A DNA stretch of 64,000 nucleotides from an uncultured virus (IMG/VR IMGVR_UViG_3300047560_001157) (Duplodnaviria; Heunggongvirae; Uroviricota; Caudoviricetes): the IMG/VR virus record IMGVR_UViG_3300047560_001157. The stretch is one strand, 5' to 3'. Within the stretch, counting starts at the first letter, position 1, and each line of letters starts with the position of its first letter. Shown one piece after another: positions 1 through 64,000 of this stretch. Made by a program: the position numbers and the translations under genes. The notes under the pieces are model-generated. The model was not told the origin of the DNA. It made no database searches and saw only the letters and a list, made by a program, of their open reading frames with translations.

Positions 1-5
1 CTAAT

Positions 6-428
6 ATGGACCTAAACCGATTAAAACGATTTGACAAAGCAAAACATGAACAACTAGAAGGCTTACTACAGTGGTGTCAATTGATGGGATTGACTGGCAA
101 GGATCTGGTAAGTCTAGGTGGTCATATTGACCGTGCCCAGAAAACTGAGGAAGCCAAGACCAACCGCGCACTTGCCGAAACAGTCAAATTTGACACAGTT
201 GGTGCTGACAAAGAAATGAGCAACAAGTGGAGCCTTAAAAACGCCCACGGTCGTTATACCTTTGAAAGTGGTAGCTGGCAACGTGTGCAGGTAACCAGCA
301 ACAAGACCAAAGTTCGTAAAACCTTCAACTTGAAATATTATGAACTAGGTAGGCTTGGTTGGCGCAACCGTGATAGGTTGATGTGTGCAATAAACATTGC
401 CATGGGCCATATTGTGCTTGATTTTTAA
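6..428 (+). CDS. hypothetical phage protein (140 aa)
   Basis: Open ORF followed directly by a terminator-like hairpin; no recognisable motif. Confidence 0.7.
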   Translation: MDLNRLKRFDKAKHEQLEGLLQWCQLMGLTGKDLVSLGGHIDRAQKTEEAKTNRALAETVKFDTVGADKEMSNKWSLKNAHGRYTFESGSWQRVQVTSNKTKVRKTFNLKYYELGRLGWRNRDRLMCAINIAMGHIVLDF

Positions 429-432
429 GCAG

Positions 433-461
433 AAAAGTGTTGCAGAAATGCAACACTTTTT
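433..461 (+). terminator. intrinsic terminator (possibly bidirectional)
   Basis: Perfect 12-bp stem AAAAGTGTTGCA-GAAA-TGCAACACTTTT starting 5 nt after the stop at 428, with a GAAA loop, a T run 3' and an A run 5'. Confidence 0.75.
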
Positions 462-463
462 GG

Positions 464-492
464 TTGACCGTTTTGGCCCTTTTTGCTACAAT
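464..492 (+). promoter_or_regulatory. sigma70-type early promoter
   Basis: TTGACC (464-469), 17-nt spacer, TACAAT (487-492); SD AAGGAG at 511-516 before ATG 522. Confidence 0.75.
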
Positions 493-521
493 TACTCTAT
501 AGTAATTAAAAAGGAGCTAAA

Positions 522-800
522 ATGCAACACACCTCTGCACCCTCTTGCACTCTGTTTGCAAAAGTAACAGTCAAGCAACACCCTTACAGTCAACAACCCA
601 TTAGCATTTTAATAACTGCCGCAATGTATCCAAATTTTACTGCAAGCAAAGCTCTGTATTTCACAGAACTACCTCTACAAGTAACTACCATTGCCTGTAT
701 TCAAAATGCCATTGCTCGTTTGCAAAAACAAGCCAATGCCGCCGACGTCAGTGTTAAAGTACAACCTAAAGTTTCCAAACACATTGTCGCTGTCGCATAA
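522..800 (+). CDS. small early hypothetical protein (92 aa; no Gly or Trp)
   Basis: Has its own promoter and a strong SD; composition is unusual (see findings). Confidence 0.7.
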   Translation: MQHTSAPSCTLFAKVTVKQHPYSQQPISILITAAMYPNFTASKALYFTELPLQVTTIACIQNAIARLQKQANAADVSVKVQPKVSKHIVAVA

Positions 801-822
801 ACACAACACCTGCAAAAAGCGT

Positions 823-851
823 TTGACGTTAAATGCTTTCTGCAATATACT
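823..851 (+). promoter_or_regulatory. sigma70-type early promoter
   Basis: TTGACG (823-828), 17-nt spacer, TATACT (846-851); SD AGGAG at 887-891 before ATG 898. Confidence 0.75.
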
Positions 852-897
852 AACCCTGTAAACAATTTTTTCACGCTAACTTTTTTAGGAGTAAACA

Positions 898-2019
898 ATG
901 GCGGCACAGACTAGCGAAAATCGCACTATCACCGCAGTTGAGGCACGTAAGAGTATCCTTAGCTGTTTCAAAAATCAACGCCCTATCTTTCTTTGGGGTC
1001 CTCCCGGCATTGGTAAATCCGAACTGGTAGCAAGCATTACCGAAGAGCTCGGTGGCTTTATGATTGACTTGCGACTAGGTCAATGCGAACCCACAGACAT
1101 CCGTGGTATTCCATTCTTTAACAAAGACCTAGGCAAGATGGATTGGGCTCCTCCTATTGATTTGCCTGATGAAGAACTGGCCGGCCAGTATCCAGTGATC
1201 GTTCTATTCTTGGACGAGATGAACTCTGCACCTCCTGCTGTGCAGTCAGCCGCATACCAACTTATCTTGAACCGCCGTGTGGGCAAGTATGTGTTGCCTG
1301 CAAACGTGGTTATGGTTGCCGCTGGTAACCGTGAAAGCGATAAGGGTGTTACCTTCCGTATGCCTACTCCGCTTGCCAACCGTTTTGTTCACCAGGAGTT
1401 GCGTGTGGATCACGGTTCTTGGGAACAATGGGCTGTGAACAATAAAATTCACAAGGACGTGGTTGGTTACATTGGTTTTGCCAAGCAGGACCTGTACGAC
1501 TTTGATCCACGCTCTGCAAGCCGCACCTTTGCTACTCCACGTTCTTGGAGCTTCGTATCACAGTTCTGTGAAGACGAAGGCATCAGCGACGGCGAACTCA
1601 CTAACCTGATTGCAGGTACTGTGGGTGAAGGTATTGCCATCAAGTTTATGGCACACCGTAAGGTTGCAGGCAAGATGCCCAAGCCAGATGACGTGTTGTC
1701 TGGCAAGGTTACTACCTTGGACACCAAGGAAGTGTCAGCTCAGTACTCCTTGGCTGTTAGCCTGTGCTACACCTTGCAAGAACGTTTCATCGCTTGCAAA
1801 GGCGACAAGGCAGAGTTGGACAAATGGCATCCATTTGCTGACAACTTCTTGAAGTACATGATGGACAATTTCAACACTGAGTTGGTGGTTATGGGTTCTC
1901 GTATTGCACTCACTACCTACAACCTGCCGTTGATTCCCAACAAGCTCAAGAACTTCGACGAGTTCCACAAGCGTTTTGGTAAGTACATCTTGGCCGCAAG
2001 TGCTCGCGACAAGAGCTAA
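898..2019 (+). CDS. MoxR-like AAA+ ATPase
   Basis: Walker A GPPGIGKS, Walker B LFLDE, sensor AAGN, arginine finger PLANRF, sensor-2 TPRSW; adjacent to a vWA gene. Confidence 0.88.
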   Translation: MAAQTSENRTITAVEARKSILSCFKNQRPIFLWGPPGIGKSELVASITEELGGFMIDLRLGQCEPTDIRGIPFFNKDLGKMDWAPPIDLPDEELAGQYPVIVLFLDEMNSAPPAVQSAAYQLILNRRVGKYVLPANVVMVAAGNRESDKGVTFRMPTPLANRFVHQELRVDHGSWEQWAVNNKIHKDVVGYIGFAKQDLYDFDPRSASRTFATPRSWSFVSQFCEDEGISDGELTNLIAGTVGEGIAIKFMAHRKVAGKMPKPDDVLSGKVTTLDTKEVSAQYSLAVSLCYTLQERFIACKGDKAELDKWHPFADNFLKYMMDNFNTELVVMGSRIALTTYNLPLIPNKLKNFDEFHKRFGKYILAASARDKS

Positions 2020-2029
2020 ATTGGATAGG

Positions 2030-2065
2030 GCGGGCTTGACCAAAAAGCCCGCTCTGTCTTATAAT
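2030..2065 (+). promoter_or_regulatory. sigma70-type promoter overlapping an inverted repeat
   Basis: TTGACC (2036-2041), 18-nt spacer, TATAAT (2060-2065); inverted repeat GCGGGCTT (2030-2037) / AAGCCCGC (2045-2052); SD AAGGAG before ATG 2089. Confidence 0.65.
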
Positions 2066-2088
2066 GCATATATACACAAGGAGCCACT

Positions 2089-3378
2089 ATGTCAGCCAAA
2101 GATACCACTCTAAACGAAAAAGTTAAGAAGAAAGAACTCCCCAAGATTGAGTTTAATCAAGCTCGCGACAATGCTGTTCGCGAAAAACTGATCACTGCTC
2201 GTATTGCACTCTTGCTCAAGGCTCCTTTCTTTGGTAACCTTGCAACTCGCATGAAGTTGATCAATGCCGACGACTGGTGCCCTACTGCGGCAACCGATGG
2301 TCGCAACTTCTATTACAACACCCTGTTCATTGAAAAACTGCCTGCTAAACAGTTGGAGTTTCTTGTTGGACACGAAGTGCTTCACGCTGTTTACGACCAC
2401 ATGGGTCGTAGAGGCGATCGCGATCCGCAGATTTTTAACGTAGCCAACGACTTTGCTGTTAACGCAGACTTGGTTGATCAAAAGGTTGGTGAACGCATCA
2501 ACGTGGTGCCCATGCTGTACGATCCAAAGTATCGTGGCATGAGCTCTGAAGAGATCTATGACGACTTGATGAAGAACGTCAAGAAGATTAACCTGGACCA
2601 GCTGATTGACCAATTGCTAGACGAGCACTTGGATGGCAACGGCGATGGCGACGGCGATGGAGAGGACGAAGACGGCAACAAGAAAGGTGGCCGTCCGCAA
2701 CTCAGTGAAGAAGAAAAGCAACAGATCCGTGACGAGATTCGCGAAGCTGTACTCAATGCCGCTAACCAAACAGGCGCAGGCAACTTGCCTGCAGGCGTCA
2801 AGCGTCTAATCAAGGACTTGACTGAGCCTGTTATTGACTGGCGCACTCTGCTGGAGCAACAGATCCAGAGCACTATCAAGAGTGACTTTACTTGGATGAA
2901 GCCTAGCCGACGCGGCTGGCACATGGATGCTGTTATGCCTGGTATGTTGCCCGGTACACAGATTGACATCTGTGTTGCTATCGACACTTCAGGTTCAATC
3001 AGCGAACGTGATATCAAGGACTTCATGGCTGAGATCAAAGGCATCATGGAATCCTACGATGAGTACAAGATCCATGTATGGTGCTTTGACACAGACATCT
3101 ACAACCCACAGGTGTTCACCAGTGAAAACCTAAGCGACATTGCAGAGTATCAACCTGCAGGTGGCGGTGGTACTGACTTTATGGCTAACTATCGTTGGAT
3201 GAAAGAAAACGATATCCAGCCCAAGAAGTTTGTTATGTTCACTGACGGTATGCCCTTTGGTGAGTGGGGTGAGGAAGAGTACTGCGATGTATGCTGGATC
3301 ATCAAAGGCAACCCAGGTTGCGAACCACCGTTTGGTGTGTGGGCACACTACGAGGAAGCCGCAAAGGGTAAAAAATGA
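2089..3378 (+). CDS. HEXXH metallopeptidase-like plus C-terminal vWA domain protein (DUF2201-type), MoxR partner
   Basis: TAATDG, HEVLH zincin motif, acidic Gly/Asp linker, MIDAS DTSGS, GGGGTDF and FTDG. Confidence 0.85.
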   Translation: MSAKDTTLNEKVKKKELPKIEFNQARDNAVREKLITARIALLLKAPFFGNLATRMKLINADDWCPTAATDGRNFYYNTLFIEKLPAKQLEFLVGHEVLHAVYDHMGRRGDRDPQIFNVANDFAVNADLVDQKVGERINVVPMLYDPKYRGMSSEEIYDDLMKNVKKINLDQLIDQLLDEHLDGNGDGDGDGEDEDGNKKGGRPQLSEEEKQQIRDEIREAVLNAANQTGAGNLPAGVKRLIKDLTEPVIDWRTLLEQQIQSTIKSDFTWMKPSRRGWHMDAVMPGMLPGTQIDICVAIDTSGSISERDIKDFMAEIKGIMESYDEYKIHVWCFDTDIYNPQVFTSENLSDIAEYQPAGGGGTDFMANYRWMKENDIQPKKFVMFTDGMPFGEWGEEEYCDVCWIIKGNPGCEPPFGVWAHYEEAAKGKK

Positions 3379-3536
3379 ACACTGAAATGAAATGGGCGGC
3401 GCTGATTTTTATGTTTGTGTTTGGCGTGCCAATGGCAGGCATGGCCCTTCACGAATATCATAAAAGTCAGTGCCGGTTGGAAGCAATCAAGGTTGGCTGG
3501 GAAGCTGACCGAATCAATCAAGTGTGCGACAAATGA
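3375..3536 (+). CDS. small membrane protein (53 aa; not in the ORF track)
   Basis: Translated by hand: MNTEMKWAALIFMFVFGVPMAGMALHEYHKSQCRLEAIKVGWEADRINQVCDK*; ATGA overlaps at both ends; one hydrophobic segment. Confidence 0.7.
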   Translation: MNTEMKWAALIFMFVFGVPMAGMALHEYHKSQCRLEAIKVGWEADRINQVCDK

Positions 3537-3802
3537 AAAAAGTTTTTAATTTTATTGCCTGGAAATATCGACAGTATGATATTTGGCAAAAGCTCTGGTT
3601 TTTCTCCTGCTTCTGGCTAGGTGCTTATATCACCGCAGAAAAAGGCAGTACGCATGAGCAGGTGTACCAGTATCTGTTCATTGGATCGTTGGCTGTTGTG
3701 TTCTTCAAATGGTTTATTTGGGACATGGTCAAATCCAGCTGGGATGATTACAACAAAGAACAGGAAAAGATAGTAGACATTTTGCGAGATGGACCAAAAT
3801 AA
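3533..3802 (+). CDS. small membrane protein (two predicted TM segments)
   Basis: ATG 3533 overlaps the previous TGA; hydrophobic stretches LWFFSCFWLGAYI and YLFIGSLAVVFFKWFIW. Confidence 0.7.
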   Translation: MKKVFNFIAWKYRQYDIWQKLWFFSCFWLGAYITAEKGSTHEQVYQYLFIGSLAVVFFKWFIWDMVKSSWDDYNKEQEKIVDILRDGPK

Positions 3803-4031
3803 TGTGCTTGTTGAAGTTACCAAAGGCATGACCATTGTTATTATCATGCTGGTTATCCTTTGGTATGTTATGGCAGATGTTAGGGCCAGTAAACGTCAGC
3901 AGGTGTATTTTGATTGCACTGAATCATTCAAGCCAGACGTTCCGCAAAGAGTCAAAGAAGCTTGTGAGCTAAGAAAACATTATGAACAGGACATGGTAGA
4001 TGCCGCGCCCACGTACAGAAAAGGTCGTTAG
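3789..4031 (+). CDS. small membrane-anchored protein
   Basis: Hydrophobic segment MTIVIIMLVILWYVM; overlaps both neighbours in operon style. Confidence 0.65.
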   Translation: MDQNNVLVEVTKGMTIVIIMLVILWYVMADVRASKRQQVYFDCTESFKPDVPQRVKEACELRKHYEQDMVDAAPTYRKGR

Positions 4032-4197
4032 ATATCAGTATTCCATACTACCAATGGTAGCCAAGGCCAACGAGATCAATGTGAATCCTGTTGAATACTT
4101 GGAAATGATGAATGCACTAGGCGATGCAGGTTTTGAACTGGTCGCTATTCACCACGATTGTTTAATATTCAAAAGATGCTTAGATACAGCGAAGTAA
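4000..4197 (+). CDS. small protein, DUF4177-like
   Basis: YQY...MNALGDAGFELVAI...IFKR resembles the DUF4177 pattern (LN.LG..GWELV...FKR). Confidence 0.55.
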   Translation: MPRPRTEKVVRYQYSILPMVAKANEINVNPVEYLEMMNALGDAGFELVAIHHDCLIFKRCLDTAK

Positions 4198-4469
4198 ATC
4201 CACTAAACGTACACGGACTAAGGCGTACAGAACATCTGCCGCCGCATTTTTGTCAAGTGTGCTTCAACTTGGCCACAGACGAAAGAAACATCGTTGACTG
4301 GGTATACACCCACCTAGAAGGACGTTTCTATTTTGGCGATAAAATGGTTATCAATCCTGATGGTCGAAGAGACATGTGCAAGGTTATTGCATTTGAACGC
4401 CACAGTGAAGCAACCTATTTTGGACTATTTGTTGATCAACTTAACCAGCCCAACGTGATAATCTGGTAA
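4176..4469 (+). CDS. hypothetical phage protein
   Basis: ATG at 4176 (MLRYSEVNP) within the tracked ORF 4158-4469; in operon order. Confidence 0.65.
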   Translation: MLRYSEVNPLNVHGLRRTEHLPPHFCQVCFNLATDERNIVDWVYTHLEGRFYFGDKMVINPDGRRDMCKVIAFERHSEATYFGLFVDQLNQPNVIIW

Positions 4470-4498
4470 AGAAAAAAATCCGAGCTCTCCGCTGCCAG

Positions 4499-4504
4499 TA
4501 AATA
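4499..4504 (+). promoter_or_regulatory. putative gp55-type late promoter (TAAATA)
   Basis: GTAAATA in an intergenic gap about 30 nt before a gene; the same hexamer precedes the structural genes. Confidence 0.5.
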
Positions 4505-4536
4505 AAAGCAGTAGATATTCATTCATGGAGAGACAG

Positions 4537-4791
4537 ATGGAATCCCAACAACCCACCACTAGCAACGAAGAAAAAGGACCAAGCCTAGGTTTACAGGACT
4601 TGGTTATTGTTGCACAAATCATTCAAATTGCCACCAGCAGAAGCGCATGGAAACCAGAGGAATTAAGCACCGTAGGTAATCTCTATGACCGTTTAATTGC
4701 TTTCCTTACTGCCTCGGGTGCCATACAGAAAACAGACCAGCCCGTAGAGTCTGAAACATCACCGGGAACCGAGGAGACAGAAAATGCTTAA
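4537..4791 (+). CDS. hypothetical protein
   Basis: GGAG SD before ATG 4537 (alternative start 4525). Confidence 0.65.
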   Translation: MESQQPTTSNEEKGPSLGLQDLVIVAQIIQIATSRSAWKPEELSTVGNLYDRLIAFLTASGAIQKTDQPVESETSPGTEETENA

Positions 4792-5482
4792 ACATGTTGT
4801 AAAACACAACAACCGCAAAGGTGCTTTGTTGTATAGACAAGTACCTGGCGAAGATCATATGTGCCTATTGGTATACAGCGATCTATTGCCAAGAATGATT
4901 CATGACGAAATCATGAAGGTTCTTGAGAGTCCAGTTGGTCAACAAGCCACTGACCTAGCCGATGCGCTATTCCGCAACATCATGCCAGACGGAACAAATA
5001 CTCTACAAGTATTGCATGTGAATGGTATGATTCAAAAAGTACCAACCAATCAAGTTATTGTACAAGCCAACCCCAAGTCAAGTGTACGTTTAGATGAACT
5101 AAACGAAATCCTTAACGAAATGGCCAAAGGCGAAGAAGCTGTTAGACGTCTAGCTGAACTAGATGCTAAAGTAACAGGTTGGCAACCAGGTGACAAGGAT
5201 CGTCAGGCAGTAAGAGAAAGCCGCAAACCTAAAGCAGTTGAAGGCCGCGAAGTAGGCGTTCCGCCAAATGCAGCCAAGCCAATTGATGTTCCAGCCGTCG
5301 ATGGTGTTTTATCTGACACAGATATTGCCCAGAACCTTTTAGCACAAGCAGATAGAATGAAGCGTGAAGCAGAGTTCATGCTTGCAGAAGTCAAAAGGCT
5401 GACAGAAGAAGCAGCCACACTAACTCCAGCTGTGAAGGTTAAGAAAACAAATGGCACGAAAACCAAAGTCAAGGCGCATTAA
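4784..5482 (+). CDS. hypothetical phage protein (232 aa) with C-terminal coiled coil
   Basis: SD GAGGAG; long ORF in the operon. Confidence 0.75.
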   Translation: MLKHVVKHNNRKGALLYRQVPGEDHMCLLVYSDLLPRMIHDEIMKVLESPVGQQATDLADALFRNIMPDGTNTLQVLHVNGMIQKVPTNQVIVQANPKSSVRLDELNEILNEMAKGEEAVRRLAELDAKVTGWQPGDKDRQAVRESRKPKAVEGREVGVPPNAAKPIDVPAVDGVLSDTDIAQNLLAQADRMKREAEFMLAEVKRLTEEAATLTPAVKVKKTNGTKTKVKAH

Positions 5483-5777
5483 TGTTGATGCGAGAGATCG
5501 TTGGAAACAGATATTAAAAACTGTAAGTAAAGATGAAGTGCCAGTTTCGTTACTTGAAAAAATTCATGTTAATTTAATAGATGGTAGCAAAGTTGAAATT
5601 GATATTTTGCAACTGTTAGATGAGGGTATGCACCCTGATGATATTAAAGATGAACTCAATGACAGATTAAAGAAGATGGACGAGATTATCAAAGACGTTG
5701 ACTTCTTTATCAGCATTGAAACTGTAGCTAAAACGGTACAACCAATTACCGACGATATTCTAAAATCTCTATCATGA
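5451..5777 (+). CDS. hypothetical protein (108 aa)
   Basis: ORF ends in an ATGA overlap with the DHFR start. Confidence 0.7.
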   Translation: MARKPKSRRINVDARDRWKQILKTVSKDEVPVSLLEKIHVNLIDGSKVEIDILQLLDEGMHPDDIKDELNDRLKKMDEIIKDVDFFISIETVAKTVQPITDDILKSLS

Positions 5778-6280
5778 TTCGTAGTATATTTTCCGTGGAT
5801 CAACGCGGTGGCTTAGGCCACCGCGGCAGTCTGCCCTGGGCCAATGACCCTGAGGATATGCAGTGGTTCAAGGAAGCAACAACAGGGCACGTTGTTGTGA
5901 TGGGTCGCAGAACATTTGAAGACCCTAAATTTCCTAAACCATTAAACAACAGAACATGTGTAGTATTCACTAACAAGAAATTTTTACCACATGCCCATGT
6001 TGTCAGTGGAGATCCAATTTCAGTTATTAAAAAGCTATCTGAAGAATACACAAGTAAAGATATCTGGATCATAGGCGGTGCAGAACTGCTGATGCAAACA
6101 AAAGATCTTTGCGACGAAATGTGGATTGCACATCGTAGGGGTGCGTACTATACAGATGTACGTGTAGACATGCACAAATACATGTTAGGCACCCGAATTA
6201 CTAGCTCTTTGCCTAACAAAAGTCGTACAATTAATTGGTGTACATATAAAAACGTAGACATATTCAGACCATACGTATGA
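5774..6280 (+). CDS. frd: dihydrofolate reductase
   Basis: GSLPW...EDMQWFK.ATTG.VVVMGRRTFE, PL.NR and IIGGA motifs; coupled to thymidylate synthase. Confidence 0.93.
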   Translation: MIRSIFSVDQRGGLGHRGSLPWANDPEDMQWFKEATTGHVVVMGRRTFEDPKFPKPLNNRTCVVFTNKKFLPHAHVVSGDPISVIKKLSEEYTSKDIWIIGGAELLMQTKDLCDEMWIAHRRGAYYTDVRVDMHKYMLGTRITSSLPNKSRTINWCTYKNVDIFRPYV

Positions 6281-7188
6281 AAACATATCTAGATGCACTC
6301 CGACAAGTATTAGAAACAGGTACAACTCGTTCTGACAGAACTGGGGTAGGAACCATTGGCTTGTTTGGCATGCAACAAAGATACAATCTCAGCCAAGGCT
6401 TTCCTGCTGTTACTACAAAAAAATTAGCATGGAAAAGTGTGGTCAGCGAGTTGCTGTGGTTCATTGAAGGGTCGGGGGACGAAAAACGCCTACGAGAGAT
6501 ACTACATGGTAGTAGGGATTCCAGTAAGGACACCATCTGGTCTGCAAATGCCACAGCATCCTATTGGAAACCAAAGGCCAAGTACGAAGGAGATCTAGGG
6601 CGTGTGTACGGTGTACAATGGCGTCACTGGCGTACCCCAGCTGAACAACGTGGCGGAAGTTTTACAAATGACTTTGGTCACACATACAGTGTACAAGGCG
6701 GCGTTACTATTACAGAAGTCGATCAGTTAAAGTCACTGATTGAGGGAATCAAAGCAGACCCATACGGACGAAGACATATATTAACAGCGTGGAACCCAGG
6801 CGAATTAGAAGCCATGGCTCTGCCACCGTGTCATTGCTTTGCTCAGTTTTACGTAGCTGAGGGCCGACTAAGTTGCCAAATGTATCAAAGAAGTTGCGAC
6901 ATGTTTTTAGGTGTCCCCTTTAATATCGCAAGCTACTCCCTTTTAACGGCGATGATAGCTCAAGTGTGCGGCCTAGCGGTCGGTGAGTTTGTTCATGTAC
7001 TCGGCGATGCACACATCTACCTAAACCATGTTGAACAGGTAAAAGAACAACTGTCACGTGAACCATTGCCTGCGCCAACTCTTTGGTTGAATCCAGACAT
7101 AACAGATATCACTCGTTTTACCATGGATGATATTCGTTTGGACAATTATCAAAGTCACGGCGCTATTGCTGCCGCAATGGCAGTATGA
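6277..7188 (+). CDS. thyA: thymidylate synthase
   Basis: DRTGVGT, ELLWF, YGVQWR, catalytic LPPCH, YQRSCD, PFNIASY and GDAHIY. Confidence 0.96.
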   Translation: MKTYLDALRQVLETGTTRSDRTGVGTIGLFGMQQRYNLSQGFPAVTTKKLAWKSVVSELLWFIEGSGDEKRLREILHGSRDSSKDTIWSANATASYWKPKAKYEGDLGRVYGVQWRHWRTPAEQRGGSFTNDFGHTYSVQGGVTITEVDQLKSLIEGIKADPYGRRHILTAWNPGELEAMALPPCHCFAQFYVAEGRLSCQMYQRSCDMFLGVPFNIASYSLLTAMIAQVCGLAVGEFVHVLGDAHIYLNHVEQVKEQLSREPLPAPTLWLNPDITDITRFTMDDIRLDNYQSHGAIAAAMAV

Positions 7189-8039
7189 CACCAATTGTAA
7201 TTTACTATCACCTTAATGACATACCTGGCTGGGAGAATGTGTTCAATTCACAATTCTCCAAAGCACAGGACAGCAGGTTAATCGAATCCGCTGACAAGAT
7301 TTATTTTTGTTTCAATGGCAAAACAATACCCAACTTGTTATTAGCCACAGCCAATGCTTATCCAAATATAAAGATTGTGCATGTGAGTGATTCCTACGAT
7401 ACCTGGGAATATCCAACTCTGGATTTCCTTTATCAAAATACACACGCACCCCAAGACGATCATTATATCTTTTATTTTCACCTCAAGGGCTTGACTCGAC
7501 AAAACAATACTGCTATACTAGACTGGCGTGAAGTAATGGATTATGGCAACATAGAATGCTGGAGAGCCGCAGTCGCAGAACTAGACAAAGGTTTTGATGT
7601 TTGCGGAGTAAACTGGATACGTGGAGTCAGCATCCAGACTGAGCGAAAGATAGTTGATGACGATGGAGTTGTGTTAGGATCTCAAATTATTGACAGCCAG
7701 AAAAAAAGCCAAAATCATTTCAATGGAAACTTTTGGTGGGCACGTTCTGAATACATAAAAACTTTAGATAGATTGCCCAACCCTGCAACAATTAAATTTG
7801 GTGATGTCAGTCCGTTTTCTAATGCAGAATACCATGAGCACGACAATCACTGGAGAATGGATCACGAGTACTGGCTAGGCAGTGGCAAGCCTCAATGGAG
7901 TTCGCTAGTCAACACTCCTGCACATTTTCAATTGGATGGAGGATGGCACAGTAAGAATCTTTATCCCAGAGAAAGATATGCTGATCAACTTCTAAGCATA
8001 GTAAACAGCAGTATGGGTGTTAATGCAAAATCAAAATAA
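7185..8039 (+). CDS. hypothetical protein, possibly glycosyltransferase-like
   Basis: EYPTL, YFHLKG and HFNGNFWWA motifs; lies just before the nucleotide-sugar genes. Function is inferred from context only. Confidence 0.45.
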   Translation: MTPIVIYYHLNDIPGWENVFNSQFSKAQDSRLIESADKIYFCFNGKTIPNLLLATANAYPNIKIVHVSDSYDTWEYPTLDFLYQNTHAPQDDHYIFYFHLKGLTRQNNTAILDWREVMDYGNIECWRAAVAELDKGFDVCGVNWIRGVSIQTERKIVDDDGVVLGSQIIDSQKKSQNHFNGNFWWARSEYIKTLDRLPNPATIKFGDVSPFSNAEYHEHDNHWRMDHEYWLGSGKPQWSSLVNTPAHFQLDGGWHSKNLYPRERYADQLLSIVNSSMGVNAKSK

Positions 8040-8274
8040 AAGAATAATTTTTAGAGAATTTTTCATGGGCGATGTAGAGGATCCAGAACTCTATGCGGCC
8101 GCGCCTATTCTAGACTGGGAAAAGAGCGAACAAGGTCAGTGGGTAATGACACACGCAGTAGAGCAGCCAGAGTTTAGAATTGTACCATCAATGGAAACAT
8201 ATGGTTGGAAAGTAACCATATATGGCAAACTAAGCGAGCAAGATGAAATAATATTTAGGTTGAAATACACATGA
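8023..8274 (+). CDS. small hypothetical phage protein
   Basis: ATG 8023; ATGA overlap with the epimerase start. Confidence 0.65.
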   Translation: MQNQNKRIIFREFFMGDVEDPELYAAAPILDWEKSEQGQWVMTHAVEQPEFRIVPSMETYGWKVTIYGKLSEQDEIIFRLKYT

Positions 8275-9248
8275 CTATTTTAGTAACAGGTGGTTGTGGT
8301 CTTATTGGACACAATGTAGTAAGTCAGCTGGAGCAACTGGGCAAGCAAGTTGTTATTGCTGATACAAAAACAACTTACGGTATCATTCCACAGGATGAGA
8401 TTGATTACTTGATGACTGAAAGACGCAAGAGATTCACTTCGCCTATATACAGTGCCGACATTGAAAGCGACACCATGAGCTATCTGTGCCGCAAGCACAG
8501 CGTTGATACCATTGTACACATGGCCAGCTTTCCTAGACAAAAGGTTGTTAATGCTAATCCAAGGCTTGGCGCAAGAACCATGATGGAAGGCCTGCTGAAT
8601 CTACTGGAGTCAGCAAAAGAAAACAATGTAAAGAAATTTGTGTATATTTCTAGTTCAATGGTCTATGGTGACTTTGACAATGATGTTACAGAAAATGCAC
8701 CATGTAATCCAATTGGACAATATGGTATTATGAAACTTGCAGGAGAACACCTTGTTAAAGACTATGCTCGTCGTGGCTGTTTTGATTACACTATTATTCG
8801 CCCCTCTGCTGTATATGGCCCACTCGACGTGGAAGACCGGGTCGTTGCCAAATTTATGCTCACCGCAATGCGCGGAGGCACTCTTAATGTCAATGGTGCC
8901 GGCGAAACACTAGACTTTACCTACAGCGAAGATGCTGCCAAGGGCATTGTTGCCGCTACACTGGCTGAAACTGCAAATAATAAAACATACAACATCACCA
9001 AGAGTCATAGTGTCAGCTTGTTAGAAGCCGCTGAAAAGATTGTAAGCATTGTAGGACGTGGCACTATCAACGTGCGTGACAAAGATGCAGACTTTCCTAG
9101 CCGCGGGGCACTAAACATCAATGCCGCACGTGCAGACTTTGGCTTTGATCCGCAGGTGGATGTGGAAGAAGGCTTTCACAAATATCACGATTGGTTAAAG
9201 AACAGTACCTACTGGCAAAATAAACTAAATGAAGATTCCGTTCACTAA
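8271..9248 (+). CDS. NAD-dependent nucleotide-sugar epimerase/dehydratase (extended SDR)
   Basis: TGGCGLIG Rossmann motif, SSSMVYG, catalytic YGIMK (YxxxK) and VYGP. Confidence 0.9.
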   Translation: MTILVTGGCGLIGHNVVSQLEQLGKQVVIADTKTTYGIIPQDEIDYLMTERRKRFTSPIYSADIESDTMSYLCRKHSVDTIVHMASFPRQKVVNANPRLGARTMMEGLLNLLESAKENNVKKFVYISSSMVYGDFDNDVTENAPCNPIGQYGIMKLAGEHLVKDYARRGCFDYTIIRPSAVYGPLDVEDRVVAKFMLTAMRGGTLNVNGAGETLDFTYSEDAAKGIVAATLAETANNKTYNITKSHSVSLLEAAEKIVSIVGRGTINVRDKDADFPSRGALNINAARADFGFDPQVDVEEGFHKYHDWLKNSTYWQNKLNEDSVH

Positions 9249-10314
9249 TCTATTTCAACAGTATCTGGATTGTAAACCAGAAATTGATCGAGCTATTGCA
9301 GAAGTTATTGCCAGTAGCAGTTTCATTACAGGCCCAGATGTTAGCAAGTTTGAAACTGCATTTGCAAAATATGTAGGCGCCGAGGATTGTGCAAGCACAG
9401 GCTCGGGCACCACTGCATTACTATGCTCATTGAAGGCACTGGGTATTGGCCCAGGCGATGAAGTATTGACTACACCACATACGTTTGTTGCCACAACAGA
9501 AGCCATTGTCAGCGTGGGTGCTACTCCTGTGTTTGTGGACATTGATCCAGACACACATCTAATAGATCTAGTTAAGCTGGAATCAGCAATCACTGCCAAA
9601 ACTCGTGCTGTGTTGTTTGTATCCATATACGGACAAAACCCAGACATGGATGTGTTGCGAGATATTTGTAATCGTCACAAGATATTCATGGTAGAAGATG
9701 CCGCACACAGTCTAGGCAATACATTTCGTGGCAAGCCCATTGGTAGTCTAGCAGACATCACCTGCTTCTCATTCAATCCTGTCAAGAACCTGGGTGCAAT
9801 GGGTGATGCAGGTTGTGTTGTTGGTCCTAAGTATTACATGGATAGTGTACGCATGTATCGCGATCACGGACGCACAGGTCGTTACGACATTGTTGAAATA
9901 GGATACAATGCACGTATCGACAACATGCAGAGCAACATTGTGTTGGCCAAGCTGCCTAAACTGGCATCCTGGTTGGAACGCAAACGTAATATCTGTGCCT
10001 ACTACGATCGCAGACTTCACAAATTTGTTAAAACAGTAAAAATTCAACCTGGTAATGCACACAGTTACTATGTGTATGTGATACAAACTCCACGCAGAGA
10101 TGAATTAAAAGAATTCTTAGCCAGCAAAGGCATTGGAACCAACATACACTATGCAACCACAACTCATATGCAACCTGCGTATAAGCAATGGGCAACACCT
10201 TGCCCTGTGGCAGAACAGACTGTTAAAGAGATTCTAAGTTTGCCTTGCTGGCCCAGTATGAGCAATATTGAAATAGATTATGTAGCAGACAGCGTTGAGG
10301 AGTTCTTCAAATGA
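9229..10314 (+). CDS. DegT/DnrJ/EryC1/StrS-family PLP-dependent sugar aminotransferase
   Basis: SGTTAL, GIGPGDEV, GATPVFVDID, EDAAH, FSFNPVKNLGAMGDAG (PLP lysine) and LSLP. Confidence 0.93.
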   Translation: MKIPFTNLFQQYLDCKPEIDRAIAEVIASSSFITGPDVSKFETAFAKYVGAEDCASTGSGTTALLCSLKALGIGPGDEVLTTPHTFVATTEAIVSVGATPVFVDIDPDTHLIDLVKLESAITAKTRAVLFVSIYGQNPDMDVLRDICNRHKIFMVEDAAHSLGNTFRGKPIGSLADITCFSFNPVKNLGAMGDAGCVVGPKYYMDSVRMYRDHGRTGRYDIVEIGYNARIDNMQSNIVLAKLPKLASWLERKRNICAYYDRRLHKFVKTVKIQPGNAHSYYVYVIQTPRRDELKEFLASKGIGTNIHYATTTHMQPAYKQWATPCPVAEQTVKEILSLPCWPSMSNIEIDYVADSVEEFFK

Positions 10315-11204
10315 ACATGTGGTTGGTAGGTGCAGGCTACTGGGGTAGTAAACTATTAGATGATCTAAGCACACTAGGTGTTACTCCTAAAGTGATTGAT
10401 ATAAAGAATGGACAAAGCATAGAATCCATTACCACACTGGATCCAGTGATGCTGGCTACCCCGTTGTGGGAACATTTTGAGCAAGCCAAGTATCTATTGG
10501 CTCGCGGGCATGACTTGTATGTTGAAAAGCCACTGGCAGAGAATGCACCACAGATTGCAGAATTGTCAGGGCTGGTTAAACCTGGGCAGTTGCTCATGGT
10601 GGGACATTTGTTTGTACACCATCCACAACGAGCTGAAATCAAGGAATACATTCGTCAGGGCTGGATTGGTAAACTAAAACACATTTCCAGTCGTAGACTC
10701 AATTGGGGCATATATCAAACCCGTACAGATCCATTGCTGAGTCTAGCTGTACACGATATCAGCATTGTCCAACAGTTTGTAACTGAACGCATGACTGTGG
10801 ATTCTGTACAGACCTGGGACTACAGTAACAATCCAAAGAAGGATCGCTACCGCTTCAATGGTCATGCAGGCGACATAAGTTATGATATTGACGTGAGCTG
10901 GCACTGGCCTGTGCGTACACGTGAAACTATTTTCATGGGAACACAAGGACAGATTGTGTGGAATCAAGATACCAATGTGATCAAAGTATTGCGTAACAAG
11001 ATAGTAAAGAATCGCGCAGTCGCAGACGAAAAACCTATTTCAATCAACTACGGATATGAATTATCACCGTTGACCACAGAACTCAAACACTGGGTCGACT
11101 GCGTTTCCAATCGCTCTGCGCCTCTAACAAATTTGAATCAAGCATTGCAGGTGGCGTTGATAACCGACCAGGTTCGCCATAAAGCTCAACAAAATAATTC
11201 TTGA
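10311..11204 (+). CDS. Gfo/Idh/MocA-family NAD-dependent oxidoreductase (WlbA/WbpB/GnnA-like)
   Basis: VGAGYWG, ATP...H, YVEKP, LMVGH and LAVHD; coupled to the aminotransferase. Confidence 0.85.
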   Translation: MNMWLVGAGYWGSKLLDDLSTLGVTPKVIDIKNGQSIESITTLDPVMLATPLWEHFEQAKYLLARGHDLYVEKPLAENAPQIAELSGLVKPGQLLMVGHLFVHHPQRAEIKEYIRQGWIGKLKHISSRRLNWGIYQTRTDPLLSLAVHDISIVQQFVTERMTVDSVQTWDYSNNPKKDRYRFNGHAGDISYDIDVSWHWPVRTRETIFMGTQGQIVWNQDTNVIKVLRNKIVKNRAVADEKPISINYGYELSPLTTELKHWVDCVSNRSAPLTNLNQALQVALITDQVRHKAQQNNS

Positions 11205-12507
11205 GCCAGTCCCAACGAAACATCTGTTTAAGAGCACCGTGGTCCATTAGGTGTTCATCATAATACGCGATACCGTCTTTGGCGCCACGAATTACCCATT
11301 CAGCATAAGGACCTTGTGCGTGTGTTTGCCATACCTTTAGTCTATAGAATGTTTCAACACATTTGTTATCAAGATACCACTGTACCAGTTTGGCAGTTTC
11401 TCTAAATGCTGTGCGCCATGCACGATATGGATCTGTAGCAAACTCCCCGTACACACTGGTAATAGGAATGCTTTCTGTATCAAAACTCATGGTATAGTCT
11501 AGACCGTTGATCTCATCCCAGGGCTTGGAATTCAACACAGTATCTTTATGATACAGAATAATACCCATGTGTCCATAACACAACCCATTGCTGGTGTTTA
11601 GTGCATTGAAGATATAGTGCTTGGGTGCTTGCCAGCGATCTGGTACAAAAGAAAAGTCCCAGTCTTCATGTAATCTGGTTTTGGCAAAGGTAGCAAAAAA
11701 CCAAGGTGTGGTACTTGCTTCAGCTGCCGCACGTAATGCGTTCTCCATTCCTTCAACACCATGCACCCGTCTTGCATTTGGAAAACGGTTAACCAAAATT
11801 TCATAGTTGTCATCTGCTTGTGGTTCGTCATAGCTGATAAACACAATGTCTTGTTTTTGGCTAGGAACTTGACGTCTACGCTGTAGATTCTCGTAGTCAT
11901 ATACTTGCACACTACTCTTGAGGTAGAGGCTTAATTTTGTATGCCTTGGCACAAGATTCACGCTGTTATCCTGTGCAAAACTAATCAATTCATGGTGTTT
12001 TGCACCCCACAAGGCAGGCTCTATAAACGTATCTGGCAGTTGATTGTTTCCCGAAATGAACCAGCAGTACTCACTACCAATGTCCATATCCTTTATAGAT
12101 TGTGTCAGGTCGTGGTCGCCAATAAAGAATGCGGGCCACGGATGTCTGTTTGGACCAGGTATATGATAGTTAACATCATGAAACCATTCCAACTGTTCTG
12201 GTGCTTGTTTTTTGAGTTCGTCTATGGGCACCAGCAGTATGTCTCCGTACTTTTGAGTTCCTGCCGCCCATACGTGTATTTGGTTTTCTTCCCAAGGGGC
12301 AGGCACATAGTTAAAGTCAAAGTTTTTACAATCGCTACAGGACAACACAATCCATACATGACTGGTACGTGCGTATTCAATACAACGTATCACTGTGGAA
12401 AACATGCTTCTATAGAAACGAGTTGTGCGAGCATGAGGATACTGTGTATTCAACTGCTCTACAAGATGTTCGTCACTGCCAAGAGATACTATACACATAT
12501 CATACAT
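11083..12507 (-). CDS. glycosyltransferase-like protein, paralog of 20018-20932, lacking the DxD motif
   Basis: GGAG SD before MYDMC (12507). C-terminal half DIVFISYDEP...RRVHGVEG...NGLCYG...PYRAWRTAFRE aligns by eye with 20018-20932. Confidence 0.55.
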   Translation of the reverse strand: MYDMCIVSLGSDEHLVEQLNTQYPHARTTRFYRSMFSTVIRCIEYARTSHVWIVLSCSDCKNFDFNYVPAPWEENQIHVWAAGTQKYGDILLVPIDELKKQAPEQLEWFHDVNYHIPGPNRHPWPAFFIGDHDLTQSIKDMDIGSEYCWFISGNNQLPDTFIEPALWGAKHHELISFAQDNSVNLVPRHTKLSLYLKSSVQVYDYENLQRRRQVPSQKQDIVFISYDEPQADDNYEILVNRFPNARRVHGVEGMENALRAAAEASTTPWFFATFAKTRLHEDWDFSFVPDRWQAPKHYIFNALNTSNGLCYGHMGIILYHKDTVLNSKPWDEINGLDYTMSFDTESIPITSVYGEFATDPYRAWRTAFRETAKLVQWYLDNKCVETFYRLKVWQTHAQGPYAEWVIRGAKDGIAYYDEHLMDHGALKQMFRWDWLKNYFVELYGEPGRLSTPPAMLDSNLLEAQSDWKRSRPSV

Positions 12508-13567
12508 CTTGATCTCTCCAGGTATAGTTGTAGTCGATCTTTGTGCTACCGCATTCAATTGATTGAATGTTTAGGTGCTGTTCCAGTATTCGCCAGACTT
12601 CTGCAGGATTTTCTGTGCCAAAGGATTTTAATATTTCCACTTGTCCAATTGGTGCGTAACCTAAACATAGATTTTCGTCATTGATATCAAACTGGTTATC
12701 AGCCAACCATTGACGGAAATCCTGCATCTGTTTGTCATGCCAGGGAAACTGTCCTTCAAGTAGATCTCGTCCCCATTCAATATCAAACTCGCCACTGTAG
12801 TATTTGAGATGTGTAATAGCTTCGCAGGTGGCAGTATCCAGCTTGGGTGCGTGTTCGTCGCGAAACACTTCAAACAGAGTTTTGCCTATTTGTGCCCAGT
12901 GCATGTAGACTTCGCCGAATCTTTTATTGTACGCATTCTGTTTGAACAACTGCTTGTGCTGTGATGTTAGTTCATAACGAGGTGCGCTGTGAAATGTTGT
13001 AATCTGACTTGGGCGTGTCCATTCAGGCAATAGCACGTGTTTTCTATAGCTTAGTATTAAACTTTCAATCTCATGACATACTGTGTTAAGATGTCCAATG
13101 GCTCTGCGTACATTGAAAGGAGCGTGTTTGTGATATGCACTTTCATTTTCAACTGTGCCCTGCAGCCTTTCAAAGTGATTGTGTATGCGATTCAGTATAT
13201 CGTGCTTGACGCTTAAAAACAAACTGCTGTCACTCATGCCCGGAGGCTTTGGGTACTCAGGTCCAAATCTTACTGCGTCTGGAACAAAGTGTTCTTCAAT
13301 CACATAAGGTTCTAGTCCGTATTGTTGCCAGTCGTGTAGGTTTATTTCTCTAATGGCATGGTTTAGTTTATTACACAAAAAGTCTAGGTCTCTTGGTGTG
13401 TTGGGAAAACCCAAGAAACAAAAGTTCTTGTTAAGCGTGAGCCCAGCTTTGAGTATGTTTTCTAATGCAACCAGCCAGTCACGTGCAAGCTGATTGTCAT
13501 GCGCTTTTATGGTGTAGTCAATGGTGCCGGTGTCGCTACTTAAAACTATTCTAACATCATGCATCAA
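12500..13567 (-). CDS. hypothetical protein (355 aa) within the radical SAM cluster
   Basis: Long ORF overlapping both neighbours; His/Glu-rich segments HNHFE and CHEIE; no family recognised. Confidence 0.75.
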   Translation of the reverse strand: MMHDVRIVLSSDTGTIDYTIKAHDNQLARDWLVALENILKAGLTLNKNFCFLGFPNTPRDLDFLCNKLNHAIREINLHDWQQYGLEPYVIEEHFVPDAVRFGPEYPKPPGMSDSSLFLSVKHDILNRIHNHFERLQGTVENESAYHKHAPFNVRRAIGHLNTVCHEIESLILSYRKHVLLPEWTRPSQITTFHSAPRYELTSQHKQLFKQNAYNKRFGEVYMHWAQIGKTLFEVFRDEHAPKLDTATCEAITHLKYYSGEFDIEWGRDLLEGQFPWHDKQMQDFRQWLADNQFDINDENLCLGYAPIGQVEILKSFGTENPAEVWRILEQHLNIQSIECGSTKIDYNYTWRDQDV

Positions 13568-14852
13568 TGCTTCTCCACCATTTGTGTACTTCTGGTCTTT
13601 GCTCTAATATCTTGTCCATTGTGATTGGCTGTGTGCGTATGCTTTCTAATTGTAACATACGTTGTTTTCCTTTTACAATGGCTTCGTTGTATGAGTCAGG
13701 CCATTGTTCAGCAAAGGTTGGTCTAGTTTTTAACTGGACCATCGTGTCACGTAGTGCGCCTTTATCAATGACGTGCAAGATTTCATCTACCCATTCATCC
13801 AATAGATGTCTGGGTAGTGCCAGCGGTGACATAACAATGTCCGGGCTAAAACTAAACACAACCTTTGCTAAAACATCTACGTCTAGTTCTCGTGCTAGAC
13901 GTTGTATATTTTCTACTTCAAACATGCCAGGCAAAGTAAGAGTAAAATCCAATCTCATTTGTCTGCGGTGCTGTTTTATTTCCAGTCCTTGTTTGAAGTT
14001 GTCTAACCATTGTTCGTAGTTTAATCCTGTGCGGATGTATTCGCCAATGGCGCCGGTTCCGTCGATACTCGCACATATCTGCCAATCTCGTAACCCAGAC
14101 AAAATATCTTTATAGAGATTCCAACCGTGATAAGAAACACGGCTAAGATTAGTATTATATCTAGCATAAACTTTGTGTCCATCTCCTAGTTCAATGATAC
14201 GGCGCATGTATTTCCAATGTTGTTCGTACATCAATGGTTCGCCACCAACCCAATAGACTTCTTCTACACGATGTTCTTCAACTGCACGTGCAAATTCTTG
14301 TTCAACAATGGTATCTTGAAACTGTGATATTTCTTTTCTCACTGCTGGTTGCATCCATGCATTTTTAGGATTAGTATGATCAATCATGTTGTGCTGGCGC
14401 TGTTCACTTTCCCAGGCACTGCTCAACATGTCGCCACACATGCGACATTTGAAATTGCAAAGGTTACTAAAACGATAGTCCCAGCTTACAGGCAACATGG
14501 TTGTTGTGCCGTCTGCGGCGGTGGATTCAATTACTTCATCCCATTTGTGACTAAACAATTGATTAAAGTAATCTCTATACACAGATGTATTCAACAGTTT
14601 GTCATTGCATACTTCGCACTCTGGTAGTGTTTCGCCGGCCATCATTCTACGTCTAACGGATTGCATGTGCTCACCGTTCCAGTGTTCGTCCAGTGTGATA
14701 GGTATGTATCGGCCAGTGCCGGCACTGGTGTCAATATACTGTTGAAAGTTCTGTGCAGGTTCGCGACTTGCACAACACATTCTACGTTCAGTCTGAGGAC
14801 TTAGGTATGTGTGTACCCATGGTGCCATGCAAAGATTCTTAGGCTTGTCCAT
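13557..14852 (-). CDS. radical SAM enzyme with N-terminal SPASM/twitch-like domain
   Basis: CNFKCRMC (CX3CX2C), GGEP, YNTN, SIDG and EYIR; N-terminal CMAPW..CC..CEVC. Confidence 0.9.
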   Translation of the reverse strand: MDKPKNLCMAPWVHTYLSPQTERRMCCASREPAQNFQQYIDTSAGTGRYIPITLDEHWNGEHMQSVRRRMMAGETLPECEVCNDKLLNTSVYRDYFNQLFSHKWDEVIESTAADGTTTMLPVSWDYRFSNLCNFKCRMCGDMLSSAWESEQRQHNMIDHTNPKNAWMQPAVRKEISQFQDTIVEQEFARAVEEHRVEEVYWVGGEPLMYEQHWKYMRRIIELGDGHKVYARYNTNLSRVSYHGWNLYKDILSGLRDWQICASIDGTGAIGEYIRTGLNYEQWLDNFKQGLEIKQHRRQMRLDFTLTLPGMFEVENIQRLARELDVDVLAKVVFSFSPDIVMSPLALPRHLLDEWVDEILHVIDKGALRDTMVQLKTRPTFAEQWPDSYNEAIVKGKQRMLQLESIRTQPITMDKILEQRPEVHKWWRSIDA

Positions 14853-16056
14853 AACCCATTGCCTTGGCTATTTCTGGATGTGTATCTACAAAGTTCTGTT
14901 TTCTGTATGCATCCATTTTTTTCATACGTGACACAAACTCTTGTCCATCACTGCCAGGACCTTGTTCTATAAAATTAATCACGTTTTGTATTTCATTTTT
15001 ATAAAAGTTAGTTCTCCAGTCAACAGACTTTAGTTTATCCAGCACCAGTGCTTTTGCATTGGGTGTCATGTACTGAATGTTCATATGGTCTGGACTGTGC
15101 AACATGTTAAAATAGATACTGCCAAAGGGTTTGGTATCTGCCCAGGTCAGTAGCTCATCTATATAGTAAACATTTTGAATGTTGATAGTAAAACACAGTT
15201 GCGTGGTAATGTTGGGTGCATGAGACTGTTTAGCAGAATGCACATCGTCAATGATCTTGTTTGCTAGACTCCACTTGGCACCGTATCTTTCAACTTCAAA
15301 ACGATCATGCACGTTGTCTATACTGAAAGCAATATCCACACGACCAAAATGATTCCATACCAGTGTGTGCTCACCTAGCTCTACCGTAGCATTGGTGTTG
15401 TAGTGTATGTCTATGTGATTGCTGTGACCTTCTTCAACTGCAAACTTCAGCAACTCCCAATGCTCTTGTATGAGCCAGGGCTCACCGCCTGTGAATTCTA
15501 TATACTTGATGTTGGGCAATAGACTTTTTAAGTTATCCCAAAATGTCAGTGTGGTGCGTGGCCATGCACCTTGTTTGAGCCAACGATATGCGCTGTGCTG
15601 TTTCTTGTCTCCGTGAGCTGAAGTTTTCATATCTTCTTCAGCCCATTTACTACTGCTCCAACTGCCGCATATACGACATTTTAGATTACAGATGTTGCCC
15701 AGCTTGAGATCCAAGAACCATAGTTGATTGGGTTTTTCATTGTACCAATCAATCTTGCTTTCTAAGTGGTGCAGTCTACGCTGACTGTGAATGCGTTTGC
15801 TGTCTTTGCCTGCACGTTCCTCGGTCCAGCATCTACTGCAAGTAGCAGGTTGTTCTCCTGCGAGAAACTGTTTGCGTAGGTTTTGCATGTACTGACTGTT
15901 GTAAGCATCTTCCAGTGTGGAGGTCAGCAGGTCGTACCTAGTACCATCATCATCAACGATTTCATCCTGTGCAAGACAGCACGGACGTATTGTTCCAATT
16001 GGACTGGCTTCAATGCTGATCCAAGGCAACATGCATATGGTTTTAGGTAATGTCAT
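14839..16056 (-). CDS. radical SAM enzyme with N-terminal SPASM/twitch-like domain
   Basis: CNLKCRIC, TGGEP and YNTN; N-terminal CMLPW..PCC..CSRCW. Confidence 0.9.
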   Translation of the reverse strand: MTLPKTICMLPWISIEASPIGTIRPCCLAQDEIVDDDGTRYDLLTSTLEDAYNSQYMQNLRKQFLAGEQPATCSRCWTEERAGKDSKRIHSQRRLHHLESKIDWYNEKPNQLWFLDLKLGNICNLKCRICGSWSSSKWAEEDMKTSAHGDKKQHSAYRWLKQGAWPRTTLTFWDNLKSLLPNIKYIEFTGGEPWLIQEHWELLKFAVEEGHSNHIDIHYNTNATVELGEHTLVWNHFGRVDIAFSIDNVHDRFEVERYGAKWSLANKIIDDVHSAKQSHAPNITTQLCFTINIQNVYYIDELLTWADTKPFGSIYFNMLHSPDHMNIQYMTPNAKALVLDKLKSVDWRTNFYKNEIQNVINFIEQGPGSDGQEFVSRMKKMDAYRKQNFVDTHPEIAKAMGYGQA

Positions 16057-17350
16057 ATTTTCTCAAACCTGCAAGCTCAGGGAATGTATCGTAAAAGTTT
16101 TCTCCACGCAGGTTATCTAACTCGTGTGTGCGTTTGAAAAATTCTTTGATGTATTTTTCAGTCTGGTCCTCGGCATCCATAAAACTTATCAGTCCATTGA
16201 ATCCGCTGGTAGCACGTGTGAGTTTGTCCTGTGGTGTTAGCCACTCCACATGCTCTTTGACTTTTTGTCGTATCTGGTCTTTGATTTCTTTGGGCAACAC
16301 ATCCACACGATACCACTCTGGGCTTTGTAGAATGTTGATGTTGATATCCTGTGGTTTGATCAATCCTAAATCAATCCATTCGCGATGAAAGTCTACAACG
16401 TGAAATGCATTAAAAATACTAACTGTGGCACTGATGTAAAAGTCCACGTTTGGACACACGGCCAACATGCGTTTTCTGTTTTCTACAATTTCTTCCCAGT
16501 CTGTACCTTTGCGAATGTACTCTGCACGACTGCCGCTGGCATCAAGACTTGCACCAACGCTGACTGATCTAAACTTCTTCCACAGTTCAAGTACGTCTTG
16601 GTCTTTATAGGCCAGTTTGCTAAAATTTGAATTGTAGATCAATCGCACATGAAACATTTCACGTTTGACCAGCTCATTGAGCAAGCGATAGTGTTCTTCC
16701 ATGATCAAGGGTTCGCCACCAGCAAAGTAGATTTGTTCTAGATGCGGAATATGCTCTTGCATCTGTTCCCACATGTCTTCTTCATGGCGACCAGCATACA
16801 TGATTCTTGGCTGGCGCTTTGGTCCAAACAACTTTACTTCATCGTTGTACCAGTTACTGCTGAAAATGCTACCACAACTGCGGCAACGGAAATTGCACAC
16901 ATTAGAAAAACGTATATCATAGTAGCGCAGTTCAAACCAATCCAAACTACCATCTTCATTTGTAGTATCTACAAGGCCAATGTTGTGTCCAAAGTTTTGA
17001 CTGCTACTGTGACGCATACTAACAAAGCCTGCTTTTTCCTGCTCATAGCAACGACCACACTCTCTGCTGGGTTTGCCATTAAGCATGTTTACACGCATCT
17101 TTCGCATGCCTTCGCTATTCCAGACTTCCTTCATTGTGTGTTCTTTTAGGTTGCCAATAGGCATATTGTACTCGCCCATACAGCAAGGATACGCACGACC
17201 ATCAGGAAAGGCGTGCATGTGCAACCATGGTATCATGCAAAAGTGTTTGTCTGTAGTCAGCAGGTCTTGATGCCGTTCCGGCATGTTGTGAAAGTCTCCA
17301 CGAATAGGAATTCGTGTGTTGTATGTGTAGTCCTTAGGGTATTTGCTCAT
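16043..17350 (-). CDS. radical SAM enzyme with N-terminal SPASM/twitch-like domain
   Basis: CNFRCRSC, AGGEP, YNSN and EYIR; N-terminal CMIPW..PCC..CGRC. Confidence 0.9.
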   Translation of the reverse strand: MSKYPKDYTYNTRIPIRGDFHNMPERHQDLLTTDKHFCMIPWLHMHAFPDGRAYPCCMGEYNMPIGNLKEHTMKEVWNSEGMRKMRVNMLNGKPSRECGRCYEQEKAGFVSMRHSSSQNFGHNIGLVDTTNEDGSLDWFELRYYDIRFSNVCNFRCRSCGSIFSSNWYNDEVKLFGPKRQPRIMYAGRHEEDMWEQMQEHIPHLEQIYFAGGEPLIMEEHYRLLNELVKREMFHVRLIYNSNFSKLAYKDQDVLELWKKFRSVSVGASLDASGSRAEYIRKGTDWEEIVENRKRMLAVCPNVDFYISATVSIFNAFHVVDFHREWIDLGLIKPQDININILQSPEWYRVDVLPKEIKDQIRQKVKEHVEWLTPQDKLTRATSGFNGLISFMDAEDQTEKYIKEFFKRTHELDNLRGENFYDTFPELAGLRKYDIT

Positions 17351-18671
17351 AGAATTCCTTAAACTCAGGGAAAGTATCTATAAAGTTCTTTCCTCTGCGT
17401 TGATCGTATTGTGTGTAAAACTGTTTGAAATCGTTACGCATTCTTGCCAAGTCAGGCCCCACAACTGGCTCTTGCAAATAGTCATGCAAGCGAGTCAGCT
17501 GATTGATTTCATGCTCGTGTAGCAGGCTATCGCCTTTGTAATCAACTATGAATCCTGCAATGCTTTTTGCATACCACTTGCGGTCTTCTAGTGGTAATAC
17601 ATACACACTCTGGAAACTCGGAAAGCGCAAGATATTGAAACTCATGCTAGGAAAGTCTCTACCATATGTTTTCTTCAATGCCATCATGTAAGACAAGAAC
17701 ACAGGTAATCCAGGCAAGCACAATGCGTTGATGGTACACATAACATGGAGACCACGTATGCCGCTTTGTGCAATCTTTTCTACATTGTCTAGCCATGCTT
17801 TCCAATCTAGGCCATCACGTATGTACTCTGCGTGTAGGCCAATTGATTCGCAACTAGTATAGATATCTAGCTCAATGCCCTGTGTTGACGCTAACAAACG
17901 GTCAACGTCCACTTCCTTGCCAAGGTTTGTGTTAATGGCTAGCCGTGTTTGGCTTTGTCCTTGGTTTTGTTTGAACCAGTCAATGAGTTGCCAGGTGTGT
18001 CCTGACATGAGTGGTTCTCCTCCAGTGATTCGGAGTTCTTTAAGACTCTTGTGGAGGTCTGATTCCCACCACTGGAAAAAAGCCTCCACATACGGATTAG
18101 TCTCACCGAATTTATAAAGTTGACTATGATCATGAGGGTGAGTGTAATGATTGCGCCCGTCTGATACCAAGTTAGTGTAGGGTCCGTTTTTACGTATGTC
18201 ATTAACCCAAGTACTACTAAAAGCAGGGTTACAATAACTGCAAGCAAACTGACAAGTTCTGTCAAAAGCAATTTCCAACGTGCGAAGGTTGACATTGTCT
18301 GTGGCTGGTTTTGTGTAAGCATTTTCTAAATCCTCATCTGAGTGTATTACTGTTTTGTACACACGGTCGGATATTGCATCCTTGTCCATGTCTTCAATCT
18401 TCCAGCAGTAGTCACAGCCTGCTGGTCGTTCGCCCCGTTGCATTTGCTCACGCTCAAATTTCTTTCTGGGCGTGTTGTGAATAGCACTGGGATTTGTTTT
18501 GATCTCTTCCGGATCAATTGCATGTGGCAATGGATGGTGACAACTGGTTGTCTGTCCACTGCCTAGCCAGATGGTAGCATTGTACCACTTGGCACCACAG
18601 AATGATTCACTCTTGATGTCAATCACTCTGCGTTTGTATTCTAAGTCTGTTTCGTTATTCTGTTTCGGCAT
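17334..18671 (-). CDS. radical SAM enzyme (second subfamily; His-containing N-terminal domain)
   Basis: CQFACSYC, TGGEP, NTN and EYIR; N-terminal CGAKW..SCHHP..CDYCW. Start taken at MPKQ 18671 (track start 18698). Confidence 0.88.
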   Translation of the reverse strand: MPKQNNETDLEYKRRVIDIKSESFCGAKWYNATIWLGSGQTTSCHHPLPHAIDPEEIKTNPSAIHNTPRKKFEREQMQRGERPAGCDYCWKIEDMDKDAISDRVYKTVIHSDEDLENAYTKPATDNVNLRTLEIAFDRTCQFACSYCNPAFSSTWVNDIRKNGPYTNLVSDGRNHYTHPHDHSQLYKFGETNPYVEAFFQWWESDLHKSLKELRITGGEPLMSGHTWQLIDWFKQNQGQSQTRLAINTNLGKEVDVDRLLASTQGIELDIYTSCESIGLHAEYIRDGLDWKAWLDNVEKIAQSGIRGLHVMCTINALCLPGLPVFLSYMMALKKTYGRDFPSMSFNILRFPSFQSVYVLPLEDRKWYAKSIAGFIVDYKGDSLLHEHEINQLTRLHDYLQEPVVGPDLARMRNDFKQFYTQYDQRRGKNFIDTFPEFKEFYEQIP

Positions 18672-20025
18672 AGTATTTGCACATGCTCCAGAACTCACGC
18701 ATTTCAGGAAACGTTGTTAAGAAATCTGTTTCACGTCTGCGATCATGTTCATTGAAAAATCTATAAAAGTCTGCACGGTCACGTGCTAGACGTTCAGGTG
18801 TTTGTGGTTCTTTCATCCAGACAAGATTACGTTCCATGCGCTGTATTTCATAATCTCTAAAGCCAACAAAGCTGTCATTGGATTCGTTTTCGCGCATGAA
18901 GTCAATTACCTGTTCCATTTTTAATTGGTAAGCAGGCGTAAGTGTTTGTATGCTCTGCCAGGCGGGTTGACGCAACAATGGTGTATCAAACCACACACGC
19001 TGATAGGTATGACTGTGTTTGGAACGTAGTTCCAGTATGTAGTCCAATAGATCTTGTAGCCCTACAATGCTCAGGTTGTTTATTGTTACAATAAAGGTAA
19101 GGCTGTTTTTTTCTGGCACGTCAGTTAGATAACGATCTACGTTTCTGGTGAGTGTGTGCCAGTTAAGACCAGAACGAATATATTCAGCTTGATGTGGCAC
19201 GCCTGTGTCAAGGCTAACATACTGCATGAAATGTTCAATCTGTGTTTTGCACAATCGTTGAACATAGTCAATGTATTTGTCAAAGGTCTTGTAGTCTACG
19301 CTGAAGTTGCTGGTTACGTCTAGATGTAGATCTGGCTTGGGTAGTGCAAGCACGTACTCAAACACTCTGTAGGTGTTGTAGTCTAGTAATGGTTCACCAC
19401 CAGTGAGTCTTAGATGTTGTAGACGCGGGTAGAGTTCGGGCCACCAGGCCCAGAAGGCGTCAACATAGGGGTTGTCTTCTCTGTGTCGAATATTGCGTCT
19501 AGTGCCTGTAAAGTACTCAGGGTCATTATGGCGATTGCTAGTAGGGTAAGCACCGTGTACGTTAACCTCTGCCGCCCACTGGCTGGAAAACTGAGGACTA
19601 CAATAACTACATTTAAGATTGCAAACATTGCTAAAATTAACTTCAACATAAGAGGGGACAACATCTTCTTCTCCAGTACTATTTACAATCTTGTCATAAT
19701 ATTCAGCGGCCCATGGCTCGCCTGAGCGATAGTGTCTATCACTGAGTTGTTGGTTGTTTTCTGCACTCCAGCAGTAGGAGCATTCTTTAGGACGTTCATT
19801 CTTTAACATGAACACACGCTGTTGTTTCTTGTGAGGTGTGTTGTGTAGCGCACTGGGATTGTCTGCAAGTAACTCCACGGGAATCTTGTGCAGTGGTGGA
19901 TGATAACAACTATTGGTCATGCCAGTGCCCAGGTGTAAACTAACCTGTTGCCATTTAGCCAGGCAGAGTGCAGGGCCTAGTCGGGCCTGCATTTCCTCTG
20001 CGGCGGCTTTGAAATCACTAGTCAC
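18655..20025 (-). CDS. radical SAM enzyme (second subfamily)
   Basis: CNLKCSYC, TGGEP, TSN and EYIR; N-terminal CLAKW..SCYHP..CSYCW. Confidence 0.88.
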   Translation of the reverse strand: MTSDFKAAAEEMQARLGPALCLAKWQQVSLHLGTGMTNSCYHPPLHKIPVELLADNPSALHNTPHKKQQRVFMLKNERPKECSYCWSAENNQQLSDRHYRSGEPWAAEYYDKIVNSTGEEDVVPSYVEVNFSNVCNLKCSYCSPQFSSQWAAEVNVHGAYPTSNRHNDPEYFTGTRRNIRHREDNPYVDAFWAWWPELYPRLQHLRLTGGEPLLDYNTYRVFEYVLALPKPDLHLDVTSNFSVDYKTFDKYIDYVQRLCKTQIEHFMQYVSLDTGVPHQAEYIRSGLNWHTLTRNVDRYLTDVPEKNSLTFIVTINNLSIVGLQDLLDYILELRSKHSHTYQRVWFDTPLLRQPAWQSIQTLTPAYQLKMEQVIDFMRENESNDSFVGFRDYEIQRMERNLVWMKEPQTPERLARDRADFYRFFNEHDRRRETDFLTTFPEMREFWSMCKYYAETE

Positions 20026-20932
20026 GAACCATTATTCCTTTGTTTACAAAATTACTGCGATAATGATGTTTGAAAAACTTGCTCTGTGCAACTGTCATAC
20101 ATGCCATTGGTAGATCCAGTTGATAGTGCAGATCCTGTCCCATATGGTCAATCATTTCCAACGGGTCACGTGTTTTTACTTCTGTGTTCCATAGATGTTC
20201 TAGTTCAGCAAAGTCTTGCACCAGAGTATAATCCCAATCTGCAAGCATGGTTTTCCATGTGCCTTGTTTAGCGCCAGCAATGGCCCATGCTCCATTGTCA
20301 ACATCCATTCCTACATTTTGCCAGATGCTGAGATTGTCTAGATTCCTGTTGTGTACCCTTTGTTTGAATTCGCTCAGACTTGGTCGTGCGCCACGATCCA
20401 AACACATCTTAACTCCTTCACGGAATCCTGCTCTCCAGGCCTGGAATGGTGTTTGATTAGGATATGTTACAGAATAGCAATCATACATGCTCCAGTAGTT
20501 AGGAGCAAAACAAAACTCTACCAAGGTCTCATTGCGTCCATCTGTGTTTTCGTGTGTACGCATTTCTTGTACAAACTTCTTGGTCCAGCAACTAAGACCG
20601 CCATTGCCATACATCAATCCATTGATATGATTACGAGCCCGCCAACGAAAAACACAGTCGCGATTAGTATCATCCAGCGCCAGCTGTAGATTAAAAAATC
20701 CTGGATCCGGTATATTGTCACCATCCACCAAGATGAAACGGTCGGTATCACTTGCATCTGCTGCCGCTTTATGCGCCGCATCCGAGCCCTTGACGCCATC
20801 CACACGTTTGGCCCACGGTACCATGTTTTTAACTTTAATCCAAAACTCATCTTTTTTAGGCTCGTCATAGGTTAAGAAGATCACATCAAGATCTGCAATA
20901 TCAAGTATATTTTTTTGTGTATCTTGTGACAT
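20018..20932 (-). CDS. glycosyltransferase-like protein (GT-A fold, DxD)
   Basis: DVIFLTYDEP first strand and FILVDGD (DxD); paralog of 11083-12507. Confidence 0.6.
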   Translation of the reverse strand: MSQDTQKNILDIADLDVIFLTYDEPKKDEFWIKVKNMVPWAKRVDGVKGSDAAHKAAADASDTDRFILVDGDNIPDPGFFNLQLALDDTNRDCVFRWRARNHINGLMYGNGGLSCWTKKFVQEMRTHENTDGRNETLVEFCFAPNYWSMYDCYSVTYPNQTPFQAWRAGFREGVKMCLDRGARPSLSEFKQRVHNRNLDNLSIWQNVGMDVDNGAWAIAGAKQGTWKTMLADWDYTLVQDFAELEHLWNTEVKTRDPLEMIDHMGQDLHYQLDLPMACMTVAQSKFFKHHYRSNFVNKGIMVRD

Positions 20933-21284
20933 CGTTATATGCTTCGTTGGGTTCTACAATAATGGCCATGTGATTGGTAACGGCAGTATGTTCGCCATCT
21001 GAATCCTCAAGCAATTTTACTACATATCCTTCCGAGAAGTCAACAAAAACCAATTCTTTGTTCACAACAGTAGTGGTATTGGTACACTGGTCTGCTTGTG
21101 ATTTGGTTATGTCTATGTAGTCAAAATCTAGTTCTGGCCAAGGTGGACCTATTACTATATCCATTATAGATCCATCTTTTCGATAGTAACATCTATATTG
21201 ATTGGCCACAGGGTGTTGCTTGAGATTTTCCTGTATTTGAAAAAACTCAGCAATGGCAATTTCAAGTTCTGATGGCGTGTTCAT
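20901..21284 (-). CDS. hypothetical protein (127 aa)
   Basis: ORF overlapping both neighbours. Confidence 0.65.
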   Translation of the reverse strand: MNTPSELEIAIAEFFQIQENLKQHPVANQYRCYYRKDGSIMDIVIGPPWPELDFDYIDITKSQADQCTNTTTVVNKELVFVDFSEGYVVKLLEDSDGEHTAVTNHMAIIVEPNEAYNDVTRYTKKYT

Positions 21285-22095
21285 ATTTTCTAATCATTTC
21301 GTCTGTGACCCAATTTTTATTTTGATAATGAAATGGGTAAGTTTGGTCTTGTCCGTTTACTCTAATATAAGGTGGATCTAATTCTATGTGCAGTTCGTTC
21401 AACCAGTTCTTGCGTTCTACTTTTCCATTTATAGCAGGCTTCATGTGCGTGATGTTGAAAAAGTCTGCTGCCGGTAGTGTGACTAACTCTTCTCCAATGC
21501 ATCTTGCGGCTATAGAAAAAACTAAATCGTTACTGCCAGGATCATCGCAGTAAGCAAGATCCTGCTTTACTAGATCCCAAAATTTATAAATTCTTTTGCA
21601 CAATTGAAAGAAGTTGTTTGCGGTTACTGTGTTGCGCCAGTACATTAATCCAGAGTATGTGTCTGGTAAATTGTTGCTGTCAAACACTTGTCTATATTTT
21701 CTACTGGCGGCTGGGTCACCTAGGTAATTTCTACATCCTAGACTTAGTACAACATCTCTGTGTCTTAACATTGTAAACCAGTGATCAATTGCACGTGTGA
21801 ACAATAGATCAGTTTCTACTTTTATAGTTTCATTGAATGGTGTTAGTGCTGCCAGTTGCCAATCGTTTCTTTGTTTCCATTCTTGATCCTGTGCCCAGTC
21901 TGTGGTTAACAGTATCACATGATCAAACATCTGTGCATGTTCCTGCGGTATGCTGTCAAGACTTGCTTGGTCTGTTACCACAGCATAAGGAATGTCAGGT
22001 GAAACCAGTTTTAGACTTAACCGCTGTAGATATGCCAACCTCAAATAATTGGTTGTGCTGTTGTTCTGTGCCATGGATATTACGCCAACTGTCAT
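21262..22095 (-). CDS. glycosyltransferase-like protein (GT-A fold)
   Basis: YAVVTD, FDHVI, TPFNETIKVETD (DxD position reads ETD), YSGLMYW and NDLVF; paralog of 22092-22862. Confidence 0.55.
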   Translation of the reverse strand: MTVGVISMAQNNSTTNYLRLAYLQRLSLKLVSPDIPYAVVTDQASLDSIPQEHAQMFDHVILLTTDWAQDQEWKQRNDWQLAALTPFNETIKVETDLLFTRAIDHWFTMLRHRDVVLSLGCRNYLGDPAASRKYRQVFDSNNLPDTYSGLMYWRNTVTANNFFQLCKRIYKFWDLVKQDLAYCDDPGSNDLVFSIAARCIGEELVTLPAADFFNITHMKPAINGKVERKNWLNELHIELDPPYIRVNGQDQTYPFHYQNKNWVTDEMIRKYEHAIRT

Positions 22096-22862
22096 AATGC
22101 CTGCTCAATAAAATGGTCTAGCTTTTCGCTTTGTAGCCACTGCTTGCTCATCACATGCAGGTCTTGTCTTGGTAATACGTCAGCACGTTCTTTGGTTCGC
22201 ACCACCATCCAGTCTGTGTTGATATTGATATCCAACAAGGGTTTTTCTATTGTGGTTATTGCCCAGGGCATCTGTGTGTGCTGTGGCAGTTGGTATCCAT
22301 GCATGATTCTTTCAGCCATGGCAAATGCAAGATCATTACGAAAGTTGCGATATGGTAGTCCAAACAAAATTCTGTAGTAAATCCAGTTGCGTTCAATTTT
22401 GCCAACTAGATCAAAGAATAGTTTGTTGCGCTCAGTGCGCCTAAAAAAGAACACTGTGGCCCACACAGGGGGAAGATAACACTTTGGATCTGGATCTTCG
22501 TAGAGGTAGTTGTTTTGATGGCACAGCACCAAGTCGCTCGGTGAGTCAAATAGTGTTAGCAGCCGAGGTGTTGTAACCAAATAGTCGGCATCAATCACCA
22601 GCGTTTCATCCCAGGGAGTGACTTCCCATGCACGATGTCGGCCAAAGTTATTCCATTGCACAGACTTTTCTGTGTCTATGTCAGTTCTGGCATTGGTGTA
22701 TGTGGTTTGGTAATCTTGTGTAACAACTAGTGTTTCAATACCCAAATGATGCTTTGCTAATTGTATTGTTTTGTTAGCAATACCTATGTAATCAATGGTG
22801 TCTGTGTTGTTAGCAAAAACCAATACTCCTCTAGATTTTTCTAACTTGGCGTAGTTGTTCAT
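22092..22862 (-). CDS. glycosyltransferase-like protein (GT-A fold, DxD)
   Basis: TPWDETLVIDADY, WATVFFF, RNDLAF and DLHVMSK. Confidence 0.6.
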   Translation of the reverse strand: MNNYAKLEKSRGVLVFANNTDTIDYIGIANKTIQLAKHHLGIETLVVTQDYQTTYTNARTDIDTEKSVQWNNFGRHRAWEVTPWDETLVIDADYLVTTPRLLTLFDSPSDLVLCHQNNYLYEDPDPKCYLPPVWATVFFFRRTERNKLFFDLVGKIERNWIYYRILFGLPYRNFRNDLAFAMAERIMHGYQLPQHTQMPWAITTIEKPLLDININTDWMVVRTKERADVLPRQDLHVMSKQWLQSEKLDHFIEQAL

Positions 22863-23142
22863 ATTGATTATGCCATTGATTCATGACTTTTTGATATCGA
22901 CGTTTGCAACTGTCTAGTAACACAGCTCTGTCTACTTCAACAGGATTGCCGTAATGATCTTCAAGATACAGTTCATCGCTGTCCCAGGCTGATAAGAAAG
23001 CAATTAATTCTGGAGTGACTTTGAAAAGGCCGTCATTATGAGTAACCATGAGGTCACCCATGATTTGTTCTCTTAGTTTTAACTTGTTTCTTTGAATGTC
23101 AGTGGACTGACGTATTTCTGCAACTAGACTATGAATTTCCAT
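22831..23142 (-). CDS. hypothetical protein (103 aa)
   Basis: First ORF of the overlapping GT / radical SAM chain. Confidence 0.7.
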   Translation of the reverse strand: MEIHSLVAEIRQSTDIQRNKLKLREQIMGDLMVTHNDGLFKVTPELIAFLSAWDSDELYLEDHYGNPVEVDRAVLLDSCKRRYQKVMNQWHNQYEQLRQVRKI

Positions 23143-23147
23143 GCAAA

Positions 23148-23153
23148 TACTTA
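23148..23153 (-). promoter_or_regulatory. putative late promoter variant (TAAGTA)
   Basis: One mismatch to TAAATA, in the 30-nt gap just upstream of ATG 23142. Confidence 0.35.
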
Positions 23154-23172
23154 GCAGGAAATCACTGCGATA

Positions 23173-24231
23173 TTACAATAAATCTGGATCAGCCCAATTG
23201 CGTGTTAACATGCCGCCAGTATAGGAAGGATCAAATACATCTATGTTGAATCCAACTGACACGTTGATATTATCTGTTCCCCAACGAGGGTCTGCACCTG
23301 TGCCGCCGTAGTCACTAAACAGGTCCATTTTAACTTCTAATAATGATCCAACTGCGCCATCGCTGGTGTCACCTGTTAGTCTGGCCGAAATAGCTACATA
23401 AGTGCCTGGATATGTTGAGCCTGACACTGATTGATTTTTTCCTAGCTGTACATAACTGGTGCCTATGTTCCAATAACCCTTGTTTGTGTTTGTGGTCCCA
23501 GGATCAGCACCAACAAATCCACTGTTGGTGTTAAAGCCAAAATCGCAAGCACCGAGGTCATTGATTACTGTAACAATAGCGGCACTTCTATCGCCACTTG
23601 CAGTGGATGCAGATGCTGTGATTCTGATTTTGCCACCTGCATTAAAAAACCAACGTGCATTGTTACCATTGGACCAACTTACGCTTCGTGTGAAACTAGT
23701 TGATGCATTGGTTGCGCTGGTTGCTCTGATCCAGCTAAAAGTCTTACTACCACCAGCAACTGCTCTAACCACTGAGTTTCTAGCAGTACCAGTTTGACCA
23801 GCAATGTTATTAACAGCAGTTTGAAGTCCGCTGATAACCTTGATTGTTCCACCGTATGCAGGTGCAGGACTCAGTGCAACATTTGATTGATTCTGATGAT
23901 ACAATCCTCTGTTGATAGCCGACATCAAACCAATCCACTGTTGACTCTTAACATTAAGCGTAGAGTCAACTTGTGTTAGCGTTCCTACTCCGTCGTTGTA
24001 GTTTGTACCAGTAACTGCATCTGTTCCGCTGATTGGGTTAACCAGTAGGTGGGCATTTGGCAATCCAACAATGCTAGACATGTCTTGGTTAAGCCCGCGG
24101 TTACCGTAGCCAGGACCCCATACATAGTTTAGGTTGTTATTGGTGGTAACCAATGTACCACCAGTGGTACTACCCCAAACCAATTGGTTGTAGTGTTGCG
24201 CTTCAATGAGGCCGCCGGTGCTGTATGCCAT
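23173..24231 (-). CDS. virion structural protein, probably tail/fibre-associated
   Basis: Gly/Ser/Thr/Asn-rich, MAY- N-terminus like the neighbouring fibres, located in the tail module. Confidence 0.65.
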   Translation of the reverse strand: MAYSTGGLIEAQHYNQLVWGSTTGGTLVTTNNNLNYVWGPGYGNRGLNQDMSSIVGLPNAHLLVNPISGTDAVTGTNYNDGVGTLTQVDSTLNVKSQQWIGLMSAINRGLYHQNQSNVALSPAPAYGGTIKVISGLQTAVNNIAGQTGTARNSVVRAVAGGSKTFSWIRATSATNASTSFTRSVSWSNGNNARWFFNAGGKIRITASASTASGDRSAAIVTVINDLGACDFGFNTNSGFVGADPGTTNTNKGYWNIGTSYVQLGKNQSVSGSTYPGTYVAISARLTGDTSDGAVGSLLEVKMDLFSDYGGTGADPRWGTDNINVSVGFNIDVFDPSYTGGMLTRNWADPDLL

Positions 24232-24232
24232 T

Positions 24233-26809
24233 TTATAAACTTACCTTAATAATTGACATGACTAGTTTTTCTTCGGAATACTCATTTGTTTCCAAAGCTC
24301 TACCAATCACAGTTTCCCAAGATGCTTCCATTGGATTTGCCGCTTTAGCACATCCATTGCCTGCACTAACCAGGCGTTGACCTTTTCTAATTGGGCCAAC
24401 AACTCTAACCGGTACTCGTCCAGACAATGCAATAGCAGGATGAGTACTGTCATCGCCTGCTTCTCTGTTCATTAGATAAGCTGGTTGAGTACTTACCACA
24501 CCTAGTACTTCAGCACTGCAAATTGCGTCTTCAAGAGTAACTTCATGCTCGCCACCAATCTTCAACAATGTGCCTGGAGGATAAGCCGCATCGGCTGCAA
24601 AGCGTTCTGCCAAGTCAGCGTATTTTGCTGATGATGCTGTACCAATCACGTTGTTGATATAAGCGGTACCAAATTTTCTACTGCTTGTACCAATATCTTG
24701 TGTGCCATCGTTTGGAGGACTTGCACCAACTGTTTGATATTTAATACCACTGCTGTCCATAACCAAATGAGGACTGCTGTATCCACCTACATAGGCAACA
24801 CCAAATCTCATTGAGCTTGTGCCAATGTCTGCTTCGCCGCTGGTGCCGCTTGAATACCAACGAATACCTTTGTTAGCACCAGTTGCGGTTAAAGTTACAC
24901 CAGTATCACTGATAAAGTTTCTTGCATACACATTCAACCAGCGTTTCTCAGTACCAGCTGGAGAACCTTTACCTAGATCGTATGTGATGTCAGCTGACGG
25001 GAATAGGTTATTAATTGTTAATGAACCAAAACTAGCATCTGCACTAGAACTCAAACCACCTGTACCTGTTAGTGTGATTGCGTCTGCGTTAACTGTTTTA
25101 ACATAGATGTTGTTATAACGGAAAGTATTAGACGATCCAATGTTATATTGTTCATTAAATCCTGCTTCGTTTGGAATAGTAATATGTCCAACTGTTTGTA
25201 GTCTACCGGTGATACGAACATCACCTAGCACACCCAACTGAGGATTGCTTGCTGTGCCACCGTCCAAATCGTCAAACACTAGGTTACCGCTGAGTGTAAC
25301 TGGGTTAGCACGAATAGTGAAACTGTCTGTTGCGCCGCGAGCACCTGTTAAGTTAATACTTGCCAAGTTTGTGATTGCACCAATGTTTGCTTTTGTTGCA
25401 AACACTTCGCGCATACGGAAACCAGTGCTACCAACATCTCTAGCGTCTTCTGATGATGGAATAATAGAACCAGTTAGTGTCAATGTACCATCACGTCGGA
25501 AAGCATCGTTTTCCAAGTTAGACACACGGCCTTGAATTGATCTGACGTTAGCATACATTGATGATCCAACTGTACCACCAGGGCCACCATCACCGGTGCG
25601 TGTTAATACGTTGGAAACAATAGTAGCTACGTTGCTCCATAGTGTGTATAAGTTACCAACCAGACTTTCGTTGTTGGTAATAAACAATTCTGTATACTTC
25701 TGATCGTCAGGACTATTTGCTCCACCTTTTCTAAATCCTAGGTGGTTTTGTAGTGTACGAACGTTACCGTAGACAACATCTGTGTTTGACTTCAATGTAC
25801 TGACGTTACTGTTAATAGCAGTTACGTTGTTCAACAACATTGTACGTGTGTTGTCGTCGCGGTTGTCAACATAGTTCTTTGTGGCAATACCAGCTGATTG
25901 AGTAGGATCGTTTAGAACTGTAATCAAGCCAGTGATCTTGTCAACTGCTAAAACTGTTTGATATGCACCACCAGCGTTGTCTGGTTTGGTACGGATAATA
26001 AAACCGTTACCACGAATCAAACTTAGCAATTGAATGTTGTTGTTGTTAATGTTCAATTGGAAGTTGGTAACTGTACCAGAAGGTTCTTCTAATTCAATAC
26101 CATCGTTGTTACGAATAACCAATTTACTGGTTAGTAACGCATTGTCTTTTGTCAAATACTGATCAGCTGCCAAACTACCCAGATAGCTGGCGTTGTTGGC
26201 GTTTTCATAGAATATCAGTTCAGGGCTGGTACCACGTGCCAAATTCAAACCAGGCTTGATTGTTGGGAATCCAGGAATGGTTGTAGCTGGTTGGAATGCG
26301 GCGTCTTTGCTTAGAACAGCAACCAATTGGTTCTGTACAAAGAATTTAACAACCACGTGACTGAACTGACTGGAGTCAATAACAGTATCAGCAACAGCAC
26401 CAGATGTACCAGTTGTGGATGTGAAGCTTGGTCCAATAACGACCCAGCCCGCACCTGACCAAACTTTCAACTGTTGGTTAACTGAGTCAAACCACAAGTC
26501 GCCTGCAACTTTGTATGTGGGCTCGTCTGCTACAGATTGTGCGCCGGAGATTGATTTCCATGCACTACCATTGTATACCTGCAACACTTTTGTAGAAGTT
26601 TGGTACCAAAGTTGTCCAGTGATCTTATGAGCAGGTTCGTTAGCACTAGCAAAATGTTCTAATAGTTTAACAAAATTCTCATTTAAGAATGTACCATACC
26701 CAGCAAAGTTTTTACCAACCAAGGTTAAACTAGTGGCTGTGGTATTGGTTTGACCATCGTTGATTGTAGCCAACGGTGTGTTATCTGATTTTACTATGTT
26801 ATATGCCAT
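24233..26809 (-). CDS. tail fibre protein with C-terminal intramolecular-chaperone / peptidase-G2-like domain
   Basis: Shared fibre N-terminus (LVGKNFAGYG..LNENF), ATKNYVD, repeated D(I/L)G(S/T)..R(F/W) units, C-terminal YADLAE...GVVST.PAY.MN...GRVPVRV. Confidence 0.8.
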   Translation of the reverse strand: MAYNIVKSDNTPLATINDGQTNTTATSLTLVGKNFAGYGTFLNENFVKLLEHFASANEPAHKITGQLWYQTSTKVLQVYNGSAWKSISGAQSVADEPTYKVAGDLWFDSVNQQLKVWSGAGWVVIGPSFTSTTGTSGAVADTVIDSSQFSHVVVKFFVQNQLVAVLSKDAAFQPATTIPGFPTIKPGLNLARGTSPELIFYENANNASYLGSLAADQYLTKDNALLTSKLVIRNNDGIELEEPSGTVTNFQLNINNNNIQLLSLIRGNGFIIRTKPDNAGGAYQTVLAVDKITGLITVLNDPTQSAGIATKNYVDNRDDNTRTMLLNNVTAINSNVSTLKSNTDVVYGNVRTLQNHLGFRKGGANSPDDQKYTELFITNNESLVGNLYTLWSNVATIVSNVLTRTGDGGPGGTVGSSMYANVRSIQGRVSNLENDAFRRDGTLTLTGSIIPSSEDARDVGSTGFRMREVFATKANIGAITNLASINLTGARGATDSFTIRANPVTLSGNLVFDDLDGGTASNPQLGVLGDVRITGRLQTVGHITIPNEAGFNEQYNIGSSNTFRYNNIYVKTVNADAITLTGTGGLSSSADASFGSLTINNLFPSADITYDLGKGSPAGTEKRWLNVYARNFISDTGVTLTATGANKGIRWYSSGTSGEADIGTSSMRFGVAYVGGYSSPHLVMDSSGIKYQTVGASPPNDGTQDIGTSSRKFGTAYINNVIGTASSAKYADLAERFAADAAYPPGTLLKIGGEHEVTLEDAICSAEVLGVVSTQPAYLMNREAGDDSTHPAIALSGRVPVRVVGPIRKGQRLVSAGNGCAKAANPMEASWETVIGRALETNEYSEEKLVMSIIKVSL

Positions 26810-26830
26810 TATCTGGACTCCGATTTCGTA

Positions 26831-26838
26831 TATTTATG
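26831..26838 (-). promoter_or_regulatory. putative late promoter (CATAAATA)
   Basis: One mismatch to the T4 late consensus TATAAATA; intergenic, followed by a GGAG SD and ATG 26809. Confidence 0.65.
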
Positions 26839-26857
26839 CAAAGTTATAACCCTATAA

Positions 26858-29440
26858 TTAGAGATACTTGAACCAAATATCGCCATTTGCCCCATCACCA
26901 GTACCTGGTTCGTTTTGCGATATGTATTTGGTTGACCCGCCCCACTTTGGAACGTCTGCACTGGCTATTCTTGCTCTAACCCAAGAAGTAGTTGCAGCCA
27001 CAGTGGTGTCACTGCTACTGCTTGGATTTGGAACTGTTACAGTGCCAATGAATGTTGGGCTGGACATTGGTGCTAAAAGATCTGTGATATCTTTAACCCA
27101 CGATGTTGATGGGATAGCAGCCGAATCATCTCCTGCGATAGGAATAGTTGTTAGTGTTGGTGTTCCAGTGAATGCTGGATTGTTAATTGGTGCGGCGCCA
27201 GTGATGTCAGCAACACCAAGGGTTATTGCTCCGTTTTTGCCATTTACTGACAACACAGGACTAGACTCGTTTACGAATCTGGTTGTTGCCAACTGATTTG
27301 TGTTTGTACCTGCTGCCGCTGTTGGTGCAGTTGGTACACCTGTAAACACTGGCGATGCTTTTTCGCCTTGAACAAATGCAGTGGTAGCAAGTTGTGTTGT
27401 GTTTGTACCTGCTGCCGCTGTTGGTGCAGTTGGTATCCCTGTAAATGCCGGTGCTACTTTCTGAGCTTGCACGAAAGCAGTAGTAGCTAACTTGGTACTG
27501 CTGTCTGTTGATGTTTGTGTAGGTGCCGCTGGAGATCCTGTGAATGTAGGACTGTTAATAGGAGCTTTACCCGACACTGACCCGCTAATGTCAGATGTTG
27601 CAGTTTCTAATAGATCTTGTACAAATGCAGTAGTAGCAATTTGTGTTGTGTTTGTGTTAGATGCTGGTGTAGGTGCAGTTGGTACGCCTGTGAACGCAGG
27701 ACTGTTTATTGTTGCACGTAGCGAAATTTGAGAATTAGCTGCCGCAATGTTTGCATTGATCAATGACGATGTATAAGAAATCAAATTGGTTGCAAACGCA
27801 GTGGTTGCTATCGCTGTGGAATTTGAACCAAATGCCGCTGTAGGTGCAGTCGGTGTTCCTGTCAAAGCAGGACTATCAACATCTGCTTTGGCATCCAGTG
27901 TTGCATTAACTGTGACAAATGTATTTTCAAAACTAGTAAGTATTGTGGCTACATTACCAAAGTCTCTCTTGCTGACTGGTGCATTATTAATAATTGCATC
28001 AATATTAGCAGACAATGCGCCAAGTACCACTCCGCTGGTTGTGTCTACATAATTTTTTGTAGCAATACCATTGGCTGTCGTTGGGTCTCCGCGAACACTG
28101 CTTAGTCCAGTTAAACCACTGATAGATAAAACTGTTACAGGATTAGCAATACCAGAAATACGTGTGCTTAGATTAATGTTACCTAAGTTCTGAGTATTGG
28201 TAATGTTTAGGTTGGCATTCTGTTGCCAGAACACTGTTTTGTTAACTGCTGGAGTTGAGTTGGCGCCAAGATAGATGTTGCCTTCAACTGCTAGGTTATC
28301 GCGGAACCATTGTTCAGTTGATAGTGTGGCAAATAGGTCTGACGTTTTGCCGTTTAATCTTTGTGCATCTGTTGCTGTTCCATGGAACAATACGCTTTCG
28401 TCGGATCCACGTTGGAATGTTAGTACTTCGTTTTCTGTAAAGAAATCTGTTACATTGACACGTATTGCGTTGTTGGCATAGATTTCTTGAATTGTTTTGT
28501 TTGCGCTGTACGCAATGTTTGCCGCAATTACAATGTCGCCAACTGCTAGGTCGCTGGTACTAGACAATGTTACGACAGTTGTACCGCCTGCGCCAGCGGC
28601 ATTTGCTGCCACGCTCTTAACATATTGAGGACCGGCTGTTTCAATTAAAGTAATACCAGGTTTGATAATTGGCAGTCTTTCAATTGCATCTGCATCTCTT
28701 GGTGTGTACTCGTTGTCTCTGCTTATGGTTCCAACAATTTGACCTTTTTGGTAGATCAAACCTAATGTTCTTACAGTGCCGTTGACGTCTGTAATGGTTC
28801 TAGGATAGATACCAGTGATCTGTTGATCTTTTGTATACCCTGGACCAATAACGTTCCAGCCAGAATTTCTAGTGAATCTTACAGTTTCAGTTGCATAGAT
28901 TGTAGCAGGAGTGTTTATTCTAACGTTGCCACTGCTGAGTATCTGTGTCACAGTCACAGCATTTGCAGACAACACATTGCCAGTGGTAAGGATATCACCA
29001 ATTCTAACATTGTCAGTGCTGGCCAGCGCAACAATATAGCTGGTAGTAGAATACTGCGCTAGTACATTACTGGTTACTTCTCCTGCCCAGGCCTTTAACT
29101 GTTGGTTGGCTGTGTCCCACCATAGGTCACCTACTGTGCGGCCTGTTGCGGAAGGAGCTACAGAATTTGTTGTTAGGAAACTTAGTTTTTTCCAAACAGA
29201 TCCTTCCCAGACCTGCAAACTCATTTCGCTGGTGTTCCACCACAACTGGCCTTCTAGTGGAGTTGCTGGCGCTGTATCTTTGGCAAAGTTTTCCATCAAG
29301 GAAATAAAATTGTCATTTAGGTAGATACCATAACCTGCGTAATTACGGCCAACCAAGGTGAGCCCGTAATCCCTGTTCAATTCTGTATCGGGAATTGTAG
29401 TTAGTGTGTCACCGTTGGTTTTAGTTATCGTATAAGCCAT
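26858..29440 (-). CDS. tail fibre protein with repeats
   Basis: N-terminus paralogous to 24233-26809; seven SP.FTG.PTAPT...T.(L/I)ATT.FV-type fibre repeats. Confidence 0.85.
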   Translation of the reverse strand: MAYTITKTNGDTLTTIPDTELNRDYGLTLVGRNYAGYGIYLNDNFISLMENFAKDTAPATPLEGQLWWNTSEMSLQVWEGSVWKKLSFLTTNSVAPSATGRTVGDLWWDTANQQLKAWAGEVTSNVLAQYSTTSYIVALASTDNVRIGDILTTGNVLSANAVTVTQILSSGNVRINTPATIYATETVRFTRNSGWNVIGPGYTKDQQITGIYPRTITDVNGTVRTLGLIYQKGQIVGTISRDNEYTPRDADAIERLPIIKPGITLIETAGPQYVKSVAANAAGAGGTTVVTLSSTSDLAVGDIVIAANIAYSANKTIQEIYANNAIRVNVTDFFTENEVLTFQRGSDESVLFHGTATDAQRLNGKTSDLFATLSTEQWFRDNLAVEGNIYLGANSTPAVNKTVFWQQNANLNITNTQNLGNINLSTRISGIANPVTVLSISGLTGLSSVRGDPTTANGIATKNYVDTTSGVVLGALSANIDAIINNAPVSKRDFGNVATILTSFENTFVTVNATLDAKADVDSPALTGTPTAPTAAFGSNSTAIATTAFATNLISYTSSLINANIAAANSQISLRATINSPAFTGVPTAPTPASNTNTTQIATTAFVQDLLETATSDISGSVSGKAPINSPTFTGSPAAPTQTSTDSSTKLATTAFVQAQKVAPAFTGIPTAPTAAAGTNTTQLATTAFVQGEKASPVFTGVPTAPTAAAGTNTNQLATTRFVNESSPVLSVNGKNGAITLGVADITGAAPINNPAFTGTPTLTTIPIAGDDSAAIPSTSWVKDITDLLAPMSSPTFIGTVTVPNPSSSSDTTVAATTSWVRARIASADVPKWGGSTKYISQNEPGTGDGANGDIWFKYL
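27298..27435. repeat. intragenic direct repeat, 39 bp identical, 99-bp period
   Basis: TTGTGTTTGTACCTGCTGCCGCTGTTGGTGCAGTTGGTA at 27298-27336 and 27397-27435; corresponds to the 33-aa fibre repeat. Confidence 0.85.
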
Positions 29441-29445
29441 TTACT

Positions 29446-30114
29446 TTATCCTATTGCACTGAGATTGGTTAGTGTCTGGATCCTCACGGTATAATCAATT
29501 TGAATCAAGCGGTTCAGTGACTTCTGCACTGGGTGGAAAATTACGTGTGTAAGCAATTTGCCTGCGCCTGCGGTGCCATCAATAGCACGTGCTTTGATAC
29601 CTAGTTCATCAAACGTATAGGTATCATTTAGTGTTGTACTGTTATCAAATACTGCTTGTGTTGCAGGCTCGCCGTAGTCTAGCAAACAAGTAATAATAAT
29701 GTCTGAGTAGGGGTTACCTGCAATATGACGCACCTGCATTTTGTTGTGAGCTACGTCTGCATTGTTGTTTGTGTCTGTGTCATCAATGATTTTGTAGTAC
29801 GTTGGGTTGTACAAATCAGCTGATTGGTTTGTAGTGTTTGGGGCAAGATATGTAATTACACCTGTGCTGTCAACAGCGGTACCGCCATTGCCAAAGTGCA
29901 TTTCATACATATACTGCTGGTCTCTGTGACTCAACGCATAAGCAATAGCTTCACTCATGTTTTCGTAGTGAATAGCATTTGGCTTGTCAATGAAAACTTC
30001 GCCGGTGGTTGGGTCGTGTATTTTGATGTGACCACGCACATAAATTCCAGCTGTGACATCTGGCAATTTGGCTTGATCTTGTTTTTCAAAAGGATTTCCA
30101 GACTGATCTTGCAT
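29446..30114 (-). CDS. baseplate/tail structural protein
   Basis: FGNGG, LDYGEP, FDELG, HVIFHPVQKS and IQIDYTVR; located in the tail module. Start uncertain (30114, 30138 or 30153). Confidence 0.65.
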   Translation of the reverse strand: MQDQSGNPFEKQDQAKLPDVTAGIYVRGHIKIHDPTTGEVFIDKPNAIHYENMSEAIAYALSHRDQQYMYEMHFGNGGTAVDSTGVITYLAPNTTNQSADLYNPTYYKIIDDTDTNNNADVAHNKMQVRHIAGNPYSDIIITCLLDYGEPATQAVFDNSTTLNDTYTFDELGIKARAIDGTAGAGKLLTHVIFHPVQKSLNRLIQIDYTVRIQTLTNLSAIG

Positions 30115-30143
30115 GTTTTTATCCGTATTTTTGTCCATATCCT

Positions 30144-30149
30144 TATTTA
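30144..30149 (-). promoter_or_regulatory. putative late promoter (TAAATA)
   Basis: CTAAATA at the boundary between two structural genes. Confidence 0.5.
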
Positions 30150-30163
30150 GCATAACTTGAATC

Positions 30164-30562
30164 CTAGTCTGTAACTGTTTGTAAACCCAACACGGAAACC
30201 AAATTCCCGCTGGTTAAGTTGCCCGAAATCGTGCAGTTCAAAGTGTTTGCTACATTTCTGGTCAGCGTGGTCAGTGTACTGTTTGCAACAAACCTATCTG
30301 CGTAGCGTATAACTTCTTCACGTATGCGTACTACCCCATAAATTCCATTTTCTGCATCGGGTGCTGAATACAAACTGATGTTTGAAACCTTGATTTCAGC
30401 GTTGGCCCAGATTGTAAGATTGCCTGCTAGGGTATCATGCTTGGGCAGGCGGGGATCAATGCCAGGGTCATAGGCTTTGTTGCCTCGTAGGAATTCGGCC
30501 TGTAGCGTTTGAGCTCGATACAGGCCTGTGCCTAGCGTAAGAACATTTGATAATATTTCCAT
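30164..30562 (-). CDS. small virion protein resembling the C-terminal module of the giant baseplate ORF
   Basis: TAATG overlap with the upstream stop; GVVRIREEVIRY...LTTLTR resembles GSVWINAEKIVY...LLDLRR at the end of the 4134-aa ORF. Confidence 0.55.
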   Translation of the reverse strand: MEILSNVLTLGTGLYRAQTLQAEFLRGNKAYDPGIDPRLPKHDTLAGNLTIWANAEIKVSNISLYSAPDAENGIYGVVRIREEVIRYADRFVANSTLTTLTRNVANTLNCTISGNLTSGNLVSVLGLQTVTD

Positions 30563-33500
30563 TATGTGTCCAAATCTAACCAAATTCTGCCCTGCGGTAT
30601 GCTGGTAACTTCAGAGCTCAAATAAGTTGAAGTATTAGCACCGCCGACAATACCGTTTTCAACTATTACATCTTCGGTGATTGGTGTTGTAAAGTCTTCG
30701 TTAACCAGTTGACTTGGTGACGCATCAGTGATCAGACTGCCCATTTCATGTATAGGAGCAACACTGGTTCTTAGGCTTCCGCGACGCAGATCTAGTAGTA
30801 GTCCATTTACACGATCAACTGATTGATAAACTATCTTTTCTGCGTTGATCCACACGCTACCAGAGTCTGGCAACTTGCTGATATCATCAACGGCAATTTG
30901 TGTATCGTCAAAGCGCAAATCTTGTGTTAACATGGTTGTACTGCTTGCACCCAAACGATAGTAAGTAGTTGACAACTTGTAATCGGTGAAGATCTTGTAG
31001 GCAATTACATTACCATAATCTGGTTGTCCATTTACAATATTGGCTGTGAACACGTTCATTTGCAAGCTGTCAATAACTTGCCCTGGAACTAGTTCTTCTG
31101 GTGCATGGCTAGAGTATGTATCAATAAACTTACCACCATCAATAGTAATGTCCTCAGGTCTTACACCCAATAAATCGTCTGTGAATTCACTGGTTATAAC
31201 TGTGTCCATGCCCAGTGCATCTTCTACTGTGTCGGTGAATTTCTTGCCTTGTACTTGACTTCCTGTGTAGCCAGTTCCTGGCACCAGTGCTGGAATATCC
31301 TTTTGCAGTCCACTCAGAACACCAGCAATGTTATAGTTAACCACGCTGGTAATCTTTGTTCCTTCTTGGATACCCAAGCTGGTATTGGCCTGTAGATCGT
31401 ATCCAACTTCAAGATTTCTAATAGAATCAAATGTCAGGATCTGTGCATTGCCTGGCAAGTTTTGTGTTGCAGTCAATGAAATCACTGTGCCAGTTGGATC
31501 GTAGAATGTAACCACGTTGCCAGTGTACACACCTGTTACGTTTCCGCCGTGTGTCAACAATGGCTTGCTCAATGTGATAGTCTTGGTATTAACTGAAACT
31601 GTTCTGTAGTCCAAGTTTACGTTTTCTTCTACGCCAGGAGCAAACTGCCAAGAGAACGAAGCTTTCTTACCAACAAATCTTACACGTATATTAACAGGAA
31701 CACCTGTGCCAGAAATTGCCCAGTTAACATCTACGTTTTGATTGTAGTCGCTAACATAGATTTTTCTATCGCCCCTTACTGCGGCACGTGAAACTGTTAG
31801 TTGAGATGTAGTTGATCCGTTGGATACTGTGATCTTATCTCCAATGGCTAATCCTGAATTCAATCCAGTGGTGAATAGAACATTGCGCTCAGACGCAGTA
31901 GCAACAGTTGTGGCTGCAAAACTTATGGTAATTAGATGTGTAGTTAATCCTACTACAACATTAGACACCACTGCATCAGCTGGGATTCCTGTACCAGATG
32001 CATTCATGCCAACCATTATGGATCTTGCATCAATGTCAATAGCTGAAATTTGAATAACCAGTGAAGTAATTCCTGATCCACCAGTCCAGCTTGCTGCCTC
32101 ACGTAGTGTTGCTACACTCAGCGTAGGACTTAAGAAGCCCATCTCAATGTAGGCTTCGCTCATGTATCCTGGGTAGCCCCACAGAATAATACTCTTGTTA
32201 CCAACAACTACAAACTTTTCACCGTCCCAGGTGATGTCATTGAAGTCAATGTTTTCTAAGTATGCAGTAGTTAATGGTGCAACAAAATTGTCTGCATCAA
32301 ACTTTCTAAAGTTTTCATATGAGTTAAACTTATAGTTGATTACAGTTTTATCAATTGTATCTGGTGCCAGTTCAGCACGACCTTCTTGTTCTTCAATGAC
32401 CAATCCAAACTGGTTCCATATCAGCGTACCGCCCGAGCCTACTACCACAATCCAGTTGCTGTCTGTGCCACTGGTTGCAACACTGGCTAACTGCTGTCCA
32501 GAGTAGCCATCATTGAGGCCTTTAACGTCGATTGGAACACTCAGTGGCTTCCATGGATAGTTAACGTTGCCTGCTTTGCCATTGTTATAGTTGTAGCCAT
32601 ACAAGTAACCCTGCATGTAATCATCCAGCGCATTGTATGTAATCACATTGATTGCACCGTTGATACCCAGCGTCATTACAAAACCTGCCTTCATGGTGCG
32701 AGCCGCAACAGAAATAGATTCTGTAAAGTATCCGCTGACTGGTTGAATTTCAACCTTGTATGTGGTTCCGTCAATGTCAGTTAGATAACCAAAATCAATA
32801 GATATCAATTTCAGATAGTTCTGAATGATCAATTGATTTTGTACTTTAACATTGTACCAGCCATTGAATGCTGTATCAAAGTATGAGTTGCCTCGTGCAT
32901 TAGCTAGAATCAAACCGTTGTTACCAGCTATTACCAGATAGTCTGCATAAGTGGTCATTGCACTTGCACCACCTGTGATGTCCAAAGTTTGTGCAATGTT
33001 TTCTTGAATCAATCCGTTTACGTTATCGTTGGTAGGACTGAATCTATAAGTGTTAACTTTTTCACTTACCCAGTTTTCGCCGTCGTCATTGGTGTAAATT
33101 GTACCTTGGTTAGCAACCACCACCCAGGTATAGTTACGATACAAAATCACATCACGTGCATTAATACCTGTGTCAGTGATACGATTTGTTGTCCACTCAA
33201 TACCGTCTTTGCTCAATCCAATCAAACTAGCATCACCAACTGCGGCATATTGATAACCGTGTTGTACAGGATAGAATACACTGTGACGTACAGAGTTCCA
33301 TTGTTTAGCAACGGAAATAATTTGATCGTTAATTGCGCCCGGGACCAAACGAATTGTGTTTGGTGAACTGTAAATCTGAGCAACTTCAGGACTACCAGGT
33401 TGCAAGTAAGCGGCAATTCTATCGTTGGCGTTTTCAATATCTGATCCGTTAATTTTTTCAACAACAGTTGCATCTTCAAACAGGTTCAAGTCAATTGAAC

Positions 33501-36500
33501 TTCTACCAGTTAGTGTCTTGAGTACTCTGTAAACAAAACTAAATCTTGGCAAGGTACGTTCTGTGTAATTGGCAAAATACTGTTCGCGTACATCGTCTAG
33601 TACCAGCAGGTCGCCTGGATGATAAATTTCGTAAGGCTTCCAGAATTTTAATTCACTGGTATAACTGATACGATCAAATTTGATCTTGGTTAACACACTG
33701 CGTATTTTCTTATTCAGTGTGGTTGAAGTAATAGGAGCTGTTGGGTCTTGTACTAATTGTACGGCTGCGCTTGCTCCAGTTCCATTGCCACCGTTGAAAG
33801 TAACTGTAGGAACACTGGTGTACCCTGATCCAGGGTTTGTAAGAATTACTTCAACAACTGATGCGGTACCGTCTGCGACTGGGATACCAAGAACCGCACG
33901 TGCAGTAGCACCAGTGCCGCCGCCACCTGTGATTGACACACGTGGAGCAATAGTATATCCTGCTCCGCCAGAATTTAGTGCTAGACTTTGAATTCGATAC
34001 TTGTAATTTTCAATCCAGTCGCGTCTGTTGCTGCCGTTAATCAAGATCAAATCTCTTGCGTTAGCAGGATCAAGCACTTTGTAATTGCCAATTGACTTGT
34101 CATAGTATGACGGGAAGTCAAAGTCGCTTACACCAGGATTGAGGTTTTCTATACCATTATAGTCTAGTAGATACTCGCGTATTTGTGTTCTATAAGGTTT
34201 AACTTCATTGATATAAGACTCGTAGTAAGTTTGGTTATCTTTGATGTAGTTTGTAAACTGTTCAAGTTTACGAATTTTGTGTAGCACAGTAACCAAGCTG
34301 GTTTTAATAGCCCAGTCAACAACTACCTGTTCGCTCAAGATATAGTTCAACAATGTAAAGAACAAGTTGTTGATTTCAACTTGATCTTCGTTAACAAAGA
34401 TATCGTATACTAGACCTTCAAAGATATTACGCAGTTCAATACTTTGTGTGGTTGAGAATCCAACTTGGTCAAACGCTGAATTATCAAAACCTGTTCTGCT
34501 TATATCAGTATTGTACAATCCAGAACTGAGTTGTATAGTTCCTTTTTCTGCAATTACTTCAATCAGTGATCCATCAACTTGATATTCGTATACAGAATAC
34601 AAGCCTTTGCCTAGGTCAAGCACTTTAACAGTATTGCCAACATTCAAACTTAGTTTGGCAATGTCGTTATAACGATTAACAATATAATCTATGTTGGTAT
34701 ACTGGTCATAGCCATCAGCATACCAATCAGCAAAGTTCCACCAACGTGATGTATCATAACTTTGGATTCGAATCATACGGAATCCAACATACTGATTGTA
34801 TTCGTAAATGGTCCAGTAGTTGAAGAAGTCTGAGTCTACTTTGACTAGTACTTTGAATCCGTCAAACAATTCGCTTGCTGGAATGTACAACAACTGATCT
34901 ACTGTATCAACGGCAGCATCATAGAATCCAACTCCAGCTGCTGGTATTTCTTCTGCGGCATAGAAACGAGCTAGATTACGTTTATTGTTTATCTGCTTCT
35001 TCAACAGTATGTTATTAACAAAAGATACAAATACCTTGGCAGCAGACAGATTATCAATAATCATACTCTGTCTTGGTAGATTACTGATACCATATGCATC
35101 TGCTGTGGTCAGCTTCAAATCAGGAACAACTGCACCAGTTGAGTTTTCTCCACTCAAACTATCAATTAGTTTGCTGATTAGCTTTTGCGGTATGCGAGCA
35201 TTTTCATCACCTTGCTGAATCAATTCGTATTCATTATGACTGATAATATCGCCTAGCTTGCGACTGTATTCTAAACGGAACACAGTGTCGCTGGCTTTTA
35301 GATATTCCTTGAAGTTATAGATGTTGAAAGCATTTGATGCAATAGCCGCGACATAAGGAACTCCTTGTGCCGCTGGATCGCTGATCAATGATTCCAGTGT
35401 TACCACGCTGGACACACGAGATGTTTTGGTTCTATCAAACAACTGCTTGTTTACTACCCAGAAGTAGTACTGTGTTTTGATCAACCCCGATGTGCTTTCG
35501 TAGTATGCTTCTTCAACATAGGCACTGTTGTCGGGATACTTGGCTTGTCCGTCGCCTGAGAATTCTGCGTATTGACTTGGCAACACAGGACTTGATACCC
35601 ATTCAGCAACCTGAATCTGGCTGTCTGGGAATAGTGTACCCCAATTGGTGCTACGATAATTCAATGGACCTTGTTCGTAATCAATATAACGGCACAAGGA
35701 TAAGTCCCACCAGGTTTGTCCAACTTGCGATGCATTCCAACTGCTGTCTTCTGCAATGTTTACGGTTGTTCTTACACCACGATTGTATTGTGCAGGATCG
35801 TAACTGCTCTTGTAGTCCAGGTCCTGATCAACAATACCCAGGATCTTGCCTTTGACAGGATCAAAATAGTCTAGGTCAATGATAGACACTTGTTTTACTT
35901 TATCGTACAACAAGGCTTTGTTAATATAGTCAATGTCAATTTGGTCGCCACGTTCACGCAGTCTGCTCCAACCCTTGACATTCTTTTCGTTAACAAACAT
36001 GTGTACCGCACCTGCGTCAGGACTGTGATAATCACTGCGGTCCGCACCAACCAGCGCCCAGCCTCTGTTAACATCAACTGAACTACCAAAGTTGTCGCCT
36101 GTTAGAACAAAGGCGTTTTGTAGAACTTGGTTGTACAACAGTTTGCCAGGATTTGCTAGTGTTTCGCCCGGAGGGTTCAAATAGTCATACAAGTATACTG
36201 CACCAGATGCATTCAAACTGTCAATGAATCGTGTGGTGTCTGTGTCAAACAAGGTTAGCTTGCCGTCAAAGGTACTGGTCTTCAGAGTGTTACCGCCTTC
36301 GCTGGCAACTGCCACTGTGTTACCTGTGTCATCAATTGCAACTCTTGTACCAAACTTTTCTGGCACGCCATAACGTGGGTGTTGCAATACCTGTGTTAGT
36401 TCATATATTTTAAGTCCAATGCCATCTAATGCAGTTCCGCTTGCACCAGGTAAAATATCCAATGCACCAAGATTACTGTCTGTCTTAACAGCAATGGTCA

Positions 36501-39500
36501 AGTATCCACTTTCATCAACTGTGGTTTCTACCGCAACTGCGTTTGCCGCATCCAAGTTTTTCTTGATCTTGTCAAGGTTATCACCATAGCGAATAAATTG
36601 CAAGCTGTCGCCTGCACTCACAGTAACAGGCAAATTAACAATAACGTTAGAATAATAACCAGGAGACGCACCTGCCCATCCAGTGATCTGAATGCGGTCA
36701 GTTTTCTTGATGTCTGGACCAATCACGCTGTCACCAATTGCCAATCCAACGTTGGATGCAAGAGAAATCTCGTTAGCAATGGTACTGAACATGGCATTTA
36801 CATTTGATGTAACGCCAGGAACAATCTGACTCAATGATGCATTCTTGTCGTTGATCTTAATAGTGTCGCCTAGTGTAACGCCAACTTCAAGATAAGTCTT
36901 TTCTGTTGTAACTGTTCCGTAGTACAAGCCTTTGTTTACATAACGATACACTTGGCCGTTGTAGTAAACTTCATCGCGATACCCCGGACTACCAACTACA
37001 AGGCTCTTGTTGTCAGGGCTGATATCAACTGTGTATCCAAAACGTCCTAGGTTAACCACTGTTGGGCAAGGCAAGATTTGAATTATGTTGAAGAAGTTTG
37101 TATCGATCTTGATGCGGGCACCGTTACGAGGAATAACAGAAAGAACAATAGAGTTACCTTCAACATTATAGTCAACCAGGTTGGTTAGTAGAATGTTGTC
37201 GATGGTTACCGCTACCACGTTACGCAATGCATCTAGTGTGTAGATGTTGGTGTCGCCCAAACTTAGCAATACTTCGTAACTGCGACTGAATGTGTACACT
37301 CTACCTGCACTAGGTATTGTGTTCATATCTACATCCATGTCGTCAACGTCTGGAGCGCCAACAATTATTCTATAGCCTCCTTGGTCACACTTGACGCTCC
37401 AACCAAAGTTAGCGTCGCTGTTGATAGAATCAGGCGGTTCAATTACGTCTACCAATTGATAGAATACGTCTTTCTGCACCACAACAATAGTTGGCTCACT
37501 CAAGAAGTCGTCTGTTAAGAATACAATGTTGCCGCCGATAACAGTGTATTCTCTGTTGGGCACAAACACACGGCCTGTTGCGCCATACACCAACAGTTGG
37601 TCAATGGTTTCAGGGCGGCTTTCCAGCGCATAACTTCTAGTAACTAGATTTCTAATAATAGTTGGTGTAATAGTTGTCTGCAAGCGCAAACGGTTGATGT
37701 AAATCTTTTCTTGTGTCGCAATACGATCATAATCAGCAAAATAGATACCACCAGCGTTGTCAACTGTGTAGTCAAAGTTTGGTTCGTATAGTTTACCGTT
37801 GCTACCTAATACTTTCAATTCGCTTGCTGATTTCAAATTAAACAAGTTCGTTGCATAGGATAACTGATTTGTCACAGGTGTTAAAGTAACACGAGAATAG
37901 TTCTGTGTTTTCTTACCATATGCATATACTTTGTTAGCACCTGGTGCACCAATGTAGATCCACTGTTGATCTGGGCTCATTGCAACGCTATGACCAAATC
38001 TATCGCCTGCCATTAGATCTGCTGGGTATAGCAATTGATAGCTGATCCACTGTGATCCTAGCGTCTGGCTTATGAAAACACCACCAGTGTCGTTATAAGA
38101 TCCTGGTGCACCAATGGCAGCAAGAATTGTGCCAATGTCAACGCTGTAGCCAAATTCTCTAGCATAGCTGTTAAACGGCTTGATCAACTGTGTTTCTTCG
38201 ATTGTTGTTTTGTTTTGGTCAGGGCGTAAGAATGTCTTAACTTGTCCAATTGGCAATACTGCTTCAACAATAGCACCACTACCTGTTCCTGACAGGTCAA
38301 CAATTTCAACTGTTGGAATTTCTAAATAACCTTGACCATAGCTGATAACACTGGTTCCAGTAAAGTTAGAAATACCGTCAATGGTACGTCCAATATTACC
38401 CGTTGCACCAGTGCCGCCACCGTAGTACAAATTAGCATAAGTGTATTGAGTATCGTAATCACTGCCTGGATTCAATATGGTAATAGTGTTAATTGCACCA
38501 TTGGCAAAAGTTGTCACGGTGCCAGAGAATCCGCTACCAGTGGCGCTGTTTGCCATGGTAATGATTGTACCAGATCCGTAACTTCTTCCACGGCTGGCTG
38601 TAGCACCAGTAAATCCAACTGATTGTATACCACCATTACTGTAAAAACTTAAATCTGCACGTGCGTTATTTGCATAATCGCTTGAGTGTGTTGAGATTGT
38701 AATGGTTGGTTCTCTGTAATCTTGTCCTTTGTCAGTAATAACAAATTGGTCAACTGATGTTAGTTTTAATCTAGCTCTTAGTGTAACAGGAGTTGGGTTG
38801 TTGGTTAACAAAATCACTTCAGGTTCTTCTGTATATCCAGAACCTTGGTTAGTAATAACAACTTCGGTGATACGACCACCTGTTAGTACTGCACGTGCAG
38901 TTGCACCAAAGCCACCACCGCCAACAATTTCAACAGTTGGAGTGATAATAAATCCACTGCCGCCGTTGACAATTTCTATGTAGTCTACACCTGTAGGACT
39001 TAGTTTTGATACTACGCGGCCACCAGTGCCTCTATAGAATTTAACATCTTTGCCACTGCGTACACTTAGGCTGGTTGTGATTACCCAGCTGGTTGCTGAG
39101 CCAGTACCTTGAACTATTTCAATTTGTGCTGTTAATGTTGTACCAGTAAAATCAATTACATAACCTTCAATGTACGTAGAAAGGTCACCAGTCTTGTACG
39201 CACGAATACCAGCACCTGGTACAATTGGTGTTAATGTGGCTGGCAAATTGGTTGTAAATGTTACTGTGCCTGTGGCTACAGGAATAGGTGTAGCACTGAT
39301 CAATCCGGCGTATGCTGGTCCTTCAATCTTAACACGATGTCCGGCTAAGTCAGTATCAGTTACTTGATAATCAGCCGGGATACCATCGCCGATTACATAA
39401 TCGCCTAGATAGATGTGATCCAAGTCAGCTGTGCTAACATACAACCAATCTGTGTTTAATGTTTCTGCTGTGGTTATAGTATTCCACTCGTCTAGCAAGG

Positions 39501-42500
39501 TAACGTTTGGAGAAATAGTATAACCAGCGCCAGTTGTAAGCACGTTGGCCTTGGTTAAAGTACCGTTGTCTTTGGTAACAGAGAAACTTGCTTGTTCGCC
39601 ATTTAATCCAGTAGGAGCAGTGATTCTAACCACAGGGTTTGAATAGTTAGCACCTGGATCAATAATTCGTAGTCCAGTTAATGATCCATTGGTAAAGTAT
39701 GGTGTACCTGCTAAAATAATCTGATTGTCGGAACTTAATCTAACTTCACTACCATATCCCTCTTGGTAACGATCTTCACCTTGACGCAATGGTAACAATT
39801 GATCAAACTGCCAACCGTCAATCTTTTGGAACACACCCCAAACATTTTCTGCTTGATCGTTGTCTACCCAGACACGGTCCTGATCTCTCCATCCATGTGG
39901 TGGTGTAAATTCAATAATTTCACTTACCAAGTTGAATCGTACACTGATCATTCTAAAGTATACGCCTTCACTTTCAACACTTTGCACTTGAGCAAATGTT
40001 TCTAGTCCACGATAGCCTGTAACAAGAACACTCAAGTTGTCTTCGATTGTTTTAACAATGTAGAAACCATCAAATTCATTGTTGTTAAAGTTCTTGATTA
40101 CAATTAATTCTTTTACACTTGCGCCATGAGGCTTATCAAATGTAAACAGTAAATCTGTTCCACTGGTTCTAGTAATAGAATTCAACAATACATCTGTTTC
40201 TGTAGCACGATACATATTCCAACTCTTGTTGAAATCAACAGCTACCCACAGTTTGTATCCTGCGCCCAGTGTGTTTACCAACTGATAGTAGTTTTGATAA
40301 TTTTCAATGTTATAGATTGTACCGTCTACGTCATCCAAGCGTGGATAACCAGCAGTGACGTTATCACCAATTCTTGGCTTTAGGTCAGATCTAGTTTTTA
40401 CAATATTCTTGCTGTAGTTTTCTTCACTGGTTCTATAGATTGTGTATGGAGTAAAGTTAATTACGCCTGATACATCTGCTTCGTCTTTGTCCAGCAGATT
40501 AATAGTAGCAGGATCTTCTGTAAATGATTGGTCACTGAGTTCTACTTCAATGTACTGATCACTGCCAGTGGCACCGTATTCGCCAACACGCAAGGCCCAT
40601 TCTTCGTACAATGTGATTTCACTGGTAACTCTATCAAAGTTTCCAGATGTTAATCTTTCAATTGCGTTCTTTGTACCTTTTTGTTTAATGTAGCCTTGAT
40701 AGAATTTAACCTGGGCACGATTTTCAATACCCAAATCATTTAGATATTCTCTGTTTCTAAAACCAATCAAGCCATATGAGTATTTGTCAAAGTTTTCATC
40801 GCGGTCTTGGTACTCCATGTCATAGACATGTTTCAAGCGTCCTGCGGAATTTGACAAGTTTGGTAATAGGCCTGTTTTAATTCTGTTCTTGTCGATTGGC
40901 TTCCAGTAGTTGAAATTAAACGTTGTGCTTTCAGGAACCTTTTGTAATGCTACAAAATATTGGTTCTTGTAACTGACCAAGCTGCCAATGCTGTAAGTTC
41001 CGCCAGGTTGCCATTCGTCAACTTCCTGGCTGTTGTAGATATAACCAGGGGCATTCAATTGACCAGTCCAGTTGCCTGACTTAAAGCCAATTAGACGCAA
41101 CCGATATTGTCTGTTACCAATCTCAGGCTGATAGATTACATCGTTGAACACAGTCTGGTTGTCAAATATCAACACATGTTCGTATTCAACCAAGCTCAAG
41201 TCGGCCAGCGCAATCATCTTGCCATATAATGCATTTGCAGTAAACACGCCTTGATCGCGAGTTACTGTATAATCGCCTTGACGAATTAATGCAAAGTTTT
41301 GATCCAGCAGTTTGTTGCCAATCAGTCTATTAGTAATATGATCAACTACACCGTAATCAGCTGTCACAGAAATATTGCTACCCACTGGGCTCAATACAAT
41401 AACATTACCGGGTGCCCAACCTTGTCTACTCCAGGTTAGGAATTCGCGAATAGCCAAGTCCCAGTCTTGTGCTGTACCTAGCTCATCATTGTTTCTTTCA
41501 AAGTTAAATCCATTGGCTGTTAGATAGCGACCATAACTGGTCAAGAAGTCTGCAAGCTGTTGATGCGTTTTGAATTCAAAGCCATATGGTATTGTCAACT
41601 TACGCAGTTGATAATCTCTGTATACTCTTACACTTAATCCTAGCTCGCTGATACTATAAGCATTGTTGTTAATTTCGCTAGGTACAATAGTAAAGTATGG
41701 TCTTAGAATATCGTATCCGCTGACTTTCCAACCATTGGTGGTTACTTCTACAATAATAGCACTGTAGATTAAACGCTTTACTGGTGTGCTCTTGTGCAGA
41801 TGAACTCTGTAGTTTTCGTCAGGAATAATAATGTTGCGTCCGCTACCTCCTGGACTACTTTGCTCTGCTACAACTTCCATCATGTTCTTGTCAGTGAAGC
41901 CAGCCAGCTTGTAACTTAAACGTACATCCAAACGTTTGAGCCAATCGCGCATACGTGCTGATCCGTCAATACCTTGTTGTACTAGGAAATCTCTTATCCA
42001 GTTACTGTATCCGGCTGTGAGCGCAACATCGCTGTCTTTTAATCCAGAATCTGGTACAACAATCTGATCCAAGATCAAACGTTGACGACTGGTGATATCA
42101 GTGATTTGTTTTAGTTCTGAATCATAGCGATATCTATTGTTATCAAACTGTGTGCCTAGATAGAACCCAGGTCTTGCCAGGATCAATGCAATTTGTACAG
42201 CATATGGATAGTCACTGCTACGACGCCATGCTGTTTCAACAGGTCCGTGGTCTCCAATGCTAAACGATGCACTGGTATCCGTAGGATTGTAATTGGTAAC
42301 GCCAAGATTAATTGGGCTCACCAGCTCTCCTGTATCAGTCACTGGAATAATCTTTGACAGTCCAGGACGGGCAAAACGCAAATCAATGCCAGCACGTGTG
42401 CCATCAACTATGCGTCCTGCTTCTAGGTCTTCCCACAAAACTTTGTTACCGCTGGTGTATGGTGCTGGACCATAGTATGTTTCCCACCAGTCTGGCTTGG

Positions 42501-42966
42501 TACTAAAGCCAAGCATCTCCCATGGCATGGTGTGTGGACGATCAGTATCATAGAAATATTTGTAAACACCGCGCCAGTAGCCAGGTAAAGATTCTCCTGT
42601 GCTGTCTTTGAAACGTGCATAGTTCCAGGTCCAAGAATTGTTTGGATCAAAGTAACTATTTGAACTGTAGTCTAATCGGTTGTTGCCAATCCAGCTAAGG
42701 AATGTTCTTGTGATCAGCTGATTAAATTCTTGTCTAGAATAATCTGTAGATCTAAACTTACCAGGAATATCATCATAGATTTCTAACAATGTATCGTCGT
42801 ATTCAACTTTGATATTATTGTAAATTCTACGCTCTAGTTCCAACAACATATCATCACGATAGTCATTGAATGCAGGGGTTAGGCTACCATCGTGTCCTTG
42901 AATAACATTGATAGGAGTTCTGTAAGAATCGTCAACTATCAAAGTAGGTGTAAATTTAGGATACAT
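30562..42966 (-). CDS. giant baseplate-wedge/virion protein, C-terminal part (4134 aa)
   Basis: Downstream of the gp6-like gene; FG-GAP-like repeats, G.GY..P.V.I repeats and VKPYRTQIR; in frame with the upstream ORF across one TGA. Confidence 0.8.
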   Translation of the reverse strand: MYPKFTPTLIVDDSYRTPINVIQGHDGSLTPAFNDYRDDMLLELERRIYNNIKVEYDDTLLEIYDDIPGKFRSTDYSRQEFNQLITRTFLSWIGNNRLDYSSNSYFDPNNSWTWNYARFKDSTGESLPGYWRGVYKYFYDTDRPHTMPWEMLGFSTKPDWWETYYGPAPYTSGNKVLWEDLEAGRIVDGTRAGIDLRFARPGLSKIIPVTDTGELVSPINLGVTNYNPTDTSASFSIGDHGPVETAWRRSSDYPYAVQIALILARPGFYLGTQFDNNRYRYDSELKQITDITSRQRLILDQIVVPDSGLKDSDVALTAGYSNWIRDFLVQQGIDGSARMRDWLKRLDVRLSYKLAGFTDKNMMEVVAEQSSPGGSGRNIIIPDENYRVHLHKSTPVKRLIYSAIIVEVTTNGWKVSGYDILRPYFTIVPSEINNNAYSISELGLSVRVYRDYQLRKLTIPYGFEFKTHQQLADFLTSYGRYLTANGFNFERNNDELGTAQDWDLAIREFLTWSRQGWAPGNVIVLSPVGSNISVTADYGVVDHITNRLIGNKLLDQNFALIRQGDYTVTRDQGVFTANALYGKMIALADLSLVEYEHVLIFDNQTVFNDVIYQPEIGNRQYRLRLIGFKSGNWTGQLNAPGYIYNSQEVDEWQPGGTYSIGSLVSYKNQYFVALQKVPESTTFNFNYWKPIDKNRIKTGLLPNLSNSAGRLKHVYDMEYQDRDENFDKYSYGLIGFRNREYLNDLGIENRAQVKFYQGYIKQKGTKNAIERLTSGNFDRVTSEITLYEEWALRVGEYGATGSDQYIEVELSDQSFTEDPATINLLDKDEADVSGVINFTPYTIYRTSEENYSKNIVKTRSDLKPRIGDNVTAGYPRLDDVDGTIYNIENYQNYYQLVNTLGAGYKLWVAVDFNKSWNMYRATETDVLLNSITRTSGTDLLFTFDKPHGASVKELIVIKNFNNNEFDGFYIVKTIEDNLSVLVTGYRGLETFAQVQSVESEGVYFRMISVRFNLVSEIIEFTPPHGWRDQDRVWVDNDQAENVWGVFQKIDGWQFDQLLPLRQGEDRYQEGYGSEVRLSSDNQIILAGTPYFTNGSLTGLRIIDPGANYSNPVVRITAPTGLNGEQASFSVTKDNGTLTKANVLTTGAGYTISPNVTLLDEWNTITTAETLNTDWLYVSTADLDHIYLGDYVIGDGIPADYQVTDTDLAGHRVKIEGPAYAGLISATPIPVATGTVTFTTNLPATLTPIVPGAGIRAYKTGDLSTYIEGYVIDFTGTTLTAQIEIVQGTGSATSWVITTSLSVRSGKDVKFYRGTGGRVVSKLSPTGVDYIEIVNGGSGFIITPTVEIVGGGGFGATARAVLTGGRITEVVITNQGSGYTEEPEVILLTNNPTPVTLRARLKLTSVDQFVITDKGQDYREPTITISTHSSDYANNARADLSFYSNGGIQSVGFTGATASRGRSYGSGTIITMANSATGSGFSGTVTTFANGAINTITILNPGSDYDTQYTYANLYYGGGTGATGNIGRTIDGISNFTGTSVISYGQGYLEIPTVEIVDLSGTGSGAIVEAVLPIGQVKTFLRPDQNKTTIEETQLIKPFNSYAREFGYSVDIGTILAAIGAPGSYNDTGGVFISQTLGSQWISYQLLYPADLMAGDRFGHSVAMSPDQQWIYIGAPGANKVYAYGKKTQNYSRVTLTPVTNQLSYATNLFNLKSASELKVLGSNGKLYEPNFDYTVDNAGGIYFADYDRIATQEKIYINRLRLQTTITPTIIRNLVTRSYALESRPETIDQLLVYGATGRVFVPNREYTVIGGNIVFLTDDFLSEPTIVVVQKDVFYQLVDVIEPPDSINSDANFGWSVKCDQGGYRIIVGAPDVDDMDVDMNTIPSAGRVYTFSRSYEVLLSLGDTNIYTLDALRNVVAVTIDNILLTNLVDYNVEGNSIVLSVIPRNGARIKIDTNFFNIIQILPCPTVVNLGRFGYTVDISPDNKSLVVGSPGYRDEVYYNGQVYRYVNKGLYYGTVTTEKTYLEVGVTLGDTIKINDKNASLSQIVPGVTSNVNAMFSTIANEISLASNVGLAIGDSVIGPDIKKTDRIQITGWAGASPGYYSNVIVNLPVTVSAGDSLQFIRYGDNLDKIKKNLDAANAVAVETTVDESGYLTIAVKTDSNLGALDILPGASGTALDGIGLKIYELTQVLQHPRYGVPEKFGTRVAIDDTGNTVAVASEGGNTLKTSTFDGKLTLFDTDTTRFIDSLNASGAVYLYDYLNPPGETLANPGKLLYNQVLQNAFVLTGDNFGSSVDVNRGWALVGADRSDYHSPDAGAVHMFVNEKNVKGWSRLRERGDQIDIDYINKALLYDKVKQVSIIDLDYFDPVKGKILGIVDQDLDYKSSYDPAQYNRGVRTTVNIAEDSSWNASQVGQTWWDLSLCRYIDYEQGPLNYRSTNWGTLFPDSQIQVAEWVSSPVLPSQYAEFSGDGQAKYPDNSAYVEEAYYESTSGLIKTQYYFWVVNKQLFDRTKTSRVSSVVTLESLISDPAAQGVPYVAAIASNAFNIYNFKEYLKASDTVFRLEYSRKLGDIISHNEYELIQQGDENARIPQKLISKLIDSLSGENSTGAVVPDLKLTTADAYGISNLPRQSMIIDNLSAAKVFVSFVNNILLKKQINNKRNLARFYAAEEIPAAGVGFYDAAVDTVDQLLYIPASELFDGFKVLVKVDSDFFNYWTIYEYNQYVGFRMIRIQSYDTSRWWNFADWYADGYDQYTNIDYIVNRYNDIAKLSLNVGNTVKVLDLGKGLYSVYEYQVDGSLIEVIAEKGTIQLSSGLYNTDISRTGFDNSAFDQVGFSTTQSIELRNIFEGLVYDIFVNEDQVEINNLFFTLLNYILSEQVVVDWAIKTSLVTVLHKIRKLEQFTNYIKDNQTYYESYINEVKPYRTQIREYLLDYNGIENLNPGVSDFDFPSYYDKSIGNYKVLDPANARDLILINGSNRRDWIENYKYRIQSLALNSGGAGYTIAPRVSITGGGGTGATARAVLGIPVADGTASVVEVILTNPGSGYTSVPTVTFNGGNGTGASAAVQLVQDPTAPITSTTLNKKIRSVLTKIKFDRISYTSELKFWKPYEIYHPGDLLVLDDVREQYFANYTERTLPRFSFVYRVLKTLTGRSSIDLNLFEDATVVEKINGSDIENANDRIAAYLQPGSPEVAQIYSSPNTIRLVPGAINDQIISVAKQWNSVRHSVFYPVQHGYQYAAVGDASLIGLSKDGIEWTTNRITDTGINARDVILYRNYTWVVVANQGTIYTNDDGENWVSEKVNTYRFSPTNDNVNGLIQENIAQTLDITGGASAMTTYADYLVIAGNNGLILANARGNSYFDTAFNGWYNVKVQNQLIIQNYLKLISIDFGYLTDIDGTTYKVEIQPVSGYFTESISVAARTMKAGFVMTLGINGAINVITYNALDDYMQGYLYGYNYNNGKAGNVNYPWKPLSVPIDVKGLNDGYSGQQLASVATSGTDSNWIVVVGSGGTLIWNQFGLVIEEQEGRAELAPDTIDKTVINYKFNSYENFRKFDADNFVAPLTTAYLENIDFNDITWDGEKFVVVGNKSIILWGYPGYMSEAYIEMGFLSPTLSVATLREAASWTGGSGITSLVIQISAIDIDARSIMVGMNASGTGIPADAVVSNVVVGLTTHLITISFAATTVATASERNVLFTTGLNSGLAIGDKITVSNGSTTSQLTVSRAAVRGDRKIYVSDYNQNVDVNWAISGTGVPVNIRVRFVGKKASFSWQFAPGVEENVNLDYRTVSVNTKTITLSKPLLTHGGNVTGVYTGNVVTFYDPTGTVISLTATQNLPGNAQILTFDSIRNLEVGYDLQANTSLGIQEGTKITSVVNYNIAGVLSGLQKDIPALVPGTGYTGSQVQGKKFTDTVEDALGMDTVITSEFTDDLLGVRPEDITIDGGKFIDTYSSHAPEELVPGQVIDSLQMNVFTANIVNGQPDYGNVIAYKIFTDYKLSTTYYRLGASSTTMLTQDLRFDDTQIAVDDISKLPDSGSVWINAEKIVYQSVDRVNGLLLDLRRGSLRTSVAPIHEMGSLITDASPSQLVNEDFTTPITEDVIVENGIVGGANTSTYLSSEVTSIPQGRIWLDLDT

Positions 42967-45900
42967 TCACAACTTGGTTGGAGTTTCTGGAATGTAGTTT
43001 TCTACAGTGGTTGAATAGTCAACAATAACAATCACGCTGGTGTAGGTTAAGGACACAGAGTCTTTAACAAGAATACTAGAAGTATCAGTTAGGAAATCAA
43101 AATCAATTCCTCTTATTAACTGTTGAACAGTTCTAGTGGTTGTGTCTTGTAAGTATACCAATACCGCACGACGAGATAGCACAGTAGGATCAAAAGTATC
43201 TGGAATCAGATATGTTTTTTGTCTTACATTCAACACTGGTATGCGAGTGGTTTTACGGAACTTTGATCCGTATGGAACCATGTCGCTGTCGTACCACGGG
43301 CTCATTGAGCTCTTACCTACCATGATGCTTTCTAATACACGATCAACCGATGCAGGAATATCGTATGGGTCAATCTGTGACTTAGCTGCCATGTCCAAGA
43401 AACGATTCTTGAACTTAGAATATTCTTTTTGTGCAAATTCGATTGCCTGAACAACATTCAAATCTTTGTCTGTCATAAACAAAGCTGCCATGGCCACAGG
43501 ACTTGCGTGTTGTAGAATTGAGCCTTGCCAGCTCTTATTAGAAATGTTGCGTAGGTTATTATTTCCCAGTGTTGGGCCAACTAAACCATAGTGATTTTGT
43601 GTTTTGGTAACCAGGTGATTTCTAATTTGTCCCAGTGTCAAATACTCAAAGTTATTATTCAATGGATTCAAATCAAAGTTAACTGGTGTTTCATAATGTC
43701 CAATTGTAGACTGTGACTTGCTGTATATTTTAATAATAACCTGTTTGTTGGTGTCAAGGTTAGATGTGTTAATAACAATAGCCTTGCGACCGCCAAACTG
43801 TGTAAGCACATACTGTGTTGAATCCAGCAGGGTAGTTCCAACAAATACTTTTAAGTAAGGTATTGTGTTGCTGGTTTCTGGTTCAATGTCAACTTCAAAA
43901 TAGTTGGTTGTACCATCATATTGATGTGTGATAACCTGATACTGTTTTGATTTTTCAGTAACTGGAGTCCAGATGTTTCTTAAACGATAACTGTCGCTGG
44001 TGCTTTGTTTAAGAACAAAGTTCTTAATTGGAATTGAAACTTCGCCAAACCCTAACAAGTAACTAAACGTATCGGTCTGGAAGTAGTTAGAGAATTCAAT
44101 ATCACCAACGTTTTGGAAATTCTTATAGGTCAGTGAGAAATTCAGCACAGTGTCTGCTTTACCCGAGCCTATGCGATATCCAAAGATCTTGGTACCTGTG
44201 AATTTAGTACCAGGGTATGTAGTACCATCGCCGGCACTGTATCCATTTTTATCAAACGCATCAAACAGTGGTTCTTGATTGGTGTCTGATTTTTGTTGTG
44301 CAGGCAACCATTCTGTGCCTGTAAAATAATATTGATTGTATGTAACAATATTAGTCGAAGTTTGTCTAGCGTTAGTAGGAATATTAACAACCACAGTATC
44401 GCCAACATCATATGTTTCTGGTGTGGTGTCTTCGACATCTATTGCAGAGTTCTGCTGATCAATTAATGCCACTGCTTCGGCGGCATAGGTAAATGTTACT
44501 TCGATGTCACTGAACTCAGGTTGTAGTATATCTAATACAATTCTCTTTTCAAACACCGCAGACGCTGTTTGTTCTAGAACCAATGCTACAACTTTAGGTG
44601 TATTTGCACCAGTGGTTAAACCAACACCAAAGTTATCATAGGTACTTGTTACTTTTGCACCAACAACTACACCAGTGTAGGTGTCAACTTTTAGTACTTT
44701 ACCAGACTGGTACTGAATTGGTGCTAGAGTTGTTGGATCAAGGTATGTGATTAAATTTGTGCTGCCAGTACATGCTGCCACCTTGGTAACAACAGGATAC
44801 AATGATTCAATAGTTATTTGTGGAGCATGTACATATCCACGACCTGAATTTGTAATGTCAATGTAGTCAATTTCAGATGATGCAATGGTTGCTGTTATGT
44901 CTGCATTGTTGTTGAAATAAACTGGTGTTAGTGCTGGAACAGTAACGTCACCGGAAAGTTTAATTCTTCTAGTATAAGCATCAACGTTTAATACAGTAAC
45001 GGTATAGGAAATGTATCCAGATACATCTTTAACTACCATGCCAGGTTGTACACCTGCAACGGTGTCTAGAACCATTTCATTGCCAGTTACGATTTCTGCA
45101 ACACTAAGGAATCCAGATTTTGTATTTCCTGGAACTCTAGCACTAGAACCATAACCGTCTTCTGTGAAGAATCTGCTTTGGCAAGTTACAAAAATCTTGG
45201 AATCCAATGGCAAGTCAATTACTTCGCCATCTGAGTCTAAGCTTCTAATAGGCCCATCTAATACCAAACGATCGGTGTCCACAGTAACAACTGTACGAAT
45301 ATCTGCACGTGTTAGTGCAATATCCATAAACGAAATGTAGTCATCCGGATTTGGTCCAGTGTAATCTGTTTCCGCATACGGAGTCAATCCAAAATCTGTA
45401 TACAACTCATTGCCGTTAATAGTAGAAACCAAGAATACCAACCAACCTGGTTTAATTGCACTAAGGTCTGTGCCTTCTGCAAAATACAAAGTATCAGTTC
45501 CGTAAGTTGATGTAGCCGATGTTTTCAGTTCTACATAACTTACAATTTCAGCTTGTACATTTTCACCAACTTTGTAACCAGCGCCTGGGTTTACAATTTC
45601 AACATAGCTAATAAGATTATCATTTACCACAGCAGTTGCAGTGGCCTGGTTACCTTGTGTGTCTTCAATGGTAACAGTTGGTGCAGATGCATATCCGGAG
45701 CCGGCATTGGTAACGGAAATATTATAAATGGAGTTACCATCGCTACGTGCAATAGCAGTAGCAGGAACACCTGCAAACACCAGTTTTGCGCCAGCACGAA
45801 TTGTTACATTCTTGTCTGTTACAAACTGTGTAGAACTTAACACCTTTGCTACTTTTGTTTGAGCATAGTCAATGGTGTAGGCAGTGATCAAACCACCGCT

Positions 45901-48822
45901 TACATAGTCTGTAAAGTTACGTGAGTCTTGTTGTGCGGCAGTAGAAAAACTAGAGTCTGTGTACAAATCAATTGCAGTTTCGCTGATTCGTTTTACATAG
46001 TAACGTGAAAAGTTTAATTCAACTGTACCAACAATATCGCGAATAAAGATCAAGTCTCCGTCATTGAGATTGTGCAGTGATGAAGTAATTACACGAGTTG
46101 GCACAACATCAATTCTTATACTGGATATAGATATTGGTCGTTCGCCGCCGCTGACAATCATACCAACATCAATCATGCTGGTATCATCAACTGTAACAGT
46201 CTTGGCATTTTGTACAGTAGATTGTACAACTGCATAAGTGCCAGCAGTTACATTGGTCTTGAACACCCACTGGTCACCAATGGCCACTGTGGTAATACCT
46301 GAAATAGGTGGCACTGAATCAACGTTAGCTGAAATAGCAGGTGCATTGATTGTGATCAAGTTTGCAGTTTGATCTACTGCTGTAATAATTGTTCCGCCAA
46401 TGATACCGTTACCAATTACCTGAGCGCCTGGTTGTATGCCTAGCCATTGACTGGTTGTAATGCCATTGGCTTCAAAAGTTAAACCAAACTGTCCTACTGT
46501 GGCATTTGAAATTACTGCATAGTAGGTATTAGGATTACTGATGTGTACATTTGGATTGGTTGCTGTGTAGCCAGTACCACGTGCAACAAGTCTAATGTAG
46601 TCAACGTGCTTGTAAGGCTGGTATACAATATTGGTTTCAACTGCGGTGGTGTAATCACTGCTGATAGAAATATAAGGATCAGCAACATAGCTGATGCCTG
46701 AATTGTTTACGCCAATTGAATCAACACCGGATGTTTTTAGAACTACATTACCTGTAGCAACTTCTGTGCCAATGCCTGGCAGTGGAGAAGAGAATGTTAC
46801 ACTTGGTATAAAGTTGTAGCTTAGATTTGATGTTATTACAGCAGAATTTACTGTGTATGTTGGCAACGTGCTGGTGTTTTGACTCACCAAGTGAATCTGT
46901 GTTCCAGTGCTGGTTGTAATAAAATCAACTCTGTAGATCTTGTTGTTTACTTCTGGATCTTCGTCGGCAGCAAAAATAATTCGTGTACCAGCAGTAAGAG
47001 CACGTGTAACGCCGTTGGGCATACGAATTACATAGTTCGTTTGTCCTTCAACTTCTTTGAAAGCATCAGTGATAGTAAAGTCAATTATATCAACTGGGCT
47101 TTTGGCTGTGCGACCATAGTCAAACAAATAAATGTCTGGATCAAATTCAATGATTGGACGCTTGGCTCTTTGTATACCCGATATGTCCAGCAATGCTGGC
47201 TCTTCTCTGTACTTGGCTGCTGATTCAATTGTTTCAATATGGAACCAACGGTTGCTTCTGGACCAAGCATTTAGATCGCGGCTGGCGCGATTAATCGTAA
47301 TATAGTCAGGAGTTGCAAGATTGCTGAGTTGTGCATAGTTTTCAGGAGAACTGAAATTACCAATGCTGATCAATTTAATTGCATCGCCTACACCTTCAAC
47401 AATGTAATTGTTGTTAGCATAAGAACTTGGAATTGCAGTATCATCAAATCTAACATGCAGACCGTTGGTAAACACCACCTGGTTAGGACTTGTATAGTTT
47501 ACTTTACCAACGATATCTTCGTCGATGTTAATTGTTTCTGTGCCTGGATTCACCAGTCTAATAATACCAGCAAACTTGTTGTCTGACCCGTCTTGATAGT
47601 ACAAGGTATCCAACGAAGCAGTAAGAGGAGGAACTGCTTCATATTGATTTGATTGATTCAATAGATATTCAACGTTGGAATTTTTTGTACCTGCTTTGAC
47701 GTAGACTTTTTCTCCCAATGCAACTTGTTGGATAGGATCCAGTTTAACAATTTGACGACCGCCTGCAACAGAAACCAAACGAATTCTAAAAATTCCCTTG
47801 CGGTTTACACCTGCAACGGTATCACCTGCTTCAAATCCTTCGCCGTCGTAATCAAATGTACCCGGCTGACCGTTTTCTGTACCTACGTCAAAGTTACCAG
47901 GATCTGTCCAGGCATCATTGTTGTTGTCATCAGTTAAAAAGATTAGAGTCTTGCCATTCAAACCTTGACTAACTCCATCAATGCCTCCAATGAGAGCAAG
48001 CTGGTTAGTCATTGCGCCTTGAATTTGGCTGTATTTTTTAGTTGTGGCAAAATCAACTGTGGCTGCTGTTTTTGCTGTTAAGAAAGTATCCTGTGCATTG
48101 CCAGCTGGTACGCTGAATTCAATTTCGCCAACATCAATACCATTGTTGTTTACGCCGAGCACACGGCGACTTAGTTCGGTTGCACTATCGCTGTAGGTTC
48201 CAGTGGCACCTAGATTTGTTTGGATCCAAAATGGATGACCTGGCTGGTTAACCTTGATACGATATGTTTGTCCTTTGATCAATGTGATGATAGGGTTTTT
48301 ATCGTTACCAAATTCAGTAAACTGATAACCTTGTACAGCAAGTGATCTGCTGACATTGTACAGAGACGAAACATCTAGATTGCTCGCGGTTACAGTAACT
48401 TCTGGCGGGCCATTTGGTAGCCATAGGTATTGTGTAAAGTTAACAAACTTGTCAATGTCAAAACAACCATCAAATGTGTAACTGTCACTGCTGAACAATC
48501 TGCTATGGTCATTTGTTAAACCACCATAGTATGAAATTTGTTGTAATAGATCTAGATAGCCATTGTAAAAGTCAGTCTGGCCTTGACCAGCATCTACTAG
48601 TACCGAAGATTCAAGTTGATAGTTTTTCCTATCTGTGTTTGGTTCTTTGATATAAGTGTCGCCAGTGCTCCATGCTGGTGCATCTTGACGACCAATATAA
48701 GAATCAACTCGTACAGTGGTGTCTGCTTCGCTGATCAATTGATCAACGGTGGCTGCAAGAAACTTTTTGTTAGTTTCACTGCGGAATACTTCAGGTAAAA
48801 GATTTATACTTTTAATAGACAT
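42967..48822 (-). CDS. giant baseplate-wedge/virion protein, N-terminal part (1951 aa)
   Basis: Follows the gp6-like gene; N-terminus LLPEVF...KFL..; carries the same repeat types as the 4134-aa ORF. Confidence 0.8.
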   Translation of the reverse strand: MSIKSINLLPEVFRSETNKKFLAATVDQLISEADTTVRVDSYIGRQDAPAWSTGDTYIKEPNTDRKNYQLESSVLVDAGQGQTDFYNGYLDLLQQISYYGGLTNDHSRLFSSDSYTFDGCFDIDKFVNFTQYLWLPNGPPEVTVTASNLDVSSLYNVSRSLAVQGYQFTEFGNDKNPIITLIKGQTYRIKVNQPGHPFWIQTNLGATGTYSDSATELSRRVLGVNNNGIDVGEIEFSVPAGNAQDTFLTAKTAATVDFATTKKYSQIQGAMTNQLALIGGIDGVSQGLNGKTLIFLTDDNNNDAWTDPGNFDVGTENGQPGTFDYDGEGFEAGDTVAGVNRKGIFRIRLVSVAGGRQIVKLDPIQQVALGEKVYVKAGTKNSNVEYLLNQSNQYEAVPPLTASLDTLYYQDGSDNKFAGIIRLVNPGTETINIDEDIVGKVNYTSPNQVVFTNGLHVRFDDTAIPSSYANNNYIVEGVGDAIKLISIGNFSSPENYAQLSNLATPDYITINRASRDLNAWSRSNRWFHIETIESAAKYREEPALLDISGIQRAKRPIIEFDPDIYLFDYGRTAKSPVDIIDFTITDAFKEVEGQTNYVIRMPNGVTRALTAGTRIIFAADEDPEVNNKIYRVDFITTSTGTQIHLVSQNTSTLPTYTVNSAVITSNLSYNFIPSVTFSSPLPGIGTEVATGNVVLKTSGVDSIGVNNSGISYVADPYISISSDYTTAVETNIVYQPYKHVDYIRLVARGTGYTATNPNVHISNPNTYYAVISNATVGQFGLTFEANGITTSQWLGIQPGAQVIGNGIIGGTIITAVDQTANLITINAPAISANVDSVPPISGITTVAIGDQWVFKTNVTAGTYAVVQSTVQNAKTVTVDDTSMIDVGMIVSGGERPISISSIRIDVVPTRVITSSLHNLNDGDLIFIRDIVGTVELNFSRYYVKRISETAIDLYTDSSFSTAAQQDSRNFTDYVSGGLITAYTIDYAQTKVAKVLSSTQFVTDKNVTIRAGAKLVFAGVPATAIARSDGNSIYNISVTNAGSGYASAPTVTIEDTQGNQATATAVVNDNLISYVEIVNPGAGYKVGENVQAEIVSYVELKTSATSTYGTDTLYFAEGTDLSAIKPGWLVFLVSTINGNELYTDFGLTPYAETDYTGPNPDDYISFMDIALTRADIRTVVTVDTDRLVLDGPIRSLDSDGEVIDLPLDSKIFVTCQSRFFTEDGYGSSARVPGNTKSGFLSVAEIVTGNEMVLDTVAGVQPGMVVKDVSGYISYTVTVLNVDAYTRRIKLSGDVTVPALTPVYFNNNADITATIASSEIDYIDITNSGRGYVHAPQITIESLYPVVTKVAACTGSTNLITYLDPTTLAPIQYQSGKVLKVDTYTGVVVGAKVTSTYDNFGVGLTTGANTPKVVALVLEQTASAVFEKRIVLDILQPEFSDIEVTFTYAAEAVALIDQQNSAIDVEDTTPETYDVGDTVVVNIPTNARQTSTNIVTYNQYYFTGTEWLPAQQKSDTNQEPLFDAFDKNGYSAGDGTTYPGTKFTGTKIFGYRIGSGKADTVLNFSLTYKNFQNVGDIEFSNYFQTDTFSYLLGFGEVSIPIKNFVLKQSTSDSYRLRNIWTPVTEKSKQYQVITHQYDGTTNYFEVDIEPETSNTIPYLKVFVGTTLLDSTQYVLTQFGGRKAIVINTSNLDTNKQVIIKIYSKSQSTIGHYETPVNFDLNPLNNNFEYLTLGQIRNHLVTKTQNHYGLVGPTLGNNNLRNISNKSWQGSILQHASPVAMAALFMTDKDLNVVQAIEFAQKEYSKFKNRFLDMAAKSQIDPYDIPASVDRVLESIMVGKSSMSPWYDSDMVPYGSKFRKTTRIPVLNVRQKTYLIPDTFDPTVLSRRAVLVYLQDTTTRTVQQLIRGIDFDFLTDTSSILVKDSVSLTYTSVIVIVDYSTTVENYIPETPTKL

Positions 48823-48834
48823 TCTATCACTTCA

Positions 48835-51800
48835 TTACAATTGAACTGCGGTAATAGCAGTTATAATTTCAACATCATCTGGCGTAGCACAACTAATAAT
48901 TATTTCATCAGGTTCAGCGTTGATTTGATACAAATTACCAAAGTTTTGCTGTGTACTCTTAGGAACAATAATCACGCTACTAATCTTTGTTGATAGCTCT
49001 GAGTGCAAATACGCACTCAACTCACTGAAATAAAAACTTTCACCAAAATCCCAATTGGTAACATCAAAATATTTGTTCACGGCTGCAATCACCGCAACCT
49101 TGACATCATTGTCGCTGATAACAATCTCAGGATTTTTAACTACCTTGAATGTAGCACGAAGTGCTTCATTGGCCTTTGCACCAAAAATTGGCTTGAATCT
49201 AGCAGGGTTGTAGATAATGGTATCACTGATGGTTTTGTAATTCTCAAGTTCACCGTAGGCCAATCGCAGTTGTTCAACATCAACTTTGATTGGCTCAGAC
49301 ACTTTACCACTGGTATCTTTGATCCAGGACTGATAGTCTGACGCATAACTCTTGGTTAGAATATACAAGTCAACAATGTTGTTTGGACTTGGATCAATTC
49401 TTCTATTAGAAGGGCTGGCATGACGATACTGGAAATACAAACCACGACGTCCATACAACCATAGATATTTTTCACCGTTGGCACTTTGTGTTAGTGTACG
49501 AGTTTCAACCCCTCTGCTTGCTGTAACGCTCAAGTCATAGAATTTGTTTTCTTCTGTTGCGTAAAAAATTTGTCCATCTTCGTACAAATTGTAAGCCTGT
49601 ACAATATCGCCTTGAGAAGCATAAAGCGTAGATACCAACGTGCTGGCAATAGGCGTAAACTGTTCAAAGCTGTTGTTATTATATGTACGTTTGAAGTACA
49701 CATACTTGCTACTTGAGTTAACCGCAGGATTTACTAACTCTTCAAAGATGTCAGGATTGTCTGGCACACCGTCGCGGTTGTTGTCAGAAAATTTAACTAG
49801 AATCTTGTTTGTGTTTTCGCGACCGTCTGGGTCAACAATCATTTTGTAGATAAACCAAGTTTTATCTTCGTACAAAGCTGTGTTACCATCAGGCAAACTG
49901 TTTGAACGTAAAACTTTAACTTGGTCGCTGAGTGTTGTAGCACTTTTACTGTCATACACACGCACACGTGGATCAAAATAGAATTTGGTTTCCTGTTCGC
50001 TTTCAAAGATATAGTTTATCTGACGATAGTAAATTTTATAACCAAATGTACCAGATACAAATGCCATGATCCAAGAACTGTCCAATGACGAACTGGTTTC
50101 GTCGCCTGCATAAGTTCCGCTGTATTCAGCGTTGTATCCATCAGTGTTGATCAACACGCTGTTGCTTTGTTTTAATTTCAAATCCTGCGGCTGAATAATA
50201 TTCCAGGTTGCTTGGATTTGATCAAATCTTAAACCAAAGTTTTTCTTGCTGTTGATCAAAGTAACAGCAGAGCGCAACACGTCTGGCGGAATAATATTGT
50301 AAATCTTAGGAATGATTTCATCAATGTACGCACCAGTAGGAACAAATGTACTCAATGTAATTGGTCCAGCATCTGCTGTGGTTAAAACACCATCGCCTGT
50401 ACCATCGCCTAGTACGTTTACAACTGTGGCATATATGTACAAATGATCGCCTGTGGCGTTTGGTGAACCGTCAACAATCTCGTTTGCTGAATTAAAATAT
50501 TTAGGTAACAATCCATTGTCTGATGTAGCACGGAACTTGATAATGCTGCCTGGCTTAACATATTTCAGACTGTTAGAACTTGCGGCACCAGTTTTCAATG
50601 CTGGCAGTGCCAAGGTTCCTGTGGTTTGTTTGCCAGTGGTTGCATTCAGTGTAGCATTGTAACTTTGTGCTGTACACAAAAATCCTGTACTTTGATTTGT
50701 GCTAACAGTCATCTGTTGCCAAGCACATTGGAAGATACTTCCGTTTACATCCAGGTCTGTTGTTTTGAATCTACGAAACTTTGAATAGATAAACTGACTG
50801 AAGGCAATGTAATTGTTAACCAACAGTTGATTATTCAAAATTTCATTAAACTGTCCGATGATGTCTCCAGACGTTTGTGGAACAAAGTCAAGACTGTCAA
50901 TGCTTTCGTTGCGATATAAAATTCCGTCTTCAGCAAAAATGTTTGTGCTGGAATATTTGCCTGTAACATCTAGTGTGTCAAGGTAACGGCTAATACCAGA
51001 GCTGGAACGGTTAGTACTCTTGATTTTAAGAATACTGTTGAATTTTGTAAATGGCAGGATGTTGTAATCCTCGCCGGTGATCATACGATTCTGTGTGTAG
51101 TACTGCTGTGGCGCTTTGTTTTTAATTTCTGTTAGTGTTTCACGAGCATTGGCATTGTTGACAGTGTAATACAAGCTCGCTCTGAGTGTTAAGGTTTCTG
51201 CTCGTCCGTTGCGGCTTACATAGGTAATTGGAACTAACACGTTTTGCATTTCTGCTGGCGCAATTTTATAATTCAAGCCGTTGCTCACACGATAGAACAA
51301 ACGGAACTTACCACTTGGAATGTTTGCAAACGCACCGTCGCCAAACACTAGATCGACCTGGTCGCCTGCGCGAGTATTGATCTGGTACAGGTTACGATTA
51401 ACTGAAGTGTTGTAAATGATGTTAACGCCGGTTACGCTTTCAGTTTTTTCCCACAGCTCAACATAGTTGCCATTGTCATCTAGTTGATACAACCATACGT
51501 CATCGTTGTTGATGTTGTCAACGTTAACTGACACTGTACGGTTAGGTAACTTTTGATCTAAAGTAAAATCAAGGTTGCGTAGTTCTCCTTGCTTGAAATA
51601 CATAAACCAACCACTGTTGGTGCTGTCGTTGCCTAGGTTATCATTACGATACAACAAGTTGAAAATACTGCGTGGACGTGGCTCACGCTCGTATACATAT
51701 TCTTGATTCAAGCTGGTAGGGCTAACCATTTCAAAGCGCATCAATGTTCCATTGACATTGCTCTCATAGCTGAAAGTTGGCAGTACGTTGTTAAGAATAT

Positions 51801-52368
51801 TAAGGCTGTATTCATCTGTTTGAATACCGCCAATGGCTTGGCTGTTGCCAGGCTTGCCCACAACCTGACTGTCAATCAAGGCTGCATTCAACACCAAGCT
51901 GAATTGCTCTAGCCAGTTGTCGTTGCCAGGGTCGTTCCAATTAACAGGCACATTGGACAATTCAATGCTGTTGCTGTCCATTAATGCTTCAGTGGTGCTG
52001 ATTGCTTCAACACGCATCAATCCAGTAGCGGCTACGTTTCTTTTAGGAACATAACTAACCAAACGAGCCAGGTTTAGAACGCTGTCTCTGCGCTCTGCTG
52101 TGTCAATGAAGTTTTCTCTTGCGTTAAGATCATTACGAAACGCTAGACTCTGTCCCAGGAAAGCAATCAAGTCAATCAGGGCTACATACTCACTGCTTTC
52201 AATAAAATCGTTGAAGTCTTCAGGATAGTAAGTGCGTAAGTAGTCGATCATTGTCTTACGCAATGTTTCGAAATCGTAGCTTTGGAAGTCAGCATTTTGG
52301 AAGGTTTGGTAAATCTTCTTCCAATCCTGTTGTACTAACAAATTAGTTTGTCTGGTTGTAGCAGCCAT
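48835..52368 (-). CDS. baseplate wedge subunit, T4 gp6-like
   Basis: DFQSYDFETLR, FNDFIESS, ENFIDTAERRDSV..LA..VSY.P, FGDG and TQNRMITGEDY. Confidence 0.85.
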   Translation of the reverse strand: MAATTRQTNLLVQQDWKKIYQTFQNADFQSYDFETLRKTMIDYLRTYYPEDFNDFIESSEYVALIDLIAFLGQSLAFRNDLNARENFIDTAERRDSVLNLARLVSYVPKRNVAATGLMRVEAISTTEALMDSNSIELSNVPVNWNDPGNDNWLEQFSLVLNAALIDSQVVGKPGNSQAIGGIQTDEYSLNILNNVLPTFSYESNVNGTLMRFEMVSPTSLNQEYVYEREPRPRSIFNLLYRNDNLGNDSTNSGWFMYFKQGELRNLDFTLDQKLPNRTVSVNVDNINNDDVWLYQLDDNGNYVELWEKTESVTGVNIIYNTSVNRNLYQINTRAGDQVDLVFGDGAFANIPSGKFRLFYRVSNGLNYKIAPAEMQNVLVPITYVSRNGRAETLTLRASLYYTVNNANARETLTEIKNKAPQQYYTQNRMITGEDYNILPFTKFNSILKIKSTNRSSSGISRYLDTLDVTGKYSSTNIFAEDGILYRNESIDSLDFVPQTSGDIIGQFNEILNNQLLVNNYIAFSQFIYSKFRRFKTTDLDVNGSIFQCAWQQMTVSTNQSTGFLCTAQSYNATLNATTGKQTTGTLALPALKTGAASSNSLKYVKPGSIIKFRATSDNGLLPKYFNSANEIVDGSPNATGDHLYIYATVVNVLGDGTGDGVLTTADAGPITLSTFVPTGAYIDEIIPKIYNIIPPDVLRSAVTLINSKKNFGLRFDQIQATWNIIQPQDLKLKQSNSVLINTDGYNAEYSGTYAGDETSSSLDSSWIMAFVSGTFGYKIYYRQINYIFESEQETKFYFDPRVRVYDSKSATTLSDQVKVLRSNSLPDGNTALYEDKTWFIYKMIVDPDGRENTNKILVKFSDNNRDGVPDNPDIFEELVNPAVNSSSKYVYFKRTYNNNSFEQFTPIASTLVSTLYASQGDIVQAYNLYEDGQIFYATEENKFYDLSVTASRGVETRTLTQSANGEKYLWLYGRRGLYFQYRHASPSNRRIDPSPNNIVDLYILTKSYASDYQSWIKDTSGKVSEPIKVDVEQLRLAYGELENYKTISDTIIYNPARFKPIFGAKANEALRATFKVVKNPEIVISDNDVKVAVIAAVNKYFDVTNWDFGESFYFSELSAYLHSELSTKISSVIIVPKSTQQNFGNLYQINAEPDEIIISCATPDDVEIITAITAVQL

Positions 52369-52388
52369 TATATTGTTCCTGTATCACG

Positions 52389-52413
52389 TATTTACCAGAT
52401 CTAAAATCTGGTA
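52389..52413 (-). promoter_or_regulatory. putative late promoter (TAAATA) preceded by an 8-bp inverted repeat
   Basis: Minus strand reads TACCAGAT-TTTAG-ATCTGGTA-AATA, then an AGGA SD and ATG 52368. Confidence 0.6.
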
Positions 52414-52419
52414 CTTTAA

Positions 52420-52794
52420 TCAGGACGCTACAAGTTTTTGATTGTCCCGGTCAAATTTTAGATACAGGACGTCGGCTAGATTCAGCGGCACAAAGATCAA
52501 TTTGATTGAAACTTCAAGTCCCTGATCATAGGAATTAATTGATATTTTTTCAACTTTTAAGCGCGGATCGGTGCCTACAACTATACCAATTTCTTCACGT
52601 ATAACTTCGGTTATTTCACTGCTAAACGGCTCAAACAAGTAGTCCCACACGCTGGTTCCAAAGTTTGGGCGCATGAGTTTTTCGCCTTTGCGAATGTTAA
52701 AATGGTTAAACAGGTCCTGTTTGACTAATTCAAAGTCAGTTAGCCTGAACTGTTTTTTGCGGTTGTAGGTGCTGAAACCTTTGAATAATGCCAT
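52420..52794 (-). CDS. baseplate wedge subunit, gp25-like
   Basis: RKGEKLMRPNFG...LFEP...DPRL motif of the gp25/GPW family. Confidence 0.9.
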   Translation of the reverse strand: MALFKGFSTYNRKKQFRLTDFELVKQDLFNHFNIRKGEKLMRPNFGTSVWDYLFEPFSSEITEVIREEIGIVVGTDPRLKVEKISINSYDQGLEVSIKLIFVPLNLADVLYLKFDRDNQKLVAS

Positions 52795-52802
52795 GTTAAC
52801 CC

Positions 52803-54992
52803 TTAGTAACTTATCTTGTTCTGTATTGCGTAGCTGCCGGCTGCATAGTACGTTGCACCTGTTGTGCCGTTAGCATCACGCCCATCCCCTGTTCTTGCCC
52901 ATCTTGTTGCACCGCCTGCGCCCAGCAAGTGAGCTACTGCCAACATTCCGCCAACGTGTTCGGGTGGACTGTCTGCTGTGATTACTCCTGCGGCACTCAG
53001 CTGTCGATAGTTTCTAATAGTCAGTTCTTGCTGTGCTTTTTCTTGCTCGCCTGGACTGCCTAAATAGTCTCTACCATTACTTATCCCGTTTTTACCTGAC
53101 CAACATTCTGGGCGGTCAAAGGCGGCATTTCCGTACTGCTGATACGACCCTGGCTTCAAATAGCCCAGCGTTTCCAATGATTGTGCGCCGTGTTGATAGC
53201 GACCTGCATAGCGCAGTCTGTTCACTTGTTCATAGTCAGACCCATCTTTTTCAGGATCGCCACGAGTCTCTAAGTAAGCAATACCTGCCTGCAGAGAACT
53301 CAGCTTGTCTTGACTCAGTGTACCGCAGGGTGCGGTGGCTTTGGGTGCGCTACGACTGGTGTATGAGTTTGTTTTTGGTAGTAAATTACTACCCAACGTG
53401 GTTGTTAAGCCTTGTTTAACACCAGGAAATCTGTCCAGGTAATTGTCCGGCAATGCAGAGCCTACTTCAGGAACTGTGGATTGAATTATACGTCCGGATG
53501 CAGCTCTGTCCCCGCCAACAAATGTTTGCTTTGGTGCAGGACCATCTGCAATACCAATTCTTTGATTAGAAACAGCATCGTATCCTTCTCTGTTCCACGG
53601 CTCATGCGTTGGCAAAACTGCAACTGTACTCTTTGTAGCACGTTTTCTAGTTACCCAGTTGTTACCAGCCACCATGGTATCGTCGTGATCATATGTGGTA
53701 ATACCTTTTGGTAGTGTTGGAAGATCTGGTGCTTTGCCCGATTGCAACTGTAGTTTGCCTGCGGCATCAATGATGCCAAGACCCTTGGTCTTGAGTGAAA
53801 TCTGTCCATTGGCATCAATTTGTATTGGGCCATTCTGACTGGCCATTACGCATCGCTTGAATCCGTGTAAAAACAGTGAGTCGCCACCAGTGATGCCAAC
53901 TTGTTTAGCCCCTTCAAGAATCATTTCACCGTCTGTGAACATTTCAATGCCAGACTGTCCGTAGATGCTGACCTTTTGATCACTGTGCAAGTTCAAGTCG
54001 CCACGTGTTCTCATGTTTATACTGGAGCCAGAGTAAACGCTCATTTGTCCAGTGGGACTTAATTCAATCCAGCAACTGCCGGCAGCATTAATTACATAAA
54101 ACGCACCAGTAGTATCGTCCATTAACAGTTGATGTCCTCCGGCACTGCGTAGTCGTATCTGCTGACCTTGGCCGTAGTAGTCGCCGTCATCCATGACAAA
54201 ACTGTGTCCACCTACACGCTCGTATATTGGTTTAGTAGGGTCAGCGTTTTTGTTTTGATTGGCGTTGTAACCTGGATCATTTTTGGGTCTGCCAGGTGTG
54301 CTCCATCCAAACACGCCGCTGGGAATATCACGCTGACTACTGCTACGAGTTGGACCTCTTACAATATCCCCGGCTAGTCCTTGTTCAATATAGCTAGGTG
54401 CTAGAAATTCGTGTACTGCTTTTTTACGTGTGGCTACTGGATCGGAATATTTGCCGTAACGGTTAAATTCTGACAGTGGAATATTTGCTGTGTCAAGTTG
54501 ATTAATAGTTCCTTTGAGTGTTGCACTTTCGACTGTGTTTACATCAAAGTCTGTTCCTGGTGCACCGCCTGGGTTACCAGGAACCATGTAGTGTCCATCT
54601 CTATCAAATATACAAGCAAACCAAAAGCCTTTGTTTCTATCTCCGTTGATAAAAGTTATTAGCACCTGGTTGCCAACGTCCGGCGGTACTGCCCAGAATC
54701 CGTAGGTTTGTGAAGATGCGGAAAAAGTTTTTGCTAGACTTTTTTGCCCTTGTACACCAGGCGTATTTGTGCTGCCAAGGAAAGGACTTGCATATCTAAC
54801 AGTGATCCAATTCCTGGAATCGTCTTCTGCTCCGCCTAGTAACGGTATCCATACAGCTAACTTTCCGTTGCGTCCAGGATCATTAACGTTTTTTACAACA
54901 CCAATGTAAGTGCCGTAACTGAGCTTGGTACCATGCGAAGCTGTTTCATCATATTGTTTTGGTATTTTTTTACCGGTTATTTTATCACTCAT
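52803..54992 (-). CDS. baseplate central spike, gp5/VgrG-like, with C-terminal lysozyme-like domain
   Basis: N-terminal OB fold (DP.RNGKL.V.IP; PPDVGNQVLITFINGD), GHSFVMDD/GHQLLMDD, beta-helix repeats; C-terminal LET.GD...AGRYQ...AHLLG.GG. Confidence 0.8.
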   Translation of the reverse strand: MSDKITGKKIPKQYDETASHGTKLSYGTYIGVVKNVNDPGRNGKLAVWIPLLGGAEDDSRNWITVRYASPFLGSTNTPGVQGQKSLAKTFSASSQTYGFWAVPPDVGNQVLITFINGDRNKGFWFACIFDRDGHYMVPGNPGGAPGTDFDVNTVESATLKGTINQLDTANIPLSEFNRYGKYSDPVATRKKAVHEFLAPSYIEQGLAGDIVRGPTRSSSQRDIPSGVFGWSTPGRPKNDPGYNANQNKNADPTKPIYERVGGHSFVMDDGDYYGQGQQIRLRSAGGHQLLMDDTTGAFYVINAAGSCWIELSPTGQMSVYSGSSINMRTRGDLNLHSDQKVSIYGQSGIEMFTDGEMILEGAKQVGITGGDSLFLHGFKRCVMASQNGPIQIDANGQISLKTKGLGIIDAAGKLQLQSGKAPDLPTLPKGITTYDHDDTMVAGNNWVTRKRATKSTVAVLPTHEPWNREGYDAVSNQRIGIADGPAPKQTFVGGDRAASGRIIQSTVPEVGSALPDNYLDRFPGVKQGLTTTLGSNLLPKTNSYTSRSAPKATAPCGTLSQDKLSSLQAGIAYLETRGDPEKDGSDYEQVNRLRYAGRYQHGAQSLETLGYLKPGSYQQYGNAAFDRPECWSGKNGISNGRDYLGSPGEQEKAQQELTIRNYRQLSAAGVITADSPPEHVGGMLAVAHLLGAGGATRWARTGDGRDANGTTGATYYAAGSYAIQNKISY

Positions 54993-55010
54993 TGATATGT
55001 CCCTAGTTGA

Positions 55011-58000
55011 TTATGCAAAGTCATCAATTCTACCTTCGCTTTGAGGTAGTCTATCTAAATTAAGTAGAGGCACAATCTCAGGTGCTTCACTTGCAGGTTT
55101 TGGTCCAGCACTTTCGTCGGCAGACACTGCTTGACCAGAACTGGTTGATCCGCTGGTAGTAACTGCTCCGCTAGAGTCAGTACCGCCGGTGTTGTTTAGT
55201 ATGCCAAGTATTCTTTCTTCTTCTGCAAGCTGTTCATCAGTCAATGCGGCTCTTTCTTCATCCTTGACTTCAAAATCAATATCTTGTTCTTGATATCTAA
55301 TCAGTGTTAACGTTTGTTCAAACTTACCAGTTTTGAATTCGTTTACTACTTCTTGTACTCTGTATACACCACTGAATGTGGTTGTGTCTGTGCTTACCGA
55401 AGCTGTGCCACCTTTAAGATCGTCCATGTCTGTTGGCAGTACAACATCAATCCATGCTAGAACTTCGCCAGCATCCATGATCAATGCATTGTTGTTTAGT
55501 GTAATATCGCCATTGGACCTATAGGCTTGATCTACTTTTATACCATCTGATGTAGCAGTACGTCCGTTGGGATCATACCACTTGTTAACATTAAAAAATA
55601 TATCGTCTTGTTTGATCAGCGTAGGATCGCCGATAATTTTTAATGTTAGTGTTAACATGTCTCCTGTGGACCTGCTGTAGATGCTGTCGTTCATGGAACT
55701 AATTGCAACAGACACAGGATCTTTATCAACTTTTTTGCCAGTGATTGCGCTAAGGTCTTGACTTACAACCAGCAAGGACACAGGTGTAATTGTATTTGAA
55801 GTTTTTTTAGATCTATCGTTAGAGTCTTTTCCAGATTGTTCTGCGGTAGCATCATTGCCCTGTGCATCTCGAGTATCATCATCTGTGTTTACTTCTTTCA
55901 ATGCTGAAATAGTAGTAATGTACAGCATGTCAAAGTCAATTTGGAAATCAATGATCGACGTGTTCTCGCCAGAATACAAGTATTTGTAGTATTTGACTAC
56001 GTCTGCTTTTTTAGGAGATTGCTTTGGCAGATTAGGATGTTTTGTATTGTAAACCAAATAAGGTAGTACAAAGTATGTGACATCGTAGGTCCATCTATTG
56101 ATTACGGCATCAAATCCTGTAATTGAAATCGAAGGCAAAATCTTCCACCACTTGACAATGCCTTTCTTAGATGTTGTTGTAGCTTCATTTTTGTTTGCTA
56201 CCAACACTTGCCCACGGATATAATCTGATGATAACATCACCATGTTGATTACTTCAGGAATTGCCATACCAGCTGGGATAGACCATCTGTCACGTTTCTT
56301 TTCATCTGCCACTGGACGGTCACGAGGCATGTCTGGCTTGGCCATAGCACTTCTACCTGCAGACGAATCAACTTCGCTGGGCCGTGCCATTTTTTCTCCA
56401 GCAATAATTTCATCGTGGAATCGCACTTTGATAGAATTAGGTATACTGTTTTGATCAACCACATTCAGTTGTTTTAGTTTAGCGTACCAACTGTTTACAC
56501 CAGCAATGTAGCTGTTGATTTCATAAGTCTTGTCTTTAAGACTTCCGTTCTGTTCTAATATCCTAGCGGCTGCATCTGCTTCGCCAATGTTTTGTTGCTT
56601 GGCCAAGTTTGCAATTTCATTGCGTTGATTGTCAATAGAGTTGTTAATTAAATTTGTATCACTGGCATTAGTATCTGCAAAAAACTCTCGCAATGTCATC
56701 GACGACACATCAAAGTTTGCAGGAGTGGTTGACATGGACTGCAACAAACTTCTATGATGGAATGGTGCGGCTGTACACACATATTCGCTGCCTTTGCCCG
56801 ACACTTTGACTTTCATATCAAAGATTGAAATTGGAATGTATTTTCTATGTTCAATTAATAAGCCAAATTGACTGTCATAGAAATCAATCTGCAACATATA
56901 GCACAACTGCATATATGTAGGCTGTTTTAGTTTCTTTGATGTTTTTAACAGTCTGTCCAACAGGCTGAGTCCATATGGCTCAATGATAGTGAATTCAATG
57001 TCAATGGTGTTGGTTGTTCTATTAGTAGAACTAGGCCCAACAACTTGTGATACTTTTAGTCCGTCAAAAAAGAAATTGTGTTCCCAACCAGGCTCTCTGC
57101 GTAAAAATGTTTTTGACAGAGTTGGATCACCATCAACTGTTTGATCCAGCGGGCTGGTGCTGAATACGTTTTCATCCCATCTGCCTGCACTTGCAATCAG
57201 CGTGTGCGAAGGTTTCCAATCTGCCGCGTTCTGTGACAGTTGTTTGTGTTCTTCTTCTGTCAGAACATGCAAGGCTATGCCATATGTATAGTTGGAAAAT
57301 TGATCCAGCGGGTTGTCCACAACATAGCTGGTAAACCCTTCTCCTGCTTGAGCATCTGTTACTACACTAGGATCGCTTGCACTTGATTTAATAGCATCGA
57401 CTGGTGTGAATGATTCATCTGATGATTCAGCTTCTCGTGCCGCTAATCGACTGGCTATTTCGGCAGCGGCTGCTGCCTGTTTAGCTTGGTATTCTGTTCC
57501 TCCGCCAATTGCTTCTCTTTTCAAGTCGTCAAGACTTTTGCCGTTGTTGTTTATTCTAATACGCTCTTCGGCTGATAAATTTTGTACAGTAGACGCATCG
57601 GCTTGTGCAGATGAATCCACTGCATCAGCGGCTCCGCCATCTCGAACTTTTCTTGCGGCAGCTTCGGCTTCGGCATTTGCTTTTGCTGCCTGCATTGCAA
57701 CAAGTTGATCATATGGCTTAGAATAAGGTAAAAGACCATTGTTGGCATTTTTATACGAATCAACATACGATTGAAAATCAGCATATTGATCAGTACGCAA
57801 AATACTATCGTATGTGGTGAGCGTGTCGATTTGACCTGTGGTCAGTCTGCTATTTTCCGCGGCCCAGTTCTTGAATGCTTTTAGTTCATTGTCCTGCTGT
57901 TCAAACAGAGCAAGATTGCTATTCCTGAGAGTTCCGTATAAATCAAGATCATCTTGTCTTAGTTCACGTGATGCTCCGTTACCTTCGTATACTATAACCT

Positions 58001-58595
58001 TGCCGTCTTTTTCTTCAACCTTGACAATATTAGGAACATGTTCGTCAGTGAAATAATTATTTTTAAGATAGATTGACAACACAGCTGATCGCTTGGCGTC
58101 TTCCATCCCTGCTAGTGTTCTGTCAGCTTCAACTTTTAGTCGTTGTGCTTCTTGTTCACTGGCAATTTGCTGTCGGTAAGATTCAATTGAGAATCCGTCT
58201 GCAACTAAAGTAGTCACAGCCTTCTCTGGTGTCACAGCCTGAGAATCTTTGATTTCAGACAAGGTAACGTCAGAAACCTTGACGTCAGACAAGTTTGCTA
58301 GTTTGCCTGTTTTATAATCTATTATTGCCCCAGGCGCCCAGTCGGCTGGTACTTCAACATCTTCAACACTAAGAGACACACCTACAGTCCAGGTTCCGTC
58401 TGGGCTTTGTGTTATGGTTAGTTCTGGTTCAGTGAATTCATTTACAAGAAGCAAACCGGCCTGCACATCAGTGAATGTATTACCGTAGATCGTTTGAAGT
58501 GCTCTAACCTTGGCTTGTAGTATGGCCGCGTCTTTTGTTGATTGAAGATCTTTGCCAACTTGTACTGACTGGCCGTTGAGGGTAGTGTTAGGCAT
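55011..58595 (-). CDS. baseplate hub-like protein with long N-terminal extension
   Basis: Lies between the gp53-like and gp5-like genes; FTIIEPYG, L.IIGDP and FSGVYRV.EV.NEF..GKFEQTL.L.R are typical of hub C-termini. Confidence 0.6.
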   Translation of the reverse strand: MPNTTLNGQSVQVGKDLQSTKDAAILQAKVRALQTIYGNTFTDVQAGLLLVNEFTEPELTITQSPDGTWTVGVSLSVEDVEVPADWAPGAIIDYKTGKLANLSDVKVSDVTLSEIKDSQAVTPEKAVTTLVADGFSIESYRQQIASEQEAQRLKVEADRTLAGMEDAKRSAVLSIYLKNNYFTDEHVPNIVKVEEKDGKVIVYEGNGASRELRQDDLDLYGTLRNSNLALFEQQDNELKAFKNWAAENSRLTTGQIDTLTTYDSILRTDQYADFQSYVDSYKNANNGLLPYSKPYDQLVAMQAAKANAEAEAAARKVRDGGAADAVDSSAQADASTVQNLSAEERIRINNNGKSLDDLKREAIGGGTEYQAKQAAAAAEIASRLAAREAESSDESFTPVDAIKSSASDPSVVTDAQAGEGFTSYVVDNPLDQFSNYTYGIALHVLTEEEHKQLSQNAADWKPSHTLIASAGRWDENVFSTSPLDQTVDGDPTLSKTFLRREPGWEHNFFFDGLKVSQVVGPSSTNRTTNTIDIEFTIIEPYGLSLLDRLLKTSKKLKQPTYMQLCYMLQIDFYDSQFGLLIEHRKYIPISIFDMKVKVSGKGSEYVCTAAPFHHRSLLQSMSTTPANFDVSSMTLREFFADTNASDTNLINNSIDNQRNEIANLAKQQNIGEADAAARILEQNGSLKDKTYEINSYIAGVNSWYAKLKQLNVVDQNSIPNSIKVRFHDEIIAGEKMARPSEVDSSAGRSAMAKPDMPRDRPVADEKKRDRWSIPAGMAIPEVINMVMLSSDYIRGQVLVANKNEATTTSKKGIVKWWKILPSISITGFDAVINRWTYDVTYFVLPYLVYNTKHPNLPKQSPKKADVVKYYKYLYSGENTSIIDFQIDFDMLYITTISALKEVNTDDDTRDAQGNDATAEQSGKDSNDRSKKTSNTITPVSLLVVSQDLSAITGKKVDKDPVSVAISSMNDSIYSRSTGDMLTLTLKIIGDPTLIKQDDIFFNVNKWYDPNGRTATSDGIKVDQAYRSNGDITLNNNALIMDAGEVLAWIDVVLPTDMDDLKGGTASVSTDTTTFSGVYRVQEVVNEFKTGKFEQTLTLIRYQEQDIDFEVKDEERAALTDEQLAEEERILGILNNTGGTDSSGAVTTSGSTSSGQAVSADESAGPKPASEAPEIVPLLNLDRLPQSEGRIDDFA

Positions 58596-58598
58596 TGA

Positions 58599-58898
58599 TT
58601 ACAGTCCCAATGCGGCAACCAAATCCCGTTGCTTAGGCAAGCGTATGGTAACGCCTGACAGGAAGTCCCCAATAGGGTCTTGTATTACATTAGGATTACG
58701 TGCGGCAAACACCCACCATAGTCCTGCATCACCATATAAGTCGTATGCTAGTAGGTCAGGCCTATATTGATAAGCTCGTTCTATTACATACACCGTGTCG
58801 TCTTTTCTAAAAGGTATAGTACGCTTTTTTTGTACGTCTAAAAATGTACCATAGACTGGTGTACCATAGTATGGACTTGTTTTAGCATAAGTTGCCAT
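58599..58898 (-). CDS. baseplate wedge protein, gp53/LysM-like
   Basis: YRPDLLAYDLYGDAGLWWVFAARN...I.LP. Confidence 0.8.
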   Translation of the reverse strand: MATYAKTSPYYGTPVYGTFLDVQKKRTIPFRKDDTVYVIERAYQYRPDLLAYDLYGDAGLWWVFAARNPNVIQDPIGDFLSGVTIRLPKQRDLVAALGL

Positions 58899-59686
58899 TA
58901 AATGATACCTCCTCGGTTGCTACTGTCTTTGACCAGTAGTCCACGTACATAATCATCCAACTTCATTTCTTCAGCTTGACGCTGTCTGCTTAGTACTGGC
59001 TGTATGGTTACAGTTAATGTACTAGAAGTTGGCATCCAGCCATACTCCTCATTGTCTTTATAACTGTACTTGATGTAATCACAATCATCGGGCATGGTGT
59101 GTGACACCTGTGTTACCACGCCTGTGATAGATGGCAAATAATGGTCTCCGTATCCGCTTAGTCTAACCAGAGTTGGCGGTGTGCCTGCTTTTGGATCACC
59201 TTTACCAAAATACATTTTTGTACAAGCACGAAGGAATTGCAAACTGGCCATTAGATAAAGTGCCTCGGCACCATTTTGACAGGTAAATAGTCCTGTAATG
59301 GTAATTGGTGCTACATCGCTGCCTTCATAGAAATAATTCTTATAGTTGCTGTGTGTCAGAGCTTGCTCTTGATACCTTGCGTTATGTTGCATAGTAACAG
59401 TAGGCGTGTGTGGAAATACAACTCCATCTGTGCCTGTACTTTTACCGCTTTGACTTATCAAAGGATAGACGATGCTAGGAAAAACACCGCTCCTAAAAGC
59501 AAAATTAGAGCTTGGGGGCAAGCTGATACGCACTCGCCAATCTTTGGTAGCGTCCAGTTTTGTATTTCTTCCATCGTCTAGATTTTCCAAGGCTCCAAAT
59601 CTAAACATGTTAAGACGAGTGTTTGACAGGTCTGAACGTGCTGGCAACCCTCCGGGTAAAGCCCCATTTAATCTGCTTGTTGACAT
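58898..59686 (-). CDS. tail-tube initiator / baseplate-tube junction protein (gp48/gp54-like)
   Basis: VFPHTP, HSNY and GTPP.LVRLSGYG; first gene of the baseplate module. Confidence 0.55.
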   Translation of the reverse strand: MSTSRLNGALPGGLPARSDLSNTRLNMFRFGALENLDDGRNTKLDATKDWRVRISLPPSSNFAFRSGVFPSIVYPLISQSGKSTGTDGVVFPHTPTVTMQHNARYQEQALTHSNYKNYFYEGSDVAPITITGLFTCQNGAEALYLMASLQFLRACTKMYFGKGDPKAGTPPTLVRLSGYGDHYLPSITGVVTQVSHTMPDDCDYIKYSYKDNEEYGWMPTSSTLTVTIQPVLSRQRQAEEMKLDDYVRGLLVKDSSNRGGII

Positions 59687-59700
59687 AATGTGTTAGCCTC

Positions 59701-59729
59701 TTGCTTTTCTACTATTTACCTGTTAAAAT
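59701..59729 (+). promoter_or_regulatory. sigma70-type promoter for the late sigma gene
   Basis: TTGCTT (59701-59706), 17-nt spacer, TAAAAT (59724-59729); SD AAGGA before ATG 59761. Confidence 0.55.
59713..59718 (-). promoter_or_regulatory. putative late promoter (TAAATA) for the baseplate/tail operon
   Basis: Minus strand GGTAAATA, then a GAGG SD and ATG 59686. Confidence 0.65.
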
Positions 59730-59760
59730 AACAGGTAGTTTTATAAGGATTTTATTACAA

Positions 59761-60639
59761 ATGAAACACAACTATCTGAATAACAAAGACATATTAAAAG
59801 AAATACACAAGAGCAAGAACACCTACTGCTGGTTTATGACGCCTGGTGATGCCGATTACGACATGATTATTTCTGACAACAAGAAAATAACCAAAAAAGA
59901 CATCCTGCAGGCTAGAAAAAATCGTGCTGAGCGACTGGGCAAACTGGCCTACGAAGAGTCCATTGCCAATGGTGTGAAAGTAAAATTAGAAGAAGTTACC
60001 CCCAAGCATACTAAAATTCCCGAGGAAGATGTTGTTTTTCGTGTGATGACCTGGGAACATGTGCCACTGCAAGAAGAAGTTAAAGTTGCAAAAAAGCGTA
60101 GTAAATCCGAACCTGTAGACGAAGACGAGTCTGTTGACACCGAATACGATGAAGAAGTTGTCAAGCCAACTAAATTTGTCAAAGTTAATTTTCCTCCTTT
60201 CAAACACGTGAAGTTTGTTAAAAACGAAGAAGGCGAGTTAGAGCCAACCACAGTGGGTATCAGTCATTGGAAGGGCGATCCAGAGACTGGGCACTACAGT
60301 CGTGAGCATGGAGCAATGACCAACAAGCTGGCACACATGTTTATGAAGCTGTGTGAACGTTATGCTACCCGTAGTAACTGGCGTGGTTACACCTACAATG
60401 ACGAAATGCGCTCACAGGCTCTGCTACAGTTAAGTCAGATTGGATTACAGTTCGATGAAAGCAAGTCACAGAATCCTTTTGCGTATTACACTGCGGCTAT
60501 TACCAATAGCTTTACTCGTGTGCTTAATATTGAAAAACGCAACCAAAACCTAAGAGACGACATTTTACAAATGAACAACCTGAACCCAAGTTACACCAGA
60601 CAAATGGCCAACAGTGGTTCTGGTATGCACGAAGAGTAG
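59761..60639 (+). CDS. late-transcription sigma factor, T4 gp55-like
   Basis: NYLNNKD.L, NWRGYTY.DEM, FDESKSQNPFAYYT and SF.R.LN.EK; upstream of gp47/gp46 as in T4-like phages. Confidence 0.88.
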   Translation: MKHNYLNNKDILKEIHKSKNTYCWFMTPGDADYDMIISDNKKITKKDILQARKNRAERLGKLAYEESIANGVKVKLEEVTPKHTKIPEEDVVFRVMTWEHVPLQEEVKVAKKRSKSEPVDEDESVDTEYDEEVVKPTKFVKVNFPPFKHVKFVKNEEGELEPTTVGISHWKGDPETGHYSREHGAMTNKLAHMFMKLCERYATRSNWRGYTYNDEMRSQALLQLSQIGLQFDESKSQNPFAYYTAAITNSFTRVLNIEKRNQNLRDDILQMNNLNPSYTRQMANSGSGMHEE

Positions 60640-60652
60640 ATTATCAAATCTC

Positions 60653-60681
60653 TTGCTTTTGTCATTACAACTGTCTATACT
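60653..60681 (+). promoter_or_regulatory. sigma70-type promoter for the gp47-gp46 operon
   Basis: TTGCTT (60653-60658), 17-nt spacer, TATACT (60676-60681), 8 nt before ATG 60690. Confidence 0.6.
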
Positions 60682-60689
60682 AGGATGCT

Positions 60690-61703
60690 ATGTCTAACCT
60701 ATTCAAGAAGGCTGCGGTCTTCACCGATATTCATTTTGGCTTAAAAAGCAACAGTATCACTCACAACGAGGACTGTTTATCGTTTGTTAAATGGGCAGTT
60801 GCCAAAGCCAAAGAGGAAGGGTGCGAAACGTGCCTGTTCCTTGGTGACTGGCACAACAATCGAGCCGCACTAAACATTCTCACTCTAAACTACAGTCTCA
60901 AAGCACTGGAGCATATGAATGACAACTTTGAAGCTGTTTACTTCATTCCTGGTAATCACGATCTATACTATAGAGACAAGCGCGATGTACAAAGCGTGGA
61001 ATGGGCACGTCACTTACCAAACGTGCATATTTGCAATGATTGGTTTAGCGACGGCGATGTTGTTATCGCTCCATGGCTTGTGGGCGACGACCACAAAAAG
61101 CTATTAAAGAAAAAAGGCAAGTATTGTTTTGGGCACTTTGAACTGCCTGGCTATTATATGAATGCCATGGTTCAAATGCCGGATGTGGGTGAGGCCAGGC
61201 GTGAGGACTTCTTGGGCTTTGAGCAGGTGTTTACTGGTCATTTTCACAAGCGTCAAAGCGCCAACAACATTACCTATATTGGTAATGCGTTTCCACACAA
61301 CTACGCCGATGATGGCGACGAAGAACGTGGACTGACTATTATTGAATGGGGTCAAGACCCTGTTTACCACGCCTGGCCCGACCAACCTACATATCGTGTG
61401 CTGAGTTTGAGTAGTGTGGTGAACAATGCAGACAAAATCTTCAAGCCCAAGATGCATGCCAGGATCAACATTGACATTGATCTCAGCTACGAAGAAGCAA
61501 ACTTCATTAAAGAAACATTCATTGATACTTACAAACTGCGTGAGCTTAGTTTAATCCCCAAGAAGGATGTTGAAGTCACAGCAGATGCCACAGGCGAAAT
61601 CAAATTTGAAAGCATTGATACCATAGTACAAAATCAAATCAATGCTATTTCCAGCGAACACTACGATCCAAAACTACTGTTAGACATCTACAGGAACTGT
61701 TAA
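60690..61703 (+). CDS. recombination endonuclease subunit, gp47 / Mre11 / SbcD-like
   Basis: Metallophosphoesterase motifs DIHFG, LGDW, GNHD, GHFE and GHFH. Confidence 0.92.
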   Translation: MSNLFKKAAVFTDIHFGLKSNSITHNEDCLSFVKWAVAKAKEEGCETCLFLGDWHNNRAALNILTLNYSLKALEHMNDNFEAVYFIPGNHDLYYRDKRDVQSVEWARHLPNVHICNDWFSDGDVVIAPWLVGDDHKKLLKKKGKYCFGHFELPGYYMNAMVQMPDVGEARREDFLGFEQVFTGHFHKRQSANNITYIGNAFPHNYADDGDEERGLTIIEWGQDPVYHAWPDQPTYRVLSLSSVVNNADKIFKPKMHARINIDIDLSYEEANFIKETFIDTYKLRELSLIPKKDVEVTADATGEIKFESIDTIVQNQINAISSEHYDPKLLLDIYRNC

Positions 61704-62590
61704 TGCAGGCCAGTGATATCACCTGGTTACAAGTAGAAAATACTACTCGGTGCAATGCCTGGTGTCCCTCTTGTGGCAGGAACAACGGTGGCTATGGATT
61801 AAGAGATAACTTTGTAGAACAGGATTTAGATATCAATCGATTCAAAGAAGTGCTGGACATGTTTCCTAACTTGTCTACTATACAATTTTGTGGCACATAC
61901 GGTGATGCACTGGCTTCGCCGGATTCTCTTGAACATATCGAAATCGCTGTGTCTCGTGTTGGGCACGTGAACATTCATACCAATGGCAGTTTACGCAATC
62001 AAGACTGGTGGCGTGATCTTGCTGAACTGCTCGCTCCTATTAGGCACGAAGTCTGGTTTACACTAGACGGACTAGCAGGAACACATGAAATATATCGCCA
62101 AGGCACAGCATGGCAAAAGGTTATCGACAATGCCACTGCGTTTATTGATCAAGGCGGACAAGCGGTATGGCAGTTTATACCGTTTGAGCACAACCAAACA
62201 GAAATAACTCGATGCATAGCACTGAGTCAGCAGTTGGGATTCAAACGTTTTGAAATAGTTAGAAATGTTAGATATCCCGATGTGGCAAAACACTATCAAA
62301 CAGGACAAACAATTGAAATAAAGCCTTGGAGCAAAGATCAAAAGACCAACAAGTACAAACAACCTGACAGAACAGTAACCACAAAAGACTGTAGGCATCT
62401 AACAGATCCCAGTGTGTATCTAAGTGCCAATGGTCAGTTGTCGCCGTGCTGTTTTTTCAATCACAGGCGTGAGTACCACAGCTTTGATCAGTTGCCAGAT
62501 ATTAAACTTGAATTAGAACAGCATCCTCACCAGAAATGTTTACATTCCTGTGGTACATGTGCTAGTATAGACAACCATGATGATAATTAA
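61703..62590 (+). CDS. radical SAM enzyme with C-terminal SPASM/twitch-like domain
   Basis: CNAWCPSC, CGTYGD, HTNG, LDG and YRQG; C-terminal C..PCC..C...C. Confidence 0.85.
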   Translation: MQASDITWLQVENTTRCNAWCPSCGRNNGGYGLRDNFVEQDLDINRFKEVLDMFPNLSTIQFCGTYGDALASPDSLEHIEIAVSRVGHVNIHTNGSLRNQDWWRDLAELLAPIRHEVWFTLDGLAGTHEIYRQGTAWQKVIDNATAFIDQGGQAVWQFIPFEHNQTEITRCIALSQQLGFKRFEIVRNVRYPDVAKHYQTGQTIEIKPWSKDQKTNKYKQPDRTVTTKDCRHLTDPSVYLSANGQLSPCCFFNHRREYHSFDQLPDIKLELEQHPHQKCLHSCGTCASIDNHDDN

Positions 62591-64000
62591 AAATCTTACT
62601 GTAAAAAACTTTATGAGCGTGGGTAATGCCACGCAGGCCATTCGATTTGATCGCAGTGATCTTACACTGGTGTTGGGGCAAAACCTAGACCTAGGCGGGG
62701 ACGACACAGGCGCACGTAATGGCACAGGCAAGACCACAATCATCAATGCACTGAGTTATGCGCTGTACGGCGAAGCACTCACACGCATTCGCAAGGAAAA
62801 CCTAATTAACAAAACCAATGGTAAAGCTATGATGGTTACCATTGAGTTTGACAAAGACGGAGTCAGCTACAAGATTGAGCGTGGGCGTAAACCCAACACA
62901 CTGAAATTCTTTGTGGGTGATGTAGAGCAAGAACAAAAAGACGAAGCACAAGGCGACTCAAGAGAAACACAACATGCCATTGAACAGCTATTGGGCATGA
63001 GTCACGAAATGTTCAAGCACGTGGTTGCATTGAACACCTACACAGAGCCGTTCTTGAGCTTGAAAGCCGCAGAACAACGTGTGATGATTGAACAGTTGTT
63101 GGGCGTTACACAGCTATCAGAAAAAGCCGAAGCTCTCAAAGAGCAAATGAAGGCTACCAAAGATGCAATTACCAAAGAGGAATATCGCATCAAGGCTGTG
63201 CAGGATGCCAACAAGCGCATGGAAGATCAGATTGCTAATCTACGTCGCAGACAAACTCTGTGGCAGACCAAGAAGCAGGAAGATCTAGAAAAACTTGCTG
63301 TAGGCTACGCAGAGCTGGACAAAATTGACATTGAAGCAGAACTGGTTGCACATCAACAGCTTGCAGAATACTTTGTTAAAAAGCAAGCCATTGATCAACT
63401 TAAAAAATATATTGTACAGAACGAGCGCGATGAAGCTCGTGAAAATCGTGTGGTGGAAAAGCTCAAAGCAGAAATTGCCAGCTTGGAAGATCACAAGTGT
63501 CATGCTTGTGGACAAGAACTACACGACAACAATCATGAGCAGTTGCTTGCTACTAAAAAAACAGAAATGCAGGAAGCCGCACTGAATGCGCTGAGTGCAA
63601 ACACACAGTACATGGAGAACACCACTGCACTAGCAGAACTAGGTGAGCTGGGCGAAGTTCCTAAAACATTCTATGAGCGTGAAGCAGATGCATTTGAGCA
63701 TCGTGCCAGTCTGGGTGCCATACTTGGACAGATTACTGCTAAACAGGAAGAAGCAGATCCATACTCTGATCAAATTGTAGAAATGGAAAAGCAGGCGCTG
63801 GAAGAAATTGATTATGATGAAATGAACAGGTTAACCAACCTGCTGGATCATCAAGACTTTTTACACAAACTGCTTACCAGCAAAGACAGCTTTGTTCGCA
63901 AACGCATCATTGATCAAAACTTAACTTATCTAAATCAACGACTAAGTTACTACCTTGACAAGATTGGCTTGCCACACACAGTGGTATTCCAAAACGACTT
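62577..64000 (+). CDS. recombination ATPase subunit, gp46 / Rad50 / SbcC-like (truncated by the window end)
   Basis: Translated by hand: MMIIKNLTVKNFMSVGN, Walker A NGTGKT, long coiled coil, zinc hook CHAC; reads open to the end of the window. Confidence 0.92.
   Translation, partial: MMIIKNLTVKNFMSVGNATQAIRFDRSDLTLVLGQNLDLGGDDTGARNGTGKTTIINALSYALYGEALTRIRKENLINKTNGKAMMVTIEFDKDGVSYKIERGRKPNTLKFFVGDVEQEQKDEAQGDSRETQHAIEQLLGMSHEMFKHVVALNTYTEPFLSLKAAEQRVMIEQLLGVTQLSEKAEALKEQMKATKDAITKEEYRIKAVQDANKRMEDQIANLRRRQTLWQTKKQEDLEKLAVGYAELDKIDIEAELVAHQQLAEYFVKKQAIDQLKKYIVQNERDEARENRVVEKLKAEIASLEDHKCHACGQELHDNNHEQLLATKKTEMQEAALNALSANTQYMENTTALAELGELGEVPKTFYEREADAFEHRASLGAILGQITAKQEEADPYSDQIVEMEKQALEEIDYDEMNRLTNLLDHQDFLHKLLTSKDSFVRKRIIDQNLTYLNQRLSYYLDKIGLPHTVVFQND

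What the first reader, a model, noticed from the sequence alone, without database searches (positions are those of the whole stretch)
516..887. Strand-specific absence of GG and near-absence of GA across an early gene
Seen (hand count): between the SD at 511-516 and the SD at 887-891, the + strand has about 48 G residues, with 0 GG and only 3 GA (666, 744, and 825 inside the -35 box). The other 45 or so are GC or GT. CC and TC are common on the same strand, so the bias is one-sided and is not palindromic restriction-site avoidance. The protein accordingly has no Gly or Trp and one Asp and one Glu. The bias continues into the intergenic DNA, and flanking genes use GG/GA freely. Inference: (a) an mRNA evading a purine-context endoribonuclease (compare T4 RegB at GGAG) or internal SD-like sites; (b) a template strand purged of CC/TC, the contexts hit by APOBEC/DddA-type cytidine deaminases and UV; (c) evasion of a sequence-specific ssDNA-modifying toxin such as DarT. 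The gene is a candidate anti-defence or host-takeover factor.
Basis: partly seen in the sequence, partly recalled or inferred. Interest (0 to 1): 0.72.

Follow-up and report, generated by a model that had tools for sequence, protein, structure and literature searches.

The report
Phage gene purged of G-purine steps
A small early gene of a giant freshwater phage is written, in every relative found, with almost no G followed by A or G on its message strand, which points to a message built to be invisible to something that reads that two-letter step.

Summary
Window 516-887 (+) has 48 G, 0 GG and 3 GA. It is the most GpR-poor stretch of the window. The 92-aa ORF 522-800 carries only the 2 GpR that its Asp and Glu force.

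Nine homologous DNA lineages were found, at 30-77% protein identity and 42-55% G+C. All keep GpR at or near the minimum their protein allows. Only 7 of 114 G-ending codons precede a purine, against 54% genome-wide. At four-fold sites G is about 1% before a purine and 27% before a pyrimidine. So G itself is not avoided, only the step. The same strand keeps CC/TC.

The gene is unique among 361 ORFs of related contigs and among 29 ORFs behind similar promoters. The whole protein family lacks Gly, Trp, Asp and Glu.

My best reading (about 0.4) is a message immune to a GpR-directed single-strand-RNA enzyme, CmdT-like or RNase-like, encoding a counter-defence or takeover protein. DNA-level and self-targeting readings remain open. 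The protein's function is unknown.

This scan noted GA/TC-purged early genes in other lake giant phages before, on both strands (e1-5766046, e1-5370425). Here only one strand is purged.

The parts
432..461 (+). Terminator-like hairpin (stem 432-444 / 449-461, U-run) that insulates the gene from upstream transcription
   Evidence: RNA fold -18.2 kcal/mol, z -5.45, 0 of 200 shuffles as good
464..492 (+). Sigma-70-like promoter P1: TTGACC, 17 nt, TACAAT, with TG before the -10 hexamer
   Evidence: 10 of 12 consensus matches. The same GGTTGAC...TTTTGCTAYAMT element stands before the homologues in L082, L083, L001, L103, L104 and L105. That it is an early promoter is inferred.
511..516 (+). Shine-Dalgarno AAGGAG. 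It holds the only GG on this strand from 476 to 887 and one of four GA.
   Evidence: Sequence and GpR positions. It is unpaired in the predicted fold of 499-560. AAGGAGC is conserved in homologues.
522..800 (+). 92-aa ORF of a conserved, unnamed phage protein family. GpR is kept to the 2 steps forced by Glu49 (GAA, 666) and Asp75 (GAC, 744). The stop codon is TAA.
   Evidence: 11 close homologues and 47 representatives at E<=1e-3. AF2 model with pLDDT 83.
801..886 (+). Intergenic stretch with one GpR, the GA of the -35 box at 825. It contains promoter P2 (823-851, TTGACG, 17 nt, TATACT) for the ATPase gene. No U-tailed terminator is present.
   Evidence: The GpR-poor state of this spacer is shared by L082, L083 and L001 but not by L103, L104, L105, L188 or L189.
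887..2019 (+). Context: SD AGGAG (887-891) and the MoxR-like AAA ATPase gene (898-2019), where GpR use is normal (128 GpR, observed/expected 0.95)

Best explanation
The message strand of this gene has been purged by selection of every avoidable G-purine step. I think the purpose is that its mRNA offers almost no substrate to an enzyme acting on single-stranded mRNA at GpR.

Candidate enzymes are an mRNA ADP-ribosyltransferase of the CmdT kind, which modifies the A of GA, or an endoribonuclease that cuts G|A or G|G. While ordinary messages carry about 30 such steps per 280 nt and are disabled, this one carries 2-3 and can go on being translated.

The small, basic, Gly/Asp/Glu-free protein it encodes would then be a counter-defence or host-takeover factor that has to be made under those conditions.

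- Shown: the rule is real, strand-specific, frame-independent, specific to the dinucleotide, conserved, and confined to this gene family.
For: 1. Dinucleotide-specific, not a shortage of G. At four-fold degenerate third positions of 7 lineages, G is about 1% when the next base is a purine (n=190) and 27% when it is a pyrimidine (n=113). The genome values are 9% and 19%. In L188 and L189, G is 0 of 26 and 0 of 29 before a purine, against 10 of 24 and 10 of 23 before a pyrimidine.

2. All three codon phases obey the rule.
- Positions 1-2: the family of 58 proteins has Gly 0.8%, Trp 0.0%, Asp 2.5% and Glu 3.2%. The Gly+Asp+Glu+Trp share of 2.2% is the lowest of 361 ORFs, whose median is 20.4%.
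- Positions 2-3: 22 of 23 Arg codons are CGY. The stop codon is never TGA.
- Positions 3-1: after 78 G-ending codons the next base is C 46, T 29, G 3 and A 0. L188 and L189 add 2 of 18 each. Genome-wide, 9213 of 17060 G-ending codons precede a purine.

3. One strand only. CC+TC on the same strand is 33 against a minimum of 9, and is at or above expectation in most lineages. That points to a reader tied to the transcript or to transcription.

4. Extent. The zone runs from about the -10/start site through the CDS. The exceptions are elements that cannot be rewritten: the SD and the next promoter's -35.

5. Gene-specific. The 3 lowest of 361 ORFs in GpR density and in observed/expected are this gene and its homologues. 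No other island occurs in 329 kb. It is 1 gene of 29 behind similar promoters.

6. Deep conservation. The rule holds in 9 lineages down to 30% identity, in phages of 42-55% G+C.

7. Precedent for such readers.
- CmdT modifies the A of GA in single-stranded RNA, gives faint products on other purine pairs, and defends against T-even phages (PMC11618068: abstract and passages read).
- B. subtilis RNase Y sites are most enriched for GA across the cut, in unstructured AU-rich RNA (bioRxiv 10.1101/2023.03.12.532304: passages read).
- MazF-type toxins have 2-5-nt motifs (PMC13107127: passages read).

8. The mRNA is predicted to be less folded than the first 279 nt of all 34 other genes tested (-46.9 against a mean of -67.7 kcal/mol), so it is exposed as single strand.

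9. In the most distant lineage (L189) the next gene is a T4 Rnl1-type RNA ligase (PF09511, E 9e-27), an RNA-repair enzyme. This is weak support by neighbourhood.
Against: - No RNA-level datum exists. No RNA run holds the stretch, and the host and its defences are unknown.
- The SD (AAGGAG) keeps a GG and a GA, so the message is not fully immune.
- CmdT is essentially GA-specific, yet GG is banned almost as strictly. RNase Y's preference is weak: 63% of its sites lack GA.
- CmdTAC is triggered by a late capsid protein, whereas this gene looks early.
- The remaining forced GpR are not predicted to be more base-paired than GpY steps (0.78 against 0.75, P 0.22).
- Against synonymous recodings the low folding energy is only at the 10th percentile.
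- The trait persists in phages that probably have different hosts. This needs either a widespread reader or a dedicated one.
- The sequence cannot separate an RNA reader from a strand-specific DNA reader.
Confidence: 0.4

Rival explanations
1. Self-immunity or immunity to a phage partner. The reader of GpR is phage-encoded. It is either this small basic protein itself, acting as an RNA-binding or RNA-cutting factor for purine-rich, SD-like sites, or an enzyme it works with. The message is kept free of sites so that it is touched only at its SD, which would give autoregulation, or not at all.
For: The trait is tied to this one gene family across phages of 42-55% G+C and 30-77% identity. That is most simply explained if the selective agent travels with the gene. 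The protein is basic, with 7 Lys, 1 Arg, 1 Asp and 1 Glu. The confident small alpha/beta model has weak likeness to RNA-binding RNase-H-like modules such as uS11 and uL18 (Z <= 5.1). The only GG/GA cluster left in the message is the SD.
Against: Other phage genes are full of GpR (median 11.5 per 100 nt), so a phage-made GpR reader would hit the phage's own messages. No nuclease, ADP-ribosyltransferase or RNA-binding family matches. Conserved acidic catalytic residues are missing; only Glu49 is conserved. Fold matches are below the level the tool calls meaningful.
Confidence: 0.13
2. A DNA-level reader, in two forms. (i) The template strand is kept free of CC/TC so that a context-specific DNA-damaging agent cannot block or miscode transcription of a gene needed early. 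Candidates are a cytosine deaminase, DarT2 at TNTC, or (6-4) photoproducts. (ii) The non-template strand is kept free of GpR to escape the phage's own GA/GG-directed guanine replacement of the DpdA type.
For: The complement of the purge is exactly YC. TNTC occurs 0 times on the template strand of 499-800 and 5 times on the other strand. DarT2 targets TNTC in ssDNA (PMC11543638: passages read). DpdA enzymes with a strict GA motif or two motifs exist (PMC10484667: abstract; PMC7544227: title and abstract start; listing). Earlier notes of this scan report GA/TC-purged early genes in other lake giant phages and blame DpdA (e1-5766046 and e1-5370425; unchecked AI notes on other DNA).
Against: A dsDNA motif reader should purge both strands, as in those earlier notes. 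Here the template strand carries 33-46 GpR per gene (that is, YC on the + strand, at or above expectation). No TGT/DpdA family match was found in G001, G002 or G003, with the control ringing in 14 of 14 genomes, though these are fragments of 7-39% completeness. DarT2 would not require loss of CC or of TC outside TNTC, and DarT1 has no motif. Single-strand-specific enzymes see the non-template strand in a transcription bubble, not the template. Protecting 0.1% of a roughly 370-kb genome from genome-wide damage helps only if this gene encodes the antidote. TT, the commonest UV dimer site, is not avoided on the template strand (AA occurs 54 times on the + strand).
Confidence: 0.15
3. Translation-initiation hygiene. 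The message keeps a single purine-rich site (its SD) and bans all others. This would avoid pairing with the 16S anti-SD, binding of GGA-reading repressors (CsrA type), or cutting by a RegB-like GGAG nuclease anywhere but the SD.
For: All GG, and hence all GGA, GGAG and AGG, are absent from 517 to 887. A strong conserved SD AAGGAGC is present in the lineages of 42-44% G+C. The anti-SD is universal, which would fit the deep conservation.
Against: GA is banned at least as strictly as GG. After G-ending codons the next base is A 0 of 78 and G 3 of 78, where about 25% and 29% are expected. GAC, GAT and GAA have no SD, CsrA or RegB likeness, yet Asp and Glu are nearly eliminated family-wide. No RegB family match in G002 or G003, but that search's control rang nowhere, so it is uninformative. 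Other strongly promoted genes with the same SD type are not purged.
Confidence: 0.1
4. No dinucleotide selection at all. The pattern would be a by-product of an odd protein composition, a C-rich and G-poor unstructured or Rho-loading message, or a foreign codon usage.
For: Most of the raw signal in the window gene comes from amino-acid content. With its own codons kept, repositioning them gives P 0.21. The region has C 27% and G 13% and low predicted structure.
Against: G at silent sites is not avoided overall (10% against 12% in the genome) and is enriched before pyrimidines (27% against 19%). It is absent only before purines. Own-codon shuffles are significant in 8 other lineages. The binomial P for 3 of 78 is 4.6e-22. 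The bias is kept in lineages whose flanks differ in G+C, so it is not unameliorated foreign DNA.
Confidence: 0.03

Closest known systems
CmdT of the CmdTAC defence system (mRNA ADP-ribosyltransferase; PMC11618068)
   Same: It reads a G-purine dinucleotide (GA) in single-stranded mRNA, blocks translation, and acts against T4-like phages. Products on other purine pairs are faint. A GA-free message is what evasion would look like.
   Different: No CmdT, host or ADP-ribosylation is known here. GG is banned too. The SD keeps a GA. CmdT is released by a late capsid protein. No GA-free phage gene is mentioned in the passages I read.
Engineered ACA-less mRNAs in the MazF single-protein-production system
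   Same: A message stripped of a toxin's short target motif is the only one translated while the toxin is active. Basis: PMC9102682 abstract start in listing; the rest is recalled.
   Different: That is a laboratory design using synonymous changes for a 3-nt motif. Here a natural family avoids a 2-nt class, which required changing the protein's amino-acid make-up.
RNase Y cleavage preference (Bacillus subtilis; bioRxiv 10.1101/2023.03.12.532304)
   Same: This housekeeping decay-initiating endonuclease has sites most enriched for GA across the scissile bond, in unstructured AU-rich RNA.
   Different: The preference is weak (63% of sites lack GA). The host is unknown. Stability alone hardly justifies giving up Gly, Asp and Glu.
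DpdA-directed 7-deazaguanine replacement at GA (phage iggy) or GA+GGC (phage CAjan)
   Same: A phage enzyme that reads G-purine steps in DNA (PMC10484667 abstract; PMC7544227 title). Earlier notes of this scan link GA/TC-purged early genes of lake giant phages to it.
   Different: It acts on duplex DNA, so both strands should be purged; here only one is. No DpdA was found in the fragments at hand.
APOBEC3G/3F footprint in retroviruses (GG to AG, GA to AA); recalled, not read here
   Same: The same two dinucleotides are lost from one strand, and the sequence becomes A-rich.
   Different: That is a genome-wide mutational footprint. Here the loss is confined to one roughly 280-nt gene, is held at the minimum compatible with a conserved protein, and has no known deaminase.
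T4 RegB endoribonuclease at GGAG in early-gene SDs; recalled
   Same: A phage RNase that reads a purine motif in early messages. This gene's only GGAG is its SD.
   Different: RegB needs GGAG, not every GpR. A RegB family search found nothing, but its control also failed.

Membership tests
Message evading a CmdT-type GA-directed mRNA ADP-ribosyltransferase | GA absent from the translated, single-stranded part of the mRNA wherever the protein allows | tested here: met
   GA observed equals the minimum possible in 6 of 9 lineages and exceeds it by 1-2 in the other 3 (L083, L188, L189). 0 of 78 G-ending codons are followed by A.
Message evading a CmdT-type GA-directed mRNA ADP-ribosyltransferase | The avoided set matches the enzyme's specificity (GA only) | tested here: not met
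   GG is also avoided: 0-2 per gene against 3-4 expected. CmdT gave only faint products on GG.
Message evading a CmdT-type GA-directed mRNA ADP-ribosyltransferase | The host encodes such a toxin and the phage meets it | not testable with these tools
   The host is unknown. A genome-contig scan with the aminotransferase gave at most 43% identity in mixed phyla.
Palindromic restriction-site avoidance | Depletion symmetric on both strands | tested here: not met
   CC+TC on the + strand is 33 against a minimum of 9 and an expectation of 26. It is not depleted in any of 9 lineages by genome-usage resampling, except L104 (P 0.015).
Modification-free zone for a GA/GG-directed DpdA | A DpdA/TGT-family gene in the phage | tested here: inconclusive
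   0 of 3 related records matched PF01702, with the control ringing in 14 of 14. The records are 7-39% complete. No such ORF appeared among the window ORFs scanned.
Modification-free zone for a GA/GG-directed DpdA | Both strands of the zone free of the motif | tested here: not met
   The template strand carries the complement of 33-46 YC per gene.
RegB-type GGAG processing | regB homologue present | tested here: inconclusive
   No PF10715 match in G002 or G003, but the control genomes also gave nothing.
Rho-loading (C-rich, G-poor, unstructured) RNA | G avoided as such at silent sites | tested here: not met
   C is 27% and G 13%. But silent-site G is 27% before pyrimidines against 19% in the genome.
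Known protein families (Pfam, PHROGs) | Profile match above threshold | tested here: not met
   0 families in Pfam and PHROGs for the protein. No shared family among 34 members. The best PDB profile hit is the Lmo2119 protein, E 0.005 over 62 residues.
RNase H-like nucleases | beta-beta-beta-alpha-beta core plus a conserved acidic catalytic set | tested here: inconclusive
   Topology E10-19, E26-34, E46-51, H57-71, E75-80. Best matches have Z 5.1, rmsd 3.1-3.2, 71-73 aligned residues, below the tool's meaningful range. Only Glu49 is conserved among acidic residues.

The most novel reading that the evidence does not exclude
This is a natural 'stealth message'. A whole phage gene family has been rewritten, down to its amino-acid alphabet (no Gly or Trp, almost no Asp or Glu, Arg only as CGY), so that its mRNA lacks the G-purine step read by an mRNA-modifying or mRNA-cutting immune effector. 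Its product, the antidote or a takeover factor, is then the one protein still made after that effector has silenced translation. It would be the first natural case of immune evasion by target-free coding shaping a protein's composition. It would also give a sequence signature for finding both counter-defence genes and the specificity of unknown RNA-targeting defences.
Probability: 0.3. Interest if true: 0.9.

Novelty: new variant of a known kind. Interest (0 to 1): 0.76.

Why it matters
Avoidance of short target motifs is known for restriction sites and, in the laboratory, for toxin-resistant messages. Here one natural gene family avoids a two-letter class on one strand so thoroughly that the protein has given up four amino acids. 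The rule has held through divergence to 30% identity.

If it is a DNA-level or self-directed reader, it reveals an unknown strand-specific process in giant freshwater phages.

Either way the claim is directly testable by recoding one 279-nt gene. Similar scans for 'minimum-possible' dinucleotide use could be run over all phage genomes.

Tried and rejected
**Data that were not available**
- No whole genome is held for the window. I used related records G001-G003 instead.

**The protein**
- tblastn against 50,697 phage records found no relative; the best hit had E 0.8.
- Pfam and PHROGs gave no family. The ESM Atlas gave no usable hit.
- Fold searches: PDB Foldseek best E 0.024. VIA-align wide best Z 5.1, generic RNase-H-like modules. 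BFVD returned only uncharacterised phage proteins, best E 3.8e-4.
- The PDB profile search gave a marginal hit to the Lmo2119 protein, E 0.005. I did not follow it.

**Candidate readers and host**
- RegB search: no match, and the control was silent, so it is uninformative.
- DpdA/TGT search: no match in fragments.
- Host inference from the DegT aminotransferase gave at most 43% identity in mixed phyla, so no host call.

**Expression data**
- No RNA holder was listed for the stretch.
- Laying contigs of 4 runs covered the small gene with only a few near-identical contigs and gave no usable variants.

**RNA structure**
- Forced GpR are not more paired than GpY (P 0.22).
- The message is less folded than other genes, but sits only at the 10th percentile of synonymous recodings.

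**Other GpR-poor places**
- Other GpR-poor windows in ATPase loci (L072/L073, L037, L069) turned out to be the antisense of VWA/ATPase genes, that is, sense-strand YC depletion. That is a different thing.
- Only the first 50 kb of the 169-kb T4 genome were examined. The lowest GpR density among 103 minus-strand ORFs there is 7.9 per 100 nt, so nothing comparable.

**Searches for more homologues**
- P0017 and P0047 found nothing.
- P0025 only re-found the L103 contig.

**Earlier-findings look-ups**
- Look-ups by sequence found nothing, and nothing is recorded on this genome.

**Considered and set aside by argument**
- tRNA-cleaving defences would explain the missing amino acids but not the codon-junction rule.
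- UV dimers: TT is not avoided on the template strand.
- PAM avoidance is strand-blind for DNA targeting.
- I did not use complex prediction, because no binding claim is made.
Full report
**The observation.** Between the two Shine-Dalgarno sequences (516-887, + strand) there are 123 A, 102 T, 99 C and 48 G. There is no GG. The three GA are at 666, 744 and 825. GC occurs 26 times and GT 19. CC (21) and TC (17) remain common on the same strand. The region holds one ORF, 522-800, of 92 aa with no Gly or Trp and one each of Asp, Glu and Arg.

**The setting of the gene.**
- It stands behind a strong hairpin with a U-run at 432-461 (-18.2 kcal/mol, z -5.45).
- A sigma-70-like promoter follows at 464-492 (TTGACC, 17 nt, TACAAT).
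- The SD AAGGAG is at 511-516.
- A second promoter of the same type at 823-851 serves a MoxR-like AAA ATPase gene (898-2019), which is followed by a DUF2201 VWA/metallopeptidase gene.

**What kind of phage.** The window carries baseplate, tail-fibre and giant virion-protein genes, a gp55-like late sigma factor and SbcCD. So this is a T4-like myovirus. Related records are rated 7-39% complete at 26-144 kb, which implies a genome of roughly 370 kb. The runs that hold the stretch are freshwater or aquatic metagenomes. The host is unknown.

**Is it more than chance, in the window alone?**
- In a 372-nt sliding scan of both strands this is the most GpR-poor window (48 G, 3 GpR; naive binomial P 1.7e-9). 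The next best are 1.0e-6 and 1.8e-5.
- Among 48 base-by-class-by-strand combinations it ranks first. The second, a partial depletion, reaches 7.8e-9. Alone, the window is therefore notable but not overwhelming.
- Given the protein and the window's codon usage, 8.7 +/- 2.2 GpR are expected. Two are seen, which is the minimum the protein allows (P 4e-4).
- If the gene's own codons are kept and only moved among synonymous positions, the window gene is not significant (P 0.21), because it uses few G-ending codons at all.
- Much of the raw signal in this one sequence is therefore amino-acid content. Gly+Asp+Glu+Trp make up 2.2% of the protein, the lowest of 361 ORFs (median 20.4%).

**Homologues settle it.** The protein has 11 close relatives (65-87% identity) and 47 cluster representatives at E <= 1e-3 in 1.84 billion proteins. 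All are 56-105 aa and none has a name. I recovered DNA for nine lineages: window/L081, L082, L083, L001/L086, L103, L104, L105, L188 and L189. Among the first seven, pairwise identity is 35-77%. L188 and L189 belong to the P0033 branch, 30% identical to the window protein, in phage DNA of 54-55% G+C.

GpR observed against the minimum possible in each lineage:

| Lineage | Observed | Minimum |
|---|---|---|
| window | 2 | 2 |
| L082 | 3 | 3 |
| L083 | 5 | 4 |
| L001 | 5 | 5 |
| L103 | 11 | 9 |
| L104 | 5 | 4 |
| L105 | 4 | 4 |
| L188 | 3 | 1 |
| L189 | 5 | 3 |

- Own-codon shuffles give P 0.005, 2e-5, 2e-4, 0.012, 0.04 and 7e-4 for L082 to L105, and 2e-5 twice for L188 and L189. The Fisher combination over the first seven lineages is 1.2e-11. 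It overstates independence, since some codons are shared by descent.
- One near-copy of the L001 gene, L086 (97% identical), has three extra GpR. The rule can therefore relax locally, or that contig carries errors.

**What exactly is avoided.** The step G-then-purine is avoided on the message strand, in every codon phase.
- Phase 1-2: the 58 family proteins have Gly 0.8%, Trp 0.0%, Asp 2.5% and Glu 3.2%.
- Phase 2-3: 22 of 23 Arg codons are CGT or CGC. The stop codon is TAA in 7 lineages and TAG in 2, never TGA.
- Phase 3-1: after 78 G-ending codons in seven lineages the next base is C 46, T 29, G 3 and A 0 (binomial P 4.6e-22 against the genome-wide 54%). L188 and L189 add 2 of 18 each.

G itself is not avoided. 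At four-fold degenerate third positions G is 10% overall (genome 12%). It is about 1% when a purine follows (n=190; genome 9%) and 27% when a pyrimidine follows (n=113; genome 19%). In L188 and L189 it is 0 of 26 and 0 of 29 before a purine, against 10 of 24 and 10 of 23 before a pyrimidine. This removes 'G-poor, C-rich, unstructured or Rho-loading RNA' as the cause of the silent-site pattern.

The complementary step on the same strand, CC/TC, is not avoided. It is 33 observed against a minimum of 9 and an expectation of 26 in the window gene, and at or above expectation in most lineages. The rule is truly one-stranded.

**Where the zone starts and stops.** Upstream, GpR reappears in and before the -35 box, and in some lineages within a few bases after the -10 box, about where transcription should start. 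Inside the zone the only exceptions are the SD and, downstream, the -35 box of the next promoter. The spacer after the stop codon is GpR-poor in the window, L082, L083 and L001, but not in L103, L104, L105, L188 or L189. The constrained unit is therefore the 5' leader plus the coding sequence.

**How special the gene is.**
- Over 361 ORFs in the window and three related records (329 kb), the three lowest GpR densities and the three lowest observed/expected ratios are this gene and its homologues. The values are 0.73 per 100 nt and 0.21-0.45, against medians of 11.5 and 0.97.
- A sliding scan finds no other near-complete island.
- Of 29 ORFs that follow a TTGAC-N17-19-TANANT element, including some with a nearly identical promoter, only this gene is depleted; the others are at 0.76-1.15. 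So this is not a general feature of early genes.
- The first 50 kb of phage T4 has nothing like it: the lowest of 103 minus-strand ORFs has 7.9 per 100 nt. Only that part of T4 was examined.

**The protein.** AlphaFold2 on a 14-row alignment gives a confident small alpha/beta domain (pLDDT 83; strands 10-19, 26-34, 46-51, helix 57-71, strand 75-80). Structure searches give nothing that stands out:
- Foldseek against PDB, best E 0.024.
- VIA-align, best Z 5.1, to RNase-H-like modules of ribosomal proteins, kinases and retroviral polymerases.
- BFVD, only uncharacterised phage proteins.

No Pfam, PHROG or Atlas family fits. Synteny is partly conserved: an unnamed 140-aa gene, this gene, zero to two small genes, then the ATPase and VWA genes. 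In the most distant lineage the next gene is a T4 Rnl1-type RNA ligase.

**Explanation.** A rule that is frame-independent, dinucleotide-specific, confined to the message strand and confined to leader plus CDS points to something that reads the nucleic acid of this transcription unit in a strand-aware way. The simplest candidate is a factor acting on the single-stranded mRNA. Such readers of G-purine steps exist:
- CmdT ADP-ribosylates the A of GA in single-stranded RNA, blocks translation and defends against T-even phages (PMC11618068: abstract and passages).
- RNase Y sites in B. subtilis are most enriched for GA across the cut (bioRxiv 10.1101/2023.03.12.532304: passages).
- MazF-type toxins read 2-5-nt motifs (PMC13107127: passages).

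The message is also predicted to be unusually open (-46.9 against a mean of -67.7 kcal/mol for 34 other genes). A message with 2-3 instead of about 30 targets would outlast all others under such attack. This is the logic of the engineered ACA-less messages used with MazF. I therefore commit, at about 0.4, to 'a target-free message for a protein that must be made while a GpR-directed RNA activity is at work'. The protein would be a counter-defence or takeover factor.

**Results against this reading.**
- The SD keeps GG and GA.
- CmdT does not need GG to be absent.
- RNase Y's preference is weak.
- CmdTAC fires late in infection.
- Forced GpR are not hidden in predicted stems.
- Nothing is known of the host.

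**Rivals.**
- *A DNA-level reader (0.15).* In one form the template strand is freed of CC/TC against a deaminase, DarT2 (TNTC; PMC11543638 passages) or UV. In the other, the non-template strand is freed of GpR against the phage's own DpdA-type guanine replacement, whose GA motif is documented (PMC10484667 abstract; PMC7544227 title). Earlier notes of this scan describe GA/TC-purged early genes and promoters in other lake giant phages and favour DpdA (e1-5766046, e1-5370425). Those notes are unchecked, concern other DNA, and report purging of both strands. Here the template strand is full of GpR. No DpdA was found in the fragments at hand, and only one of 29 similarly promoted genes is affected.
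- *Initiation hygiene, meaning anti-SD, CsrA or RegB avoidance (0.1).* This explains GG but not the equally strict ban on GA in GAC, GAT and GAA.
- *A pure composition artefact (0.03).* This is contradicted.
- About 0.2 is left for mechanisms I have not thought of.

**Novelty and verdict.** Target-motif avoidance is a known kind of adaptation. A one-strand, two-letter-class purge of a single natural gene family, deep enough to remove four amino acids from the protein and stable down to 30% identity, is a new variant of it. I found no description in print in the searches I ran (terms 'GA dinucleotide'+phage+depleted; CmdTAC papers; ACA-less/MazF). These searches cover open-access papers and bioRxiv only. 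The finding is real, the mechanism is open, and one recoding experiment would decide between the main readings.

Noticed in passing
window 13557-20025 (-), also 61703-62590 (+): Five consecutive radical-SAM genes of 404-455 aa, two of them with SPASM domains. One has a weak QueE-like PHROG hit (E 2.6e-6). A sixth radical-SAM gene lies beside SbcCD. Their substrate is unknown; peptide, sugar or base chemistry are all possible.
   Followed up: no
window 8271-11204 (+): A sugar-modification trio: NAD-dependent epimerase/dehydratase, DegT/DnrJ aminotransferase (E 4e-107) and a GFO/IDH/MocA-like oxidoreductase. They sit next to ThyA (6277-7188) and DHFR (5774-6280).
   Followed up: partly
window 30562-42966 and 42967-48822 (-): Two adjacent giant virion-protein genes (4133 aa and 1950 aa). 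Both match the same PHROG (phrog_10938) and a head-closure-like repeat region.
   Followed up: no
L072 4503-5768, L037 5483-6760, L069 2992-4086 and 4529-5812: In other phages the VWA/metallopeptidase and AAA ATPase genes show the mirror image: sense-strand CC/TC depletion, with odds 0.30-0.60 against 0.7-1.1 in neighbouring genes. The strongest part covers the first ~165 nt of the L072 VWA gene plus its leader (44 G and 1 GpR on the antisense strand). The window's own copies are not depleted (odds 0.83-0.87).
   Followed up: partly
L001, L082, L083, L103, L104, L105 upstream of the small gene; G002 25248, 27228, 44174: A highly conserved promoter cassette, GGTTGAC(C)...TTTTGCTAYAMT followed by AAAAGGAGC. 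It recurs before several unrelated genes of these phages and may be their standard early expression signal.
   Followed up: partly
L086 1501-1767: A 97%-identical copy of the L001 gene has three extra G-purine steps: one synonymous CAG|ATT, one Ser-to-Arg AGG, and one Glu-to-Gly GGA. This is a possible relaxed lineage or contig error.
   Followed up: no
family CDSs (window, L082, L083, L001, L103, L104, L105): Where Glu is kept, GAG is used in 10 of 17 codons although the window's genes use GAG for 19% of Glu. It is always followed by a pyrimidine, except in two cases.
   Followed up: no
L189 1536-2666 (and the same place in L188): In a 54-55% G+C phage, a T4 Rnl1-type RNA ligase gene (PF09511, E 9e-27, plus the Rnl1 C-terminal domain) directly follows the most distant GpR-free family member.
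   Followed up: partly
G001 29845-30084 (+): A partial G-purine depletion (62 G, 10 GpR, naive P 2e-8) in the nearest related record. I did not examine it further.
   Followed up: no

Follow-up and report, generated by a model that had tools for sequence, protein, structure and literature searches.

An in-frame TGA, probably a record-specific nonsense allele, interrupts a giant virion gene of an uncultured jumbo myophage

In the 64,000-nucleotide stretch analysed here (IMG/VR record IMGVR_UViG_3300047560_001157, an uncultured member of the Caudoviricetes; hereafter, the window), a single in-frame TGA separates two open reading frames (ORFs) of 1951 and 4134 aa that, judged by their collinearity with undivided relatives, are one gene of 6086 codons interrupted at codon 1952. 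The TGA is neither a conserved nor a regulated feature of this gene and is probably a non-programmed nonsense allele specific to this record. Most likely it marks a real haplotype that also carries two further single-base differences in this gene and that exists beside an intact one, with GGA, in the same population. Among the origins that a preceding sequence-only reading had listed for the stop, a nonsense variant and a base-call error both survived the analysis below.

One giant gene across two abutting ORFs

Both ORFs lie on the minus strand in the same frame and with zero gap, as had been noticed initially, and reading through the TGA joins them (Table 1). Around the junction, the minus strand reads ATT CCA GAA ACT CCA ACC AAG TTG TGA ATG TAT CCT AAA TTT, that is, IPETPTKL-stop-MYPKF. 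The 36-nt string originally quoted from this segment is real and spans 42990-42955, its upper coordinate having been given 5 nt short, as 42985. The absence of a Shine-Dalgarno (SD) sequence before the ATG was likewise confirmed, with a predicted anti-SD pairing of -0.2 kcal/mol as compared to a median of -3.9 kcal/mol for the 33 starts examined. Several ATGA-overlapped genes of the window show anti-SD pairing as weak as that of the junction ATG.

Table 1 Features of the giant gene and its surroundings (window coordinates)
Feature	Position	Strand	Remarks
Giant gene, upstream part (1951 aa + TGA)	42967..48822	-	phrog_10938 profile 22-296, E 2.1e-87; all three sites that differ in G001 lie here
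Giant gene, downstream part (4134 aa)	30562..42966	-	phrog_10938 profile 772-1461, E 8.2e-248; identical to G001 over 12.4 kb
In-frame TGA (codon 1952)	42967..42969	-	GGA (Gly) in the near-identical record G001; plus-strand 42969 is A in the window, C in G001
ATG abutting the stop	42964..42966	-	Native internal Met codon after Gly (G001 reads G-M-YPKF); only candidate restart site
IPETPTKL-[G]-MYPKF, conserved on both sides of the break	42952..42993	-	Alignment A1, 25 sequences
Codon 1939, linked synonymous site differing from G001	43006	-	ACT in the window vs ACG; 37 nt from 42969
Codon 212, linked missense site differing from G001	48187	-	GAT (Asp) in the window vs GAA (Glu)
Next gene upstream, T4 gp6-like (baseplate wedge); synteny anchor	48835..52368	-	phrog_10646, E 5.6e-283; phrog_219
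gp5-like baseplate hub/tail lysozyme gene, further upstream	52803..54992	-	Pfam Phage_base_V; phrog_13211, phrog_27932

Because the two halves are collinear with the phrog_10938 profile and with the single ORFs of relatives, we take them to be one gene and their join to be no chance adjacency, in agreement with the first impression of a single 6086-aa protein. The near-identical record G001 carries a single 6086-aa ORF across the site, and residues 2-6083 of its product align end to end with one 6288-aa ORF, one high-scoring segment pair (HSP) crossing the junction. The supposition that both halves carry the same repeat modules held weakly: BLASTP recovered one module of ~105 aa (residues 979-1083 of the N-terminal half against 1266-1378 of the C-terminal half; 30% identity, E 7e-8), and a phrog_460-like domain is present in both. 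Pfam detected FG-GAP_2 repeats in the downstream piece and, beyond these, only a sub-threshold E1_FCCH for the two halves, while neither half had a match in NCBIfam and phmmer searches with both returned 0 matches among PDB sequences.

By profile match and synteny, the product of the giant gene is assigned to the phrog_10938 virion structural proteins, here of an uncultured freshwater jumbo myophage. In six of the eight cultured phages, the gene next upstream bears the annotation of a baseplate wedge protein; in SCTP-2 and a Vibrio phage it is named otherwise. This synteny suggests a baseplate location for the giant protein, whose gene, going by the T4 gene order, may occupy the gp7-equivalent position. 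The RefSeq record of the PA5oct homologue carries a note of detection by ESI-MS/MS. The phage itself is not among the cultured records, as a blastn search of 50,697 phage records with this region yielded nothing beyond 100 matching bases in phage Phosso. The closest uncultured relatives of the giant protein measure 6091-6307 aa; a query of viral contigs with the N-terminal 400 aa returned no relatives. For a predicted model of residues 1702-2402, Foldseek found no match in the PDB at E <= 0.001, and in VIA-align only a beta-sandwich (model positions 151-237) matched common tail-fibre and baseplate domains, with Z <= 8. Within this modelled part, no likeness to the core of T4 gp7 or TssG came to light.

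The interrupted codon in near-identical and related genomes

The window and G001 differ by 3 mismatches in 51,776 bases (99.994% identity). One of them is the stop itself: TGA, recognized early on as one substitution away from glycine GGA, is indeed GGA in G001, a G-to-T difference on the coding strand. All three differences fall inside the 5.9-kb upstream piece, which, were they randomly spread, would happen with a probability of about 0.0015, i.e. (5856/51776)^3. The sequence around each is unique within the window, and mis-mapping of repeats is therefore unlikely. DGR-like or repeat-driven mis-assembly was considered and ruled out, the three sites being far apart and in unique sequence.

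Contigs assembled from two runs, X1 and X2, bear on whether the T instead arose as an error of consensus, assembly or base calling, in a phage that truly has GGA and makes one 6086-aa protein, a reading that we hold to be possible but doubtful. The intact codon stands both in G001 and in an X1 contig (8993 bases, depth 9.2), GGA being the outcome initially named as pointing to such an error. The TGA allele was not found beyond the window, in that the X1 contig reads GGA and no X2 contig spans 42969-42985, a comparison resting on assembled contigs, which show neither the allele in reads nor its frequency. TGA-bearing proteins come from one contig only in a collection of 15 billion proteins. Artefacts of oxidative damage typically include G-to-T changes, and two of the three differences are of this type on the coding strand.

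Other observations speak against an error. Three differences within one gene look like strain variation, and their neighbourhoods are unique sequence. Split and intact products stem from separate JGI contigs, of 73,149 and 94,879 bases, respectively. A random error would create a stop with a chance of about 4.2%, and only 0.61% of the stops possible in this gene abut an ATG. In X2, the end of one contig (42968) and the start of another (48188) each directly adjoin a variant site; between them, the piece with the G001 allele at 43006, an allele found in contigs of both runs, has a depth of 7.8 as compared to 14.5 and 14.8 in the flanks. Such contig ends at two of the three variant sites, with half depth between, resemble real strain variation and hint at a real polymorphism. 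However, X2 contigs also break at 43324/43330 and at about 47751-47768, where the window and G001 agree, and the breaks are thus not specific to variant sites.

Across relatives, the aligned codon encodes glycine in 89 of 89 DNA loci, drawn from three sets (38/38, 15/15 and 36/36; 39 of the 40 loci of the first set aligned, phage CBB giving no HSP), and is a stop in none of them. At the protein level, the site holds Gly in 117 of 118 related proteins and Ser in the remaining one, with no stop, and is always internal (residue 219-2392). The residue after the glycine, scored in 119 proteins, is Leu in 103, Met in 11, Ile in four and Val in one, so that the pattern PTKLG(L/M)YP, offered at first for related proteins, is borne out by loci and proteins alike. 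Within alignment A1 (25 sequences), P244, T246, P247, K249, L250, G251 and P258 are invariant, and the segment around the break reaches a pLDDT of 84-89 in the predicted model. A single CDS is annotated across the site in all eight cultured relatives, and in three related IMG/VR genomes the frame runs open, without a stop, for 6292, 5055 and 4211 aa. As judged from these comparisons, the ancestral codon at the break is glycine GGA.

Homologues are consistently one gene and give no sign of a recurrent split, which leaves the earlier option of a genuine, conserved gene split without support. We deem it very unlikely that the giant gene of this lineage is permanently divided into two translationally coupled genes. 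The zero spacing of the TGAATG is as in coupled pairs, the downstream piece has suffered no further damage and equals G001 throughout, and the fragments flanking the break are predicted to bind each other (see below); yet what is nearly the same genome has the gene undivided, no relative is divided at this site and the ATG lacks an evolved SD sequence. Only one of 120 inspected proteins, P0018 (4113 aa), starts just past the site, by 9-10 residues. Its gene nearly fills a 14,044-base contig and its 92%-identical relatives have the glycine and an open frame, and P0018 is therefore probably cut by the contig end.

Readthrough and restart at the break

With GGA in G001 and relatives free of the stop, readthrough and recoding are as unsupported as a conserved split. 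Programmed readthrough or local recoding, by which a near-cognate tRNA would insert Trp, or a phage suppressor tRNA Gly, at the TGA often enough to be useful, with a short and a long form made under regulation, appears highly improbable. The frame does stay open for 4134 codons past the stop, and UGA followed by A, the context found here, is leaky in E. coli. Decoding of UGA by Trp-tRNA-Trp in competition with RF2 is documented (PMC10570021). However, besides the missing conservation of the stop, no stable RNA structure lies downstream: over 42990-42840 (151 nt), the folding energy is -27.1 kcal/mol as compared to a shuffle mean of -25.4 kcal/mol (z -0.47), and 60 of 200 shuffles fold as well. 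The option of programmed readthrough raised by the sequence-only reading is hence not supported.

A complete relative, G002, encodes a suppressor-type tRNA, but with the anticodon CUA. Within the ~107 kb of the phage's own genome that the analysis covered, no tRNA was found in the window or in positions 1-60000 of G001, and a UCA suppressor tRNA was absent from both as well as from the 30 tRNAs of G002. TGA terminates 14 of the 39 window ORFs of at least 100 aa, of which the 13 others would extend by only 1-12 codons; TGA is thus a normal stop elsewhere and the genome is not recoded throughout, as had been claimed. Treating TAG as sense raises the coding cover of G002 from 0.898 (table 11) to 0.930, and treating TGA as sense raises it to 0.946; rises this small are expected for any removed stop and consequently give no sign of recoding.

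Returning to the nonsense allele, one G-to-T substitution on the coding strand would have turned the near-invariant GGA of codon 1952 into TGA, and ribosomes on a TGA-carrying genome would halt after Leu1951. Function might then be retained along three routes: restart at the abutting ATG, with two polypeptides re-associating; rare readthrough of the UGA by tRNA-Trp; or complementation by co-infecting intact genomes. The TGAATG has the stop-start layout of coupled pairs, and coupling is reported in a review to be unaffected by spacings between -4 and +3 nt (PMC12548453). Of all nonsense substitutions possible in the giant gene, only 14 of 2286 (0.61%) would fall immediately before an ATG, an adjacency noticed after the fact.

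In complex prediction, the fragments flanking the break were predicted to bind with a score of 0.81, the best of three controls scoring 0.00; runs agreed in at least 42% of contacts and the partner pLDDT was at least 65. Of 157 solved complexes, 116 attain the binding mark used, as do two of 215 mismatched pairs. Both partners were cut from a single chain and shared their alignment rows; the prediction mainly reflects packing within the intact protein. Given the rare ATG adjacency and the predicted binding of the fragments, a split tolerated through stop and restart is possible. A further step would be gene fission in progress, in which a viable TGA haplotype segregates with the intact allele among freshwater phages in nature, ribosomes restart at the ATG since it abuts the stop in frame, and the 1951- and 4134-aa pieces, with their tightly packing flanks, re-associate in the baseplate; the change would have reached assembly-level frequency for being among the few that abut an in-frame ATG. 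We regard such fission as rather unlikely.

Implications and comparison with known systems

For annotation, the two ORFs belong together as one interrupted gene, and should be described neither as two genes nor as a readthrough site or an alternative code. More generally, single stops in 18-kb phage genes call for comparison with near-identical records before they are interpreted. If the allele is real and frequent, it would represent a natural nonsense mutation tolerated by stop and restart, with pieces still able to assemble, and would offer a small, concrete view of a giant virion gene splitting. The accessible parts of the literature on RaK2 adsorption proteins and on phage nonsense microdiversity contain nothing on the giant protein.

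Phage Q-beta offers a parallel to the layout, its UGA too being situated in a virion protein gene with a long open frame beyond it. There, the A1 stop is fixed and the extended product is a minor virion protein that the phage requires, whereas the window's stop is absent from the other record of the same phage and from every relative examined. Classical restart mutants after nonsense codons, as in T4 rIIB and lacI, resemble the junction in having a nonsense codon closely before an in-frame start, from which reinitiation without an SD sequence is conceivable; they differ in that, for the phage of the window, restart is suggested by the sequence layout alone. In kind, the giant protein of the window resembles the giant virion proteins of RaK2-like and PA5oct-like jumbo myophages, such as PA5oct (Pseudomonas; YP_010678859.1), Atu_ph07 (Agrobacterium; YP_009611845.1) and Phosso (Sinorhizobium; XYS97451.1), which match the same phrog_10938 family profile and conserve the block P-x-T-P-x-x-(L/I/F)-G at the break. 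These proteins are uninterrupted and span 3323-4555 aa according to annotated coordinates, whereas the gene of the window comprises 6086 codons and a single stop.

An interrupted giant gene and its neighbourhood

On the minus strand, positions 42990-42952 read I P E T P T K L, TGA, M Y P K F, and the open reading frames on either side of the stop lie in one frame with a gap of 0. The sequence-only reading had located this junction correctly, save for an upper bound that falls 5 nt short. It had also described TGA as a normal stop elsewhere, and indeed the codon ends 14 of the 39 window ORFs of at least 100 aa (13 besides the upstream piece); reading through it would extend these other 13 by 1-12 codons only. 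As likewise described, the ATG adjoining the stop lacks a Shine-Dalgarno sequence (-0.2 kcal/mol vs a median of -3.9 for 33 starts), which is similarly lacking at several ATGA-overlapped genes of the window. The "same repeat modules" ascribed to both halves, however, reduce to one common, phrog_460-like domain of ~105 aa.

Features of the giant gene, its upstream neighbours and the sites differing from the near-identical record G001
Feature	Position	Strand	Details
Downstream ORF	30562..42966	minus	4134 aa
ATG adjoining TGA	42966-42964	minus	native Met codon of intact gene
In-frame TGA	42969-42967	minus	codon 1952 of giant gene
Upstream ORF	42967..48822	minus	1951 aa
gp6-like baseplate wedge gene	48835..52368	minus	phrog_10646, E 5.6e-283; directly upstream of giant gene
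gp5-like hub gene	52803..54992	minus	729 aa; upstream of gp6-like gene
Variant, codon 1952	42969		window TGA, G001 GGA; stop vs Gly
Variant, codon 1939	43006		window ACT, G001 ACG; synonymous (Thr)
Variant, codon 212	48187		window GAT, G001 GAA; Asp vs Glu

Both pieces match, in order, the same family, phrog_10938 ("virion structural protein", profile length 3324), at profile positions 22-296 (upstream piece) and 772-1461 (downstream piece). At least 1579 proteins within a 2273-7235 aa band match at E <= 1e-10, and the closest among the matches listed are single proteins of 6091-6307 aa with 65-72% identity. A tblastn search with the junction region matched 92 phage records. In all eight inspected (PA5oct, Phosso, Atu_ph07, SCTP-2, Vibrio 2.275.O, CBB, 121Q and XaC1), the site lies inside a single annotated CDS; in six the upstream neighbour is annotated as a baseplate wedge protein, other names being used in SCTP-2 and the Vibrio phage. 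The record of the PA5oct homologue notes detection by ESI-MS/MS. The neighbourhood would correspond to the T4 gene order 5-6-7. The "baseplate" label of the giant protein itself rests on synteny, as excerpts of the published Atu_ph07 and PA5oct descriptions name neighbouring baseplate genes without discussing this protein's function (PMC6102473, PMC7318152).

Further upstream, an ORF at 55011..58595 (minus strand, 1194 aa, ending in TAA) is in frame with the hub ORF across a spacer of TAA plus 18 nt. Since an SD-like AGGGA (-5.4 kcal/mol) precedes the hub ATG, these are probably two ordinary genes.

Conservation of the glycine codon and the case for recoding

The near-identical IMG/VR record G001 (94,879 bases) overlaps window positions 12225-64000 with 3 mismatches and 0 gaps in 51,776 bases. 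In keeping with the earlier reading of the two ORFs as one 6086-aa protein, G001 carries GGA at codon 1952, so that its giant gene is one unbroken ORF of 6086 aa, residues 2-6083 of which align with a single 6288-aa ORF in G002, the complete genome of a related jumbo phage (354,959 bp, with terminal repeats). All three differences between window and G001 sit within the 5.9-kb upstream stretch of the giant gene, and this clustering suggests that diversity is raised locally, or that a small tract has recombined, in the upstream part of the protein.

Glycine occupies the aligned codon in 38/38 loci of relatives from IMG/VR and cultured phages (40 were searched; CBB gave no HSP and one further locus was G001), in 15/15 metagenome loci and in 36/36 further IMG/VR loci, duplicates between these sets not having been removed. 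All four Gly codons occur at this position, and the PTKLG(L/M)YP motif given for related proteins is correct. In 32/32 loci (31 IMG/VR relatives plus G001), no stop interrupts the frame over up to 250 codons ahead of the site and up to 450 beyond it. Of the 118 relatives that cover the site among the best 120 proteins of a large protein search, 117 have Gly and one has Ser, the site always being internal (residue 219-2392). The sole exception, P0018 (4113 aa), starts 9-10 residues past the site; as its gene almost fills a 14,044-base contig and its 92%-identical relatives show Gly and an open frame, this start probably reflects a cut by the contig end. The window record alone carries the TGA, a derived change at a near-invariant glycine.

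Separately, in the IMG/VR relative L109 the giant-gene frame closes 1054 codons past the junction, other loci being open to the end of the stretch compared; the protein could be shorter here, or the gene could have a further break.

The data do not support programmed readthrough or recoding of the TGA: relatives do not share the stop, downstream RNA structure is absent (z -0.47), and there is no genome-wide TGA recoding. TGA encodes Gly in genetic code 25, but GGA to TGA is the only single substitution that makes a stop from a Gly codon, and the likeness therefore carries no weight. The window and G001 1-60000 yielded no tRNA genes, the known sequence of this phage amounting to only ~107 kb, and the 30 tRNAs of G002 include none with anticodon UCA. 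G002 does encode a suppressor-type tRNA with anticodon CUA (ARAGORN "Pyl"; L061:18225-18298), right after tRNA-Gly(UCC). Amber recoding is without clear sign there, as coding cover gains little when TAG is read as sense (0.930 vs 0.898). Also listed by ARAGORN for G002 is a permuted tmRNA-like gene (L048:10318-10763; tag peptide of 33 residues), which may be a false positive.

Natural allele or sequence error

Two sequencing runs of one freshwater sample, X1 and X2, were compared as assembled contigs, from which allele frequencies are not derivable. In X1, the stretch 42400-48700 lies on a single contig (8993 bases, depth 9.2) that has the G001 letter at 3/3 variant sites. The X2 assembly has a contig ending at 42968 and a second beginning at 48188, each exactly next to a variant site, and a 339-base piece with the G001 letter at 43006 has a depth of 7.8, compared with 14.5 and 14.8 in its flanks. 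De Bruijn graphs break where reads disagree. From these breaks and the lower depth between them we infer that both haplotypes occur in the sample, although X2 contigs also break at two places where window and G001 agree, and none of the X1 and X2 contigs compared shows the TGA. Low-depth X1 contigs (3.6-3.8) match just 18-29-base stretches of 42532-43296 before their sequence departs; diverged relatives of the phage seem to co-occur in that sample.

We consider the TGA probably a real allele. The 5.9-kb upstream piece contains all three differences (~0.0015 by chance), each in unique sequence, the split and intact products come from two separate JGI contigs, and X2 contigs end exactly beside variant sites. 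These observations favour a real haplotype over an error, which we regard as less likely, even though the TGA form is found on one contig only and two of the three differences are G-to-T, a known artefact class.

Possible restart and re-association of the two products

If the allele is real, translation would end after Leu1951, with the native Met codon coming next. Leu prevails at this residue among relatives, with Met in 11/119 proteins. Of 2286 nonsense substitutions possible in the intact gene, 14 (0.61%) have ATG directly next and 104 (4.5%) have ATG, GTG or TTG. The TGA-ATG adjacency reflects either chance or selective filtering, whereby a restart-capable nonsense allele would be able to rise in frequency. 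According to a review, termination-reinitiation is efficient at very short spacings, and one study found it equal across the range -4 to +3 nt (PMC12548453).

In an AlphaFold model of residues 1702-2402 (701 aa; mean pLDDT 66, pTM 0.68), the segment holding the break is ordered but lacks regular secondary structure (pLDDT 84-89); it links a beta-sandwich (model residues 155-235) to the alpha/beta part after it. When the flanking pieces were predicted as two chains, the binding score was 0.81, a value reached by 116/157 solved complexes and 2/215 mismatched pairs, and the best of three controls scored 0.00; contacts agreed by at least 42% between runs, with partner pLDDT of at least 65. As the pieces form one chain in every relative, the prediction mainly reflects packing inside the intact protein, and re-association of the split pieces is plausible on this model. 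Function might alternatively be secured through complementation from co-infecting intact genomes or through low-level UGA readthrough by Trp-tRNA (PMC10570021).

For annotation, the two ORFs belong together as one interrupted gene. By their size alone, genes of such length offer large targets for changes of this sort. A tolerated, restart-dependent split segregating in nature is a possibility and mildly interesting. The TGA is not a recoding signal; rather, the event is of an ordinary kind, being either a nonsense substitution or an error that looks like one, and it concerns a member of a known jumbo-phage family of giant virion proteins.
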